DNA of 64,000 nt, from positions 369,922-433,921 of the forward strand of contig CAVSZB010000005.1 of the NCBI GenBank assembly GCA_963732385.1, written 5' to 3'. The first letter of the stretch is position 1; every line of letters begins with the position of its first letter. The translations under genes were made by a program, and so were the position numbers. This DNA is from an uncultured bacterium (GTDB taxonomy: Bacteria > Krumholzibacteriota > Krumholzibacteriia > LZORAL124-64-63). The notes beneath the pieces were generated by a model. The model had not been told where the DNA came from, searched no databases, and was given only the letters and a program-made list of their open reading frames with translations. Of this stretch, positions 1-64,000 are shown one piece after another.

Positions 1-792
1 CCGGAACGGGTAGCTCTTGAAGATCTTCATCAACGCCAGGGTCCGCTCCCTGCGCATGTTGAACATGTCGTCGTTGATCGACACGATCAGGCTGCGGTCC
101 TCGTGCTCATATATCCAGCGGAGTTCCTGGTCGATTCTCTCGAGTGGCTTGAACCGGATCGTCCTTCCGAAAATCTCATGGCCTATGCAGAAATGGCAGT
201 TGTTCGGGCAGCCCCGCGAGGTGGACAGGGAGTGCGCGTTCCACGTCGCGTCGATATATATGTCGCGCAGGGGGATGGGCAGTTCGGACGCGGACAGGAG
301 CTTGCGGGACGGGTTCCGGACTATTGCGGTGCCTTGCCGGAAAGTGATGCCCTCGATGCCCGCCCAGGGGGCGCCGGCAAGGATCTCGGCGCAGGATTCC
401 TCGCCCTCGCCGTGGACGCAGATGTCCATGTCCGGGATCTCCGCCAGCAGTTCCTCCGTACCGAGCGTCGCGTGGGGTCCCCCGGCCATGAAGACGATGT
501 CGGCGCGCCGGGCCTTGATCCTGGATATGAGCCCCCGGGCGTACTGGGTCGCCGATTCGTCGCTGGTCACGAAGAAGCCCACATAGCGATAGCCGTACTC
601 CTCGATCGCGCGCACGATGGATTCGTCATCGCACTGCGATGTCAGCACCGCGTGGCTTGCCAGACCGCGCTCCCTGAGCCGCGCCGCCACCGCGGATATC
701 CCCTGGTGGACGATGCGCTCGTTCGACATCCCCCGGTCGGGGTTGATGAACAGGATCGCGGGATCTTTCGGCAGGTCATATCCCTGTCTCAT
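1..792 (-). CDS. B12-binding radical SAM protein (runs off the window; not in the ORF track)
   Basis: My translation from ATG at 792: MRQGYDLPKDPAILFINPD...FMAGGPHATL...VHGEGEE (cobalamin-binding motifs)...STSRGCPNNCHFC (CxxxCxxC). Start lies just after the stop of the upstream gene. Confidence 0.88.
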   Translation of the reverse strand, partial: MRQGYDLPKDPAILFINPDRGMSNERIVHQGISAVAARLRERGLASHAVLTSQCDDESIVRAIEEYGYRYVGFFVTSDESATQYARGLISRIKARRADIVFMAGGPHATLGTEELLAEIPDMDICVHGEGEESCAEILAGAPWAGIEGITFRQGTAIVRNPSRKLLSASELPIPLRDIYIDATWNAHSLSTSRGCPNNCHFCIGHEIFGRTIRFKPLERIDQELRWIYEHEDRSLIVSINDDMFNMRRERTLALMKIFKSYPFR

Positions 793-793
793 T

Positions 794-3700
794 TCATACT
801 CCCACCGCAGCGGACTGCTCGTCCCGGCAGAACGGGAAGATCTCCGAGAACAGGTATTGCTCCCGGTTCGGACATGATTCCAAACATTTCCGGCAGATCG
901 GCAGACTCGCATTGCCGGCGAGGAGTTCCTGCCGATAACCGCGTATCTGCGGGTGTTCGAGCCAAAGCTCCCTGAGGCTGGTCGACCAGACCTCCTCGGG
1001 GCGCGTGTAGGTTGTCTCTCCGGTAATATCGACACAGCAGAAGCAGACGGCTCCGTCGGAAAGGACGGATAACACCTTCCAGGGGGAGTCGCAGAAGCCC
1101 TTCCCGACCGGCAGGGCCGCGCCGGGCTGGGCGAAGCTGCTGAGGTTGGGATAGAGCCCGCCCTCCGCAAGCGGCTGAAGGACGAGTTCGAAGGTGCTGC
1201 CGTTCTCTTTGCGGTATTCGAACCTCTTGTGCATTTCGTCGCCGTCCCAGGCCTCCAGGCTTCCCATCTCCAGGCGACTGACAAGACCCGCGGCGAACTG
1301 CCTTTTCCTCCCGATCTCGGCCGGCCGGGCTCGTTCGAGGCCGCTGGTGTAGATCTTCATCGTCAGGCTCTGCCCGCTCTCGCCCGCCGCCCAATCCCGG
1401 ACATAGCCCTCCAGCCGCGACACGTACTTCTCGAAACTCATGGGTGAGCGCAGCCCCAGCTCCTGCGGGCTGCAGGAGATGTTGACGACGATGTTCATGT
1501 CGATGGGCAGGAATTCCGGCTTGAGATTGGAGCCGTTGGTCGCCAGGAAGATCTTGTGCCCGGCCCGGTTCGCCTCCAGCGCCAGTTCCGTGAACTGGGG
1601 GTGCAGGGTCGGCTCCCCGTCGACGTGGAGCCGCAGGGGCTGGCTCGTGATGTCTTTGAGCTGCGGCAGCAGGTGCCGGAACAGCTCGGGCGACATGAAG
1701 CTCTTCTGGCGTTTGGAGTCTGCGCTCCGGCAGTAGTGGCAGTGGAAGTTGCACCGTGAATTGAGTTCCAGCATGACCGTCGGGTTGGCCGCGAACCCCG
1801 CGAGCGCCGCTCTGTAAGCGGGTTCTTTCGCGTCGCCCTTGAAGCGGTATTCCCTGGCTTCGACAAAGGGGCGGGTCGCCGGCTTCCTGACGCGCGGAGC
1901 GATGGCTTTAAGTTCGGCGCGATCATCCGCGGTCTCGACCCGCAGGTTGGCGAACCGCAGGGCCAGCCTGCGCTCATCTCCGCCCTGGCCCCGCGACGAC
2001 GGGGAAAACGACTGGGTGCTCTCAATGAGAATCTCGGTCTCGGGCGCCTCGAGTTCCAGCCTGACCTGTATCGTCTGGGCGCTGGCGGCAAAGGTGAAAG
2101 ACTGGACGCTGGAGTCCCCGCCATAGACAAACACGTCGAAGGGGAATTGCGCGTACTGGCCGGCGATTCCGCAGCTCAGGTCGAAACAGACGGTCTCTCC
2201 CTTCGCCCGGTCAAGGACCTTGAAGCGTCCCTCGGGCCCCAGCCAGCGCCAGCTCCCTTCCAGGGGATGGAAGCCCTCGCCGAACACGACCCGGAGGGAG
2301 GATCCGTTCCCGGTCACCTCCGCCTGGTTCGATTCGGAATGACCCTGGATGATCTGTGCGATTTCACGCTGGTCATCGGGCTGCAGAACACGCAACCGAT
2401 CGAGGCATGCCGCGGCCTCTGACTGCATCCCGTGCCTGAGCGCGAACCGGGCCGCGGTCTTGGCGATCCAGGCCGTCGCGGGCTCGAGCTTGTGGGCCAG
2501 CGCATAGCTTTCCCAGGCCAGCCGGGGCTGGCCGGCGTTTTCGAGCACCAGACCATAGTAGGCGCAGAGCAGCGCCCTCATTCCGGCCGCCTTTCGCAGC
2601 ACCTCGAGCCGGGACAGGGCTTCGGCGTGTCGCCCGGAGAAGGATTCCATCAACGCCAGGTTCAGCAGGAGAGACGCATCCTGCGGCGCCGCCTGGAGGG
2701 CTTCCCGCAGGACCGCTTGCGCCAGATCGGCGGCGCCGGCCCCGTTTAGAGCAAGGGCCTGGGAGACCGCTTCGGCCGCCGCGACCTCCGGCGTGATCGG
2801 GTCGGAGAGGGCCGCCGCCTGCAGGCCGAGGGCCCCGGAGAAGGCAGGGTAGATGGCCCGGGCGCTGTGGCGGGTCTCGATCAGCGCTTTGCCGGCGCAG
2901 GACACAGCTTCCCAGAGAGCCTGGTTCCGATACAGACGGAAGACGGCGTCAGCGGTCGTCGCCGGATCGTCGGCGATGATGATGTCGCCGCCATCTGTCA
3001 AACCCATGCCCTCGGCGCCGAGGCGGGAGGTGACGGTGGGCAACCCCTGGGCCATGGCGCTGCAGATCTTGCCCTTCAGGCCCGCCCCGTAGCGGATGGG
3101 GGCCACGGAAACCCGCGCGCGGCGCAGGAAGGGGTCGACCTGCTCCACATGGCCGGTCACGATGATCCGGTCACCGGCCAACGCCCTGATCTGGGGCGGA
3201 GGGCTGTCACCGACGATATGCCAGCGCAGGTCCGGCAACTCATCCTTGAGCAGCGGCCAGACCGAGGCGTGGAAATACATGACCGAATCCACATTGGACG
3301 GGTGGTTGTAGCCGCCCACGAAAACGATACCGTCCCGTTCGCTGAACCCCGGCGTCGCTGATTCCGGTCGGTAATAATTGGGCACGGCATGGACCCTGGC
3401 GGGGTCCAGGTAATGTTCCAGTTCGACCTTTTCCTGGCCGGTCGCGGTCAGGACCGCGTCGGCGTTACGGTAGGCCGCGAGCTCACGGGCCTTGTCGGAG
3501 CCGTAGGCCAGCCGCATGTCCGGGGCGCCTTCCAGCGCGAACTGGCGGGCCCGACGCAGGTAGTGCACATCGACCGAATCGATGACGATCCGGGTCTTCG
3601 GGCTGCTCTCGCGGATGAAGGGTATGAAGGCCTCCGCCGTGTAATAAAACGGCAACAACGCGGCGGCGTAGGACCGCTGCGCCAGGATGACACGGAGATG

Positions 3701-4786
3701 CTCCAGCCCGGAGGCCTTGCCGTCCAGGGGGCAGACCTCTATCCCCATCCGGCGCATCCCGGCCAGGTAAGGGGCCAGATCGGTGCCCTCGAACAAGTTC
3801 CCGTTCCGGCAGACGAAGGTGACATGGCTGCCGTTCTCCAGCAGCAGGCGCATCAGTTCGAGTATGCGCATCGCTCCCGAGGACCGGTCGTGGAGCGGGG
3901 GGATGTCGCAGGCCACCAGCACGGCACGAGAGCAATACCGGTCGATCTCGGCGGACAGGGAGCGGCGGTCGCAGGCCGGCAATCCGTGGGCGACAAGTTC
4001 ACCCGCCCATTTGGCGGTGAATTTGGGCCGGTTGATCTCCTGAAAGCGTTTGTACCCCGACAACTCGTCGGTTCCCGCCGTGCCCCCTTCATGATGCTCA
4101 ACCACGGCTTCCGGCTGATAGACCACCTTGAGCCCGGCCTTGCGGACCGCGAAGCAGAGGTCGGTATCCTCGAAATAGGCCGGGGCGTAGCGCTCGTCGA
4201 ACCCGCCGAGCCTGCGGAACAGCTCGGCGCGCACCAGCAGGCAGGCCCCGGAAACATAATCGACTTCCCGCACATAGTTGAACTCCGGCAGGGAGGGGTC
4301 CTGCCATTTGCCGAAATTGCAGCCGCTCCCGTCCCGGAAGACGATGCCCCCGGCTTCCTGCAGCCGCCCGTCCGGATAAACGAGCTTCGCTCCGACCACG
4401 CCGACGCCGGGATCCTGTTCCGGCAGGCGGACGAGAGCCTCCAGCCAGCCGGCCCGGGGCCGGGTGTCGTTGTTGAGCAGGACCAGGTACTTTCCCCGGG
4501 CGACGACGGCGGCCTGATTGTTACCGCCGACGAACCCGAGATTCCTGTCGTTTGTGAGCAGATCGATGCGGGGCGAGGAACGTTCCTGGCGCAGCTCCAT
4601 GAGGTACGTATGCGTTTCGTCGCTGGAGGCATTGTCGATGATGATGAGCTCATAGAGGTCGGCGGGGGTCGTTTCAAGAAGCCGCCGAATGCAGGCGCGG
4701 GTGAGCTCCACCTTGTTGCAGCACAGGACTACGATGCTCACGAGGGGGGCGGAGCCGGAAGGAACGCCCGTGGTATTGCCTGTCAT
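794..4786 (-). CDS. Multidomain fusion: GT2 + GT4-type glycosyltransferase + TPR + radical SAM/SPASM
   Basis: GT2 motifs IIIDNASSD, LLNNDT, VSGACLLVR, YFEDTDLC. GT-B motifs FVGGYNHPSNVDS, APIRYGAGLKGKICSAMAQGLPTV. Helical TPR-like region. Radical SAM RCNFHCHYC and SPASM/twitch CDSPW...CFCC...CRKC. Confidence 0.88.
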   Translation of the reverse strand: MTGNTTGVPSGSAPLVSIVVLCCNKVELTRACIRRLLETTPADLYELIIIDNASSDETHTYLMELRQERSSPRIDLLTNDRNLGFVGGNNQAAVVARGKYLVLLNNDTRPRAGWLEALVRLPEQDPGVGVVGAKLVYPDGRLQEAGGIVFRDGSGCNFGKWQDPSLPEFNYVREVDYVSGACLLVRAELFRRLGGFDERYAPAYFEDTDLCFAVRKAGLKVVYQPEAVVEHHEGGTAGTDELSGYKRFQEINRPKFTAKWAGELVAHGLPACDRRSLSAEIDRYCSRAVLVACDIPPLHDRSSGAMRILELMRLLLENGSHVTFVCRNGNLFEGTDLAPYLAGMRRMGIEVCPLDGKASGLEHLRVILAQRSYAAALLPFYYTAEAFIPFIRESSPKTRIVIDSVDVHYLRRARQFALEGAPDMRLAYGSDKARELAAYRNADAVLTATGQEKVELEHYLDPARVHAVPNYYRPESATPGFSERDGIVFVGGYNHPSNVDSVMYFHASVWPLLKDELPDLRWHIVGDSPPPQIRALAGDRIIVTGHVEQVDPFLRRARVSVAPIRYGAGLKGKICSAMAQGLPTVTSRLGAEGMGLTDGGDIIIADDPATTADAVFRLYRNQALWEAVSCAGKALIETRHSARAIYPAFSGALGLQAAALSDPITPEVAAAEAVSQALALNGAGAADLAQAVLREALQAAPQDASLLLNLALMESFSGRHAEALSRLEVLRKAAGMRALLCAYYGLVLENAGQPRLAWESYALAHKLEPATAWIAKTAARFALRHGMQSEAAACLDRLRVLQPDDQREIAQIIQGHSESNQAEVTGNGSSLRVVFGEGFHPLEGSWRWLGPEGRFKVLDRAKGETVCFDLSCGIAGQYAQFPFDVFVYGGDSSVQSFTFAASAQTIQVRLELEAPETEILIESTQSFSPSSRGQGGDERRLALRFANLRVETADDRAELKAIAPRVRKPATRPFVEAREYRFKGDAKEPAYRAALAGFAANPTVMLELNSRCNFHCHYCRSADSKRQKSFMSPELFRHLLPQLKDITSQPLRLHVDGEPTLHPQFTELALEANRAGHKIFLATNGSNLKPEFLPIDMNIVVNISCSPQELGLRSPMSFEKYVSRLEGYVRDWAAGESGQSLTMKIYTSGLERARPAEIGRKRQFAAGLVSRLEMGSLEAWDGDEMHKRFEYRKENGSTFELVLQPLAEGGLYPNLSSFAQPGAALPVGKGFCDSPWKVLSVLSDGAVCFCCVDITGETTYTRPEEVWSTSLRELWLEHPQIRGYRQELLAGNASLPICRKCLESCPNREQYLFSEIFPFCRDEQSAAVGV

Positions 4787-4811
4787 TATGGACCTCTCTG
4801 AAGATACGCAA

Positions 4812-6347
4812 TCAGTTCAGGATTTCGACTCCGCTGAAGAGCAGGGACAGCCGCCGCGAATCGGTCGAGCTCCCGGCGTCGGAGGGTTTGAACCATGAGC
4901 CGGCGGTGAAACGGATCCGTGCGTCCTGGCGGCCGGGATGCAGGGGCATGCGGAGGATCACCTCGGGACGGCTCCCCCCGAGCGTGAAGGACTGCACCGG
5001 CACATCGTTGTAGTGGACGGAGACGGTCTGCACCGGGGCCGGCGTCTGCCCGGGGCGGGGGCCGGCGACCCGCAGGGAGAGGGTCCTCCCCGACAGGAGC
5101 TGGCCGGAAGCGATCTGGAGCTCTCCTTCCGGTCCCATCCAGCGGGTTCCGTTTTCCTGGGCATGGAACCCGCGGGTGAACCGGATGCTCTCGGCCTCCC
5201 CTTCGACGGACGAAACGACCGTCAACCCGCTGCAGAGCACGGACAGCAGGCGCGCGTCTTCAGCGGAGGCCGGCGCGCAATCGCTCGAGACGAGCCTGAT
5301 GCAGGCTTCGTGGAGACCGGGGTATAGCGGCAGCATGACGGTCGCGGTCTCGGTCTCACCGGAAAAATCGACGGTCTCCACCAGCATATCGTTGTAGTAG
5401 ATGCGGGTGGTGAGCGCGCCGGAGGGAAGTCCGGCCAGGTTGGGGCAGGCAAGCTGAAAAGAGACGGCCTGTCCCGGCAAAAGGAGCCGGGCGTGGACAT
5501 GGAGGACACCCTCCGGGCCCACCCAGCGATGGCCATTGTCGTCTGCGAAAAATCCGGGCCCGAACGCAACGCCGTCGGGCCCCTGCGCGCACGGCGGCGT
5601 GAACAGCAGCCGGACCTCCGGGGAGGCTCCCGCGCGGCCCGGCCGGGACTGTCGGTAGACCCCGGTATACACGAGTTGGGTGGCGCACAGTTCCGGGACC
5701 TCCTCCGGTTCCAGGTCGTGCACCGAAATGTTGTCGTTGACGAGCATGGACCCGGTGAAACGGGTATCGGGGCCGACTTCGCCCAGATACGTGATCCTCC
5801 GGCAGACGACATCCTGCGTCTCCAGGAAGCCGAGGAACTGGCGCTGCGTGAAAAAGCGCAGGTGGGTGCGGTCGAGGATGCCCTCAGCCTGATATTCCCA
5901 GCGACCGTCATGCAGCAGACCGCGCATCAACTCGATGTTGCGGATGTTCGGGAGGCTCACGATCAGCGTGCCGCCCGGCCTGAGGAAGTCCAGCAGCCGG
6001 TGCGTCGTGGCCCAGGGGTCTTTCAGGTGTTCCAGGATGTCCGCGAGAATGATGCAGTCGAACCGGGCCGCCGCGAAGGGCGCTTCGAACGCCTCCACAT
6101 CGACCTGGTGCACGGCATCGAGGACTCTGGCCGCTTCATGCGCCGCGGCGGCGTCGAGTTCGATGCCGGTCACGGTCCTGCCCGGGACCTCCCGCTTGAG
6201 CCGCTCGCCCAGGCGCCCGGTCCCGCAGCCCACATCGAGGATGCAGAGCGCGGACAACGGGACCTCGGCGGCGATCTCCGGTCGGGAGTGCGAGAAGTAA
6301 TCTTCGCCGTCCACACCGGATGCGGCGGTCACCGGAGCCTGGATCAT
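4812..6347 (-). CDS. Class I SAM-dependent methyltransferase with two C-terminal GF..E...RW.GPEG beta-sandwich modules
   Basis: ILDVGCGTG, FDCIILADILEHLKDPW, GILDRTHLRFFT, typical of glycan-locus methyltransferases. ATG at 6347. Confidence 0.85.
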   Translation of the reverse strand: MIQAPVTAASGVDGEDYFSHSRPEIAAEVPLSALCILDVGCGTGRLGERLKREVPGRTVTGIELDAAAAHEAARVLDAVHQVDVEAFEAPFAAARFDCIILADILEHLKDPWATTHRLLDFLRPGGTLIVSLPNIRNIELMRGLLHDGRWEYQAEGILDRTHLRFFTQRQFLGFLETQDVVCRRITYLGEVGPDTRFTGSMLVNDNISVHDLEPEEVPELCATQLVYTGVYRQSRPGRAGASPEVRLLFTPPCAQGPDGVAFGPGFFADDNGHRWVGPEGVLHVHARLLLPGQAVSFQLACPNLAGLPSGALTTRIYYNDMLVETVDFSGETETATVMLPLYPGLHEACIRLVSSDCAPASAEDARLLSVLCSGLTVVSSVEGEAESIRFTRGFHAQENGTRWMGPEGELQIASGQLLSGRTLSLRVAGPRPGQTPAPVQTVSVHYNDVPVQSFTLGGSRPEVILRMPLHPGRQDARIRFTAGSWFKPSDAGSSTDSRRLSLLFSGVEILN

Positions 6348-6995
6348 CGCGTCCGCTTTCCCTTCCGGCCGGCCCCTTCCGGGACAATGCCGCCCTTCCG
6401 GCCGCAAGGCGCGTGCCCGTACGTCGGGCGCACCCGGGTCGATACGGCACCGCCGGCCCCCTTTCCGGCGCCGCCTCAAAACGACGCAATTCGGGCGCGG
6501 ATCGGCCCCTCGGCGGCAACCGGGAGGTAATTGAAAGGTGGATGCCGATGCGGCTGGTGCGCCGCGCCGACCGGGACCGGGCCCGCGCTGGCAGGAAGCG
6601 GAACAGGAAGTGGACGATTACCGGGCGACCCGCACCAGCGTCTTTTTGATCTCGATTTTCAGCTTGTGGGCGGTGATCAGGGTGGGAATGATGAACCGCG
6701 GCAGGAGACTTCGGGTCACCTGGCGACCTGGTCGGCCTGCGGTTCCATCAGTGTGGCCAGCTGACGGCCAGGGGCTACGGGCACAGCCTGCGCCGCGATC
6801 CCCGGACCGGCGCAGCGTCATTCCGGCCCCCGGTCGGGCCAAAAATATCGTGCAATGACGGCATTTCCTGTGCTATAGTCACCGCCTTGTTCATTATCAA
6901 CCTCGCTAGCTTCGCCCCGCGATACTGCCGCTGCTCTCTCCTCGCCACGCAGCCCCAGGCGCGTTGTTTGTTTGTTTGCACCACAGGGGAACAGC

Positions 6996-7655
6996 ATGCT
7001 CAGATTTGCGAAGGCGCTCCTGCCAATTCTGGCGATCGGGGCCCTGTTGGCTCCGGTGTCCGTCCCGGCACAGTTGAGTTCGGAATATTTCGACGGCGAC
7101 GTGGTCCTGAACACCGTTCTGTCCGACTCGCTTTTCGTTGCGGAGGGGCGGGTCGGCGATCTGGATTCCCCGTCGTTGTATGAGCTGAGTCTGGGAATCA
7201 GCACGTCCGCCCCGGCGATGACGGCGCAGTTCACCTGGGTCAGTGGCGTGGCGTATCCGTTCTCGCTGAGCTTCGACCTCCTGTCGCGGATCGCCACCTT
7301 CACGGTCGGCGACCAGACAATGACTTTCACGTCGGAATACACCGCCTTCGACGCGATCTTCATCCGGACCCGGGCCGCGTTGCCCGGATCGTCCATCGGT
7401 CTCTACGACCTGATGATCGACGGCATTCCTGTGCCGGGCACCTCGGTCGAGAGCGGCCCGGACGGACTGATGCTCATGCAGATCTACGGCCCGCCGCTGT
7501 ATGACGGGTTCACGCTGAGCGGTACGACAAAGCTGACCTGGGAAAGCGTGTTGCCGAAGAAATCGCAACTCTGCTTCCAGATCTTCACCGCCAACATGCT
7601 GGTTGTCGGGAACGAGGACCAGAGCTGGAGCCAGGTGAAGAACCTGTTCCGCTGA
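6996..7655 (+). CDS. Secreted protein, choice-of-anchor W-like domain, with C-terminal SWSQVKNLFR tail
   Basis: Signal peptide, then FVAEGRVGD...IFIRTRA...GFTLSGTTKLTW...SQLCFQI, the pattern I recall for choice-of-anchor W. AGGGG RBS. Confidence 0.7.
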   Translation: MLRFAKALLPILAIGALLAPVSVPAQLSSEYFDGDVVLNTVLSDSLFVAEGRVGDLDSPSLYELSLGISTSAPAMTAQFTWVSGVAYPFSLSFDLLSRIATFTVGDQTMTFTSEYTAFDAIFIRTRAALPGSSIGLYDLMIDGIPVPGTSVESGPDGLMLMQIYGPPLYDGFTLSGTTKLTWESVLPKKSQLCFQIFTANMLVVGNEDQSWSQVKNLFR

Positions 7656-7677
7656 TATGGAGTGACCCTGTGTCAAG

Positions 7678-7710
7678 GGCCGCTTTCCTGCGGGGAGGCG
7701 GCCGTTTTGT
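7678..7710 (+). terminator. Probable intrinsic terminator
   Basis: GGCCGCTTTCC-TGCG-GGGAGGCGGCC hairpin followed by GTTTTGT, about 20 nt after the stop. Confidence 0.55.
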
Positions 7711-7988
7711 CTCCAGCGCGTGCGCGCCGCTGCTATACGAGACCTCGACGGAATGGCCCACTCCGACTGAACTGCTCGCGTCGGACCTGCGGTACGTGAC
7801 AGGTAACGAACTGCGACTGGCGGGCTTGGGATCGTTCCAGGTGACCGTGGGAGCGCATCGCCTGATTAATCCCGTGCCTCGCCGGTTACTTGCCGGTACA
7901 CTCGCGGCCGCCTCCCCGTTGCGGGGATCGGCAACCGTACGGGTGCCGCCGCCTAACGGCCGCGTCAGCCCTTCCGCAAGGAGATTCC

Positions 7989-9014
7989 ATGAGCGATGAC
8001 AACGACTTCCAGGGACCTCCGCGCCCGCAGATGCCCCGGATCGAAATACCCAACTTCATCCTGCCCAACATCAAGCCCCGCCTCGTGCAGAACCTGCTGG
8101 GCGCGTTCGTCGTGGCGGCCATGCTGGTGTCGGGCTTCTACACCATCGATCCGGAAGAAGCGGGCCTGGTCCAGCGCTTCGGCAAGTACGTGCGCATCAG
8201 CGAGCCCGGGCTGCACTTCAAGGCTCCGCTGGGCATCGAAACCGTGCGCAAGGTGCCGATCCAGCGCCAGCTCAAGGAGGAGTTCGGCTTCCGCACGGTG
8301 CGGGCGGACATCCAGACCGAGTATTCGACCAAGTCGTTCCTCGAGGAATCGAGCATGCTGACCGGCGACCTGAACGCGGCGCTGGTCGAGTGGGTCGTCC
8401 AGTACCGTATCGTCGATCCCTACAAGTACCTGTTCCAGGTGCGCAGCGTGCAGGAGACGTTCCGCGACATGAGCGAGGCCGTCTCCCGACGCGTGGTCGG
8501 CGACCGCACCGTCAACGAAGTGCTGACCGTCGGCCGCGCCGAGGTGGCCGCGCAGATCCAGGTCGAGCTGCAGGAACTGTGCAACCAGTACGAGACCGGC
8601 ATCAGCGTCGATCAGGTCGTGCTGCAGGACATCAACCCGCCCGACCCGGTCAAGCCCTCCTTCAACGCCGTCAACGAAGCCCAGCAGGAGAAGGAAAAAC
8701 TGATCAACCAGGCGCAATCCGAATACAACCGCGAAATTCCCAAGGCCAGCGGCGAGGCGCAGCAGACGGTGCAGGAAGCCGAAGGCTACGCCTTGAATCG
8801 CGTCAATCGCGCCCAGGGCGACGCCTCCCTGTTCAACGCCATGTTCGAGGAGTACCGCAAGGCGCCGGAGGTGACGCGTCAGCGCATCTACCTGGAAACC
8901 ATGGCGCAGGTGCTGCCGCAGGTGCGCCGCAAGGTGATCGTCGACGACCAGCTGCGCAGCGTGTTGCCGCTGCTGAATTTGGACAACACGGCAACCGGCC
9001 GGGGAGGCAAGTAA
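7989..9014 (+). CDS. hflK: FtsH protease modulator HflK
   Basis: SPFH domain, SMLTGDLN, APEVTRQRIYLETM. AAGGAG RBS. Adjacent to hflC. Confidence 0.93.
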   Translation: MSDDNDFQGPPRPQMPRIEIPNFILPNIKPRLVQNLLGAFVVAAMLVSGFYTIDPEEAGLVQRFGKYVRISEPGLHFKAPLGIETVRKVPIQRQLKEEFGFRTVRADIQTEYSTKSFLEESSMLTGDLNAALVEWVVQYRIVDPYKYLFQVRSVQETFRDMSEAVSRRVVGDRTVNEVLTVGRAEVAAQIQVELQELCNQYETGISVDQVVLQDINPPDPVKPSFNAVNEAQQEKEKLINQAQSEYNREIPKASGEAQQTVQEAEGYALNRVNRAQGDASLFNAMFEEYRKAPEVTRQRIYLETMAQVLPQVRRKVIVDDQLRSVLPLLNLDNTATGRGGK

Positions 9015-9015
9015 C

Positions 9016-9951
9016 ATGAAGAAGCTCCCATTCGTCCTGGTCGGTCTGGCGTTCATCGTGGTTTTGATGTCGGCGTATGTCGTGCAGGAGCCCGAGCAGG
9101 TCATCCTGACCCAGTTCGGCAAGCCAGCGGGCCCGCCCATCTCTTCGCCGGGCCTGAAATTCAAGACGCCCCTGATTCAGAAAGTGCACCGCTTCGAAAA
9201 GCGGTACCTGGAGTGGGACGGTAATCCGAACCAGTTGCCCACGCGCGACAAACGGTTCATCTGGGTCAATACCTATGCGCGGTGGCGCATCACCGATCCT
9301 CTGCTGTTCTTCCAGCGCCTGCACAACGAACGCGGCGCGCAGACGCGGCTGGACGATATCCTGGACGGCGAGACACGCAACGCCATTGCCAAATACGATC
9401 TGGTGCAGCTGGTGCGCACGACCAACCGTGACGCCGTGCGCACCGAGGGCGAGCTCAGCGACGAATCGACGCTGACCGTGATCGCCGAAGGACGCAACGA
9501 CATCCGCCAGGAGATCCTGACCAATGCGCGGGCCCGCACGACTGACCTGGGCCTGGAGATCCTGGACATCGAATTCAAACGCATCAATTACGTGGAAGAC
9601 GTGCAGAGGAAGGTCTATGAGCGGATGATCGCCGAGCGCCAGCGTGTGGCCGACCGCTTCCGCAGCGAAGGCCAGGGCGAAGCCTTCCGCATCCGCGGCG
9701 AAAAGGACCGCGAACTGCTGCGCATCAGTTCGGAGGCCTACCGGCAGGCGCAGGAGATCAAGGGCGCGGCCGACGCGCGCGCCACGGCGATCTACGCCAG
9801 CGCCTACAACAGAACAGCAGACTCGCGAACTTTCTACGAGTTCCTCAAGACCATGCAGGCGTACACCACGACCCTCGACAGCACCAGCACGCTGGTCCTG
9901 TCGACGGATGCGGACTTTTACCGCTACCTGAAATCGGGAAGCGGCAAATGA
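9016..9951 (+). CDS. hflC: FtsH protease modulator HflC
   Basis: ILTQFGKP, WRITDPLLF, VYERMIAERQRVADRFRSEGQGEA. Confidence 0.93.
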   Translation: MKKLPFVLVGLAFIVVLMSAYVVQEPEQVILTQFGKPAGPPISSPGLKFKTPLIQKVHRFEKRYLEWDGNPNQLPTRDKRFIWVNTYARWRITDPLLFFQRLHNERGAQTRLDDILDGETRNAIAKYDLVQLVRTTNRDAVRTEGELSDESTLTVIAEGRNDIRQEILTNARARTTDLGLEILDIEFKRINYVEDVQRKVYERMIAERQRVADRFRSEGQGEAFRIRGEKDRELLRISSEAYRQAQEIKGAADARATAIYASAYNRTADSRTFYEFLKTMQAYTTTLDSTSTLVLSTDADFYRYLKSGSGK

Positions 9952-9962
9952 CGGGCGCCCGT

Positions 9963-11742
9963 TGCCCCTCCCAATAACTCCGTCCGCCCCGCCTCCGGCC
10001 GGGCTTGGAACCTATCTGCTCCCGGGCACCTCGCTCATCTTGATGCCCAGGGCTTTGGCCACACCCTCGCCGTAGGCTCGATCGGCCTTCAGGCAATTGC
10101 CGATGTGGCGAACCTTAATCTCTTTCGGCGCGTCGCCCATCGCGCGGGCAGTGTTCTCGAACAGCACTTTCTGCTGGTCAGGGCCCATGATCCGGAAAAG
10201 GTCTCCGGGCTGGGAGTAGTAGTCATCGTCGTCCTCGCGATGGCTCCAGTGGCCGGCGGTGCCGCCGAGCGCAAGCGCAGGCTCGCGGAAGTCGGGCTGC
10301 TCCTGCCACTCACCATAACCGTTGGGCTCGTAGCCGAGAGTGCCACCGTAGTTGTCGTCCACGCGCATGGCGCCATCGCGATGGAAACCGTGAACCGGGC
10401 AGCGAGCGCGGTTGACCGGAATGAGATGGTGGTTGACGCCGAGGCGGTATCGCTGGGCGTCGCCATAGGAGAAAAGCCGACCCTGCAGCATCTTGTCAGG
10501 GGAGAAACCGATGCCAGGCACGATGTTGGCAGGGTTGAAAGCCGCCTGCTCGACCTCGGCAAAGTAGTTCTCGGGGTTCTTGTTGAGTTCCATGACGCCC
10601 ACGTCGATGAGCGGATACTGCTTGTGCGGCCAGACTTTCGTCAGATCGAAGGGATTGAAGGGGAACTTGTCGGCGTGCTTCTCCGGCACCACCTGGATCT
10701 TCACATCCCACTTGGGGAAATCGCCCTTCTCCAGCGCGTCGAACAGGTCGCGCTGGTGACTCTCCCTGCACTTGCCGATAACCGCCTCGGCCTCCTGGTC
10801 GGTGAGGGTCCTGATCCCCTGCCGGGTCTTCAGATGGAACTTGACCCAGAACCGCTCGTTTTGGGCGTTGATCAGGCTGTAGGTGTGGCTGCCATAGCCG
10901 TTCATGTGGCGATAGGAGTACGGGATCCCCCGGTCGCTCATGGTGATCGTAACCTGGTGCAGCGCCTCCGGAAGGTTGGTCCAGAAGTCCCAGTTGTTGC
11001 GGGCGCTGCGCAGATTGGTCCTGGGGTCGCGTTTCACCGCGTGGTTGAGATCCGGGAACTTGAGCGGGTCGCGCAGAAAGAAGACGGGCGTGTTGTTGCC
11101 CACGAGGTCCCAGTTCCCCTCTTCGGTGTAGAACTTCATGGCGAAACCGCGGATGTCGCGCTCAGCGTCAGCCGCACCGCGTTCGCCCGCCACGGTTGAG
11201 AAGCGCACGAAGAGGTCGGTTTTCTTGCCGACAACCGAGAAGAGCCTGGCCTTGGTGTACTCGGTGATGTTGTGCTTGACGGTGAAGGTGCCAAAGGCGC
11301 CCGAGCCCTTGGCGTGCATGCGGCGCTCGGGAATCACCTCACGATCGAAGTGGGCGAGTTTCTCCAGGAACCAGACGTCCTGCAGCAGCGCCGGCCCGCG
11401 CGGACCAGCGGTCATGATGTTCTGGTTGTCTACAACGGGGGCTCCGGCATTGGTGGTCAGCTTCTTCTTCGCTGTCATGCCTTTCTCCTGTTCTTGCCTT
11501 GCGGAATGTTGGGGTGATTGGTGAGATGTGCCTCCCGGATTTTCCGTCCGACTTTGGAGCATCGCGGACATCGCGGGGCTCCTGGATTCAAACTGACCCA
11601 CTACCGCGAATTCGCCCTGCCTAACGGCGCCCTCCGCCACCAGCTCGAGGTCTGTCCCGCGACAACTAATTGTGCCGGTCACAGCTCTGGCAGGGAGGCC
11701 GGTCCACTTTCCGGAAACGGCTGGAAGTTTCTGGCAGGAACA
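9963..11742 (+). mobile_element. Putative non-autonomous IS481-like element carrying catalase
   Basis: Left end TGCCCCTCCCAATAACTCCGTCC (9963) matches the 30698 left end at 18/23. Right end GGAAGTTTCTGGCAGGAACA (11723-11742) matches the 32007 right end at 16/20. Confidence 0.55.
10012..11478 (-). CDS. katA: Monofunctional heme catalase (small subunit)
   Basis: [15 protein letters not shown] proximal active site and [14 protein letters not shown] heme-ligand motif. Start [12 protein letters not shown]. Confidence 0.95.
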
Positions 11743-11791
11743 GGCAGTGAAGCTAATCTGAGGCCTCCCTCTGCAAGCCCACGCGCCCCGT

Positions 11792-13576
11792 TCATCTCAC
11801 GAGACTTAACCGCACCCCCTCCACCTTCCCCCCCGCTACCAGCCGGGCCAGGTAGCTGCCCGAGGGCGCGGAGCGGCCCGTGGCGTCTGTTCCATCCCAA
11901 ACCGCCTCGTAGCTTCCCGCGGCCCGTTCCCCTTCTGCGAGGACCTTCACCAGCCGCCCGGCGACGTCGTAGACCGCCAGCCGCACGCCCCCCGCTGCCG
12001 CCAGGTCGAAGCGGATCGTGGTGCGGGGATTGAAGGGGTTGGGAGCGTTCTGGTGCAGGCGCGCCCCAGCGAACGTGGCGCCCCGCCCGGGCACCGGCGT
12101 GGCTTCGAGGCGGATCGAGAAGTCAGCCACGCGCGGGGCGTGGTCGCTCGCAACGGGGATATCGGTGGCGACCAATCCGTTGGCCGTCACCGTGGCCGGA
12201 AGCATGGTGCGCGTCTCCAGCACATAGTGGTTGTGCAGGATCAGGGCGCTGTCGGTGTAGAAGATCCAGTCGAGCAGGCCCGGATAGAACGTGCTGGTGT
12301 CGCTGCGCCAGGTGTAGCTGCCACGGCCGTCCGGGTGCCGTGACGGGGGCACGGCGAACGGGCCGCCATCCCAGTCCGGCGCCGCGTCGGCGCCCCAGGC
12401 GACCTGGTCGATGATGTTGCCGGTCAGGATCGTATCGAGCTGCTGGCGCCAGCCCACCAGGTTCATGTCGCCGGCGACGACGAACGGCGTGCCTGGCGGC
12501 AGCGTGATGGCCCCGCCGGGCGTCTTCGCGTCGCGCAGGAAACTGATGATCGCATCGGCCTCGATCTGGCGGGCGGCATCAGCGGTGCAACAGCGCAGGT
12601 GACAGCCGATGAACAACAGGTCGGTACTGGACGAAGGGCCCGGATCCAGCAGTACGGCAGTCTCGCGGTAGCCGGGGTTGAACTCCCAGGTCTGCAGGAT
12701 CGGAAACCGGCTGCAGATCACATTGCCGCCGTCCACGCCCACGGCATACCACTGCTCGCCCGGACCGCTGGGCAGATGCTGCTCGAGCTTCGCCGCGACC
12801 TGGGCCGCCGAGTGGCTCCACACCTCGCACACCAGGAGGACGTCCGGGTCGATCGCGTCGAGGATGCGGTTCTGCGCGAGTTCGGCCGTTCCGCCGCTGA
12901 AAAGGCCGTCGTCGATGACGTTCCAGCTCGCCACCCGGATGTGGGCGGGATTGCTGCGCCCGAGCGGCAGGGTGGGCGCCACGTCGCTGCCGGCGGTGAA
13001 CGTGTAGCCGATGCTCCCGGAATCGGGCGCCTTGTCGCCTGAGGTGGCGTCGCGCAGGATGAAACGCACCGCACCACCCGCCATCAGAGTGGCCCCGCCC
13101 GCGGGCACCGCGCTACGGCGCAACGCGATCTCGAACTCGTGGTTACTGACGGTCGGGCCCATCTGCAGCCCGATGTTGTCGTGGTACACCGTATAATTCG
13201 TGCCGGACGGACGGAACACGCCGTTGCGCAGGCCGAACTTCCAGTACAGCTCGGCGCCGATCCCGCCGTACGCGGCGCCGGTCGCCGCGTCAAGGTCCGT
13301 GTCCAGGTACAGCTCCATCGACTGCTGCTCGTCCGGCTGCACGTCGCCGGTCACCTCGAAGCGGATGTACAGGTAGTCCTGGTCGTTGGCCACGGAGACC
13401 GCGCCGAAGTCAACGGTTCCGCCATCGCCGAGCGCGTCCGTGTAAGACGGAACCACTTCGGCCCAGTCGCCGAAATAGCCGTCCAGCTGGATTGGCGCCA
13501 GGCCGGCGGACGCCGGCAGGACACCGACCAGCGCAAGGGCGGCCACAACCAGGAAGGTGCGTGAAGGACGCGGCAT
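11792..13576 (-). CDS. Secreted endonuclease/exonuclease/phosphatase-family protein with C-terminal FlgD Ig-like module
   Basis: Signal peptide. EEP motifs [30 protein letters not shown]. Tail [16 protein letters not shown]...VRLSLVR. Confidence 0.85.
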
Positions 13577-13792
13577 GCAGGACACGGCTTCCCCTTCTCG
13601 GCCAGCTTCGGGATCATGAATCCGCAATTCTATCACAGCCTCCCCCATGAACGGGGAGATTCACGAACCGGGACGCTCCTGCGTTAGCGCCTCGCGTCAC
13701 CTTCTGTATCTTGGCAGACATGGTTCCGGCGTGTCGGTACCGACCGTGCGCCCACAATCCCTCGGGCTATCCGTCCGACGAAAGGTCCAATC

Positions 13793-14275
13793 ATGAAGAA
13801 GGTAGCGGACATCGTGAAGGTCGCCATCGAGAACGAGGTCAAGGCGAAGGCGTTCTATGCCCGGGCGGCGCAGATCGCAAGCCAGGGCGAGTCGCAGATG
13901 GTCTTCCTGGAATTCACCGAGATGGAAGATGGGCACGCCAGGCTGCTTGTGGACCGTTTCGGCCCCCTGCTGCTCGCGGACGGCACTGAGCCTCGGCCGT
14001 TCCTTCAGCGGCTCGAGGACACGGTCGTCAACCTGCCTGCCGGCGAGGAATTCGCCCTCATCGAGCGCGGCGAGATGCGCCTGGTCATCGAGTTTGCGAT
14101 CGGCATGGAAGCGCGCGCCCGTGATGCCTACCGCACCCTCGGCGCGCAGCTCACCGACCCCGACCTGCAGGCCCTCTGCGAAGATCTGGCGCTGGAAGAG
14201 CAGAAGCACCATGATACGCTGCGCACCTTGCGCGTCTCGGTCGATACGGAGATCGAGGACCGTCCGGCGCTCTAG
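13793..14275 (+). CDS. Ferritin/rubrerythrin-like diiron protein
   Basis: Duplicated AIxxExxA..FY...ExxH motifs (EMEDGH, EEQKHH). Confidence 0.85.
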   Translation: MKKVADIVKVAIENEVKAKAFYARAAQIASQGESQMVFLEFTEMEDGHARLLVDRFGPLLLADGTEPRPFLQRLEDTVVNLPAGEEFALIERGEMRLVIEFAIGMEARARDAYRTLGAQLTDPDLQALCEDLALEEQKHHDTLRTLRVSVDTEIEDRPAL

Positions 14276-14279
14276 CCCA

Positions 14280-14535
14280 TGTCCCTGCCCGTAGCTCTGT
14301 CGGGGGGGCCGGGCGGGCACGGACCCTTCAGGGGATGGACGGCTCCCCACTCCCCGTGGCCTGGAGAATGTCAGGGGCACCAGGGCGCCATCATTCAGCG
14401 GCCCGATCGGGTCGTGTCCGCCATTGAATCGGCCCAAATACTGTTCTACTCTCGCGTCGATCGGTCCCTGTGCCTTTAGCTGAGCCGTCCAAAACCCGCT
14501 CCCATTGCGACGGATGTGTTTTGGGGACAGGCACA
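14280..14535 (+). mobile_element. Putative MITE of the IS481-like family (no gene)
   Basis: Begins TGTCCCTGCCCGTAGCTCTGTC and ends GACGGATGTGTTTTGGGGACAGGCACA, resembling the other left and right ends. Confidence 0.45.
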
Positions 14536-14570
14536 ACTACTGGGTCGGCACAGAGGTGGAAAGCGGTAAC

Positions 14571-15266
14571 ATGGCGGGATTGATTCTTCTGCTGGCCGTG
14601 GTCCTGGCGTCCTATGTGGGCGTGAGGGCTGGCGCCGTCGCCCTGGAACTCACCGGCATGAGTCCCGAGAAGGCGCGCTTCCAGGCTCTTTCCGCCTTCA
14701 CGAACACCGGATTCACAACCACGGATGCGGAAGACGTCGTGAGTGTGCCGATCCGCCGCAAGATCATCTCGTTCCTGATCATTCTGGGGCACGCCGGGAC
14801 AGTTTCAGTCATGGCCACTCTGGCGACATCCCTCCTTCAGCGCGATTTCTACCACTTTAGCCTCAACGTCCTGATCCTCGCCGCCGCCCTTTTCGGATTC
14901 TACCGGCTCGCTCAGTCGCAGGGAATCACCAGCCGCATGAGCCGCCTGCTGCGCCGCTGGATTCGCCGCCGCTACCATATCGAGGTTCCCGCGGTGGACG
15001 AGCTGCTGAACATTGCCGAAGGGTTCGGTGTCGTGCGGGTGACGCTGGATGCCCAATCCCCATTTTTAGGCAAGCCGCTGCGGGAATTGGATCTGAAGGC
15101 CCGCAAGATCCAGATCCTCTCCATATCCCGCTCAGGCGAAGTCACTGCTGTTCCGAAAGGAGACTCCATTCTGGAGCCTGGCGACCAGGTGATTTGCTAT
15201 GGCAGCGTGTCAGCGATCGAAGAGTCCTTGCGAAGTGTGTCGACGGAAACCCGGCCCGGCAGTTGA
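14571..15266 (+). CDS. TrkA C-terminal (RCK_C) domain membrane protein
   Basis: ARFQALSAFTNTGFTT pore-like motif, TM helices, C-terminal GKPLRELDL...LEPGDQVICYG. Confidence 0.85.
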   Translation: MAGLILLLAVVLASYVGVRAGAVALELTGMSPEKARFQALSAFTNTGFTTTDAEDVVSVPIRRKIISFLIILGHAGTVSVMATLATSLLQRDFYHFSLNVLILAAALFGFYRLAQSQGITSRMSRLLRRWIRRRYHIEVPAVDELLNIAEGFGVVRVTLDAQSPFLGKPLRELDLKARKIQILSISRSGEVTAVPKGDSILEPGDQVICYGSVSAIEESLRSVSTETRPGS

Positions 15267-15299
15267 GCGGCGGCGGGGCTCGTCGGGTTCGGGTGTAAT

Positions 15300-15425
15300 T
15301 TAAGATCTTCCTTCCGCTTCTCGCCAGCAGCGATGATGCAGGCCGCCGAGCACGATCACATGGTCGAGACACCCCCGCCGGATCGAGCCGGTCACCAGCT
15401 CATATTACCCATTCTACCCCGGCTA
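15300..15425 (-). pseudogene. Internally deleted remnant of the integrase-core transposase
   Basis: Minus strand reads CLDHVI...LGGLHHR, matching ECLDHMIV and RGLHHRY of the gene at 30793. Confidence 0.6.
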
Positions 15426-15692
15426 CGCAGTGACGTTGAGGCAGGCGTGCAGGACATGTTTCAACCTGGGGCGCCACGCTATGGTCGCCTGGACGTAAGT
15501 GCAGCCGAGGCAAAACGGACGAAGTAATCAGCAGGCACAACGCCGCCAAGCAGTCCGGACGCGACCGCCTGGTCGCCGCTCAGGCCAGGGCCTGAGCGGC
15601 CTGACCGCGCGGGCGCTCGCGTGACCCGGGATTATCCTGCCCGGGCGATTATTGAGATTGCGCTAGCGCTTGCGGTGGACCAAGTTCCTGGC

Positions 15693-16094
15693 ATGGTAAT
15701 CCAGCACCTCGGCCAGGAAGTCCGTCGCCGGCGCCTTGAGGCGGGCATCACGCTGCGCGGACTCGCGCTGAAACTGGGTATATCGGCCGCGCATCTCTCC
15801 GATATCGAGCACAATCGCCGCCGTCCCTCCGAAACACTCCTCCAGAAGATAGCCGGTGAACTGCGGGTAGTCGGGGCGACGTTCGCCTCGCTCGAGATGC
15901 TCGTGACCGGGCTGGATCAGGAAACGCGCGAGTGGGCCGCCACGACCCCGGGCGCCCGCGCGGTGCTGCGCCGGGTGCTGGAATCGGGTCGCAGCCCCGA
16001 CGAAATCGTGCGCCTGCTGGACAAGGCCTTCGGGCGCATGAGCGCCGCGAAGGGCCGGAAACCGGGCAACGCCGCGCGGAAGCGCAAGGGCTGA
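15693..16094 (+). CDS. XRE-family HTH regulator (paralog 1)
   Basis: LRGLALKLGISAAHLSDIEHNRRRPS. Confidence 0.85.
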   Translation: MVIQHLGQEVRRRRLEAGITLRGLALKLGISAAHLSDIEHNRRRPSETLLQKIAGELRVVGATFASLEMLVTGLDQETREWAATTPGARAVLRRVLESGRSPDEIVRLLDKAFGRMSAAKGRKPGNAARKRKG

Positions 16095-16175
16095 CGCGCG
16101 AACATCGGACCCGCCCCTTCCCGCCCATTCTCTCGAGTCAGCAAACCCGCAGCGGGCGGCTTGTTATTGTTAGCA

Positions 16176-16189
16176 ATGTTAGCTAACAT
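16176..16189. promoter_or_regulatory. Perfect 14-bp palindrome, likely XRE operator
   Basis: ATGTTAGCTAACAT in an AT-rich patch, 7 nt before the ATG of the second XRE gene. Confidence 0.5.
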
Positions 16190-16196
16190 GATATGC

Positions 16197-16574
16197 ATGA
16201 GCACCACGAGCCTGAGCCTGGAGATTCGGCGACTGCGGGAACAGTCGGGTTTCACCCTGCGCGGGCTTGGGGCGCTGCTGGGGGTCTCGGCCTCGCATCT
16301 GTCGGACATCGAGCACGACCGGCGCCGTCCTTCGGAAAGGCTCCTCAGGGGAATCGCGCACGAGCTGCGGGCGACCGGCACGACCTTCGAGGCGCTCGAG
16401 GTGCATCTCACCGGGATCGACGCCGAAACGCTCGAATGGGCCTCGGCCACGCCCGGCGTCCGCATGCTGTTCCGCCGGTTGCGCGAATCGGGCCTACGCC
16501 CTCTGGAGTTGCTGCGCACCCTCGAGAAAGCTCTTGCCCGCCTGGGCCGCGGCAGGACGCGGAATGGACGCTGA
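16197..16574 (+). CDS. XRE-family HTH regulator (paralog 2)
   Basis: LRGLGALLGVSASHLSDIEHDRRRPS. Closely paralogous to 15693-16094 (shared EWA.ATPG.R). Confidence 0.85.
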   Translation: MSTTSLSLEIRRLREQSGFTLRGLGALLGVSASHLSDIEHDRRRPSERLLRGIAHELRATGTTFEALEVHLTGIDAETLEWASATPGVRMLFRRLRESGLRPLELLRTLEKALARLGRGRTRNGR

Positions 16575-16987
16575 GCGGGCCGGCGTCGTCGCATGACCCG
16601 CACGGCCGGGGAATGGCTTCGTCGTCACCTTCAGGTTCCACCCGCAGCGAGGCGCTCCCGCCGTGCGCCTAACCCGCCCGGCGGGCAGGCCGCTCGCGGA
16701 GACCGGCCGGCTCACGACTGAATTGGCCCCACGTCAAACGCACTTGATCTTCGGTGCGATCCCGACGCAATGACCCTCTCCGACCGCGACTGCGCGCTTT
16801 CCTCCGCCCCCCGTTCCCCCGATGGACCGCCAGCCGGCGAACGCAGCCGCCGGGTGCCGGAATATCGCTGGAGCACTGCGATTGTACGCGGTGTATGCTT
16901 ACATCACATACACAACGGCAGCAGGCCGAGGCTCGCGGTCCATCGACATCCGCAGCGGGACCGCGAGGAGAACCAGGGGGCGAAGTC

Positions 16988-17347
16988 ATGAAAGCGACCC
17001 TGACGAGCCTGAAGCGCCGCGAGGAACCGGGTCTGCGGGTCTATCTGCGGACTATCGCGCGGTACCCCTCGCTGACGCCGGCGGAGGAATCCCAGCTGCT
17101 GATCGAGATCCGGGGGGGCGCCCGCGAGCCGCTCGACGCGCTGATCAACGCGAACCTGCGCCATGTGGCGGGTATCGCCGGGGAGTTTCTCGACCGGGGC
17201 CTGACCTGCCTGGACCTGATCGCCGAAGGGACCGTGGCGCTGATCCGGGCGGCCAGGCTATTCGACCCGTGCAGCCTTTCCTCCTTCGCTCAATTCGCGG
17301 ATGGCCGGATCCGGCTGACGATCCTGGATGCGATCGTCGCCCTGTGA
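16988..17347 (+). CDS. Short sigma-70-like protein (regions 1.2 and 2 only), possibly truncated
   Basis: LRVYLRTIARYPSLTPAEE (region 1.2), LINANLRHV...DLIAEG...AARLFDP (region 2). No region 3 or 4. Confidence 0.7.
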   Translation: MKATLTSLKRREEPGLRVYLRTIARYPSLTPAEESQLLIEIRGGAREPLDALINANLRHVAGIAGEFLDRGLTCLDLIAEGTVALIRAARLFDPCSLSSFAQFADGRIRLTILDAIVAL

Positions 17348-17468
17348 ACGCGTTGGGCACGTCGTGGCGTTGCGCGTCGCCTTCTCGGCCGTGACGATCT
17401 TCCCCTGCGGGTACTTTGCCTCGACGGCCGCCTTCACGGGCGCGGGCAGACTGGCTGGCTCGACCCCC
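17344..17468 (-). pseudogene. Fragment of a PepSY-like periplasmic protein, cut at a mobile-element end
   Basis: SLPAPVKAAVEAKYPQGKIVTAEK. The 5' part is replaced by the TGT end at 17469. Confidence 0.5.
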
Positions 17469-17615
17469 TGTGCCTGCAAATAACTCCGTCCGCCCTGCCC
17501 TGGTTGCAGTTACGGCCAGCAGAGAATGCCCGGACCACCTCGCCTCCCGCGCCAGCGGCGAGCCTCGGGGGCGCAGGTCATTTAGCGGGAGAATCCCGGG
17601 ACGCTTCCCCTTCAC

Positions 17616-17636
17616 CCCCGCGCTGGTCGATTCGGG
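17616..17636 (+). repeat. Dispersed repeat CCCCGCGCTGGTCGATTCGGG, copy 1 of 4
   Basis: Same core at about 25671, 28938 and 33398, all in the same orientation. Confidence 0.85.
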
Positions 17637-17649
17637 ACAGGGGGGCTAC

Positions 17650-18460
17650 CTATGAGTTCGTCAAGCGTGTTGTGACCTCCCTCTGCATCTTCTTGTCTTT
17701 CGCGAGATTGCCCGACGCGTTGGCGATCCGGGTTCGCGTACGGCGGTTGTTGGCCGCGGCGCGGCGCTCGCCGGGCGAGGCATCGCGCAGGGCTGGCAGT
17801 CCGGCCTCGGCGTAGACCTCCTCGATGGTCTGTGGGATCACGCGGGCGCGGGGGCGATCGGTCGACACCTTCGACAACTTGATCCGTGTCCGGGGCAGGG
17901 GCGCGTATCGGTACGGCTCGCGCTTGGTGAGGAGCTGCCAGACGACGTGGATGAGCTTACGCGCCAATGCGGTGACGGCGACGTTGTGACCGCGCTTGTG
18001 AAGAACGCGGTAGTAGGTGGCCGCCAGGGGCGAAGAGCTCCGCGCCAGGACCTGGGCGGCCTCGATGGCGAGGGAGCGACCGGTGCTGTTGCCGGCCTTG
18101 GTGATGCTGCCGTGGAAGCAGCGGTCGGCCGACTGCCGGACGCGCGGGACGAGGCCGAAGTAGGAAGCCAGCTTCTGTGGCGACGGAAAGCGTTGGATGT
18201 CGTCGATGGCGGCGAGCAGGCCGATGGCCACGATGACATCGATACCGGGGATAGTCATCAGGAGCTTGGCTGACTCGGAGATCGTGGCGTGGCGGAGAAG
18301 TTGTTCGTCGACCCCGGCAACGCGGATCTCGATCTGCTCGAGGAGATCGAGTGCGTTGTCGAGCATGAACCGCTCGGCGGGCAGGAGCGCCAGTTCCCGC
18401 ATCCAGCGGCGGGTCTTCAGGGCAAAGGGCGTCCAGCCTGCCGGAAGAGGGATGAGCCGA
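17650..18460 (-). pseudogene. IS110-family transposase, 5'-truncated
   Basis: LMTIPGIDVIVA...SYFGLVPRVRQSA...GSITKAGN...VTALARKL (Transposase_20 domain). The N-terminal DEDD domain is absent. TTGAC...CATAG-type end beside the stop. Confidence 0.85.
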
Positions 18461-19505
18461 GCGCTGGGAAGCGCTATTCGGGCCCTATGCCTCCACCGGT
18501 CTGACGCCAGCCCGAGTTGCGCGAAGTGATCGCGGCGGCGCGCTTGTCCTCACGGCGACCGGTATTTCACGAGCCAAGCCCTCCGTCCGCCTCCTCAAGG
18601 CGGCGACTGGCCCCGGCGACCTGCCGGCGGTCGGAGATTGGGTGGCCATCCAGATGGCGCCCGATCTGGACGTTGCTCAGATGGACGCCGTGCTTCCGCG
18701 CACGAGCGTGCTCGCGCGCGGCGACGCGGGAAGGACTTCGAACCTCCAGGTGCTGGCGGCCAACATTGATGTTGTGTTCATCATCCATCCCATCGATGAC
18801 CAGCCGAACTTGCGCCGCATCGAACGCGAATTGTCCCTCGCCTGGGAGTCAGGCGCTGTCCCCGTGGTGGTGCTCACCAAGGCGGATCTTTCCAGCGATG
18901 TCGAATCGGCCCGAACTGCGGTCGAGTCCGCGGCGGTCGGCGTGGATGTTCTCGTTGCCAACGCACTCGCTGCGCAAGGTCTCGAACCGCTCCTCGCCCG
19001 TATCTCTCAACATCGCACCGCCGTGCTCATCGGCCCATCGGGAGCCGGGAAGTCCACCCTCATCAACGGGCTGCTCGGGGAACAGCGGCAGGCCACTCGC
19101 GAGGTGCGCTTGAGTGACGGACGCGGGCGACACACGACCGTGGCGCGCGAGCTGATCCAGGTGCCTCGCGGCGGCCTGCTCATCGACACGCCCGGCCTGC
19201 GTTCTCTCTCCCTGACAGGATCAGAGACAGGCATCGCTTCGACCTTCCCCGATATCGACGGTATCGCGCGTTCCTGCCGGTTCAGAGATTGCGCCCATAT
19301 GGACGAGCCCGAATGTGCGGTGCGAGACGCAATCGCCTCTGGCACGCTGTCCGCCGACAGATTGAGCAGCTACCACAAACTCATCCGCGAAGCACAAATC
19401 GCGACGGCGAAGTCGGATTCCCGCCTCCGGGCCGAGGAAAAGCGCAAGCAAAGGATCTTCGGCAAGACAGTCAAGAACTTCCACAAGAAGACGGGGCGCA
19501 GTTAG
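18459..19505 (+). CDS. rsgA: Ribosome small subunit-dependent GTPase A, start apparently lost
   Basis: VLTKAD, GPSGAGKST, GRHTT, IDTPG, CRFRDCAHMDEPECAV. The frame stays open upstream of 18642 (ERWEALF...PAVGDWV) up to a TGA at the IS110 junction. Confidence 0.85.
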   Translation, partial: ERWEALFGPYASTGLTPARVARSDRGGALVLTATGISRAKPSVRLLKAATGPGDLPAVGDWVAIQMAPDLDVAQMDAVLPRTSVLARGDAGRTSNLQVLAANIDVVFIIHPIDDQPNLRRIERELSLAWESGAVPVVVLTKADLSSDVESARTAVESAAVGVDVLVANALAAQGLEPLLARISQHRTAVLIGPSGAGKSTLINGLLGEQRQATREVRLSDGRGRHTTVARELIQVPRGGLLIDTPGLRSLSLTGSETGIASTFPDIDGIARSCRFRDCAHMDEPECAVRDAIASGTLSADRLSSYHKLIREAQIATAKSDSRLRAEEKRKQRIFGKTVKNFHKKTGRS

Positions 19506-19640
19506 CGCCATGGTCTGTGCTTCCGGTCCTGCGCCAATGGGGCGAAGCCGCGCATCGACCCGGCTCGATTCGCCCGCCAGCTGTTCGCGAAGCACCGGCT
19601 GTGCCTCGCCCCGTGCGATCATTCAAGCTCCCCGTCCCGC

Positions 19641-20747
19641 TCAGCGCACAAGACTTAACCGCACCCCCTCCACCTTCCCCCCCGCGACCAGTCGGGCCAG
19701 GTAGCTGCCCGAGGGCACTGCCCGGCCTGCCGCATCTCTGCCGTCCCAAGCCGCCTCGTGGCTGCCCGCCGCGATTTCTCCCTCTACGAGGACCCGGACC
19801 AGCCGCCCGGCGACGTCGTAGATGGCGAGGCGGACATGACCCACTGCTGGCAATTCGAAGCGGATCGTGGTGCGGGGGTTGAAGGGGTTGGGATGATTCT
19901 GCAACAGACGCGGCGCGGTCAGCAGAGGCGTTCCGTCGGAGATGCCAGTGGGGAGGCCGGGAAAGGCCCCCGATTCCGAGGTCCAGGTAACGCCCGGAGT
20001 GACCTGGAGGTGGGTGATCTTCAGGCCGTCAGTGAAATCGAAGTCCCCGGCCCCGGTCACGTAGCCGTCGTCCGTAAGGTAAGCCACGGACCAAGTAATG
20101 CCGGAGTTGATCGACGCGTACAGCGTATAGCTGTATTCCCGTTGGCTGGCCAGCGTAGTTCCCGGCAGGACCATTTGCACGGTGAGCAGAAAGGGTTCGT
20201 CGATCTGAATCGTGCCCGCCTCAGTGATGCCCACCTCCTGCAGCCCCGTATCGAAAACCTGGGAATACAGGGAAACCCGGCAACTGACCCGGGATCCTGC
20301 CCCGACATCGGAGACGACCGTGCCGGTCGCCCGGCCCCCGATGGAGACCTGCACACCGTCGGGGTAGTATCCGGCGGGAACGGTGAAGATCAACTTGTCC
20401 CGGAACGCGATAGACACATCACTTCTACTGAGATGAATGTCACTGCTGGTGCCGCTGGGACCCGTCTGCGTACCGAGGGCATGGGCCCGGGAGCTGACCG
20501 TGGCGGTGAGCAGGTTGGCGTAAAACACCGCCGAACCGTAGTTCCCGAATCCGCCGAGCTTGGTGTAATCACCATCAACGTAGGTCTGGCCGGCGAGAAT
20601 TGCGTCGTCCATGAGGGGAATTCCGTCACTGTCCGCGGCGGAGACGTAGTAGTCGTAGATGACATCGTAAGCAACGGCCGGAGAGGCCAATACCCAGAGC
20701 AGGAACAGGACCCCCCCGATGCATGATTTAATACTTTCGTGTCTCAT
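19641..20747 (-). CDS. Secreted protein with unknown N-terminal domain and FlgD Ig-like C-terminal module
   Basis: AGGAGG RBS, signal peptide, tail [17 protein letters not shown]...VRLSLVR. Confidence 0.82.
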   Translation of the reverse strand: MRHESIKSCIGGVLFLLWVLASPAVAYDVIYDYYVSAADSDGIPLMDDAILAGQTYVDGDYTKLGGFGNYGSAVFYANLLTATVSSRAHALGTQTGPSGTSSDIHLSRSDVSIAFRDKLIFTVPAGYYPDGVQVSIGGRATGTVVSDVGAGSRVSCRVSLYSQVFDTGLQEVGITEAGTIQIDEPFLLTVQMVLPGTTLASQREYSYTLYASINSGITWSVAYLTDDGYVTGAGDFDFTDGLKITHLQVTPGVTWTSESGAFPGLPTGISDGTPLLTAPRLLQNHPNPFNPRTTIRFELPAVGHVRLAIYDVAGRLVRVLVEGEIAAGSHEAAWDGRDAAGRAVPSGSYLARLVAGGKVEGVRLSLVR

Positions 20748-20808
20748 GACATTCCTCCTGTGCGTAACAACAAGAATAACCGCCGGCTCTCACCCCGCCC
20801 TCGATCCC

Positions 20809-21378
20809 TCACGGCTCGCACATCGCGTCGTCGGTGTCGGTCAGGGCGACCAGCCAGGCATGGAGCGCGGCGGCGGCGGGGGCGTCGTTGAGACGGGCCA
20901 CGTCGCCGCGCTGGTGGAGCAGAACGCGGACGTAGGCGCGCCGTTGCGGCAGGTACGTGTAGGCCTGGTAGCCGATGGTGCCGAAGTCGGCGCAGCCCGT
21001 GGAGATCGGCGGGGAGACTTGTCCGGCGGCGGCGACCGGGACCAGGGCGGTCATGGCGGCCAGTTCGACGGGGGTCACCTGGCCGACGAGCTGACGGCCG
21101 TGCGCATACTTCTCGCGCAGGTCGGCCTCGGGGATCGTGTCGGCGTCGCCACTCCAGCGCTCGTCGCCGTGGTCGAAGCGGAACAGACGCCCCTGATCGT
21201 CCACGCTCCAGCCGCTCAACTGGTAGCCCCACGCCTCGTTGTGCCAGGTGACATCGAAAAACCCCGCTCCGGAATCCTCCGCTTCGGTGGCGTCGGTTGA
21301 ATTTTCGTAGCATCCGGTCAACAGCCAGCCGCCCAAGCCCGCCGCCAGGACCAGCAGCGGCCACAGTCCGCGTTGCAT
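20809..21378 (-). CDS. Putative lipoprotein
   Basis: MQRGLWPLLVLAAGLGGWLLTGC lipobox. GGGAGG RBS. Confidence 0.72.
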   Translation of the reverse strand: MQRGLWPLLVLAAGLGGWLLTGCYENSTDATEAEDSGAGFFDVTWHNEAWGYQLSGWSVDDQGRLFRFDHGDERWSGDADTIPEADLREKYAHGRQLVGQVTPVELAAMTALVPVAAAGQVSPPISTGCADFGTIGYQAYTYLPQRRAYVRVLLHQRGDVARLNDAPAAAALHAWLVALTDTDDAMCEP

Positions 21379-21579
21379 GGCTGTCCTCCCGTGGCTTTTC
21401 CAGGGCGTACGTCTTAAGCCTGCGTGGCGCACTCAGCGCCGAAAAACGCCCTACCTTCTCAAGGCATATGTTCGGTGGACACCAGACCCCCTCCGGTGAC
21501 CAGGCCGGGCGAGACAGCGAGTATACTCCCGCTGTGGTTCGAACGAGGCAAGATTTCGAATGGGATCAGGATGAGTCGC

Positions 21580-21955
21580 TGTCCACTCTGCGCGACCTGC
21601 TTCGCCCACGGCACGACCTGATCATCGAGAATCTCGCCCTGCGACAGCAGATCCTCGTGCTCGAGCGCTCAGGAGCCCGCCCCTGGCTCCACCCGGCCGA
21701 CAAGGCGTTCTGGGTCGCGCTCTCCCGCTGCTGGCGGCACTGGCGCCGACCGCTGCGCCTCGTCAAACCGTCCACCGTGATCGCCTGGCGCCGCCGCGGC
21801 TGGCGCTGGAAGTCCCGCCCCGGCAAGGGCGGACGCCTCAGCATCAACGTGAGCGAAGCGACCGTGGCGAAGTACATGATCAAGCGGGGCAACCAGCCGT
21901 CACAGAACTGGCAGACTTTCATCCGCAACCACTTGCCCGACATCGTCGCGATCGA
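21580..21955 (+). pseudogene. Deleted copy of the integrase-core (IS481-like) transposase
   Basis: TLRDLLRPRHDLIIENLALRQQ...SEATVAKYM...FIRNHLPDIVAI, nearly identical to the 30793 gene but with internal deletions and no catalytic core. Confidence 0.88.
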
Positions 21956-22105
21956 GAATCAGGATCCGGCCGCGCCATCCTGCCGATCGAGACGGATGAG
22001 GGTTTCTTGTAGGGATTGGGATTATTGGCAGGCACACGGCCCATAAATGACAGATGGACGAATAAAAACTTGCAATTGGACGTCGACTTGCCGACAATCA
22101 GACGC

Positions 22106-23350
22106 ATGAGCGACGCAGATCTCTATCCCCGTCTGGTCCGGGCTCGTCTCCACGAGGCCCTCGCCGATTCGCCCGTCGTGCTGCTGCATGGTCCGCGCCA
22201 GTGCGGCAAGACGACCCTCGCCAGGAGCGTAGGCGAGGACGACGGACGCCAGTACGTCACCCTCGACGACGCCGCGACGCTCACCGCGGTCCAGGCGGAC
22301 CCCTGTGGGTTCGTGCTCGATCTCGAGGGGCCCATCACCATCGACGAGGTCCAGCGCGTTCCCGAGCTCTTCCTCGCCGTCAAACAGGCGGTCGACCGTG
22401 ATCGCCGTCCCGGCCGCTTCCTGCTCACCGGTTCGGCGAACGCGTTGTTTGTTCCTCGGGCTGCCGATTCACTGGCCGGGCGCATGGAGATCGTTCGCCT
22501 CCATCCCCTGAGCGAGGTGGAGATCGGTCGTCATCGGCCGGGCTTTCTGGACCGGATCTTCGCGGGCGAATTCAAGGTCGCCCAGGGCGAGCGGCTTGGC
22601 CCGAAGCTGGCCGACCTCGTCGTCCGGGGGGGATTCCCCGAAGCCGTACGTCGGGACACCTCGCGCGGACGGCGGGCCTGGGCGCGCGATTACCTGACCG
22701 CAATCATCCAGCGCGATGTCCGCGAACTGGCCCGCATCCAGCGGCTCGACATCCTGCGGCGCCTGCTCGAGCTCGCCGCCGGGCAAACGGCACGCCTCGT
22801 CAACGTAAGCGAGATCGCCGGGCCTTTCGGCGTCAGCCGCACTACCGTGCGGGACTACCTGACCCTGCTCGGCCAGGTCTTCCTCGTGGAAGAGCTTCCT
22901 GCGTGGCATGCCAACCGGCTGAAGCGCCTGGTCAAGACCCCGAAACTCCACGTGACCGACACGGGTCTGGCGTGTGCACTGCTCGGTGTCGAGGCCGACG
23001 ACCTGCGCGGCGACCGGACGTTGCTCGGGCAGTTGCTCGAGACCTTCGTCGTCCAGGAGCTCCGTCGCCAGGCCAGCGGCTGGGAGCTCGACGTCCGTTT
23101 CTCCCACTACCGTGACAAGGACCAACTGGAAGTCGACATCGTCCTGGAGCGGGGCCCGAACCGGATCGTCGGCATCGAGGTCAAGGCTTCAGCGACCCTG
23201 CGCGAGGCAGACCGCCGCGGACTCGAACGCCTCCGGGACGCCGCCGGCAGCCGCTTCCGTTGCGGCGCGCTGCTGTACGACGGCGAGACGCTGGTCCCCA
23301 TGGGCGACCGGATCTACGCGATCCCGTTGCACATGCTGTGGAGCGATTGA
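22106..23350 (+). CDS. AAA_14 + DUF4143 ATP-binding protein
   Basis: GPRQCGKTT, IDEVQRVP, LLTGSA, GGFPE, KTPKLHVTDTGL, EVDIVL..IEVK (PD-(D/E)xK-like tail). Confidence 0.9.
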   Translation: MSDADLYPRLVRARLHEALADSPVVLLHGPRQCGKTTLARSVGEDDGRQYVTLDDAATLTAVQADPCGFVLDLEGPITIDEVQRVPELFLAVKQAVDRDRRPGRFLLTGSANALFVPRAADSLAGRMEIVRLHPLSEVEIGRHRPGFLDRIFAGEFKVAQGERLGPKLADLVVRGGFPEAVRRDTSRGRRAWARDYLTAIIQRDVRELARIQRLDILRRLLELAAGQTARLVNVSEIAGPFGVSRTTVRDYLTLLGQVFLVEELPAWHANRLKRLVKTPKLHVTDTGLACALLGVEADDLRGDRTLLGQLLETFVVQELRRQASGWELDVRFSHYRDKDQLEVDIVLERGPNRIVGIEVKASATLREADRRGLERLRDAAGSRFRCGALLYDGETLVPMGDRIYAIPLHMLWSD

Positions 23351-23381
23351 TCCACAGGTCAGACACGCCCTTGCCGGGCAC

Positions 23382-25085
23382 TCACCGCACGAGACTCAAC
23401 CGCACCCCCTCCACCTTCCCCCCCGCGACCAGCCGGGCCAGGTAGCTGCCCGAGGGCGCGGAACGGCCTGAGGCATCTCTTCCGTCCCAAACCGCCTCAT
23501 GGCTCCCCGCGGGCCGTTCCCCCTCTACGAGGACCCGGACGAGCCGCCCGGCGACGTCGTAGACGGCGAGGTGGACCTGACCGGCGGCCGGGAGGTCGAA
23601 GCGGATCTTGGTGCTGGGGTTGAAGGGATTGGGATGGCTGGGGTAGAGGCGAAGCTGCGAGATGGAAATGGCTGGCACGATCGCCGGCCCGAACCAGAGC
23701 GGATCCTCTGCGGCAGTCGCTTCCTGGCGCAACCAATACTGAAGGGCTTCGGGACCGGCATCGGCATCGACGAACGTGAACTGTTGAGCGCCCGTGAACC
23801 TGCGGTCGCTGACCGGACGCCGTCCATCTACGGCTTGCCGCCAGAGCGTGAAATCGCAGCTCTCTCCGCCGGCGCCCAGCGACCAGCAGACCCGTACGCC
23901 GTCCGTACATCTGACCGCCTCGAAAACCGACAGCTGAACGGACACCAGGCCCTGCGGCCAGGACACGATGTGACCGTAGTTGCCGCCGAGAGCCGAAGTG
24001 AACTCGCCTCCGGCCACGAGCTGATCGCTGAAGCTGATCGTGGCAAGCACCGGGGCATTGGCGAGCAGGACATCCCGCCAAACAACGCCGTCCCATTGCC
24101 ACCCATCGGCATAGAGATTCCCACCGAACAGGCAGAGCGCGTGGACGTCCGCCGGGATTCCGTCACCCATGGCGTGCCACGTTGTGCCATCCCAGCGGCC
24201 GACGTGATGTAACTGGGTGGCGCCGCCGTTATGGAAGGCGCCGGCGACGATCAGGTCGTTTTCGAAAACGGCCAGGGCGAACACGCGGCCATCAAGAGCT
24301 GCGTCTGCAGGCAGGAAGGAAGCCCACCCGCTGGCGGCGGTCCATCGGGCCAGGTGGGGGCCGATCGGTGTCAGAGAGGCCGTCTGCGTGAAACACCCGC
24401 CCGCGACAAGGTCTCCTCGCCAGTCGACCAGGGCATCGACGGCGGGCAGGGGAAGGTCCTGGCAAGTTATGTTATTGAGGCCCTGCCCCATCCCCTGCCA
24501 CATCGAGCCATCCCAGCATGCCACGCACGCTGACTGGCCATACATGAACAGGCCCCCGACGATCAACTGGCCCTCGTGCACGGCCAGGCAATGCACCTGA
24601 GGAGGAAAGGAAACGCAACCGCCAGCCAAGCCACAGCAGAAACCGTACGGGGTCAGCGCAGTGCCGCTGCCTACTGCAATCCACTCACTGCCGTTCCAGC
24701 GGGCCAGGGCACGAAGCGTAGTGCTGTAGTCCGTCGAATAGAACGCTCCCCCTGCATAGATCTGGCCTTCGTAAGCGAGGATTGCCCTGATGTGAGGCGG
24801 CTGCCAGGGGGGGGGCGCCGGTTCACTCGTCCAGCCGTAGTCGATACCCGTCAGTCCCGTCCCCAAGGAGTGCCAGCCGGTGTTGTCCAAGTAGGCGATG
24901 TGCAACACCGTGTCGGCGCCTGCCACTGTGAAATCCCCGCCGGCGACCAGAAGGGAGTTGTAATCGCAGAGGGATCGGACAACGCCGCTTAGGCCCGGAT
25001 CACTGAAACTTGCGCGCGCCAGGCCAGGCAACACCGTGACGGCGAAGAGCATGATCGCACACGCGAGAACGTCACGACTGCGCAA
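23382..25085 (-). CDS. Secreted beta-propeller-repeat protein with FlgD Ig-like C-terminal module
   Basis: Signal peptide, repeated L.AGG.F...WDG..W..(L/M)G.G blades, tail SHPNPFNPSTKIRFDL...VRLSLVR. Confidence 0.82.
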   Translation of the reverse strand: MRSRDVLACAIMLFAVTVLPGLARASFSDPGLSGVVRSLCDYNSLLVAGGDFTVAGADTVLHIAYLDNTGWHSLGTGLTGIDYGWTSEPAPPPWQPPHIRAILAYEGQIYAGGAFYSTDYSTTLRALARWNGSEWIAVGSGTALTPYGFCCGLAGGCVSFPPQVHCLAVHEGQLIVGGLFMYGQSACVACWDGSMWQGMGQGLNNITCQDLPLPAVDALVDWRGDLVAGGCFTQTASLTPIGPHLARWTAASGWASFLPADAALDGRVFALAVFENDLIVAGAFHNGGATQLHHVGRWDGTTWHAMGDGIPADVHALCLFGGNLYADGWQWDGVVWRDVLLANAPVLATISFSDQLVAGGEFTSALGGNYGHIVSWPQGLVSVQLSVFEAVRCTDGVRVCWSLGAGGESCDFTLWRQAVDGRRPVSDRRFTGAQQFTFVDADAGPEALQYWLRQEATAAEDPLWFGPAIVPAISISQLRLYPSHPNPFNPSTKIRFDLPAAGQVHLAVYDVAGRLVRVLVEGERPAGSHEAVWDGRDASGRSAPSGSYLARLVAGGKVEGVRLSLVR

Positions 25086-25397
25086 TTTGAACCTCCGGGA
25101 AGCCGTCCGTGGGGCTCGGGGTCCGGCAATCGATCACGCGCTAATGGGCGAGGCTTCCATTCTACCACTTCCTCACTTCGAGCGACGGGAATATTGCGAA
25201 CCGCGGCGGCATCGATCCAAAATCGGCTTCGTGGTCGTCAGTCGGGCGGTCGGGTTCTCGTAGGCGGCGAAGGCTGCAGAATTGCATCCAGGGGCTCAGC
25301 CGGCCTTTCCGGCAACGCTGGCGAATTCCTTTGTAAACGCCGATCGAAAACCGCGGCACCCCACCGCCATTTTCCACTTGCTCGCCGGACCAGCCCG

Positions 25398-25422
25398 CTA
25401 CCTCACGAGACTCAACCGCACC
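25398..25422 (-). pseudogene. Last codons of a further FlgD-tail gene (VRLSLVR*)
   Basis: CTACCTCACGAGACTCAACCGCACC matches the 3' ends at 23382 and 32121. Similarity stops at the TGT at 25423. Confidence 0.7.
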
Positions 25423-25594
25423 TGTCCATCGGCGGTACATTCTGCGTTTGACCTGCCCCCACTCTTCGACGGTTCCAAAGGCGTTCGAGCCTTGGTCGCT
25501 GACCCTGGAGAGCTAGTCGTGGAGAGTGTCGAAGAGCTGGGGCAGGTCAGCTCGGTTGTCCGTACAGGGACGGATGGGATTATTGGTAGGCACA
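25423..25594 (+). mobile_element. Putative MITE of the IS481-like family
   Basis: Clear right end GACGGATGGGATTATTGGTAGGCACA. The left TGT is divergent but coincides with the truncation of the FlgD tail. Confidence 0.45.
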
Positions 25595-25598
25595 GGCC

Positions 25599-25710
25599 TG
25601 GGGTCGGTCAACTGCGGCGGAGGCACCGGCGACCCGAGTCCAGCAGGAAGAAACCCCCGGGACAGATCCCCCCCGCGCTGGTCGATTCGGGGCGGAGGGA
25701 GTACAGTCGC
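25599..25710 (+). repeat. About 110-bp duplicated upstream module (copy at 33326-33437)
   Basis: TGGGGTCGGTCAACTGCG...AGGAAGAAACCCCCGGGACAGATCCCCCCCGCGCTGGTCGATTCGGGGCGG...GAGTACA is nearly identical at both sites. Confidence 0.88.
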
Positions 25711-25757
25711 GGGCGGGGAACTGCTGGACTGCTGCGATAAACCCGGGAGGTAACTCG

Positions 25758-26408
25758 ATGAAACGTTTCATGGTCGTCCTCGCGGTCATGGCGGTGGCGC
25801 TCGCGGTGGAGGCAGCCCCGGCGCAGGAGACGGGCCTGGTGGGCAAGGGGTTCAAGGTCGGCCTGTCAGCGTACTCGTTCGGCGGGGAGGACAGCGACGC
25901 GATGTTCTCCGACTGGACGACGGGCTCGAGGATAGGGCTGGCGGCAGGGGGTTTCCTGACCTTCGCGCTGGGGCCGAACCTCGCGCTGCAGCCCGAGCTG
26001 CTGTACGTCATGAAGGGTGTCAGGTACGAGAGGGAGACGGACCGCTGGAAGTTTAATCTCAACTACATTGACCTTCCCGTCCTTCTCAAGTACAGGTTCG
26101 CGACGACCGGCTCGCTGCGCCCGAACCTGTTCGCCGGCCCTGTCGTCTCGGCGCTCCTGTCCGCGAAGATGATTTCGTACGTGCTCCAGTACGGCGAGTT
26201 CCAGGAGGCGGACATCTCCTCTGGGGTGAGGGACCTCGACTTCGGTCTGGCAGTCGGTGGCGGTCTCGATTTCGCACTGTCCGGCGGCACGCTGGCCGTC
26301 GACGTGCGCTATGTCCTGCCCCTGACGCGATGGTCCGACTACGTCGAGAACGAGGACCCTGTCCTCAATAATCAGGGCCTGCTGGTCATGGTCGGCGTGG
26401 AATTCTGA
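25758..26408 (+). CDS. Porin-family outer membrane beta-barrel protein
   Basis: Signal peptide, LQPELLYVMKG, LNYIDLPVLLKY, C-terminal F. GGGAGG RBS. Confidence 0.85.
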   Translation: MKRFMVVLAVMAVALAVEAAPAQETGLVGKGFKVGLSAYSFGGEDSDAMFSDWTTGSRIGLAAGGFLTFALGPNLALQPELLYVMKGVRYERETDRWKFNLNYIDLPVLLKYRFATTGSLRPNLFAGPVVSALLSAKMISYVLQYGEFQEADISSGVRDLDFGLAVGGGLDFALSGGTLAVDVRYVLPLTRWSDYVENEDPVLNNQGLLVMVGVEF

Positions 26409-26496
26409 TCGTCTCCTCGCGAAGTGGCGTGCGGCCTGCGGCATCAAGATCTGTCCCGTTTAGGGCCGGACGGGGTCATCGGAAGGAAGAGGTGTC

Positions 26497-27321
26497 ATGC
26501 TGAAAGAGAATGCGACGGCTGTCCTTCTCCTTATGGTGCTCGTTCCGCTGTCTGCGACGATCACTCCCCCGTGCTCATCCGCCATCGAGCCCGAAAGGGA
26601 CTTCCAACTCGTACAGACCGGGGCGGGGCTGACCCTGCACAAAGATCTGTTTATGCTGCCGTACACGTACTCCGACGAGTACCGCGGCCGGCGGACCGAA
26701 GCAGTGTTTCAGATAAGTGCCAAGTACCGCCTGTTCGATACCGGGCTCTACCTCGCCTACACCCAGATCTCCTTCTGGCAGTCCTACGATTACCGGAACT
26801 CCTCGCCCTTCCGCGACACGAACTACAATCCGGAGGTCTTCTACCGCTTCGAGCCACGCGCCTACCGGTCCGGCCGCCTGGCCGCGGACGCCGGGATCGA
26901 ACACGAGTCGAATGGACAACTGGTCCCGCTGTCCCGCAGCTGGAACAATGTCTATCTCGCGCCCTGGTACCAACGCGGCGACCTGCTTCTCTACGCAAAG
27001 CTGCGCTACCGCATCCCCGAGCCCGCCAAGACCGCCCCGGACGACGCCGAGGGGGACGACAATCCCGACCTAACCGACTACCTGGGCTACAGCGACATCC
27101 ACGCATACTACCGGTTCGCCGGGGGACACCAGATCCACCTCACGATGCGTGGCGTGATCGGTTCAGGCAGGGGGAACGTCAGTGCAGGCTACAGCTGTCC
27201 GCTGCCGCGCGCGGAGGGCAGCCACCTCATGCTCCGGCTCTCCCACGGCTATGGAGAGAGCCTCATGGACTACCGGAAATCGATCAGCCGCGTCGGCATC
27301 GGCTTCATGTTCACGATATAG
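26497..27321 (+). CDS. pldA: Outer membrane phospholipase A (OMPLA)
   Basis: FQISAK, YLAYTQISFWQ, SSPFRDTNYNPE, HESNG...SRSWN, GYGESLMDY. Confidence 0.9.
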   Translation: MLKENATAVLLLMVLVPLSATITPPCSSAIEPERDFQLVQTGAGLTLHKDLFMLPYTYSDEYRGRRTEAVFQISAKYRLFDTGLYLAYTQISFWQSYDYRNSSPFRDTNYNPEVFYRFEPRAYRSGRLAADAGIEHESNGQLVPLSRSWNNVYLAPWYQRGDLLLYAKLRYRIPEPAKTAPDDAEGDDNPDLTDYLGYSDIHAYYRFAGGHQIHLTMRGVIGSGRGNVSAGYSCPLPRAEGSHLMLRLSHGYGESLMDYRKSISRVGIGFMFTI

Positions 27322-27324
27322 AAT

Positions 27325-27894
27325 TCAAATCGCCAGCCTCAGATCGATGAGAAGCGTGTCGTCCCCCACCGGCTCTTCGGCAATCGCCGAGGTGGCGCCC
27401 AGCATGATGAACCGATAGCCGATGCCAATGGACTTGCGTTCGTCGAGAACGTGCCGCACGCCAACCAAGAACTGGAATCCGGCGTCGCCTCCGGTGTCAT
27501 CGTTGCCCGAGGCGATCACGACTCCCCCGCCCGCACCAACGTACGGCTTCAGAGAAGTCCGGGTCGGGAACGTGTGGACGAGATTCAGCAGCAGGGGCAC
27601 CTGGCTCAGCGTGGATTCCGGGTGCAGGTCCTCGGCGGGCGACGAGTTGCGCAGGTAGCCGGTCTCAAACTCCAGCGCCCAGCGCCGGTTTAAGCGGCGC
27701 CCACAAGCGGTGCTCAGGCGGAATCCGGTGCTGGCCGGCTGAGAATGGCCGGACTCCTGGTCGAGCCAGTTGACCCCCAGGCCAAGGTTCAGATACCAGC
27801 CCTTGTCCACGGTCTGTTGAGCGACCGCGGGCAGGGCCGCCAGCAGAAGGAGAATCGCCGCCAGAATCGTCACGATTCGCGTCGAGGCCTTCAT
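27325..27894 (-). CDS. Outer membrane beta-barrel protein (OmpA/OmpW-like)
   Basis: Signal peptide, GWYLNLGLG, LKPYVGAGGG, IGYRF. Confidence 0.8.
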   Translation of the reverse strand: MKASTRIVTILAAILLLLAALPAVAQQTVDKGWYLNLGLGVNWLDQESGHSQPASTGFRLSTACGRRLNRRWALEFETGYLRNSSPAEDLHPESTLSQVPLLLNLVHTFPTRTSLKPYVGAGGGVVIASGNDDTGGDAGFQFLVGVRHVLDERKSIGIGYRFIMLGATSAIAEEPVGDDTLLIDLRLAI

Positions 27895-28013
27895 GGCAAC
27901 ATCCTTTTGGCAATCGGTCCTTTGATCATCACGTCATCATTGGACGCACTTCAGGTCGTGAAGAGGGTTGACGAGCGGGGGTAGGTCAGTCACGGCCGCC
28001 CCCGCGAATCCGC

Positions 28014-28652
28014 TCAGAAGCCTATGCCCGCGGCCACCAACCAGCCGCGGTTCTTCAGCGTCACTTCATTGTCCGGATCCTCGCCGTCCCACCACTCGGT
28101 CAAGCCAAGCGTGTAGCGGATATCGAAAGTGATCGTGCTGGACGCCATGGCGAAGTCGATGCCACCGCCGAGCGCCAGACCCAGGTCAAGGCCCTTGACG
28201 TGCTCGAAGTCGCCCTCCCGGTCTCCCGAGGGCGCCTCCTCCTTCAACTTGGCGCTCAGCTTGAACGAGGGAATCGGCCCGGCGAAAAGATTCGGGCGCA
28301 TCCTGCCCTCCGTCGGGAACCGGTACTTGAACAGGATTGGCACATCCAGGTAGTTGAACTTGAAGGTGTACTTGTAGCCGCCCTCCTCGTACACAGAGCC
28401 CTTCATCGCGTACACCACCTCGGGCTGCAGAGCGAAGTTCGGCCCCAGGGCGAACGTGAGGAAGCCGCCCGCGGCCAGCCCGGTCTTCAGGTCCGGGTCG
28501 ACTGCATCGAGTTCGGGGTGATCCCCGCTGAACTTGTACATCGCCAGGCCGACCTTGACGCCCTTGCCAACCAGCCCCGTGTCCTGCCCCGCGGCTGTGC
28601 CCGCCATGAGCGCGAGCGCCACCACGGCCAGCACGCCCAGCATCTTCTTCAT
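28014..28652 (-). CDS. Porin-family outer membrane beta-barrel protein, paralog of 25758-26408
   Basis: TGLVGKGVKVGL, GLAAGGFLTFALGPN, RPNLFAGP shared with the paralog. GGAGG RBS. C-terminal F. Confidence 0.85.
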   Translation of the reverse strand: MKKMLGVLAVVALALMAGTAAGQDTGLVGKGVKVGLAMYKFSGDHPELDAVDPDLKTGLAAGGFLTFALGPNFALQPEVVYAMKGSVYEEGGYKYTFKFNYLDVPILFKYRFPTEGRMRPNLFAGPIPSFKLSAKLKEEAPSGDREGDFEHVKGLDLGLALGGGIDFAMASSTITFDIRYTLGLTEWWDGEDPDNEVTLKNRGWLVAAGIGF

Positions 28653-29046
28653 CAATCCACCTCCCGTGTCTCCTCCCCCTCGTCCCAACCGCCCCCGTGA
28701 CGCACGCTGCGGCGGGCGGCGACCCTTCGTCCCGTAGAGGCGAAAGTGCGGCTCGCCGACTCCTGCCGCCGCCTTATTGTCAGCGCGAACAGTCGCCAGC
28801 ACAAGATGCATAAGATCTGCGGCCTCCCCTGACAGGCATGCCTCTGAACCCCTGAAGTTGATCCATCCCGGCTCACCTTCTGACTGGTGGTCGGTCATCC
28901 GGGCGGGCGGAGGTCCCGTAAGGGGAAGTCGGGCCACCCCCGCGCTGGTCGATTCGGGGCGGGGGGAGTGGAGCGGGCCGAGGCCGCCTTCGCTAAGTGA
29001 CTCGGTTCCGCACCAGCAGCGCCGCAGGGCCTCAAACGTCAGGTGT

Positions 29047-29285
29047 GTAAACTAGAATGAAGAAAGCGCGGTTTGGAGACTTCGAGACGGTTTCGGCCCC
29101 TGTCGAGTACGACCTCGACCTCTCTCCGGGCGGCACTTCCATGCCGGAGAGTCGCGCCCCGAAAACCGCCCCCGTAACCCCTTGCCCCCACGCCACAACC
29201 AGAAGCCCCGATCCATCACAGACCGGGGCTTGAGTCAACTTCTCTGCGGATCGGTTCCACGCTGAAAGTTGTTGGCTCTCCCCGG
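29047..29285 (-). repeat. Degenerate copy of the tRNA-Asn 3' end plus about 230 bp of its downstream flank (att-like)
   Basis: Collinear with 34394-34630: TTTGGAGACTTCGAGACG, GACCTCTCTCCG, AGCCCCGATCCATCACAGACCGGGGC, GTCAACTTCTCTGC, AAGTTGTTGGCTC(TC)CCCGG. Confidence 0.85.
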
Positions 29286-29310
29286 ACGGTCCCATCCTCG
29301 AACCCTGCGG

Positions 29311-30561
29311 TCACGTCTTCTCGGTCCAGAGCCGACTCAACGGCACGGCGAAGAGGCCCTCCCCGAACGGAATGGAGGCCTCTCCATCGTACAGCACGAC
29401 ACCGGCAGCGAAGCGGCTGCCGACGGCTTCCCGCAATTTCTTCAAGCCCCGGAAATCCTTCGCGACGACGGTTCCGGACAGCTTGACTTCGATCCCCACG
29501 ATCTGTCGTCCGGCGCGTTCGAGGACGGCATCGACTTCGGCGCCCTCTTTGGTCCGAAAATGATGCAACTGGATCCGCTCCGCGCTCCAGCTTGCCTGTC
29601 GCCGGAGTTCCTGGACCACGTAGGTCTCGAGCAGGTGGCCGAGCAGGACCCGATCCTCGCGGAGCGCCTCGACGGAATGGTTCAGGGCGGCGCAGGCAAC
29701 TCCTGTATCCCCGATGTGGAGCTTCGGCGCCTTGATCAGGCGGCTGAGCCGGTTGCTGTGCCACGAGGGCAACCGCTGGATCAGGAAGACCTGCTCGAGC
29801 AGCGTCACGTAGTCACCTATCGTCGGCCTGCTCAAGCGGAACGGACCGGCGAGTTCGGCCAGATTGAACAACTGAGCGGTCTGGGCCGCGGCCAGCGCCA
29901 CGATCTGAGGCAGGACCTCGATCTCCCGGATGCGGGCGAGGTCCTTGATGTCCCGCTGGGTGATGGTGTCGATATATTCGCTGTACCAATCGGTCCGCCT
30001 GCGCTCGTTCGTACGGGACAGCGCGTCCGGGTAGCCTCCGGCAGCGACGATCTCCGCAATCCCGTCACCGAGGCGTTCGGCCTGGTGCATCAAGCCCGCA
30101 CCGGAGAACAGATCCGCGATGAAACCTGATCGCCGGCCCAGGATCTCGCAGCGGGACAACGGATGCAGCCTGATGATTTCCATCCGTCCGGCAAGGGAGT
30201 CGGACACCTTGGGGATCATCAGGATGTTTGCCGAGCCGGTCAGGATGAAGCGCCCGGGCCTGCGGTCGCGATCGACCGCGAGCTTGATGGTCGAGAAGAG
30301 CTCCGGAACCCGCTGGACTTCGTCCAGGATGATCCGCTCGGGGAGCCCGGCGACGAATCCGGCCGGGTCATCCTGCGCAGCCGAACGGACGCCAACATCG
30401 TCGAAACTGTAGTAGGCGAATCCCTTCTCCTGTCCCACGTGGCGGGCCAGCGTCGTCTTGCCGCTCTGGCGCGGGCCGTGGATGAGGACGACCGGAGTAT
30501 CGGTCAGGGCTTCCTCGACCCGCTCCTGGATGAATCTCGGGATGTAGGCCGATTGGATCAT
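29311..30561 (-). CDS. AAA_14 + DUF4143 ATP-binding protein (second paralog)
   Basis: GPRQSGKTT, LDEVQRVP, ILTGSA, GGYPD, KAPKLHIGDTG, EVDAVL..IEVK. Confidence 0.9.
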   Translation of the reverse strand: MIQSAYIPRFIQERVEEALTDTPVVLIHGPRQSGKTTLARHVGQEKGFAYYSFDDVGVRSAAQDDPAGFVAGLPERIILDEVQRVPELFSTIKLAVDRDRRPGRFILTGSANILMIPKVSDSLAGRMEIIRLHPLSRCEILGRRSGFIADLFSGAGLMHQAERLGDGIAEIVAAGGYPDALSRTNERRRTDWYSEYIDTITQRDIKDLARIREIEVLPQIVALAAAQTAQLFNLAELAGPFRLSRPTIGDYVTLLEQVFLIQRLPSWHSNRLSRLIKAPKLHIGDTGVACAALNHSVEALREDRVLLGHLLETYVVQELRRQASWSAERIQLHHFRTKEGAEVDAVLERAGRQIVGIEVKLSGTVVAKDFRGLKKLREAVGSRFAAGVVLYDGEASIPFGEGLFAVPLSRLWTEKT

Positions 30562-30697
30562 GGTCCTTGCTCCGGATTGGAATGTGTCCAAATGAAAGGT
30601 TGTTGGCTGGCCAATTGTAGGTTTTTGTAGCGCCAATTGCAACTATACGTATTGGCTGATCGCAATTTGCTCTGGCGGTCGCCCTGTCGATCGGGAC

Positions 30698-32007
30698 TGT
30701 CCCTACTAGAAACTCCGTCCGCCTTGTCCCCGCGGCGGTTACCGCCCCTTGCCGGTGCTTCATCGTTCGCCCATCCTGCCGATAGCCCCCGGATGATTCC
30801 CCTCATCCTGGCCACCCTGCGCGACCTGATCCGCCCGCGGCACGATCTGATCCTCGAGAACCTCGCCCTGCGCCAGCAGCTCCTCGTGCTCGAGCGCTCC
30901 GGCGCCCGCCCCCGGCTCCGCGCCGCCGACAAGGCGTTCTGGGTCGCGCTCTCCCGTTGCTGGCGCCACTGGCGCCGACCCCTGCGCCTCGTCAAGCCGT
31001 CCACCGTGATCGCCTGGCACCGGAAGGGCTGGCGCCTCTACTGGCGCTGGAAATCCCGAGCAGGCAAGGGCGGGCGCCCCGGCATCCCGATCACGACCAT
31101 CGACCTGATCCGCAGGATGTCCCACGACAATCCGCTCTGGGGCGCCCCCCGCATCCACGGCGAACTGCTGATGCTCGGCATCAACGTGAGCGAAGCGACC
31201 GTGGCGAAGTACATGATCAAACGCGGGAAGCCGCCGTCACAGAATTGGCAGACCTTCATCCGCAACCATCTGCCCGACATCGTCGCCATCGACTTCCTCA
31301 CCGTCCCGACCGTGACCTTCGGCACCTTCTACGTGCTGATCTTCCTCTCCCTCGACCGCCGGAGGATCATCCACTTCAACGTGACCGACGCCCCCTCCGC
31401 ACTCTGGACAAGCCTGCAACTGATCCAGGCCTTCCCCTTCGACACCGCCCCCCGCTTCATCGTCCGTGACCGCGACAGCATCTACGGCGCCGTCGTGAAG
31501 GCAACGATCAAGCAGATCGGCAGCACGCAGAAGGTGATCTCCCGTCGCTCCCCCTGGCAGAACGGCTACTGCGAGCGCATGGTCGGCACCATCAAACGCG
31601 AATGCCTCGATCACATGATCGTCCTCGACGAGTTCCACCTGCGCCGCGTGCTGAAGGATTACTTCAAGTACTACCACGAGGTCCGGACGCACCTTGGCCT
31701 GGACAAGGACGCGCCGATCCCCCGCGAGATCGAGCCCCCGGAACGCGGCCCCGTCCGATCAGAGCCGATGGTGCGCGGCCTGCACCATCGCTACTTCCGC
31801 AAAGCGGCCTGACGGAGAAGCAATGGGCGCCAGCCACCGCGGGGGATGGGTCTGCCCGGCAGCCGGGAGGGCGGCGCACGAAGGGCGCGCGCCGCCTGAC
31901 AAGTCGGCGTATCGAAGCTCTTGACCGGGCCTGTCATGCGATCGAGAATCACGATCCGGCGGTGCCGGCTCGCAGATCGAGGTGCGTGGAGGTTTTTGGT
32001 AGGGACA
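30698..32007 (+). mobile_element. Complete IS481-like element (1310 bp)
   Basis: Terminal inverted repeats TGTCCCTACTAGAAACTCC ... GGAGGTTTTTGGTAGGGACA enclosing one transposase gene. No clear target duplication. Confidence 0.8.
30793..31812 (+). CDS. Integrase core domain (rve) DDE transposase
   Basis: NPLWGAPRIHGEL, AIDFLTV (D), VRDRDSIY (D), SPWQNGYCERMVGTIKRECLDH (E). Confidence 0.92.
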   Translation: MIPLILATLRDLIRPRHDLILENLALRQQLLVLERSGARPRLRAADKAFWVALSRCWRHWRRPLRLVKPSTVIAWHRKGWRLYWRWKSRAGKGGRPGIPITTIDLIRRMSHDNPLWGAPRIHGELLMLGINVSEATVAKYMIKRGKPPSQNWQTFIRNHLPDIVAIDFLTVPTVTFGTFYVLIFLSLDRRRIIHFNVTDAPSALWTSLQLIQAFPFDTAPRFIVRDRDSIYGAVVKATIKQIGSTQKVISRRSPWQNGYCERMVGTIKRECLDHMIVLDEFHLRRVLKDYFKYYHEVRTHLGLDKDAPIPREIEPPERGPVRSEPMVRGLHHRYFRKAA

Positions 32008-32120
32008 GGGCAATGACTGCAATCACGAGGCTCGCGATACCCATGAAAACATCCACCCCCTATCTCTCGTCCACCTACCGCGAAGCGGGCAGCACCTGAT
32101 GGTCGAACCCACCGCCCCGC

Positions 32121-32320
32121 TCACCGCACGAGACTCAACCTCACCCCCTCCACCTTCCCCCCCGCGACCAGTCGGGCCAGGTAGCTGCCCGAGGGCGCGG
32201 CCCGACCTGACGCATCTCTGCCGTCCCAAACCGCCTCGTGGCTCCCCGCGGGGATTTCCCCCTCTACGAGGACCCGGACGAGTCGGCCGGCGAGGTCGTA
32301 GACGGCGCGGCGGACCGCTC
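32121..32320 (-). pseudogene. Orphan FlgD C-terminal module without its N-terminal gene
   Basis: AVYDLAGRLVRVLVEGE...[20 protein letters not shown] directly after the stop of the porin gene. Confidence 0.8.
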
Positions 32321-32335
32321 CCGATCTCGGCGCGC

Positions 32336-33049
32336 TTAGAAAAGGACGCCCGTCATTACTGCCAGACCCCGGTCGTGCAACACGAACCAGGCAGTACGGT
32401 TGATGTCCTGCAGCCCCCATTGGTAGCGCGCCTCGACGAGCAGGGCGGTCGCGCCGATGTTCACCTCCGCCCCCACACCCAATAGAAATGATCCGCTCGT
32501 TGGGGCTGGGGCGTTCAGGATCTGGTTTGGGTAGTACCAGAGTGAGCGGTCATATGGATACCAATAATCACTCTGGTTGTAGGTCACGGAGTATTCCTCA
32601 GACCGTGACAGCAGAACCCCGAAGGTCGGTCCCGCCAGCCAATAGACATCTGACCCGATCGGACGAAATTTCGCCAGAACAGCGAGCTCAAGGTAGCTCC
32701 GCCGGGCATCCTGGTAGACGGGTATAGATGAAGGGATCCCTTGGTAGTAGGCCGACCCAACGTTGATGCGGCGCGCCCCCAGTTCGTGGTAGAGCATCTC
32801 GCCCCGCACCGCGAACACAGGGTTCGTCGGCACATCCAACTGCAATCCGGCGACGAGACCCGGCCGCGTCTCGGTGCCGTGAGCATCTCCGGTGACGCGC
32901 GAGAAGCTTACCCCACCCTTCACGGCGAACAGAGCATCCGGTAGAGTTGCGGAGACCAGCGCCGAGGTGGACATCGCCAAAACCGGGGTCAGGAGAATCA
33001 GGCACGCCAAGAGCGCACTCGACAGCAACTGGCTGCGAACAACGGGCAT
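32336..33049 (-). CDS. Porin-family outer membrane beta-barrel protein
   Basis: Signal peptide, VKGGVSFS, GEMLYHELG, SYLELAVLAKF, VEARYQWGL, C-terminal F. Confidence 0.8.
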   Translation of the reverse strand: MPVVRSQLLSSALLACLILLTPVLAMSTSALVSATLPDALFAVKGGVSFSRVTGDAHGTETRPGLVAGLQLDVPTNPVFAVRGEMLYHELGARRINVGSAYYQGIPSSIPVYQDARRSYLELAVLAKFRPIGSDVYWLAGPTFGVLLSRSEEYSVTYNQSDYWYPYDRSLWYYPNQILNAPAPTSGSFLLGVGAEVNIGATALLVEARYQWGLQDINRTAWFVLHDRGLAVMTGVLF

Positions 33050-33476
33050 GCCAAGCTCCCCGCCGGCGGATTCATCGCGCGGTCATCAAGTGGGGCGAGG
33101 CCCCCATGCTACCAGACTTCTTCCCCCAGCGAGCGGGAGATTTTGGAGCGCGGACGGAAGCGGTCACGTAGCTGCTTGGGGACGGCCATTTGGGCGGGCG
33201 GGTCAGATAGAGCAAAGCCGGGCGCGTAGCCGTTGCTTTCGCCGCCAGACTGCTTCCATAAGTGACCTCGCCTCCGGCGGCAACCGCGGGCCGGAGTCAT
33301 TTAGGGTTCGAATCCCCGGGCGACTTGGGGTCGGTCAACTGCGACGGAAGCACCGGCGGCCCGAGTCCAGTAGGAAGAAACCCCCGGGACAGATCCCCCC
33401 CGCGCTGGTCGATTCGGGGCGGGGAGAGTACAATCGCCGGGCTGCCTGGCTTGCCGCTTACTGTGGAGGTGCCGCG

Positions 33477-34187
33477 ATGATATTGAGGTGGTTCTGCGCT
33501 GCGGGCGTTGTGACCGCACTTTGCGTGAATCCAGTGCAGGCTACTGAACCCATCTCCATGGAAGCCGTCGTGGGGCCGTTCGGCGCACGGCTGGTCGCGT
33601 TCACGGTCGATGTCGCGGATGCGCCGGCCGTGCTGGCTGGCTTTGATGTGCAGCGGCGCACCCTGATGGAGTGCGGTTCGGAGGTGAGGCTGAACGCCGA
33701 AATGCTCGCTCGGCCCGAGTCGGGGCAGGCGCGCTTCACTCTGGTGGACGCGACCGCAGTGCCGGACTTGTTCTACGAGTACCGAGTCTTCTTCGTGGAC
33801 GCCCAGCGCCAGCCTCTCGATCCCTGCACGTTGTATGATTGCACCAGCTACCAATACTATTACATTTCCTGCACGGACAGGGTTCTCGCCAGCTCGGGCA
33901 CCAGCGTCTATGCCCACACGGCGGTGTTCCATGGGGGCGGCCTGATGTTGCCCGGGATCCCCTGTCCTGGCTCCTGCGGAATTCACGTGGTAATCGAATC
34001 GTGGCCCCCCGAGCTGGACGCCTACGCTGACACGGGACAGCCTGTGCGCTTGATTGGGTACCTCTCCTATGTGTACGGCGGGGTCGAAGGGTGCTGGATG
34101 GCGTATGTGACGTCCTTCGAAGTGCAGGATTGCGCCGTGTCGTCTGCGGAGACTTCGTGGGGCGCGGTGAAAAGCACCTACCGATGA
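33477..34187 (+). CDS. Cys-rich secreted protein with C-terminal SWGAVKSTYR tail
   Basis: GGAGG RBS, signal peptide, ends AVSSAETSWGAVKSTYR. Confidence 0.78.
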   Translation: MILRWFCAAGVVTALCVNPVQATEPISMEAVVGPFGARLVAFTVDVADAPAVLAGFDVQRRTLMECGSEVRLNAEMLARPESGQARFTLVDATAVPDLFYEYRVFFVDAQRQPLDPCTLYDCTSYQYYYISCTDRVLASSGTSVYAHTAVFHGGGLMLPGIPCPGSCGIHVVIESWPPELDAYADTGQPVRLIGYLSYVYGGVEGCWMAYVTSFEVQDCAVSSAETSWGAVKSTYR

Positions 34188-34619
34188 GCCTAGACGTCAT
34201 GCAGCCCCAGTAACCAGGCGAGGTCGTCGCTTCTTCCCCCAAGCCGCTTCGCCTATCGGATGTCGGCTCTGACGGCGACCGCACCTTGGGGCAAGTAATA
34301 GTTGGCCGCGCCGCTCGAGACCCGCGGCACCCCCTGGGAAGCCAGTCGCGCCGACTTTGATGTTTCAGGGGTTAACAGCCGAACGGGGTCCGCTGTTAAC
34401 CAGAATGGCCAAAACGCCGTTTTGGAGACTTCGAGACGCTTTCCGCCCCCACCGAGTGATACCCAAGACCTCTCTCCGCGTCTCTCTTCTCCGCCGCCCG
34501 CCGCCCCGAATCCCACCCTCGTAAGTGACTGCCACCACGCCACAAACAGCAGCCCCGATCCATCACAGACCGGGGCGACCGTCAACTTCTCTGCAAGTCG
34601 TTGCTACGCTGGAAGTTGT

Positions 34620-34694
34620 TGGCTCCCCGGGCTGGACTCGAACCAGCAACCCTTCGGTTAACAGCCGAATGCTCTACCATTGAGCTACCGAGGA
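34620..34694 (-). tRNA. tRNA-Asn (GTT)
   Basis: TCCTCGGTAGCTCAATGGTAGAGCATTCGGCTGTTAACCGAAGGGTTGCTGGTTCGAGTCCAGCCCGGGGAGCCA: cloverleaf, GTT anticodon, CCA end. Confidence 0.97.
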
Positions 34695-34775
34695 GCCTGT
34701 ATTCGAGGCCCGGGCGATGTCCGGGCCGTTTTTTTGGCCGCGACGGTCGAGTGCCGGGCGGCTAAGCAGGGTGGG

Positions 34776-34804
34776 AATATACCGGAAGGGGTGGGGGGTG
34801 TCAA
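34776..34804 (-). promoter_or_regulatory. Sigma-70 promoter of tRNA-Asn
   Basis: TTGACA-17 nt-TATATT, about 80 nt upstream of the tRNA. Confidence 0.75.
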
Positions 34805-34918
34805 GATGGGGGGCGGGAGGGGAAGTTGGGGAGAGCGGGCGGTTTGGGGGTTGCCCGCGCTTCATGATTTGGGGGGGGCGGGGCGGCCTGGGGCCGCCCG
34901 GTTCCTGGTGCTTGAGGG

Positions 34919-37522
<2,604 letters not shown>

Positions 37523-37547
37523 GATCAACCTCCCTTCGGCGACGTCG

Positions 37548-37970
37548 TTAGCGGTGCAGGAACCAGGTTTCGATGACGAACCACAGGGACGCCAGCCCGC
37601 TGAACCGGGCACGTTGAGGCGCGTACGCACAGACTGTCGATTCGGGATCGTCGGCGGGCGAAGCAAGCGATGGTGCGGTCGACTCGGTCAACATTACGGC
37701 CGGCTGGGGATCGGCGATGACGAGGACCGACATCAGGGTCGGTGAATCCCGGTGGTCGCCATCATCCGGGTCGCCGGAGCTTGCGCCAGGGGCGATGCAA
37801 ATATTGAGTCTTGCCTCTGCGGGCGAAGCGGCGAAAAACGGCAGCAGGGCGGCCAGGAACAGAGAGGCACGTATCAACGCGGCCGGCGTCGCGGGCAGGA
37901 AGGCAAGCAGAGAATCGCCGGCGCGGCGCTCCCCGCGAAAGGGGCGGTGACAGGCATGGGTGTCCGGCAT
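37548..37970 (-). CDS. Small exported protein with GDPDDG motif and hydrophobic C-terminus
   Basis: GAGG RBS, hydrophobic stretch ending AEA (signal peptidase I site), SGDPDDGDH, tail [15 protein letters not shown]. Ends 25 nt before the regulator. Confidence 0.55.
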
Positions 37971-38118
37971 GATGACCTCGCTCTTGCGGGAGGACGTGAC
38001 GTCGCACACATCCCTGAGTCCGCCGGAAATGGGCGTACCATTACCCGGCGAGGAATGGGATGTGAAGAGTCCTCACGGGAGGAGGGGGCCTGGCCGGAGC
38101 CCGACGTGAGAGGTAATA

Positions 38119-38148
38119 ATTGTGACACAAAATGCATGACCGTGTCAA
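38119..38148 (-). promoter_or_regulatory. Sigma-70-like promoter for the small protein and TPR regulator
   Basis: TTGACA-18 nt-CACAAT in an AT-rich patch. Confidence 0.6.
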
Positions 38149-38174
38149 CCGGGCCTGTCCTCGCGACGGCGCGG

Positions 38175-39650
38175 CTACAGTTCCAGTTCGAGCTGCACCT
38201 GCCAGGGACGATCGGCCTGGCCGTTCATTACCGGCCTGGCGAAGTAGAGACGCAGGTTGCCCTGGCCCCCCGCACCGAGAAGGCGACCGAAGCCGAACCC
38301 GGCGTCGGCGCGCCAGCCCGTCACTCCCTCCGGCGGAGCAGGCAGGCCGGCGGCTTCGGCGCGACCGAAGTCGGCGAAAATGATCGGCTGCAGGCGCAGG
38401 TCGCCCAGCAGCGGCACGCGCAGCGCGTGGAGCGGATCGCAGCCGGCGCGCGCGTCGATGGCGGCCAGCAGACCGCGATCTCCGGCCAGCTCGCGGGCCG
38501 GATAGCCGCGCAGACTGTTCGAGCCGCCCAGGAAGGTCTTCCACTGCAGCGGGGCGACGCGGTCCACGCCACTCCAGGCCACGCGCGCCACGAACTCGTT
38601 GCCGTGGCGGTCGAGCCAGCTGCCGCGCGCGCGGGCGGCCAGCCGCAGGAAATCGCGTCGGTCCGGTTCGTCGCCGGCCGGGAAATCGAGGGCGGCGCCG
38701 GCGGCACTGTGCCACTCGGCGCGAGTATCGACCCCGAGGCGTGAACCGTTCCAGGCGAGGCCGGCGGTCAGGGCGCGCGAGTCGAGCGGCGCGGCGGCCC
38801 AGTTGAGCGGCACGCGGCCGGTCTCGCCGGACAGATTCCAGGTCGTGGCCACATCCAGCGCACGGTGCCGCTCCCGCAGCGCCCCCACCCGCGCCTCGAG
38901 CTGTCGCACCGGACACCACGTCACCGCCGCCTCCCCCCAGCGCCGGGCGTGGTACATGGCTGGATCCGCGCCCGACAGGATGGCGTCGAGCGTGCGAACC
39001 AGACTGGCGTTCCCGGCGAACGACGTGACGCCGTCGCCGCCCGCCACCGAGAGCGCCCAGCTGGTCCAGGGGCGGCGGGGCGGCCGGTCGGGACGCTCCA
39101 CCGGACGCGCTGCCGCCAGCGGCCACGCCACGGCCGCGTTCCACACCACCCGCCGGCGCGCGATCCCGTAGCCGGCGCCCAGCGTGATGACGGCCCCCTG
39201 CCGTCCGAGCCGCCGCAACACCGCCCCCGACGCCGGCCGCCACCCCTCGCAGCGGTTGAAACCGGTGCCGGCGAGCGGGCGCAGCGCCAGTTTCCAGCGG
39301 CGTCCGCCGAGCAGCGCGGCCAGCTCCCGGTCGCCTACCGAGGAGAGCGAGTCGAGGGTGGCCTCGTCGAGGCCGGACTCGAGCAGGTCGGGGGTGAGCG
39401 GCTCGTACCAGGCGTCGTCGAGCCGGCGCCACCAGGCGTTCAGCGAATCGATGGCCGCCTCGTCGAGCGCGCGACGCAAAGAGTCGGCCGCGGCGGAATC
39501 CGCCATCGCCGACGCGCTCAGGAGGGGAACCCGCTCCGGCAATGGCGCGTTGGGCGCCTCCTGGTCGCCATTTTGGGCGCGGGCGAACCCGCCGACCGGC
39601 AGGCCGGCGAGCGCCAGGACCAGTGCGCAGACGATACCGGGCCGCCTCAT
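38175..39650 (-). CDS. Outer membrane beta-barrel protein (DUF5686 C-half / BamA-TamA-like)
   Basis: Signal peptide, GFNRCEG, FLGGSNSLRGY (Omp85 lid-like), ADAGFGFG. Confidence 0.65.
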   Translation of the reverse strand: MRRPGIVCALVLALAGLPVGGFARAQNGDQEAPNAPLPERVPLLSASAMADSAAADSLRRALDEAAIDSLNAWWRRLDDAWYEPLTPDLLESGLDEATLDSLSSVGDRELAALLGGRRWKLALRPLAGTGFNRCEGWRPASGAVLRRLGRQGAVITLGAGYGIARRRVVWNAAVAWPLAAARPVERPDRPPRRPWTSWALSVAGGDGVTSFAGNASLVRTLDAILSGADPAMYHARRWGEAAVTWCPVRQLEARVGALRERHRALDVATTWNLSGETGRVPLNWAAAPLDSRALTAGLAWNGSRLGVDTRAEWHSAAGAALDFPAGDEPDRRDFLRLAARARGSWLDRHGNEFVARVAWSGVDRVAPLQWKTFLGGSNSLRGYPARELAGDRGLLAAIDARAGCDPLHALRVPLLGDLRLQPIIFADFGRAEAAGLPAPPEGVTGWRADAGFGFGRLLGAGGQGNLRLYFARPVMNGQADRPWQVQLELEL

Positions 39651-40615
39651 CGCGCTCCTCCCCCGTCCGCGGTCGCGTCGTCGCCGTACGCCACCCCGCC
39701 GATGACGTGGTCGCGAGTGCGCACGAACAGCTCGACCTCGTCCGGCAGCCCCGGCCAGCCGCCGCGCAATACGATCTTCGCCATCACGTCCGCCACGACC
39801 CAGAAGTCCCCCTTCGCCACCCGGCGAATCTTGAACCACGGGATCGCCTTCACGAACAGCGGCAGCGGCGCCCCCTCGGTCATGCCGGCCTCGAGACGCC
39901 GGATGACGAAATCGCTGTAGTCGATCCAGACCGTGCCCGACGGCAGCCCCTTGAAGCGGCTCCTGGGCGTGAAGCGGATCGTGTAGACGAGATGAGCGCC
40001 GAAAAGATCGCGCGACAGAACCGTGTAGTTGTACTGGTCGGCCCCCTCGAGCGTGAAGGGGATGGCCGATGTGGCGTCGGAGATCTGCTCCCAGTCGCTC
40101 TCCACGTCGTCGTCGGTCTTCTCCTTCTCGAGACGGCCGCCGCGATATTTGCGCTCGACCTGCCGCACCCGCACCCGCTGGAAGGCGCCGTCGCGCCGCA
40201 CCGCGAGGCGCTCGACCTGCTCGTATTCGGTGCGGTCTTCGTCGCGACCGCCGTGCTCGCGCGCGACCACCCGCGTGACCTGGGTCCAGGCGTGATCGCC
40301 CATGCGCGCCTCGTCGGCGGCCATCCGCTCGCCGATGCGGCGCACCACCTCGGCCACGCCGATCCGCGGCGCGTCGACCAGGACCGTGTCGAGCGTGCCG
40401 GCGGCGAAGGCGAACGTGTCCTCCTCGGCCAGGAATATGCCGTAACCCTCTTTCAGCGCCTCGTCAGGATCGATGAACCAGGGGTCGACCTCGGTGCCGC
40501 TGCCGCCCGCAGCGGCCGTGGTGTCGGCCGGGACGGGGTCGGCAGCCGCGGCGCCCGCGGCGAGCAGGAGCGCGAGAACCGGTGCGGCGAGACACCGGGA
40601 CCGGAGCGAAAGCAT
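39647..40615 (-). CDS. Exported protein (DUF5686 N-half / LolA-like fold)
   Basis: GGAGG RBS, signal peptide, YNYTVL...VYTIRFTPR...GTVWIDYSDFVIRR. Overlaps the next gene by ATGA. Confidence 0.65.
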   Translation of the reverse strand: MLSLRSRCLAAPVLALLLAAGAAAADPVPADTTAAAGGSGTEVDPWFIDPDEALKEGYGIFLAEEDTFAFAAGTLDTVLVDAPRIGVAEVVRRIGERMAADEARMGDHAWTQVTRVVAREHGGRDEDRTEYEQVERLAVRRDGAFQRVRVRQVERKYRGGRLEKEKTDDDVESDWEQISDATSAIPFTLEGADQYNYTVLSRDLFGAHLVYTIRFTPRSRFKGLPSGTVWIDYSDFVIRRLEAGMTEGAPLPLFVKAIPWFKIRRVAKGDFWVVADVMAKIVLRGGWPGLPDEVELFVRTRDHVIGGVAYGDDATADGGGAR

Positions 40616-40616
40616 C

Positions 40617-41306
40617 CTACCTCCTGTCGCTGGAACGGAACACGGCGCACAGCAGCCGGGCGCTCTTACCCAAAACCGCGCGGACCGGTTCCCGCGCGGC
40701 GCGCGCCACGGCAAGGTCGGAGCCGGGAAGCGGCAGGGCGGCGGCCAGGAGCCAGAGCGGCGGCACGAGCGCCGGAGCCCACGCAGCGTAGTCCGCGCCA
40801 GGCGGCGTCGGCAACAGATTGCACACCGCCAGCGGCAGGGAAACGCCCAGCAGGCCGGCGATCCCGGCCGCGAGAGGCCCGGCCAGTGCCGCCGTCGCCG
40901 CCGCCCGGGGCGCCAGCGGCGGCCGGATCCGCGCCGCGGCCAGCAGCGGAAACCGGGTCACCAGCGCCAGGCGGGCGTGCGGGGCGAGGCGGGCCGCGAC
41001 CGCCAGGTGAGCCGTCTCCTCCACCGACACGAGCAGCGCGCAGACCGGCACCGTGGCGGCCGCCCCCCACGGCACGACGCCGGCCAGCGCCGCGCAAGTC
41101 ACCCCGCTCAGCGCCGGACCCCAGCTGCGCAACACGAGCCGCGCCACGTCGGGCCAGCCGCGGCGCGGCGTGAACAGCACCCCGACCGGCCATACCCACT
41201 CCGTCTCGCGGCGCGCCGCTGTCCACCACGCCTGCACCCGCGCCCGCGTCACGCGCGCCGCCCGCGCCGCCCGCGCCGGCCGCGGGATCAGTACCAGTCG
41301 CGCCAC
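40617..41306 (-). CDS. Site-2 protease (M50)-like intramembrane metalloprotease
   Basis: TM helices, EETAH (HExxH variant), ALAGPLA, NLLPTPPGAD (NxxPxxxxD). Start uncertain. Confidence 0.6.
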   Translation of the reverse strand: MARLVLIPRPARAARAARVTRARVQAWWTAARRETEWVWPVGVLFTPRRGWPDVARLVLRSWGPALSGVTCAALAGVVPWGAAATVPVCALLVSVEETAHLAVAARLAPHARLALVTRFPLLAAARIRPPLAPRAAATAALAGPLAAGIAGLLGVSLPLAVCNLLPTPPGADYAAWAPALVPPLWLLAAALPLPGSDLAVARAAREPVRAVLGKSARLLCAVFRSSDRR

Positions 41307-42679
41307 AGACCGGCCGCGAGGCTGTGGTCCGCACCTCCGCCCGCGCCGCGGAACGGCAGCATGGCGCTCATCGCCTCGCCGGTCTCATCCGCCAGCCGCC
41401 GCACAGCGCCGAACTGCAGCGCGCGCAGACGCTCCGGGCCGAGGCGGGCGGTGGCGCAGACCGGGGTATGCATATTGTAGTGATCGAAGTCGTCGGTGAG
41501 ACGCCGCAGCCCCAGTTCTTCGCCGCGGCGCCACAGGCGCGTGCCGGGAAACGGCACCAGCAGCGCGAAGCCGCAGCGCGCCAGATGGCGGGCCTGCAGG
41601 CCGGCCGCGAACTCCACGGTGTCGCCGATCGTCGCCTCGGTGTCCCACGGATGCCCGATGATGAAGCTGCAGACGGGCGACAGGCCGGCCGCGGAGGCCC
41701 AGCCCACCGCCCGCTCCACCTGCCCGAGCGTGGTGTCCTTGCCCATGGCGTCGAGCAGCGTCTGGCTGCCGCTCTCCACCCCGAACTGCACCGACACGCA
41801 GCCGAGGTCGGCCATGCGGCGCAGCAGCGGCAGCGAGACGGTGTCGGTGCGGGATTCGCAGACCCAGACGAGGCCCAGGCGCGCCTCTTCCATCAGGTCG
41901 AGCAGCCGCTCCAGCCGCGCGGGATCGGCGGTGAGCGTGTCATCGACGAAGAAGACCCCCTCCACGCCGGCGCCGCGCAGTTCCGCCAGCTCGGCCACCA
42001 CGTTCTCGGCGGAGCGGACCCGCCGCCGTCCGCCCGACATCGCCGCCGCCGCGCAGAAGGCGCAACGGCCGGGGCAGCCGCGTCCCGTCAGCACGGAGGC
42101 CTGGTTGCCCGACACGACCGGCACGAACAGGTCGCGCGCGGGGAACGGCAGCGTGTCGAGATCGGCCACGAGCGGACGTGGCGCGGTGCGTCGGACCGTG
42201 CCGTCACCGCCCGCCGGCCCCGGCAGCGCCAGTCCCGCCACGCGCGAAAGGTCGCCGCCGCCGCACACCACCTGAGCCAGATCGACGATAGTGTCCTCCC
42301 CCTCGCGCACGGCCACCGCGTCGAACAGACCGTCGGCCAGCGCCACCTCGGGCAGGAAGGTCCAGTGCGGCCCCCCCGTGACCAGCAGCGATTCCGGCAG
42401 CGCGGCGCGCAACCGGCGCGCCAGCCGTGCGGCATTGCCGGCGCTCTCGGTGGCGCAGGAGAGGCCGATCAGCGGCGGTCGCTGCGCCGCGGTGAAACGG
42501 ACCACCCAGTCCGACGGGCAGGGGGCCGCGTTCATGTCGATCAGCGCCGTGCGGAAACCGGCGCGGGCCAGCGCCGCGCCGAGGTAGGCGACGCCGAGCG
42601 GGGTGGCACGGTAGGAAACGCCGGCCAGGACGTTGGCGGGGTGGGGCGCGTTGACGGCGATCAGCACGACGTCGAGCAC
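41288..42679 (-). CDS. Cobalamin-dependent (class B) radical SAM enzyme
   Basis: PLGVAYLGAAL, GGPHWT, REGE, GRGCPGRCAFC, FVDDTLT, FGVESGS. AAGGGGG RBS with GTG start. Confidence 0.93.
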   Translation of the reverse strand: MLDVVLIAVNAPHPANVLAGVSYRATPLGVAYLGAALARAGFRTALIDMNAAPCPSDWVVRFTAAQRPPLIGLSCATESAGNAARLARRLRAALPESLLVTGGPHWTFLPEVALADGLFDAVAVREGEDTIVDLAQVVCGGGDLSRVAGLALPGPAGGDGTVRRTAPRPLVADLDTLPFPARDLFVPVVSGNQASVLTGRGCPGRCAFCAAAAMSGGRRRVRSAENVVAELAELRGAGVEGVFFVDDTLTADPARLERLLDLMEEARLGLVWVCESRTDTVSLPLLRRMADLGCVSVQFGVESGSQTLLDAMGKDTTLGQVERAVGWASAAGLSPVCSFIIGHPWDTEATIGDTVEFAAGLQARHLARCGFALLVPFPGTRLWRRGEELGLRRLTDDFDHYNMHTPVCATARLGPERLRALQFGAVRRLADETGEAMSAMLPFRGAGGGADHSLAAGLWRDWY

Positions 42680-43028
42680 GGAGACCCCCTTCTGACCTCA
42701 GAGTGACAACTCCGGTTTCGGGCGCCGGTCGACGCGTGCGCGCCGGTCTGCGCTCCACCCCGCCACGGGACCCCGCGATCGGTCGGTCGCGGAGAGAGGC
42801 GGACCGGCGGTCGCCGGCCCCGATCGCGGTCTGCAAGCGCGGGGCCGCGCGCCGACGGAACGTGCGCGTGGGCCCGCCGGCGGCGCAGGGGATTATCGGC
42901 GAAGCCTGCGGGCGGATCAGCGTCGCGCGGCAGCGCCGGCGCGCCGTCATGCAGGTGGAGCAGGTGACGCGGTCGGGCGACAACCGGCGGTGTCCGGGGC
43001 CGCGATCGGGGGCAGGGAGGGCGGCAGC

Positions 43029-45062
43029 CTAGCAGCCCACCGCCAGGGTTGGCGCGAGCAGGCGGTCGATGGTCCGCCAGAGGGTGGCGGGGTCGATCGG
43101 CTTGGCCACATACGCATCCATTCCGGCGGCGCGACAGCGCTCCTCGTCCCCCTTGAGAGCCTGAGCGGTGAGCGCCACGATCGGCAGGTGTCCGCCGGTG
43201 GTCTTCTCCTGCTCGCGAATGGCGCGCGTGGCGTCGAAGCCGTCGAGCACCGGCATCTGGACGTCCATCAGCACAAGGTCCCACCGCTCGCGCGCGATCG
43301 CGGCCAGGGCCTCGCGGCCGTCGCCGGCAATTCCGACCGTGTAGCCCCGGCGCTGCAACAGCCGCTCGATGAACTTCCGGTTCACGTGATTGTCCTCGGC
43401 CATGAGGACGCGAGCGGACGCGCCACCAACGGCCGGGGCTGGACCGGCGATGGCCGCCGCGGTCGCGTCCGCCTCCGGCGCAATGGCGACGGACGGCACC
43501 GCGCAGGCGGACGTGAAGGTGAAAATGCTGCCGCGCCCCTCGACGCTCTCCACCTGCAGATCGCCCCCCATGAACCGGGCCAGCTGGCGCGCGATGCTCA
43601 GGCCGAGCCCCGTGCCGCCGGGGTGCCCGCCGGCGGCGCCCGTCACCTGCACGAACGGCTCGAAGATGCGCTCGAGCTGGGCGGCCGGAATGCCCGGTCC
43701 GGTGTCGGAAACGCGCAGACGCAGGTCGACGGTGTCGCCGCGGCGCCCGGCCAGGTCGACGCGGACCTCAACCCAGCCCGCCGCGGTGAACTTCATCGCG
43801 TTGCCCACCAGGTTCACCACCACCTGCCGCAGGCGCTTGGCGTCGGTCACCAGAAATCCGGGCACCTCGGCGTCCACGCCCCACCGCAGGCGCAGGCCCT
43901 TGTGTTCGGCCTGGGCCGCGAACGACCGCATCATTTGGTCGAGCTGCCGGCGCGGCTCCAGCGACGCGAGGTTCAACTCTTCCCGCCCCGCCTCGATCCG
44001 GGCGAGGTCGAGCAGATCGTTGATCAGTTCGAGCAGGTCGAGCGCCGACTGGCGCGCGGTTTCGAGACAGTCGCGCTGGTCGGCGGTCAGCTCGGTGTCG
44101 AGCACCAGGCCGGTCAGCCCGAGCAGGCCGTTGAGCGGTGTCCGCATCTCGTGACTCATGCCGGCCAGGAAGGTGCTCTTGGCGCGATTGGCCGCCTCCG
44201 CCGTATCGCGGGCCGCGCGCAGGGCCTGCTCGCTCTCGCGCAGGGCGCTCTCGGCACGCACCTGTTCGGTGATGTCGCGGAAACTGCAGAGACGCCCCGC
44301 GGTCGCCTGGTCGCGGACCATGGGCCGGGAGAACCGCTCGAAGACGCGTCCATCCAAGCAGTGCAGCAGGGTGGTTTCGGTTGCGATCGATCCGTTGAGA
44401 TCCTGTACGCAGCGCACGAACGCGGCAGGGTCGACCAGCTGCCCGGCCACATGGGCAAACAGCTGCTCGTCGTCGCGCTGGTCCAACAGCGGCTTCGGGA
44501 TGCGCCACAGCGTGGCGAAGCGGGCATTCGTGAAGACGACGCGACCCGCGTTGTCGACCACGAGGATGCCGTCGGCGGTGGAATCGAGGATGGCGGTCAG
44601 GGTCTGGCGGCTCTCGGCCAGCTCACGTTCCACCGCGAACCGCTGACTGACGTCCTGCATCACGCTGACCCAGGCCGGACGACCCCCGTACACGATCGGC
44701 GTCGAGCAGACTTCAACGGCGAATTCCCGCCCGCCCCGCGTGCGGTGCCGGTAGAGGTTCGGGTGTCCGTAGCGGCCGATCCGCCCGGCAGCGACCCGTT
44801 CACGCGCGAGCTTCTCCTCGTCGGAGGCGAACAACAGCCAGAGCGGCTGCCCGATCAGTTCCTCGCGGGTCCACCCGTAGATGTCCGCCACCAGATAGTT
44901 GCAGTCGAGCAGCAGCCAGGTCTCGCGGTCGATCACGATGACCGGCAACCCGAGGTCGTTGAATACGCCGGGAGACGGGCAGACGTTCACCGGTTCTCCC
45001 GACCTGCGGAGTTCCGCAACGTCGCAGGGATCGGATTGGGAAGGACTCCGGCCTGTCGTCAT
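43029..45062 (-). CDS. Soluble hybrid histidine kinase (PAS-PAS-HisKA-HATPase-REC)
   Basis: FLAGMSHEMRTPLNG, NLVGNAMKFT, DTGPGI, GGTGLGL, VLMDVQMPVLDG. No TM segment. Confidence 0.93.
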   Translation of the reverse strand: MTTGRSPSQSDPCDVAELRRSGEPVNVCPSPGVFNDLGLPVIVIDRETWLLLDCNYLVADIYGWTREELIGQPLWLLFASDEEKLARERVAAGRIGRYGHPNLYRHRTRGGREFAVEVCSTPIVYGGRPAWVSVMQDVSQRFAVERELAESRQTLTAILDSTADGILVVDNAGRVVFTNARFATLWRIPKPLLDQRDDEQLFAHVAGQLVDPAAFVRCVQDLNGSIATETTLLHCLDGRVFERFSRPMVRDQATAGRLCSFRDITEQVRAESALRESEQALRAARDTAEAANRAKSTFLAGMSHEMRTPLNGLLGLTGLVLDTELTADQRDCLETARQSALDLLELINDLLDLARIEAGREELNLASLEPRRQLDQMMRSFAAQAEHKGLRLRWGVDAEVPGFLVTDAKRLRQVVVNLVGNAMKFTAAGWVEVRVDLAGRRGDTVDLRLRVSDTGPGIPAAQLERIFEPFVQVTGAAGGHPGGTGLGLSIARQLARFMGGDLQVESVEGRGSIFTFTSACAVPSVAIAPEADATAAAIAGPAPAVGGASARVLMAEDNHVNRKFIERLLQRRGYTVGIAGDGREALAAIARERWDLVLMDVQMPVLDGFDATRAIREQEKTTGGHLPIVALTAQALKGDEERCRAAGMDAYVAKPIDPATLWRTIDRLLAPTLAVGC

Positions 45063-45146
45063 ACGCGAGCGTCAGCGATGTCCCGTACCCGGCAGGACAG
45101 ACGCCTTTCCTCCTCCCGAGAAATTTCGACTCCCCGGCCCCGGACT

Positions 45147-45521
45147 TTAGCCTCCCGGGTCGGCGGCCGGTCCGGTCGCGCGGACGACGGGACAGGGATC
45201 GAGCGGCGACCAGCAGCGTACAACCGCGCCCAGCTCTTCCAGTTGCGCCAGCAGTTGAGCTACCGCCCCGGCCAGCTCCCCTGGGGCGACGCCGGGGTAG
45301 AGACCGGCCAGCGAGGCGGCCACGGCGGACACGTCGCGCCGGCCGTCGAGCCGCTCCCAGATGGCGGTGGCGGTGGCGTTGAGGCGCAGCACGCCGGGCG
45401 GCACCAACAGCTCGCAGCCGCGTCCGCCGCCGGACTCCTCCACCCAGGTCCAGTAGACCGCCAACCGGTGCGGCCGCATCCGGCCGTCCGCTCTGCCGAG
45501 GCGTGATCTTCGCGCCATCAT
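45147..45521 (-). CDS. PqqD-family RiPP recognition element (stand-alone RRE)
   Basis: LRLNATATAIWERLDGRRDVSAVAASLAGLY...VAQLLAQLEELGAV. GGGAGG RBS. Confidence 0.85.
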   Translation of the reverse strand: MMARRSRLGRADGRMRPHRLAVYWTWVEESGGGRGCELLVPPGVLRLNATATAIWERLDGRRDVSAVAASLAGLYPGVAPGELAGAVAQLLAQLEELGAVVRCWSPLDPCPVVRATGPAADPGG

Positions 45522-45618
45522 GAACCTCCCGGCGCCCTGCGGGGCGCCGCGGCCTGTCTGCGTGGCCCGACGCGGCACGCCGCGTCGGCCGGGCACGTCG
45601 GCGGGGGCGGTCCGACCA

Positions 45619-45750
45619 CTACCTCTGCAGCGTCGTTCCGACGGCGACCAGGACCGTCGCCACGATCGCAGCCAGCTTCACCGGCAGATCAAGCGCGGCT
45701 TCACGGGCTTGCAGCCCGACGAGCACCGCCTGCGGCTTCTCAAAAGTCAT
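45619..45750 (-). CDS. Putative RiPP precursor peptide, 43 aa (not in the ORF track)
   Basis: MTFEKPQAVLVGLQAREAALDLPVKLAAIVATVLVAVGTTLQR*. AAGGGGG RBS 8 nt upstream. An alternative ATG at 45756 overlaps the upstream stop (TGATG). Directly upstream of the PqqD gene. Confidence 0.72.
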   Translation of the reverse strand: MTFEKPQAVLVGLQAREAALDLPVKLAAIVATVLVAVGTTLQR

Positions 45751-45755
45751 GGTCA

Positions 45756-46985
45756 TCACCCCCTTTCCGGGAGGCGGAGTTCTCCCCGCCCTCCGTGCCC
45801 GGCCGACGCGGCGAGACGCGTGTAGACGCGCGCCAGGGCGTCGCCCGTGGTGGACGCAGCCGCGTCCGCGGCGCAGTCACGCCAGGCGGCACGGCAGGCG
45901 CGGCGCTGCTGCCGGCGCTCGCCGGCAAGCCCGGCCAGCCGTTTCGCCAATTCCCGTGGTTCGGATCCGCCGGACCGGATCACCGGCGTGCCGCGCCGCC
46001 AGAGCCAGGTCAGCAGCGGCGGCGGCCACGCCTCGTGGCCCAGCACGACCACCGCGTTCGCCTGTCCGAATGCGCGTCCGGGGCGCGGCAGCGGCGTGTC
46101 GGACGCCAGATCGCGCCAGGCGAGCCGGGCCGACAGACCGAGCCGGCGCGCCTCCCGTCGCACCGCCGCCGCCCCCGCGCCGAGACGGCAGCCGACGCCG
46201 ACCACCGACCAGCCGGGGGAGCCCGGCGCCGCGTCGTGCAGCAGGGCGAGCGCCTGCATGATCGCTGTCGCCTGCGCGTCGGTGGCGTCGCGGCCGATCA
46301 GCAGGGCGAGCCGCAGACCAGCTTCCGCAGCCGACCCGGCAGCCGGCACCGCAGACGCCAGGTCATCCCAGGCCGCCGGAGCCAGCCACGGCAGCGCGAC
46401 GAGACGTCCGTTGTCGCGCAGACCGGTCTCTTGCAGCCGCACCCGCTGCGCCGGATCGCGCGCCAGCACGAAGTCCGCCTCGCGCGCCGCCCAGGCGCCG
46501 ATCCAGCGCGCGTGCTCGTCCGCCTCGACGAACGGCGGCGTCCAGGCCCAGCACCGGCCGAGCAGGCGCGCCGCGGCCGCCGCCGCCAGGGCCCCCGCCG
46601 CGTCCCACCCGTGGACGCAATCCCAGCCGTCCGACACCTGCCGGTCCCCCCGCGGAGCGAGCGCCGCGACACAGGCGAGCGCGGCCTGGAGACGGGCCGT
46701 TCCGAGGTGCGCAGGCAGGCGTCCGCGCGGAATCACCCGCCAGAGCGGCACTGCCCGCACCTCGCCGCCGTTGGTCAGCGGCGCGAAGCGCGGCGCGTTC
46801 TCCCGGTCCGTGATGACGGTGAAGACGATCCGCCCGCGCGTGGCGACGGCGCACGCCGTGAACGGGTGCGGGCCGATCAGCTCGAACGTGCCGGTTGCCG
46901 GATCGCCCGGCGCCATCACCAGCACACGCAGCGGACGCCGCGCGCCCGTCGGTTCGGATCTGTTCGCTGCTGCGGTCCGTGGCAC
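45756..46985 (-). CDS. Divergent GT-B/GT4-like protein
   Basis: PLRVLVMAP start, DCVHGWDAAGALAAAAAARLLG..WAWT resembling GT4 N-domains. AAGGAGG RBS. Catalytic motifs not obvious. Confidence 0.5.
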   Translation of the reverse strand: MPRTAAANRSEPTGARRPLRVLVMAPGDPATGTFELIGPHPFTACAVATRGRIVFTVITDRENAPRFAPLTNGGEVRAVPLWRVIPRGRLPAHLGTARLQAALACVAALAPRGDRQVSDGWDCVHGWDAAGALAAAAAARLLGRCWAWTPPFVEADEHARWIGAWAAREADFVLARDPAQRVRLQETGLRDNGRLVALPWLAPAAWDDLASAVPAAGSAAEAGLRLALLIGRDATDAQATAIMQALALLHDAAPGSPGWSVVGVGCRLGAGAAAVRREARRLGLSARLAWRDLASDTPLPRPGRAFGQANAVVVLGHEAWPPPLLTWLWRRGTPVIRSGGSEPRELAKRLAGLAGERRQQRRACRAAWRDCAADAAASTTGDALARVYTRLAASAGHGGRGELRLPERG

Positions 46986-47198
46986 GGCGCCCCTCCTTGC
47001 GAGGCGCGTCGTTCAGCAAACGGCGGGCCGCGGGCGCGGCGGGCGCGCGAGGAGCACGGATGCGGCGCAAACCGGTTCGTCGAGCGCGGCGCACCCGACC
47101 GACGGGCGGGACGCGTGTCAACGGGCCGCGGCGGATCCGCGCCTGGACGTTACCGGCGGGAGGCGGAGTCGGGGCGAGGCGGGAGGCGGCGGGGCGGG

Positions 47199-48062
47199 TC
47201 AGACGCCGCGGGTCAGGAACGCGCGCAGCTCGGGAACGGTGAATGTGTTGAGGATCTGTCGGCAGCACAGGCCGGCGTTGCGCACCAGCTCGACGCCGTG
47301 GCGATAGTCCACCAGACGCGCGGCGCGGCGGGCGTTGGGATTGATCGAGAGCAGCACGCCAAGCTCCTGCGCGCGTCGGCAGTAGCTGGACTTCTGGTCC
47401 AGCTGCTCGGGGATGGCGCTCACCTCGACGGCGGTGCGGCACTCGGCCGCCGCCCGCAGGACCGCCTCGAAATCGATCGGCGCCGACGGTCCGGCGAACA
47501 TGTATTCGCTGACCGGTCGGGACAGGATGGTCGTGAGCGGATTCATGATGGCGCGGATGGCGTGCGCGGTGCGGTCCGCGGGATTGGCGCCGTTGCCGTC
47601 AGTCAGGGAAACGATCACGTACTCGCAGGCGGCGAGGGTCTCCTCGGGCAACGGCAGCGAGCCATCCGCCCCCATGTACACCTCCACCCCCTGCAGCACG
47701 GAAAAATCGGACAGCTCCTCGTTGAGCGCGTCGATCTCCTCACGCTGGCGCGCCAGCGCGTTCTCGTCAAGACCGCCGGGGTGTGCGGCGCAGCGCACGT
47801 GATCACTCACGCCAAGGTATTCGAGACCGATCGCGCGCGCGGTATCGACCATGGCGCGCAGCGAGTGGGCGCCGTCGGCATTGCGGGTGTGGCAGTGCAG
47901 AATGCCGCGCACGTCGCACGGCCGCACCAGGCCGTGGCCCTCCTGCCTCAGGCCCCCCAGACGCTTCCGGGTAGCGGGCGAAGGACAAATGGGAACCGGG
48001 TCGGGGTCAACGTTGCTGGGCAAGAATGTGATCCTGGTGAAGGGTTGCGGTGCGGCCGGCAC
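47199..48062 (-). CDS. PHP-domain protein (PolX C-terminal-like)
   Basis: GILHCHTRNADG, GLEYLGVSDH, VLQGVEV. Several later metal ligands appear degenerate. Confidence 0.8.
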   Translation of the reverse strand: MPAAPQPFTRITFLPSNVDPDPVPICPSPATRKRLGGLRQEGHGLVRPCDVRGILHCHTRNADGAHSLRAMVDTARAIGLEYLGVSDHVRCAAHPGGLDENALARQREEIDALNEELSDFSVLQGVEVYMGADGSLPLPEETLAACEYVIVSLTDGNGANPADRTAHAIRAIMNPLTTILSRPVSEYMFAGPSAPIDFEAVLRAAAECRTAVEVSAIPEQLDQKSSYCRRAQELGVLLSINPNARRAARLVDYRHGVELVRNAGLCCRQILNTFTVPELRAFLTRGV

Positions 48063-48092
48063 GGCCTGCCCGTGGCGTCACCATAGCCGCGA

Positions 48093-48695
48093 TCACCGGG
48101 CGCCGCCACCGAAGACGGTCGCCTGCGGGTGCGGCATGAGCTGTCTGTAGAGCACCCCGAACAGCTCCGTCGAGATCGGCCGATACTGTTCGTCGATGAC
48201 GATCCGCAGTTCACCGGCGGGGCTGAAGCCGCGCCTCTGCGCCGTGCGTCCGTCGGCGGTGACGGTTTCCGACGCGCGCACCGAACCGGTGCCGTCGGTC
48301 ATCTCCAGGCGGCTCGTCCAGCCGGTCCAGAACCAGGGCGGGCCCTGCAGTTCCCCCTCGCCACTGAAGCGGGCCTCCCGCTCGGAAACGCTCAGCTTCG
48401 TCCCGTCGACCTGCATCAGGGTGAAGCTCTCGCGCGGCGCCTCGCCGACTTCGAGCGTCACGATCTGCTCCACGATCATGCCGGAGGCCGGGGTCTCGGT
48501 CCGCCGGACAAGCGCCGCGGAGACCCCGAGCGGTTCGCCGGTCGGCAGGAAGCGGCGGACTTCGACCAGGTAGTGCAACTGGCGCGGGGGGGGCAGCCGC
48601 TCCTGCGCGAGAGCCGCGCCCGCGGCTCCGAGGACCAGGCAGAACAGGACGACGCGGCGTGTTGCGCCGGCCTTCCCCCCGCTCCGTCCACGCAT
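48093..48695 (-). CDS. Hypothetical exported protein
   Basis: GGGAGG RBS, signal peptide ending ALA, beta-rich body. Confidence 0.65.
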   Translation of the reverse strand: MRGRSGGKAGATRRVVLFCLVLGAAGAALAQERLPPPRQLHYLVEVRRFLPTGEPLGVSAALVRRTETPASGMIVEQIVTLEVGEAPRESFTLMQVDGTKLSVSEREARFSGEGELQGPPWFWTGWTSRLEMTDGTGSVRASETVTADGRTAQRRGFSPAGELRIVIDEQYRPISTELFGVLYRQLMPHPQATVFGGGAR

Positions 48696-48718
48696 GCCGG
48701 ACCTCCCCGGGTGACGCT

Positions 48719-49687
48719 TCAGTAGAAAACCGTCCGCGTCCGGTGACGCGGCTTCGCCCGTTTGTACTCCGACTGCTGGCCGCGCGTCCAGAGCAGGTAG
48801 TCGAGCGCCATGGACGTGGCCGGACGCCCGAGGCGCGCCAGTTCGGCCCCCAGCAACTCCACTGCGTGCACCGCGCAGGCGCGGATCTCGACCTCCACCG
48901 GCGAGCCGGCCGGCAACAGCGTCTCCGCGTCGATGCGCGCCGCCACCCCTTCATCATAGATCAGCACCCCGTCCAGCCGCAGCACGTGCGGCACGAGGTT
49001 GTCGGCAAAGATGGTGAGACGGTCGAGATCGGTGAACCGGCCCGCCCCGGACCCGTCGAACGCCAGCGCCAGATCGGCTGCCGTGAGCTGCGCGCGCTTG
49101 AAGAACGGCACCTCGAGATCGCCGTAACGCGCCACGTCGCGGTAGAACGGCATCTCCGCGAGCAGGGCGACCAGCCGCTCCGCGCAGCCACCCGCCTCCT
49201 CCACCAGCGCTCCGAAACTCCCGTCGTACCGCGCCAGCAGCAGCCGCCCGAGGTCGTTGAGGGCGCGCGAGAACAGGCGCATCAGCTCGGCGACCGGCTC
49301 GGCATCAGGATCCTGACCACAGATTTCCGCGCAGGCGCGCGGCGTGAGCGCGGCCAGCTCGGTCGCCGGCAACGGTCCGCCCCTTACGGCAAAAGCATCG
49401 GTCAGCGACGACGCCACCGTGAAGTAGCCCGACATGCCCGGCCGCTTGCGCAGATGCGGAAACCACCCGGAGCCGAAGTTGATCGCGTCGAGCGTGAGGA
49501 AGAAGGCGACAGTTTCCTCGCCGCGACCGAGCCGGTGGCGGTCGGGATCGATACCGGGAGCGGCCGCTGGCGGCGGCAGCTCGGCGGCGTAGCGCGCCAG
49601 CCGCGCTTCGTCGATGCGCACGGCGACGGCCCGCGCGGAGACATCGGCGCAGGCGGCGCGGATGCGGGTGAAGAGGTCGTCGGTCAC
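48719..49687 (-). CDS. Queuosine salvage protein (QNG1/DUF2419 family)
   Basis: LDAINFGSG, PFFKRAQL, LTIFADNLVPHVLR, EVEIRA, LDYLLW, HRTRTVFY. GTG start overlapping the upstream stop. Confidence 0.9.
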   Translation of the reverse strand: MTDDLFTRIRAACADVSARAVAVRIDEARLARYAAELPPPAAAPGIDPDRHRLGRGEETVAFFLTLDAINFGSGWFPHLRKRPGMSGYFTVASSLTDAFAVRGGPLPATELAALTPRACAEICGQDPDAEPVAELMRLFSRALNDLGRLLLARYDGSFGALVEEAGGCAERLVALLAEMPFYRDVARYGDLEVPFFKRAQLTAADLALAFDGSGAGRFTDLDRLTIFADNLVPHVLRLDGVLIYDEGVAARIDAETLLPAGSPVEVEIRACAVHAVELLGAELARLGRPATSMALDYLLWTRGQQSEYKRAKPRHRTRTVFY

Positions 49688-51393
49688 GGGGGGCCTCCGT
49701 TGCCGGATGCGTTGAAGTGGCCGGCCGAACGCGCGGCCCGCAGCCACGCGGTCCAGGGGGCTGCCCCGTCCGGGGCGAGGCGCGCGTCGAGCAGGGCGGC
49801 CAGGCCGGCCGCGCCGTCGACCGGCACGCGGGTCGGGCCGAGCAGGACGAGATCGGCGTCGATGCGCTCGGCGTCGCGGCACGACACCGGCGCCCCGTCG
49901 GCGCCGGCCGTGGCGCCGGTCACCCAGCAGAGCCAGGCGAACCAGCGCTCCGGCGCGTAACGGGCATCGTGGCCGCCGACCTCGTGTTCGGGGCGGAGCA
50001 GGGCGATCGGAGCGAGCAGGCGATCGCCGCCGGCGGGACCGGTCGCCGCCGGATCGCGGCCGGCCCGGGCGGTCAGGAGCGGCAGGTCGAGATCGATCGC
50101 CTCGCGGCCGAAGTGGTAGCGCAGGTTCTCGCGCACGCCGAAACGGGTGCCGATCACGCAGCCGGAAGGAGCCGCGGCGGCGAGCCGCGCCGCGCCGGCA
50201 TAGTCGGGGCCGCGCGAGGCGTGCAGCGGCGCCACGGTCGCCAGCAGATTGCCCAGCGCGAGGACCGCCAGCGCGACGGCGCCGGCCACACCGAGCACGA
50301 GCCGTCCCGTCGCCGTCAGGAGCGCCGCCAGGTCGGACGCGGCGAGGGCCGCGAGAATCGCCAGCGGCAGCAGAGACACGACGAAGAAGTCGGTGTCGGT
50401 CGGCAGCCACCAGAGGAAGAACGCCAGGTGGACCCCCAGCCAGGTCAGCGCGAACAGGCGCAGCGGCCGGCCGCCGGCACCGCGCGCGATCGCGCCCGCG
50501 TGCCACCCCGCCAAAGCGAACATCCCCACGCCGAACAGCGGCACGACGACCGGCGCGAACCGGTCCGGCACCCCCGCCACGTTTGCCGCCTGGCTGCGCA
50601 GCAGCGCCGTCAACCCCGTCGGCCCCACATGCGTGAAGCTGCCCCAGGCCGGCACCGGCTCGAGCGCATAGCCAAGCACCCAGCGGGCGAGGCCGGGCCC
50701 CGCCTGCCCGCGGCTGGTCGCGAACCACGCGCCTGCATAGGCGATCAGCGCCAGCGCGCCAGCCGTGGCGGTGATCGTCGCGGCCACGCGCCACCCCGCC
50801 CGTCCACGCGCCGCGGCGAAGAAGACGGCGAGCGGCGCCGCGAACAGCACGCTGGTCTGATGGTAGAAGACGGCCAGCGCGAACAGCAGGCCGACCGCAA
50901 GCATCGCCGCGGGCCCGGGCCGGCCGGCGCCGTCCCGCGCGACCAGCCAGGTCGCCAGCGCCAGGCAGCCGAGCGCCGGCAGGTAGACCTCCACCTGCGT
51001 GGCGTAGACCCAAAAGCCGCGCGTGAACAGCAGGCCGAGCGCCGCGCAATCCGCCAGGCGCGCCGAGCGGGTGGCGCTCCGCACCAGCGCCCGCAGCGCC
51101 CAGAGCGCCGCCACCGCCCAGGCGACGTTGTGCAACTGCCCCGCGAGGATGGCGTCGCCGCCGCGCCCGAATGGCGCCAGCAACGCCAGCACCCCGCGCA
51201 CCAGCGGCGAGAACAGCAGATGATGGGGATGGAACAGCCCGACCCCGGACTGCGCCGCCAGCGCGTAGTCGAGCGCGTCCGGCGACTGCTCGGCTGCGCG
51301 TAGCGGCAGCAGCAACGCGACGACGCCACCGGCGCCGAGCGCGCCCACCAGGCGCGACAGCGCACGCGGACGGGGCGGGAGCGGCTGGATCAT
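49684..51393 (-). CDS. Integral membrane GT-C-type glycosyltransferase (DUF2723/ArnT-like)
   Basis: About 10 TM helices, PDALDYAL...HPHHLLF, FWVYATQVEVY, FYHQT. Confidence 0.7.
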   Translation of the reverse strand: MIQPLPPRPRALSRLVGALGAGGVVALLLPLRAAEQSPDALDYALAAQSGVGLFHPHHLLFSPLVRGVLALLAPFGRGGDAILAGQLHNVAWAVAALWALRALVRSATRSARLADCAALGLLFTRGFWVYATQVEVYLPALGCLALATWLVARDGAGRPGPAAMLAVGLLFALAVFYHQTSVLFAAPLAVFFAAARGRAGWRVAATITATAGALALIAYAGAWFATSRGQAGPGLARWVLGYALEPVPAWGSFTHVGPTGLTALLRSQAANVAGVPDRFAPVVVPLFGVGMFALAGWHAGAIARGAGGRPLRLFALTWLGVHLAFFLWWLPTDTDFFVVSLLPLAILAALAASDLAALLTATGRLVLGVAGAVALAVLALGNLLATVAPLHASRGPDYAGAARLAAAAPSGCVIGTRFGVRENLRYHFGREAIDLDLPLLTARAGRDPAATGPAGGDRLLAPIALLRPEHEVGGHDARYAPERWFAWLCWVTGATAGADGAPVSCRDAERIDADLVLLGPTRVPVDGAAGLAALLDARLAPDGAAPWTAWLRAARSAGHFNASGNGGPP

Positions 51394-51491
51394 TCAGGCC
51401 TCCGGCCGCGAGGATGACGCGCCGGCGGACGCCCTGTCAACGCGCGTTGCGCGGACATCGTCGGCCCGCGCGCCGCAGGGCAGGAGGCTGG

Positions 51492-52559
51492 TCAATCGAA
51501 CCAGGCGGTCAGGGCGAGGCGGACAGTGCGTTGGCTGAGGTCGAGCGACCAGGAGCGCATTGTCCGCGAGTAACTCCCGGACCACTCCTCGTAGTGCTGA
51601 TCCGTGTAGATGAAATCGAACCCGTACTCGGCGCCGAGCGAAACGATCTCCGCCAGCCGCCACTCCACGCCGCACGAACCGACCAGCCCGACCCGCCAGG
51701 TGCGCCCCGTGTTGTCGTACCCCAGGAGCGGGCCGTAGCCGAGGAACAGTTCGGGGCCCTCGCCATCGGCGTAATAGCACAACCTCTGGGCGCGTCCCTC
51801 GAAGCGGAACACGCCGGACGACCAGTCGATGGACGTTTCCGGATCGTCATCGATCCGGAAGTTGCGGCTCCAGGAGTTGACGTACCCCGACACGTCGGCG
51901 GCGACCCGCCAGCCACGCGCGCCGTGGCGCCGCTTGACGGCGAGCGCGGCTCCGTCCGGCGCGCTCAGCACGAAGTTGCTGCCGACGGTGAACTCGAGAC
52001 CGGTGGCGAGACTGCTGTCCCGGGGGGCGGCGGGATCGGTCCGTTCGACCCGGACCGGGCCGAAGGGGTACAGAGTGGCCCAGGTCACCAGCGCCGGGTA
52101 CGCATTGATGTCCCTCTCATCCGGCACGTACGCCAGATGGACGGCAACGCGGTCGGTCCGCAGCGACAACATCGGCCCCGGCGCCATGAACAGTTCGCCG
52201 CCGTTGACAGACCGTGTGGAGCCGATGGCGACGCCGAGCCCCCCCTGCAGCGGTCCGACCAGCTTGTGCGTCCAGACGATGGAGCCACAGGTGCTCGTGT
52301 TGCGGAACGAATCGCGGAACACGGCGGCGTCCGCGAAGAACGTGTGGCTCGGTCCCCGGCGGATCACCCAGTCGAGCCCGCCGCCGAAGTTGGTCTCGTT
52401 GAACTCGTAGCCGTCGTCCGCCCGGCGGTCGAAGTGATAGGAGAGGCCGAAGAGATTCAGGCCGAGCCGACTCGCGGCGCCGGCCGGACGCGCGGCAAGC
52501 ACCGCCGCCAGAAGAACGAGGCCGAGCATGAGTGCGCCGGGACGTCGTATCAGCTTCAC
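51492..52559 (-). CDS. Outer membrane protein with two barrel domains (PagP-like N-terminal, OMP C-terminal)
   Basis: SYHFDR...FNETNFGGGL...FRDSF, then a second barrel paralogous to the upstream gene. Confidence 0.62.
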   Translation of the reverse strand: MKLIRRPGALMLGLVLLAAVLAARPAGAASRLGLNLFGLSYHFDRRADDGYEFNETNFGGGLDWVIRRGPSHTFFADAAVFRDSFRNTSTCGSIVWTHKLVGPLQGGLGVAIGSTRSVNGGELFMAPGPMLSLRTDRVAVHLAYVPDERDINAYPALVTWATLYPFGPVRVERTDPAAPRDSSLATGLEFTVGSNFVLSAPDGAALAVKRRHGARGWRVAADVSGYVNSWSRNFRIDDDPETSIDWSSGVFRFEGRAQRLCYYADGEGPELFLGYGPLLGYDNTGRTWRVGLVGSCGVEWRLAEIVSLGAEYGFDFIYTDQHYEEWSGSYSRTMRSWSLDLSQRTVRLALTAWFD

Positions 52560-52588
52560 AGTCACCCTCCACGGAATCCCGCCGTACC

Positions 52589-53278
52589 TCACCTGAACCA
52601 GGCGGTCAGACCGAGTCGCGCCTCGCGCGCATTAAGTTCGACATTGCGCTGCGTCTCTTGTGAATCGGACCAGTCTCCGTAGGCCACCTGGTGGCGCGTC
52701 CAGGCATACTCGAGAGCGACTCCGTACTCGCCGAGCAGCGAAAGTCCGTCGTTCGCCCGCCATTCGACCCCCACGACGCCGGTGACCCCCGCGCGCCAGG
52801 CGTTCTCGCGGACATACTCGGGATTACCGGAGGAAAACTCATAATCGCTGCGCGACAAGGTGTAGCCCGCGGTCGGGCCCACCGCCCAGTAATACCCCAG
52901 CGCGCGTCCGCGCGTCCGCTCATGCACCCGCAGCGCCGTAAGATTCACACCCGCCTGCCGACTGTCGATGGACTGCGTGTGGAACGTGTCAGGACGGTCG
53001 GCCCGAGAATCGGCCCGGCCCAACCACCCGGAAAGCCGGATCCCGAACCGCCACCCGCGCCCGTCCTCGCTTCGCGTGCGCCACGACAGGAGCGCGCCGT
53101 CGAATCCGGAGAGCTGAAAGTCATGGGCGATGAGGAACGTGAGACCCGCGGCGCGCGCCGGCTGAGCGGGCGATTCGGCGGCGGGCGCCTCGGCGAGGGC
53201 GACGCCGGCGAGTAACATCGCAAGTATGATGAGGGGCGCCGCGCGCCGGGCGGCGGGCGGAGCATGCGGGTGCGGCAT
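52589..53278 (-). CDS. Outer membrane beta-barrel protein
   Basis: GGAGGAGG RBS, signal peptide, GVVGVEW...LLGEYG, ends LGLTAWFR. Confidence 0.72.
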   Translation of the reverse strand: MPHPHAPPAARRAAPLIILAMLLAGVALAEAPAAESPAQPARAAGLTFLIAHDFQLSGFDGALLSWRTRSEDGRGWRFGIRLSGWLGRADSRADRPDTFHTQSIDSRQAGVNLTALRVHERTRGRALGYYWAVGPTAGYTLSRSDYEFSSGNPEYVRENAWRAGVTGVVGVEWRANDGLSLLGEYGVALEYAWTRHQVAYGDWSDSQETQRNVELNAREARLGLTAWFR

Positions 53279-53452
53279 TGCTGCCCTCCTCCACGAGAAT
53301 ACCGTCAGCCGTGAGCGGACGCACTTGCGAAGCGTGGGCCGGTGGGCGGAGAACGGCCGGCGAAGACGTGGCGTCTGGCCGGGGAGAGTAACAGAAGGGT
53401 TGGGGCCGAAAACCGGAAAGTTCGGCCGATAGGCAAGGGGCGTGGTGTTTGT

Positions 53453-54550
53453 TTACGCCTGCGTCGCGACCGGCAGCGGATTGTACAGCGTGTCGCGCCG
53501 CACCGGGGTCAGCCCCACGCCGCGGATGAACGCCTCGATCCCGGCAATGCTCATGCCGACCCCGGCGGTGCCGCCGGCCGCGAGCGTGACGCGTTCGTCG
53601 GTGACGGTGCCGTCGAGATCGTCGGCGCCGTAGCGCAGGGCGAGCTGGCCCGCCTCGCGGCCGAGCATCACCCAGTAGGCCTTCACGTGGGGGATGTTGT
53701 CGAGCAGCAGGCGCGACAGCGCGATCACCTTCAGCTTCTGGATGAGCGTGGGACCGGGCAGCTGCGCGAACTTCGTGTGCGCCGGGTGGAACGCCAGCGG
53801 GATGAAGCACTGGAAGCCGCCGGTCTCGTCCTGCTGGGCCCGCAGCTTCAGCAGGTGGTCGACCCAGTGCCGCGGCTCCTCGAGGTGGCCGAACAGCATC
53901 GTGCAGTTCGATTTCAGGCCCGAACGGTGCACGATCCCGGCCACTTCGAGCCACCTCTCGCCCGACATCTTGCGCGACGCGATCTGCCGGCGGATCTCGG
54001 GATGGAAGATCTCGGCGCCGCCGCCGGGGCAGGAATCGAGCCCGGCCTCGCGCAGCCGCGCGATCGTCTCTTCGATGGAGAGCTTCGCCAGCTTCGCCAG
54101 GAAGTCGATCTCGACCATCGTGAACGCCTTGAGGTGGACGGTCGGGAACGCCTGCTTCAGCGCGCGCAGGATGTCGAGGTAGCTATCGAATTTCCAGCGC
54201 GGGTGCAGCCCGCCAACGACGTGGAACTCCGTCACGTCGGGCGACCAGTCGCGGCGCGCCAGGTCGACGCACTCCTGCGGCGTGTACGACCAGGTGCCGG
54301 GAGCGCTGGGGTCGGCGGCGTAGGCGCACAGCTCGCAGCCGACGTGGCAGACGTTGGTCGGATTGATGTGACGATTGACGTTGTAGTAGACCCGGTCGCC
54401 GTGCCGCCGTTCGCGCACCTGATGCGCGAGCAGCCCGAGCAGCGGCAGGTCGTGGCTGGCGGCAAGGGCGAGGCCGTCGGCCTCGTCGAGACGCGCGCCG
54501 GCGTTCACCCTGGCGACAATTCCGGCGAGCGGGTGGTTGGCAGCAGGCAT
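53453..54550 (-). CDS. mqnE: Aminofutalosine synthase (radical SAM, futalosine menaquinone pathway)
   Basis: NRHINPTNVCHVGCELCAY, HVVGGLHP, HLKAFTMVEI, PGGGAEIF, NIPHVKAYWVM, GADDLDGTV. Confidence 0.88.
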   Translation of the reverse strand: MPAANHPLAGIVARVNAGARLDEADGLALAASHDLPLLGLLAHQVRERRHGDRVYYNVNRHINPTNVCHVGCELCAYAADPSAPGTWSYTPQECVDLARRDWSPDVTEFHVVGGLHPRWKFDSYLDILRALKQAFPTVHLKAFTMVEIDFLAKLAKLSIEETIARLREAGLDSCPGGGAEIFHPEIRRQIASRKMSGERWLEVAGIVHRSGLKSNCTMLFGHLEEPRHWVDHLLKLRAQQDETGGFQCFIPLAFHPAHTKFAQLPGPTLIQKLKVIALSRLLLDNIPHVKAYWVMLGREAGQLALRYGADDLDGTVTDERVTLAAGGTAGVGMSIAGIEAFIRGVGLTPVRRDTLYNPLPVATQA

Positions 54551-54755
54551 CGATCCAGCCGTTCATTCGGGACTGTGCCGGCCCGGGGCCGTGCCGGCCG
54601 GCCGACCGCGAGGGAACAGAATGCGCCCAAAGCGGGCAGGGGGCAAGCGGCGCGCCTGCCGGGCCCGACCCGGACCCAATCGCCTTGACGCTGCCCCGGT
54701 CCACCCACTATGTGGGTCGAACTTCCGGATTTCGCAACGCAGACAGGGGCACGAC

Positions 54756-55808
54756 ATGAGCCATTCCGCGCAACCGCGCACCATGATCACCGGCGGCGCC
54801 GGCTTCCTCGGCATCAACCTGGTGCGCTACCTGCTCGACCGGGGCCGCGCGGTCACCTCGCTTGACCTCGCGCCATTCGACTACCCCGAGCGCGACCGCG
54901 TGCGGGTCGTCACGGGCGACATCCGCGACCGCGGAGCGGTCGACGAAGCGCTGCGCGACGCCGACCTGGTCGTCCACTGCGCCGCGGCGCTGCCGCTCTA
55001 CAAGCCGGCCGATATCTTTTCCACCGACATCGACGGCACCCGCACGGTCATGGAGGCGGCGCTGGCCGCCGGCATCAACCGGGTCGTGCACGTCTCGTCG
55101 ACGGCGGTCTACGGCATCCCCGACCACCACCCGCTGCGCGAGGATGACCAACTGCACGGGGTCGGCCCGTACGGCATCGCCAAGGTGAAGGCCGAGGAGA
55201 TCTGCGCCGGCTTCCGGCAGCACGGCATGACGGTGCCGATCATCCGCCCCAAGTCGTTCATCGGGCCGGAGAGGCTCGGCGTCTTCGCGCTGTTCTACGA
55301 CTGGGCGAAAGACGGCCACGGCTTCCCGATGATCGGCAACGGCCACAACCGCTACCAGTTGTGCGACGTGGAAGATGTCTGCCAGGGGATCTGGCTCTGC
55401 GCCACGCTGCCGGCCGACCAGGTCGACGATGTGTTCAATATCGGCGCGCGCGAGTTCACCACCATGCGCGAGGACTACCAGGCGGTGCTCGACGTGGCCG
55501 GCTTCGGCCGGAAGATCGTCGGCTTCCCGGCCGCCCCGGTCATCGCCATGCTGCGCCTGCTGGAGGCGCTGCACCTGTCGCCGCTGTACAAGTGGGTCTA
55601 CGAAACCGCCTGCGAAGACTCGTTCGTGTCGATCGAGAAGGCGGAGCGGGTGCTCGGCTTCGCGCCGAAGCATTCCAACAAAGAGGCCCTCGTGCGCAAT
55701 TACCGCTGGTACCTCGAACACCTGAAGGAGTTCGCGGGCGCGAGCGGCATCTCGCACCGGGTGCCGTGGAAGCAGGGGATCCTGCGGTTCGTGAAGGTGT
55801 TCTTCTGA
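54756..55808 (+). CDS. NAD-dependent epimerase/dehydratase
   Basis: ITGGAGFLG, VHVSSTAVYG, YGIAK (YxxxK). Confidence 0.9.
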   Translation: MSHSAQPRTMITGGAGFLGINLVRYLLDRGRAVTSLDLAPFDYPERDRVRVVTGDIRDRGAVDEALRDADLVVHCAAALPLYKPADIFSTDIDGTRTVMEAALAAGINRVVHVSSTAVYGIPDHHPLREDDQLHGVGPYGIAKVKAEEICAGFRQHGMTVPIIRPKSFIGPERLGVFALFYDWAKDGHGFPMIGNGHNRYQLCDVEDVCQGIWLCATLPADQVDDVFNIGAREFTTMREDYQAVLDVAGFGRKIVGFPAAPVIAMLRLLEALHLSPLYKWVYETACEDSFVSIEKAERVLGFAPKHSNKEALVRNYRWYLEHLKEFAGASGISHRVPWKQGILRFVKVFF

Positions 55809-55820
55809 CCGCCCGGGCCG

Positions 55821-56213
55821 TCAGCGATCCTGCGCCCTGGCCCGCGCCACCAGCCTGAAACTCGGCAGCAGGGACATGTCGAACTGGCTCTTGCGCTTCT
55901 CGCGGACCTTGCGGATCTCCTCCACGCCCAGGCGCAGCCCGGCCAGCACGCTCGTGACCTCGATATCCTGGTAGAGGTAGCCGAAGTTGCGCAGCTTCTC
56001 GATCGCCGCGACCATCTTCACCTCCGCCTGCCCGTGCTTGTGCTCCACGAGCAGGGCATAGCCGACGCACGCCTCCTGCAGACCCGACCAGAACAGCGCG
56101 TCGCGGCCGGCGGGCGCCAGCAGTCCCCCCTCGCGCGCGGCGGCGGCCGCCTCCACGTAGCGACGACCGTTGAACTCGTTCACGGTCCGCTCCAGCAGTT
56201 CCTGCAGCGTCAT
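55821..56213 (-). CDS. DUF309-like protein
   Basis: EFNGRRYVEA...FWSGLQEACVGY pattern. Coupled to def. Confidence 0.6.
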   Translation of the reverse strand: MTLQELLERTVNEFNGRRYVEAAAAAREGGLLAPAGRDALFWSGLQEACVGYALLVEHKHGQAEVKMVAAIEKLRNFGYLYQDIEVTSVLAGLRLGVEEIRKVREKRKSQFDMSLLPSFRLVARARAQDR

Positions 56214-56359
56214 GCCTCCCCCTCTTCGGCGTCGTCCTCTTCCTCATCGTCGGATCCGGCGGAACTGTCCAGGTAGTGCTCCGCCTCGTCCTCGAAAGCC
56301 AGCAGCCGCGCGTCTTTCAGCCGGTCCGTGAACAACGTCCCGTCGAGATGGTCGATTTC
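56210..56359 (-). CDS. def: Peptide deformylase, C-terminal fragment only (cut at junction)
   Basis: EIDHLDGTLFTDRL is the second half of the QHEIDHLDG metal motif, followed by an acidic tail. Confidence 0.8.
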   Translation of the reverse strand, partial: EIDHLDGTLFTDRLKDARLLAFEDEAEHYLDSSAGSDDEEEDDAEEGEA

Positions 56360-57405
56360 ACCAGCCACGTGGCATTGGCCTGGCATTCCGACAGGAACAG
56401 TTTGTCTTCCTCGCGCGCCGCCGATTTCGATACCTGTGCCAGATACTGGTTGTTGAGCAGCACCCGCGGCAGCGTGTCGGTGTTGAGTTCGACGATCCAT
56501 GAGCCGTCGGGCGCCCCGCGCACGATCACATCCGGCACCACCGGCTGCACCGGCTCCGAACCGAAGGCATGGCCGGGCTTCGGGTTGAGGTGGCGCAGTT
56601 CGGCGATCATCTCCTTCAGGTCGTCGAGATCGACCCGGCAGATGGTCTTGAGGCCGGCATAGTCGCGCTTGGCCACAAGTTCGAGATTGTCGATCAGGGC
56701 GGCCATGGCGGGGTCGAAAGCGGTTCTGGTCCTGCAATTGCAGGCGCAGGCATTCCTTGAGATCACGGGCGAACACGCCGGCGGATCGAATTCCTGCAGC
56801 ACCTTCAGCACGCGCTCCACGTGCTGGATGTCGGTGCCCAGCATACGGCCACGCTGGCCGTGTCGGCGGTCAGGTAACCCGCCTCGTTGACCATGCCGAT
56901 CAGGTGCTGGCCGATCAGGCGGTCAGCGGGGTCTGAAATCGCCAGCGCCAGCTGGTCGGTCAGGTGCTCGGAAAGGGTCTCGGCCTTGCTCAAAGTCGCG
57001 GCAAATTCCATGCCGTCGGCATCCAGCGACAGGCCGCCGGACGAGCGCGTCGATGACCAGTTCGAATCCTGCGGCCCCATGGCGGCGCCAGCGGTGACCA
57101 CACCGGATTCCGCCACGCCGGGCGAGCCATACTCGGCCTCCGCCTCATAGCTGGCGATACGGTCTTCAGCCTGGCGCATCGGACGACAGTTCGCGCGCAC
57201 TGTCGGGGACTTCGGCCTCCGGCGCCTTGTGGATTTCGGATTTCTCGTCGCGCTCCAGCAGCGGATTGCGCTCAAGCTCGGTCTCGACGAAGGCCTGGAG
57301 TTCAAAATTCGACATCTGCAGCAGCTTGATGGCCTGCTGCAGCTGTGGCGTCATCACCAGGGACTGGCCCTGGCGGATCTCGATCGTTCGTTGTCCTAGT
57401 GCCAT
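56353..57405 (-). CDS. rpoN: RNA polymerase sigma-54, N-terminal two-thirds, frameshifted and cut at junction
   Basis: QSLVMTPQLQQAIKLLQMSNFEL...ELERNPLLE, LNPKPG...VVPDVIV, ANATWLVKS, spread over several frames. Confidence 0.9.
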
Positions 57406-57423
57406 GGGGTCTCTCCCATGGCC

Positions 57424-58277
57424 TTACATGGTGAAGTCGGCGCCCAGATAATAGCGCCGGACATCCGGATTGCTGACGATCTCATCGGGCGTGCCAACGG
57501 TCAGGACCTGGCCCTCATGGATGATGAGCGCCGTGTCGATGAGTTCGAGGGTTTCCCGGACGTTGTGATCCGTAATAAGCACCCCGATTCCCCCGAGCGG
57601 TGAGCTGTCGCACCAGCTTGCGAATATCACCGATCGCAATCGGGTCATTCGGCGAATGGCTCGTCGAGGAGCATGAACTGGGGGTTGGCGGCAAGGGCGC
57701 GGGCGATTTCCACGCGGCGACGCTCTCCGCCAGAGAGCGCAACAGCCGGCGAATGCCGGAGATGGGAGATTGTCGAACTCGTTTCCAACGAACCACGACA
57801 CACTGTCGCGCCGGGATCTGGGGTGTCTGTCAACTCGAGAACGGCACCAATATTTTCCTCCACGGTCAATCCGCGGAAGATCGAACTTTCCTGGGGCAGA
57901 TATCCAATTCCCAGCCGTGCCCGGCGATACATGGGCAGATGGGTGATATCGGCTCCATCGAGACTGATCGTGCCACTGTCGGCGGCAATCAGGCCGGTGA
58001 TCATGTAGAACACCGTCGTCTTGCCGGCGCCATTGGGTCCAAGCAGCCCCACGGCTTCACCGCGCCTGACCGAGAGTGATACACCGCGAACCACCCGCTG
58101 GCGCTTGTAGGATTTGAACAATCCCTCAACCACCAGGCCACCGGCAGCGGCATTCTCGAAGCTGGCTCCCGTCCGGTTCTGGTCTGGCGGAGTTTGGGTC
58201 CGCTGCGCAGGTATTCCGGCCGGTGCAGGCTTTCGGACGGTTTTCACGTCTTGATCACGCGCCAAGAGACTTTCCAC
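57424..58277 (-). CDS. lptB: LPS export ABC transporter ATPase (frameshifted)
   Basis: [50 protein letters not shown]. Confidence 0.92.
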
Positions 58278-58308
58278 CCAATAGCTTTAATTTTATCTAA
58301 ATCGCCGT

Positions 58309-58794
58309 TCAGTTCGGCAGGAAACTTCCCTTGACCCGGCCACCCAGCATCTCGACCTTGTTGGTATCGAGGTCGGCACGAAGCTCTGGCCCGGTCAGCA
58401 CCGTGGCGCCCTGAACCAGCTTCACATTGCCGCCCACCACCAGCTTGTTGGTTTTGGGGTTGATCTTGGCCCAGTCTCCGGTGATGGTTTCCTTCTTCGT
58501 CTTGATGATCACCGATCCTGTTGCCTCGAGGTTGGTGGCATCGGTCTTGCTCGTCCCGTCGGGTTGCTTCACTTCGTCGTAGTAAACCACCAGCTTGTCG
58601 CTCTTCAGGGTCACGTCGCCGCGCTTGGCGTTCACTGATCCGGTGAAGATCGCCTTCTTCTCGGCATCGATGATTTCCATCTTGTTGGCTTCGATGTCGG
58701 TCGGCTTCCCGGCGTTCTTGTCTTGCGCCAGGGCGGGCAGGCCCAGCAGGCAGAGTGCCAATGCGGCAGGTAGTGCAAGCCGTCGTGCGATCAT
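58309..58794 (-). CDS. lptA: LPS transport periplasmic protein
   Basis: Signal peptide, PTDIEANKME...AIFTGSVNAKRGD (OstA fold), synteny with lptB and lptC. Confidence 0.85.
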   Translation of the reverse strand: MIARRLALPAALALCLLGLPALAQDKNAGKPTDIEANKMEIIDAEKKAIFTGSVNAKRGDVTLKSDKLVVYYDEVKQPDGTSKTDATNLEATGSVIIKTKKETITGDWAKINPKTNKLVVGGNVKLVQGATVLTGPELRADLDTNKVEMLGGRVKGSFLPN

Positions 58795-59448
58795 CGGTGT
58801 CTGATCTCCTTTTTCCGCATCTGCGCGAAACCGCGCCTTTACGCCATTCAAGAACAGAATGCGGGCGCCGTCATCGGTTATTTGCAGGCCATTGGCCTTG
58901 ATCGTTCCGCCGCCCATGGTCACGTCCACCGGCACGTCCGAGGTCAGCGACTTTTGCTCCACCACGACATGGGCCTTGGCCATGCGGGCGACAAAGCGCG
59001 CGCCCTCGGTAATCGTCACATCGCCCGCAGATCCAGTTCCTTGATCTTGGTATCATAGAGCCCGGTCTGCGAGGTCAGCGCATAGGTCTTGCCATCCACC
59101 TTGCGGAACGAGGCGGCGATGGTTTCCAGATGCACCAGATTGGGCTTGTCCTTGTCCTGCCAGCCGCGCTTGGCGGTCACCCGTAAGGCTGGTTCTGCCG
59201 GTCAAGCCCCGAACAGGGTCGAAATCGCTGGCGGTGGAGAGGTCTGCATCGCCGGTGAAAGGTTCCTTGGTGCCGGTCGCCGGCATCAGCGCGGCAAAAA
59301 GCCCGGCTTGCACCAGAAACAGCACCACGGCACCAATACCGGCAGCGGCCGCCAGCCAGCTCAGCACCCGGGCCGTGAAGGCAAAGCGCAGGGCCTTGCG
59401 GGCATCCGCCGCCGCGGGCGTGCGGGCCGCGTCAGTGGGCGAAGACAT
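58791..59448 (-). CDS. lptC: LPS export protein LptC (frameshifted)
   Basis: N-terminal TM, LTSDVPVDV..GGTIKANGL, position between rnd and lptA. Confidence 0.75.
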
Positions 59449-60042
59449 CTTCCTCGGTCCACCCGGCGAGGTCGAGCATGGCGCGCGTCGGGATAAAATC
59501 GAAACAGGCCCTGGCAATGGCCGTGCGGCCTTCGCGCTCCAGCATCTGGTCGATGCGGGATTTCAGCTCATGCAGGTATATGACATCCTGCGCCGCATAT
59601 TGCTTCTGGGCATCGCTCAGCACATGGGCACCCCAGTCGGAACTCTGCTGCTGCTTGTTCAGTTCGATGCCAAGCAACTCCTTGATCAGGTCTTTGAGGC
59701 CATGCCGGTCGGTATAGGTGCGGGTCAGCTTGGAGCCGATCTTGGTGCAATAGAGCGGTGCTGTATCAACGCCCAGATATTGCTTCAGCACAGCCACATC
59801 GAAGCGGGCATAGTGGAAAATCTTGGTGATTGCCGGGTTGACCAGCAGCGCCTTGAGGTTCGGCGCGTCGTAGGATGAGCGGTCGAGCTGCACCAGATGG
59901 GCATTGCCATCACCGGAAGACAGCTGAACCAGGCACAGCTTGTCGCGGCGGGCCACCAGGCCCAGGGTCTCGGTGTCGATGGCGACCGAGGCCCCAAAGT
60001 CCAGTCCTGCGGGCAGATCGCCCTTGTAAGCTTGATGGCCAT
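59432..60042 (-). CDS. rnd: Ribonuclease D-like 3'-5' exonuclease (frameshift near 5' end)
   Basis: VAIDTETLGL, KIFHYARFD, QQSSDWGA, YAAQDV. Confidence 0.88.
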
Positions 60043-60073
60043 AGGGGATTCTGCCGTTATGTTCTCAGAAGAA

Positions 60074-60158
<85 letters not shown>

Positions 60159-60239
60159 ATTCCGGGGCGTCTCATAGAGGGGCCACCGTGGTGTTGTCAA
60201 CCATGGCGCTGCAGTGATCCTTTTTGCGGTTCCGAAACC

Positions 60240-60815
60240 TCACGGGAGCGGGCGCACTGGCGGCTTCCGGGCAACCACCAGAAATCCGTGACACGCTTCG
60301 CCGGGTGCTGGGGCGTAAAAATGGGACTCATTGACCGTGAGTTGCGAGATCAAGCCCTCCTCGACCAGTGTGACGAATGCAGCTCCCAGGCGTCCGGCAC
60401 TGCCCCAGGTACTCCGTTCGACATCGCAGACAAGAATTCCGTCCGGCTTTACTGCGGCCAGCAGGTTCGGCAGGGCACGGGCTTTCAGCAAGCCGGGACA
60501 AAACGCCCCCGCACAAACACAGAGATCGAAAAAACCTGCAGGAAAAGGCAGTGGCTGATAGAGATTTGCCCGCTTGAGCTCACGGTAGCAGCCTTTCTCG
60601 GCAGCCTGCGCCAACATGGCCTCGGAAATATCGGTGCCGTGGAGGGTGGTCATGCCTTTGGCAGCAAGGGCCCTGCCGACCAGCCCGGTTCCACAGGCGG
60701 CGTCGAGGATGACTGGCTGGATGGTGGTGCAATGGGTGGCGGCCAGTTCCGCAATCAGCACAGGCGTCAGGTAAGACGCGAACCTGTCGATTGAAATGTC
60801 AAAATTGCCGCCCAA
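60240..60815 (-). CDS. Class I SAM-dependent methyltransferase (5' end probably frameshifted)
   Basis: ILDAACGTGLVG, GTDISEAML. Confidence 0.78.
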   Translation of the reverse strand: MGGNFDISIDRFASYLTPVLIAELAATHCTTIQPVILDAACGTGLVGRALAAKGMTTLHGTDISEAMLAQAAEKGCYRELKRANLYQPLPFPAGFFDLCVCAGAFCPGLLKARALPNLLAAVKPDGILVCDVERSTWGSAGRLGAAFVTLVEEGLISQLTVNESHFYAPAPGEACHGFLVVARKPPVRPLP

Positions 60816-61134
60816 CTGTCATAGAGGCGCGCGCGCCGCGCCGGCACCTTGCAGTGCGGAAGTGCGATTGTAGAAATCCATGATTTCTGCATCGGTCGGT
60901 GCAGGCTGCCCGTCTTGCTGCTTGGCGTTTTCCTCATTCATGCCTGGCTTTCAGCTGATCTCCAAAGAGCTTCAATGTGGTTAACTTGCGACATGGTTCA
61001 GGACAGATCAGGTCGGTGCCCACAAACCCGGTTGCGCGATGGATTTTCGCAGTGGGACAGGAATTGTGCAATCCCTTTGCATCCCGAAACCGGCAGCGCT
61101 AAAACCCGCCCGTTAATCACAGGACACAAGGCCG

Positions 61135-62115
61135 TGACAGTGCAAAACTCGGAAAAGCTCATCACCATCATCGGCGGCTTGGGGTTCCTTGGCCGCCACA
61201 TCGTGCGGGCACTCGCCAAGCGCGGCTATCGCATCCGCGTTGCCTGCCGCAGGCCAGACCTGGCAGGCCACGTGCAGCCGCTGGGTGCGCCCGGCCAGAT
61301 CATGCCGGTGCAGGCCAATGTGCGCTACCCGGCCTCGCTCGCCGCCGCCTGCGATGGTGCCTATGCGGTGATCAACCTGACAGGCGTCCTCTTATCCGGC
61401 GGCGCCCAGAGCTTCGATGCGGTTCACGCCTTCGGTGCCGAAGCCTCCGCCAAGGCCGCCAAGGCGGCCAGGTCCCGCCTATATCCAGATGTCGGCCATT
61501 GGTGCCGATGAGGCTGGAACCTCGGAATATGCCAGGTCCAAGGCCGAGGGCGAGCGCCGTGCCAAGGCCGCCTTCCCCGGCACCATCGTGCTCGCGGCTC
61601 TCGTCCATCGTCTTTGGTCCGGAGGACGACTTCTTCAACCGCTTTGCGGCCCTGGCCCGCTTTACTCCCGTCCTGCCGCTGATCGGCGGCGGTGAAACGA
61701 AGTTCGCGCCGGTCTTCGTCGGCGACATTGCCGAAGCCGTGGCCCGTCTGGTCGACAAGGGCGAGCCGGATGGCAAGACCTATGAGCTGGGTGGTCCGGA
61801 AAGCCTGAGCTTCAAGCAGCTGATGCAGTTCACCTCGACACCATTGGCCGTGACCGTTTTCTGGTGCCGGTGCCCTGGGCCATTGCCCGGGTGCAGGCCA
61901 TGATCCTGGGTCTTCTGCCCAAGCCGTTGCTCACCACCGATCAGGTGGAACTGCTGAAGTCCGACAATGTGGTGAGCGAGGCCGCCCGCAAGGAACGCCG
62001 CACGCTGGAAGGCCTGGGCCTCAGCCCGCGCGGCATCGAGGGCATCGTGCCGTCATATCTCTACCGCTACCGCAAGGCCGGTCAGTTCACCGCGCCCAAG
62101 GGAATGCCCGAATAG
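61135..62115 (+). CDS. Complex I NDUFA9-like NAD(P)-binding SDR protein (several frameshifts)
   Basis: IIGGLGFLGRHIVRALAKRGYRIRVACRRP, IVFGPEDDFFNRFA, LLTTDQVELLKSDNVV across three frames. Confidence 0.85.
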
Positions 62116-62906
62116 ATCAGGCCGAGCAGGGCCACGCCGAGCAGCACACGGTAGACGGCGAAGGGCAGAAAACTCATGTGGCGCACCAGCTTCATGAGCA
62201 CGGTGATGGTGCCAAGCGCCACGAAGAAGGTCAGGATCGCCGTCAGGAACATGCTGAAGGTGACCGGCTCGCCCGTCGCAACGGCATCGCCCAGCTTCAG
62301 GACGCCGGCACCCGCGATCGCCGGAATGCCGAGCAGGAAGGCAAAGCGGGCCGCCTCGGGGCGTTCGAAGCCAAGCGCCCGCGCCGCGGTCATGGTGATG
62401 CCGGAGCGGCTGGTGCCGGGGATGATGGCAATGGCCTGCGCCACGCCGATGATCAGGGCGGGCATCAGCGTCATGTCCGACATGCGGCGCAGCGACAGGC
62501 CATAGCGGTCGCACAGATAGAGCAGGATGCCGAAGATGATGGCATTCCAGGCGATGATCTCCGGCATCTGCCGGACCGCATCCATGAAGCCGATCTTGTC
62601 GAGGATCACGCCAAACACCACAGCCGGGATTGTGCCCAGCACGATGAGCATGGCCAGCTTGCCCCAGGCCGTCACCTTGCCGCGCACCAGATCGATGGTT
62701 CCGGCCAGAAGGTTCACGCAGTCGCGCCAGAAATACACGACCACGGCCAGAAACGATCCCATGTGAACCATCACGTCGGTCAGCACGCCCTGGTCGGGCC
62801 AGCCGGTGAACGCCGGAACCAGAAGCAGATGGCCGGAGGAGGAAATCGGCAGAAACTCGGTGATGCCCTGGATCAGGGCCAGGACGACGATCTGGACGAT
62901 CAACAT
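62082..62906 (-). CDS. uppP: Undecaprenyl-diphosphate phosphatase
   Basis: QGITEFLPISSSGH, PGTSRSGIT, AARFAFLLGIP. Confidence 0.95.
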   Translation of the reverse strand: MLIVQIVVLALIQGITEFLPISSSGHLLLVPAFTGWPDQGVLTDVMVHMGSFLAVVVYFWRDCVNLLAGTIDLVRGKVTAWGKLAMLIVLGTIPAVVFGVILDKIGFMDAVRQMPEIIAWNAIIFGILLYLCDRYGLSLRRMSDMTLMPALIIGVAQAIAIIPGTSRSGITMTAARALGFERPEAARFAFLLGIPAIAGAGVLKLGDAVATGEPVTFSMFLTAILTFFVALGTITVLMKLVRHMSFLPFAVYRVLLGVALLGLIYSGIPLGAVN

Positions 62907-63057
62907 GAAAAGGCCACTCCTGCCCACGCCAATGGCGCGATTCGAATCGCTGTGCTGCTAATGTCCCCGCGTTTTATATGCTGCCCTGGAACGGGGCAAA
63001 TGCGGCGACTGGTGGCCCGGTTCTTGCGTTCAGACAGTTAAGGTTCACTTACCATCC

Positions 63058-63742
63058 ATGCCGGCACTCATTCACTTCGCACTCGATCCCTTCAGCCGCC
63101 GCATGAGACTGGCGCTCGCCGAATATGGCGTCGGCTTCGAACTGGTCGATGAGACGCCATGGAGCCCCACAGCCGATCTGTTCGAACTGAATCCCGGCCG
63201 GCACGGTTCCCGTCTATCTGGAGGACAGCACCTCGCCGGTCTCGGGCGTCGAGGCCATTGGCGAGTTTCTCGGGGAAACCGAAAATCGCATGACGGCGCT
63301 TATTCCGGGCGATGCCTTCGAGCGTGCCGAAGTGCGCCGCCTGGTCGGTTGGTTCGATGTGAAATTCTATGCCGAGGTCTCCGAGCCCATCCTCACTGAA
63401 AAGGTGATCCGCCGCTATCTGTCGCGCGAGGCGGGCGGCGGCGGGCCAGACATGAGCCGGGTACGCCAGGCTTCGTTGCGCCTGCGCGATCATCTCGACT
63501 ACATCGGTCATCTGGCCGATCACCGCCCGTGGCTTGCGGGCGAGCACTTGTCGCTGGCCGACCTGGCCGCTGCCGCTCATGTCTCCGTCGCCGATTATCT
63601 CGGGGATGTTCCGTGGGCTGAATATCCGGTTGCCAAGTCGTGGTACCAGCGCATCAAGTCGAGGCCGTCCTTCCGTCCTGCTGCTGCTCGACACCTGCGC
63701 GGCATGGCGCCATCGGCCACCTATGCGGATCTCGATTTCTGA
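63058..63742 (+). CDS. Glutathione S-transferase family protein (frameshifted)
   Basis: DPFSRRMRLALAEYG, ERAEVRRLVGWFD, WLAGEHLSLADLAAAAH, RIKSRPSFR. Confidence 0.88.
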
Positions 63743-63745
63743 CGG

Positions 63746-64000
63746 TGGGCGATCTCGCCACCAGGCTGAAAGCCCGCGCCCGAACCGAAGGCTTTGACGA
63801 TATCCGCATTGCCCGCGTCTCGGACGATCCCCTGCAGGCGCGCCGGCTCGACGCTTTCATCGCCAAGGGTCATCATGGCACCATGAGCTGGATGCCCGAA
63901 ACGGCAGCACGGCGCGGAAGCCCCCGCGCCCGCGGCGAGAGGCCCGCAGCGCCATCGTGCTGGCGCAGAACTACGGTCCCGACATGGACCCGCTGGCCCG
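63746..64000 (+). CDS. queG: Epoxyqueuosine reductase, N-terminus (runs off the window)
   Basis: LKARARTEGFDDIRIA...FIAKGHHGTMSWM...AIVLAQNYGP. GST-queG synteny is typical of alphaproteobacteria. Confidence 0.8.

Follow-up and report, generated by a model that had tools for sequence, protein, structure and literature searches.

Comparison with described RiPP systems

RiPPs with a transmembrane core were described only recently, and the TMcin preprint of June 2026 states that RiPP enzymes with transmembrane proteins as substrates had not been characterised (PMC13252029). TMcin precursors form a transmembrane helix and are matured in the membrane by TmcP (DUF3267), a minimal protease of the site-2 protease (S2P) clan with four transmembrane helices and an HExxH motif. 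TMcins depend on a disulfide as well as on an ABC exporter and an escort protein, and the parts of the preprint covered here describe no role for an RRE, a glycosyltransferase (GT) or a radical SAM enzyme (rSAM) (PMC13252029). Daptides combine an RRE and an intramembrane S2P with a helical, hydrophobic core rich in branched aliphatic residues, and some daptide clusters contain accessory GTs or rSAMs. Their RRE is fused to the S2P, the leader carries ELExMEAP and a C-terminal Thr that never varies is converted by a dehydrogenase, an aminotransferase and a methyltransferase (10.1101/2023.03.08.531785). In the tmo pearlin pathway to 3-thiahomoleucine an RRE protein, the B12 rSAM TmoD and the M50 protease TmoG serve one peptide, and a PEARL and a DUF692 enzyme are required (PMC9303977). 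Epipeptides are short hydrophobic peptides processed by an rSAM, the two-cluster epimerase EpeE, and by the intramembrane M50 protease EpeP (PMC8326336, PMC10885120). Release of hydrophobic RiPP cores by an S2P has precedent in daptides (10.1101/2023.03.08.531785), EpeP (PMC8326336, PMC10885120) and TmcP (PMC13252029). B12 rSAMs beside a hydrophobic core rich in Val, Ile and Thr are found among the class B C-methylases of clavusporins (PMC10849626), proteusins and bottromycin (PMC11285071). Discrete RREs with a stand-alone PqqD fold occur in lasso, LPP and PQQ systems (PMC13381572, PMC12710340), and those of lasso peptides bind motifs of the type [Y/W]xxPx[L/V/I/F/A] (PMC13381572).

The locus described here lies in the window, a stretch of 64,000 nucleotides from an uncultured member of the Krumholzibacteria, and encodes a small peptide together with RRE, GT-like, B12 rSAM and protease-like proteins, all on the minus strand. 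It resembles TMcins in its transmembrane-type precursor and minimal S2P-like protein, daptides in the RRE, S2P-like protein and hydrophobic core, the tmo system in the RRE, B12 rSAM and M50-like protein, epipeptides in the short hydrophobic peptide with rSAM and protease-like protein, clavusporins and proteusins in the B12 rSAM beside such a core, and lasso systems in the discrete RRE and its motif. In concept the cluster stands close to daptides, to TMcins and to the tmo pearlin, but it is a member of none of them. Unlike in daptides, the RRE stands alone, no precursor has a C-terminal Thr (0/12), and dehydrogenase, aminotransferase and methyltransferase domains are missing among the locus ORFs. 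In contrast to TMcins, the core lacks conserved Cys residues and the locus has no exporter gene. PEARL proteins (small LanB-like, PF04738) were not found in genomes G000 (96% complete), G001 and G016, and the two full-length PF04738 matches in G008 lie elsewhere in that genome. The locus holds no DUF5825 protein, S9 peptidase or long proteusin-type leader. Compared with epipeptides, RRE and GT are additional, and the rSAM carries a B12 domain but lacks SPASM. Relative to lasso, LPP and PQQ systems, Phe replaces Tyr or Trp at the first motif position, the core is devoid of a ring-forming Asp/Glu, and no lasso cyclase, leader peptidase, kinase or signal peptidase of such systems is present among the locus ORFs. 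YcaO (PF02624) was absent from all four genomes searched. The original prediction, which had noted neither YcaO nor SPASM and no fit to any described RiPP class, agrees with these comparisons. No description of the cluster, nor of any RiPP from this uncultured phylum, was found in the main texts of the literature searched; the supplementary BGC tables of RRE-Finder and the daptide study may contain the cluster. The locus probably represents a new family of RRE-dependent RiPPs whose core is of transmembrane type, and would add radical C-methylation and/or glycosylation to what is described for such cores.

Gene content and boundaries of the locus

All ORFs that had been predicted were recovered at their minus-strand positions.

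Table 1. Features of the locus and its boundaries (positions in the window)
Feature	Position	Strand	Basis
Divergent GT-B/GT4-like protein, 409 aa	45756..46985	-	Fold, Atlas features, motif columns
Precursor peptide, 43 aa	45619..45750	-	Homologues, pN/pS, RNA-library contigs
Stand-alone RRE, PqqD fold, 124 aa	45147..45521	-	PF05402, E 7.6e-13
Soluble PAS hybrid histidine kinase	43029..45062	-	PAS-HisKA-HATPase-REC domains
B12-binding radical SAM enzyme, 463 aa	41288..42679	-	PF04055, PF02310
Membrane protein with predicted minimal site-2-protease fold, EExxH	40617..41306	-	AF2 model, motifs
PHP-domain gene, left boundary	47199..48062	-	Present in 80/91 family genomes
orf355, right boundary	39647..40714	-	Weak DUF5686/LolA-like matches; present in 70/91 family genomes

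The PHP gene and orf355 are widespread and do not belong to the system. The distance between them is 0.5-1.5 kb in 7 of 11 hand-picked relatives, so that the five genes fill one lineage-specific interval. The cargo of this interval varies among relatives (0.5-10.6 kb). A scan for sigma-70 promoters and terminators gave no match within the cluster. The hybrid kinase, which had been listed among the downstream genes, is located in the interval but probably outside the system, since it differs between lineages (the kinases of G016 and G008 are non-orthologous and oppositely oriented) and hybrid kinases also occupy the interval of G006, G012 and G091, all without the peptide.

The precursor peptide and its RRE

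The peptide ORF starts with the ATG at 45750, and AAGGGGGTG sits 5-6 nt upstream of it. Alternative in-frame starts are a GTG at 45759 (46 aa) and an ATG at 45756 (45 aa), the latter overlapping the GT stop codon as TGATG. Stop and start overlap in seven loci (G000, G001, G002, L103, L104, L105 and L106), whereas in G016, G008 and L107 the GT gene ends about 45-60 nt upstream. The proposed translational coupling to the GT gene therefore applies to the former loci and not to the latter, and is lineage-specific.

Twelve homologues of 43-45 aa were identified, and the peptide follows the GT-like gene in 10/10 loci. All 12 precursors contain the leader motif FE[KR]Px[AIV] and match [FYW]xxPx[LVIFA]. 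A19 and P23 are invariant, as is the C-terminal core T32-V33-L34-x-x-V37-G38-x-T40-x-Q42 (TVLxxVGxTxQ, 12/12), and the precursors end with T-[LF]-Q-[RKQG]. The 19-residue Kyte-Doolittle maximum of 2.08-2.24 (9/9 precursors) places the core, by hydropathy, at transmembrane level. Cys is absent from the last 21 residues and acidic residues are absent after P23 in all 12. The gene is under purifying selection (pN 0.02 versus pS 0.27 between G000 and G001), which is strongest in the core (residues 30-43, G000/L107: pN 0.03 versus pS 0.46). Among 3503 candidate ORFs of 30-60 codons with an SD-like motif in G000, the N-terminal [FYW]xxPx[LVIFA] motif was found in 28, and motif plus a 19-residue hydropathy of at least 1.6 in two, one of them the peptide ORF, which is not a chance match. 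RNA-library contigs from two studies cover the ORF; the runs contained just 0.09-0.12 of the words, and contig depth is unsuited to ranking genes. Neither Pfam nor NCBIfam gave a match for the peptide. Judged by its homologues and a pN far below pS, the 43-aa ORF is a real, conserved gene, as had been predicted. A conserved hairpin occluding the SD and another 3' of the peptide found no support (z-scores -2.1 to +0.4, structures differing among 10 sequences).

The RRE is the next gene after the peptide in 10/10 loci. It belongs to a subfamily specific to this lineage, which carries the extensions PHRLAVYW and WxPLDP, and has 18 close homologues; of the 37 metagenome loci retrieved with an RRE profile, 32 are generic PqqD genes without the peptide. 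A co-fold of RRE and peptide scored 0.23 against a mark of 0.32, with no controls folded, and carries no weight in either direction. With the motif conserved in every precursor and the dedicated RRE always adjoining, as originally proposed for FEKP, precursor and RRE very likely form a pair with predicted binding. These observations also bear on the view that the product is no RiPP at all and that the peptide is an unmodified small membrane protein, such as a regulator of the neighbouring kinase or a type I toxin whose RBS is occluded. The single hydrophobic helix and a CC/TCCC element conserved upstream of the SD would suit such a protein, but no precursor deviates from the RRE motif and in every locus the RRE gene comes next. 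Furthermore, the kinases are not orthologous to each other and are also found where the peptide is missing, and for the SD hairpin z-scores reach no more than -2.1 to +0.4 with structures that differ. We regard this explanation as very improbable.

The GT4-like protein

The enzyme most tightly linked to the peptide is a divergent GT4-like protein, encoded directly upstream in 10/10 loci. The mechanism first suggested for the locus omits it, a weakness of that mechanism. Pfam and NCBIfam gave no match for the ORF; the G016 orthologue matches PF13579 (E 5.9e-6). The Atlas features of the 409-aa protein lie at 0.95-0.96 to GT4 clusters. The structural model is of low confidence (pLDDT 54.5) and matches MshA with E 2.4e-8 and BshA with Z 11.9 (rmsd 17.3, 244 aligned). 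A GT-B fold is supported by these comparisons. The donor-binding motif of GT4 glycosyltransferases is EX7E. Its first Glu (E318) is invariant (7/7), while the second is missing at the aligned column in 7/7 sequences, position +8 being T, A or G; in G008 a Glu stands one column after the expected site. From these motif columns the protein may be a pseudo-enzyme, and catalytic activity on the peptide seems slightly doubtful. The cluster raises the question whether a GT4 deficient in EX7E glycosylates peptides under the guidance of an RRE or serves as a scaffold in the manner of a pseudo-enzyme.

The B12 radical SAM enzyme

The rSAM contains PF04055 (5e-24) and PF02310 (2.9e-20) domains and a Cx3Cx2C motif. 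It scores 132.9 bits against HpnJ and 139.5 bits against ApyD, both far under the cut-off. The closest solved structure is AprD4, a sugar dehydratase of apramycin biosynthesis (6FD2, E 1.4e-23), followed by the protein C-methylase QCMT (PDB 9CCB, E 4e-20). A quick first tree (45 rows, 2 duplicates removed) was unresolved. In a second quick tree of 28 hand-chosen rows (19 of the first set and 9 new), the sister group consists of L004, L017 and L153 (SH-aLRT 89; supports for the RRE-linked group below 95). All three adjoin RREs, and L004 and L153 also contain a precursor-like ORF. The next relatives (L003, L005, L006) have no RRE.

In the original prediction, the rSAM poly-C-methylates Val, Ile, Ala and Thr of the core by analogy with PoyB/C and BotRMT, giving a ladder as in clavusporins or polytheonamide, and the S2P releases the product, with the GT incidental. 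The core is indeed aliphatic-rich and invariant, the enzyme has a class B architecture with QCMT as its second-closest structure, and beta-methylation in clavusporins falls on Pro, Val, Ile and Thr (PMC10849626). However, PoyC and MpcB have Cx7Cx2C (PMC11285071, PMC10849626), and with 63.7 bits against a TIGR03975 cut-off of 281.85 the rSAM falls outside this poly-methylase family. Moreover, the GT adjoins the peptide in every locus and has the same five-genome spread, and the peptide persists in G008, where the rSAM is missing. The analogy to PoyB/C and BotRMT is thus not upheld; poly-C-methylation is only one option for the product chemistry, and this reading as a whole appears unlikely. With a lower probability still, the GT would glycosylate a core Thr and the rSAM would tailor the sugar (C-methylation or AprD4-like deoxygenation) and not the backbone. 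This would fit the closest structure, the persistence of GT, peptide and RRE without the rSAM, and the location of the L003 and L006 relatives among glycan genes (by reading of ORFs). It is opposed by the degenerate GT motifs, the lack of nucleotide-sugar genes in the cluster and the lack of a GT beside the rSAM in the RRE-linked L004, L017 and L153.

The site-2-protease-like protein

The start of the protease-like gene is uncertain (41306 or about 41237). The two top matches of the AF2 model (pLDDT 87.2) are SpoIVFB (VIA Z 9.7, rmsd 3.5, 144 aligned) and the S2P of M. jannaschii (Z 7.9, rmsd 4.7, 145 aligned), both lower than the tool's threshold for helical proteins (Z about 13). Foldseek ranks SpoIVFB and mjS2P first, third and fourth, but with E 0.83 or worse, and gave no match at E <=0.001. 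Neither Pfam nor NCBIfam matched the ORF; genome scans with PF11667 and PF02163 left the gene unmatched (for PF11667 even at E 5), and a profile of alignment A8 had 0 matches in the PDB. Among the Atlas clusters that bear a name, DUF3267 is the nearest (0.84, a lead only). All 10 proteins have ALAGP and a distal A[LV]PxxG[ST]D or ALPFRD, the Pro/Asp third-ligand motif; distal Asp and Pro are shared with TmcP (PMC13252029). Glu takes the place of the first zinc His (EExxH 10/10, HExxH 0/10), and no pairing of a site-2 protease with EExxH was found in the literature searched. The models are suggestive of a site-2 fold, and predicted activity is slightly favoured. For the site-2 protease originally proposed, an S2P-type fold is suggested and the distal Pro/Asp is present, but HExxH is lacking, and release of the core is a prediction. 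The cluster thereby raises the question whether an S2P-fold protein can work with EExxH.

Distribution of the genes

Among 208 genomes of the phylum, the GT and strong peptide matches were each found in five, and the M50-like gene and rSAM orthologues (at least 70% identity) each in four; the RRE gave five strong matches among 91 family genomes. GT, peptide and RRE share the same five genomes of one family, and rSAM and protease-like gene occur in four of these. Weak peptide matches in G092 and G040 (E 0.007 and 0.0096) were put down to chance. The range is narrow (5/208), and the general impact is therefore limited. All five genes occur together in only two independent lineages, the G000 genus and G016. 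In G016 an opposite-strand kinase splits GT-peptide-RRE from rSAM-protease into two transcription units. G008 (98% complete) has an intact peptide (67% identity), the GT and the RRE; orthologues of rSAM and protease are absent, and orf355 was not found. In the PHP tree G008 nests between G016 and the G000 genus (SH-aLRT 87 and 88). This position and the missing, otherwise widespread orf355 favour loss, and G008 probably lost both genes secondarily.

The distribution can also be read as two independent modules in one insertion hotspot. GT-like protein, peptide and RRE would then be the system, producing a glycopeptide or, as a pair of RRE and pseudo-GT, chaperoning a small membrane protein, and the rSAM and EExxH protein would act elsewhere, for example on lipid or protein. 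G008 with the first module alone, the kinase between the modules (in G016 also their orientation), the varied cargo of the interval and the similar HpnJ and ApyD scores speak for this reading. Against it, no rSAM orthologue or EExxH gene occurs without GT-peptide-RRE in any of the 208 genomes, G008 also lost the adjoining orf355, and the nearest rSAM relatives are RRE-linked. We consider two modules improbable, and rSAM and protease are likely to share one pathway with precursor and RRE; their original grouping with the peptide is borne out by restriction to the same clade (4/208 genomes).

Proposed pathway

The favoured reading, about as likely as not, is an RRE-dependent RiPP pathway with a precursor carrying a C-terminal transmembrane-type helix. 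In such a pathway, FE[KR]Px[AIV] would be bound by the RRE in the form of a beta-strand. The GT4-like protein, presumably transcribed together with peptide and RRE, would act first or as a scaffold and, if active, would O-glycosylate the invariant Thr32 and/or Thr40. The B12 rSAM would introduce one or few radical C-methylations on TVLxxVGxTxQ. The EExxH protein would bind zinc via Glu/His/Asp and cleave on the cytoplasmic side, close to A19-L-x-L-P23. This would release a peptide of some 20-24 residues, modified and helical, which would act in or on membranes. As no dedicated exporter is encoded in the locus, the product may remain in the membrane of the producer. In G008, the rSAM and protease steps would have been lost secondarily. 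The full version, in which the RRE delivers a single-helix precursor to GT4 and B12 rSAM, the invariant Thr/Val face is both glycosylated and C-methylated, and an active EExxH protease with a non-canonical Glu/His/Asp zinc site releases an envelope-retained transmembrane peptide of a new membrane-made RiPP class, is rather unlikely as a whole. The system is small, with five genes that could be co-expressed, and G008 provides a natural deletion variant.

Organization of the gene cluster and its probable precursor gene

The analyzed locus, in a window that spans G000:C5:369922-433921, encodes a probable new RRE-dependent RiPP family of narrow range, whose core is of the transmembrane type and whose enzymes include two non-canonical ones.

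Features of the locus, in order of transcription
Feature	Window position	Strand	Basis
PHP gene	47199-48062	-	ORF/domain annotation of window
409-aa ORF (GT4-like, GT)	45756-46985	-	fold and feature matches
43-aa ORF, precursor peptide	45619-45750	-	conserved ORF
RRE	45147-45521	-	PF05402, E 7.6e-13
PAS hybrid kinase	43029-45062	-	domain annotation
B12 radical SAM (rSAM) enzyme	41288-42679	-	PF02310 + PF04055, no SPASM
229-aa membrane ORF	40617-41306	-	site-2-protease (S2P)-like model
orf355, then Omp85-like gene, TPR-sigma54 activator		-	downstream in window

Judged by its conservation, the 43-aa ORF is a real gene, as originally predicted. All nine orthologues found at the DNA level have 43 codons, and pN is far below pS (0.02 vs. 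0.27 between the source genome G000 and its congener G001; 0.03 vs. 0.46 for residues 30-43 between G000 and locus L107). A protein search gave 11 peptide clusters, and F3, E4, P6, A19, P23, T32, V33, L34, V37, G38, T40 and Q42 are invariant in the alignment of 12 rows. The leader motif [FYW]xxPx[LVIFA] fits 12/12 precursors. It matches the motif of discrete lasso RREs, [Y/W]xxPx[L/V/I/F/A] in the available text of PMC13381572, except for Phe at the first position, where hydrophobic substitutions are described as tolerated (PMC12710340, available part). The maximal 19-residue hydropathy is 2.08-2.24 in 9/9 sequences, and just 2 of the 3503 candidate small ORFs of G000 combine this with the motif. 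Such hydropathy would also suit an unmodified small membrane protein, which beside the conserved leader motif is hardly plausible.

The peptide start codon is preceded by AAGGGGGTG, and the GT stop of the window sequence shares bases with an alternative ATG. This overlap is found in the G000 genus and in the loci L103-L106, but not in G016, G008 (two other genomes of the family) or L107, so that the predicted coupling to GT holds for part of the lineages. RNA-library contigs from two studies span the peptide ORF (set X1, 45590-45788, 6 differences; set X2, 45540-45904, 22 differences), and one X3 contig over it has a depth of 625 vs. 2-12 in the tabulated X3 pieces. Because the window stretch itself served to select the runs, DNA may be among their reads and genes cannot be ranked by contig depth, this is only a hint of transcription. 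A perfect 9-bp hairpin follows the peptide stop (~45567-45588, minus strand) near the ends of the X1 and X3 contigs, which stem from one study; it is not conserved in G008, G016 or L107.

Co-occurrence of the genes

Seven of the 208 genomes of the phylum gave a match to the peptide profile, five of them a strong one (G000, G001 and G002 of one genus, G008 and G016). All five were themselves rows of the profile; the search therefore speaks for the absence of additional copies and does not add new ones. The GT profile matched these five genomes and none other, and the membrane-ORF profile four, all but G008. The rSAM was matched in 24/208 genomes at E 1e-45, with four orthologues at at least 70% identity, G008 not among them. 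The RRE matched 9/91 family genomes (5 strongly) and has orthologues in 5/37 metagenome loci, all five with GT and peptide upstream; L105, the only one long enough for rSAM and protease, contains both. The small ORF expected at homologous loci was thus found beside GT and RRE, contiguously, in 10/10 loci, and 5/6 judgeable loci continue with rSAM and protease (two lineages with, one without). The G001 locus is split over three contigs. In G002 (L071 13790, 16470-17304), kinase and rSAM are each frameshifted and the protease gene enters low-GC sequence at the contig end; these are probably assembly errors.

The flanking genes are widespread (PHP in 80/91, orf355 in 70/91 family genomes) and lie 0.5-1.5 kb apart in 7/11 hand-picked relatives. 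G008 (98% complete) has no rSAM, protease or orf355. In a quick PHP tree (24 rows) it is nested between G016 and the G000 genus (SH-aLRT 87 and 88), and its adjoining Omp85-like gene has a GC3 of 0.66 vs. 0.90-0.91 upstream. This is most simply read as a secondary loss at a junction that was remodelled. The intact peptide of G008 argues against a step in which the rSAM is indispensable. The G008 arrangement would also fit two unrelated modules, a reading that appears quite unlikely.

The hybrid kinase, included in the original prediction, was rejected as a part of the system because G016 and G008 carry different, oppositely oriented kinases (31-38% identity), and hybrid kinases occur inside the same interval without the peptide in three further genomes (G006, G012, G091).

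The Omp85-like and TPR-sigma54 activator genes are separated by a small ORF (window 37548-38009, minus strand; L070 3890-4528; L105 8665-9129; L088 14162-14635). It has a conserved GDPDDG(D/E)H(R/K) motif, no match in Pfam and is duplicated in G008. It is probably exported and may act on the activator as a signalling peptide.

The B12 radical SAM enzyme

The rSAM motif is Cx3Cx2C. The best NCBIfam scores (ApyD 139.5, HpnJ 132.9) are all far below cut-off, and TIGR03975 scores 63.7 against a cut-off of 281.85. PoyC and MpcB have Cx7Cx2C in the available text of PMC10849626 and PMC11285071, so the supposed PoyB/C-type C-methylase belongs to a different subfamily. Nearest among solved structures are AprD4 (1.4e-23), QCMT 9CCB (4e-20) and CysS. 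Poly-methylation alone, as first proposed, would suit a B12 rSAM and is unlikely in view of the subfamily and of G008.

In a quick tree (28 rows) the orthologues group with an enzyme of genome G134 (support 95), on a short contig where no RRE was seen, and next (support 89) with those of L004, L017 and L153. An RRE is present in 3/3 of these loci, and L004 and L153 also have a precursor-like ORF and an RRE-SPASM enzyme; no RRE was found in the loci of the following group (L003, L005, L006). These RRE-linked nearest relatives weakly favour a role of the rSAM in modifying the peptide.

Two of these loci represent separate clusters. L004 (7280-16070 onward, a Thermodesulfobacteriota MAG) is RiPP-like, with a 77-aa precursor-like ORF (FxxP leader motif, Cys/Gly middle, hydrophobic tail), RRE, B12 rSAM, RRE-SPASM rSAM, ABC genes, an Rce1-like protease, a second RRE and a second B12 rSAM. 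The divergent cluster of L153 (3505-8566; G133:C223) has a 52-aa CxxCxxC precursor-like ORF, an RRE-SPASM rSAM and an ABC transporter, and its B12 rSAM is the closest non-orthologous relative (36%). In L017 (7501-9371, a Bryobacteraceae MAG), an RRE with a VRLAHVW motif, like the N-terminal extension of the window RRE, stands after a sigma54 regulator and directly before the B12 rSAM; a Cys-containing small ORF lies upstream.

The GT4-like and membrane proteins

Atlas features place GT at 0.95-0.96 to GT4. Its low-confidence model (pLDDT 54.5) matches MshA (E 2.4e-8) and BshA (Z 11.9, rmsd 17.3), and the G016 orthologue matches PF13579. In the EX7E motif of GT4 enzymes, the first Glu is invariant and the second is not at the aligned column in 7/7. 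GT could work on an unusual donor, or else be a pseudo-enzyme. A precedent for a GT4 among RiPP genes is Cao24 of cacaoidin (PMC8068269, available text). A sugar tailored by the rSAM would employ both enzymes, and is quite unlikely given that no GT stands beside the rSAM in its RRE-linked relatives.

The membrane ORF has a small family, with just 9 representatives among 1.84 billion. Its AF2 model (pLDDT 87.2) matches SpoIVFB (Z 9.7), M. jannaschii S2P (Z 7.9) and RseP (Z 6.2), all under the tool threshold for helical proteins, which is suggestive of an S2P fold. EExxH, ALAGP and a distal Pro/Asp motif occur in 10/10 sequences and HExxH in 0/10. The distal motif agrees with the predicted site-2 protease; the canonical HExxH is replaced. 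The invariant E-E-x-x-H...D could coordinate zinc through Glu, His and Asp and retain the catalytic Glu; alternatively, the protein may be an escort without activity. The literature searched gave no description combining 'site-2 protease' and 'EExxH'.

Proposed maturation and comparison with known systems

From the observed gene order, conservation and co-occurrence we infer that the RRE would bind the leader, that GT and rSAM would modify the invariant TVLxxVGxTxQ helix by Thr glycosylation and/or limited C-methylation, and that the S2P-like protein would cut near A19-P23 to release a membrane helix of 20-24 residues. This scheme as a whole has about an even chance of being correct. The original observation is confirmed by these data, its interpretation in part.

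As far as the available texts describe them, daptides (10.1101/2023.03.08.531785) have an RRE, an S2P (here S2P-like) and a hydrophobic helical core, but the terminal Thr and Dap enzymes are missing here. TMcins (PMC13252029) have a transmembrane precursor and a minimal S2P, likewise S2P-like here, where the Cys pair and exporter are missing. Epipeptides (PMC8326336, PMC10885120) are resembled in working, but no epimerase is present, and tmo pearlin (PMC9303977) has an RRE, a B12 rSAM and an M50 protease (here M50-like), but its PEARL was not found here. The system thus lacks a defining feature of each, and YcaO is absent in 4/4 genomes searched, in agreement with the prediction that it fits no known RiPP class. 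No description of the cluster was found in the literature searched, chiefly the main texts of open-access papers.

Two further loci of the source genome carry related genes. A tandem row of three genes for B12 radical SAM enzymes, beside a 1330-aa GT2-GT4-rSAM/SPASM fusion and a methyltransferase (window 1-6479 and G000:C5:366170-370632), probably serves glycan modification, unrelated to the peptide system. Beyond the window, another stand-alone RRE (G000:C5:5321-5904), preceded by a 67-aa YxxP ORF and near an ABC-transporter-like gene, possibly marks a lasso-like cluster.
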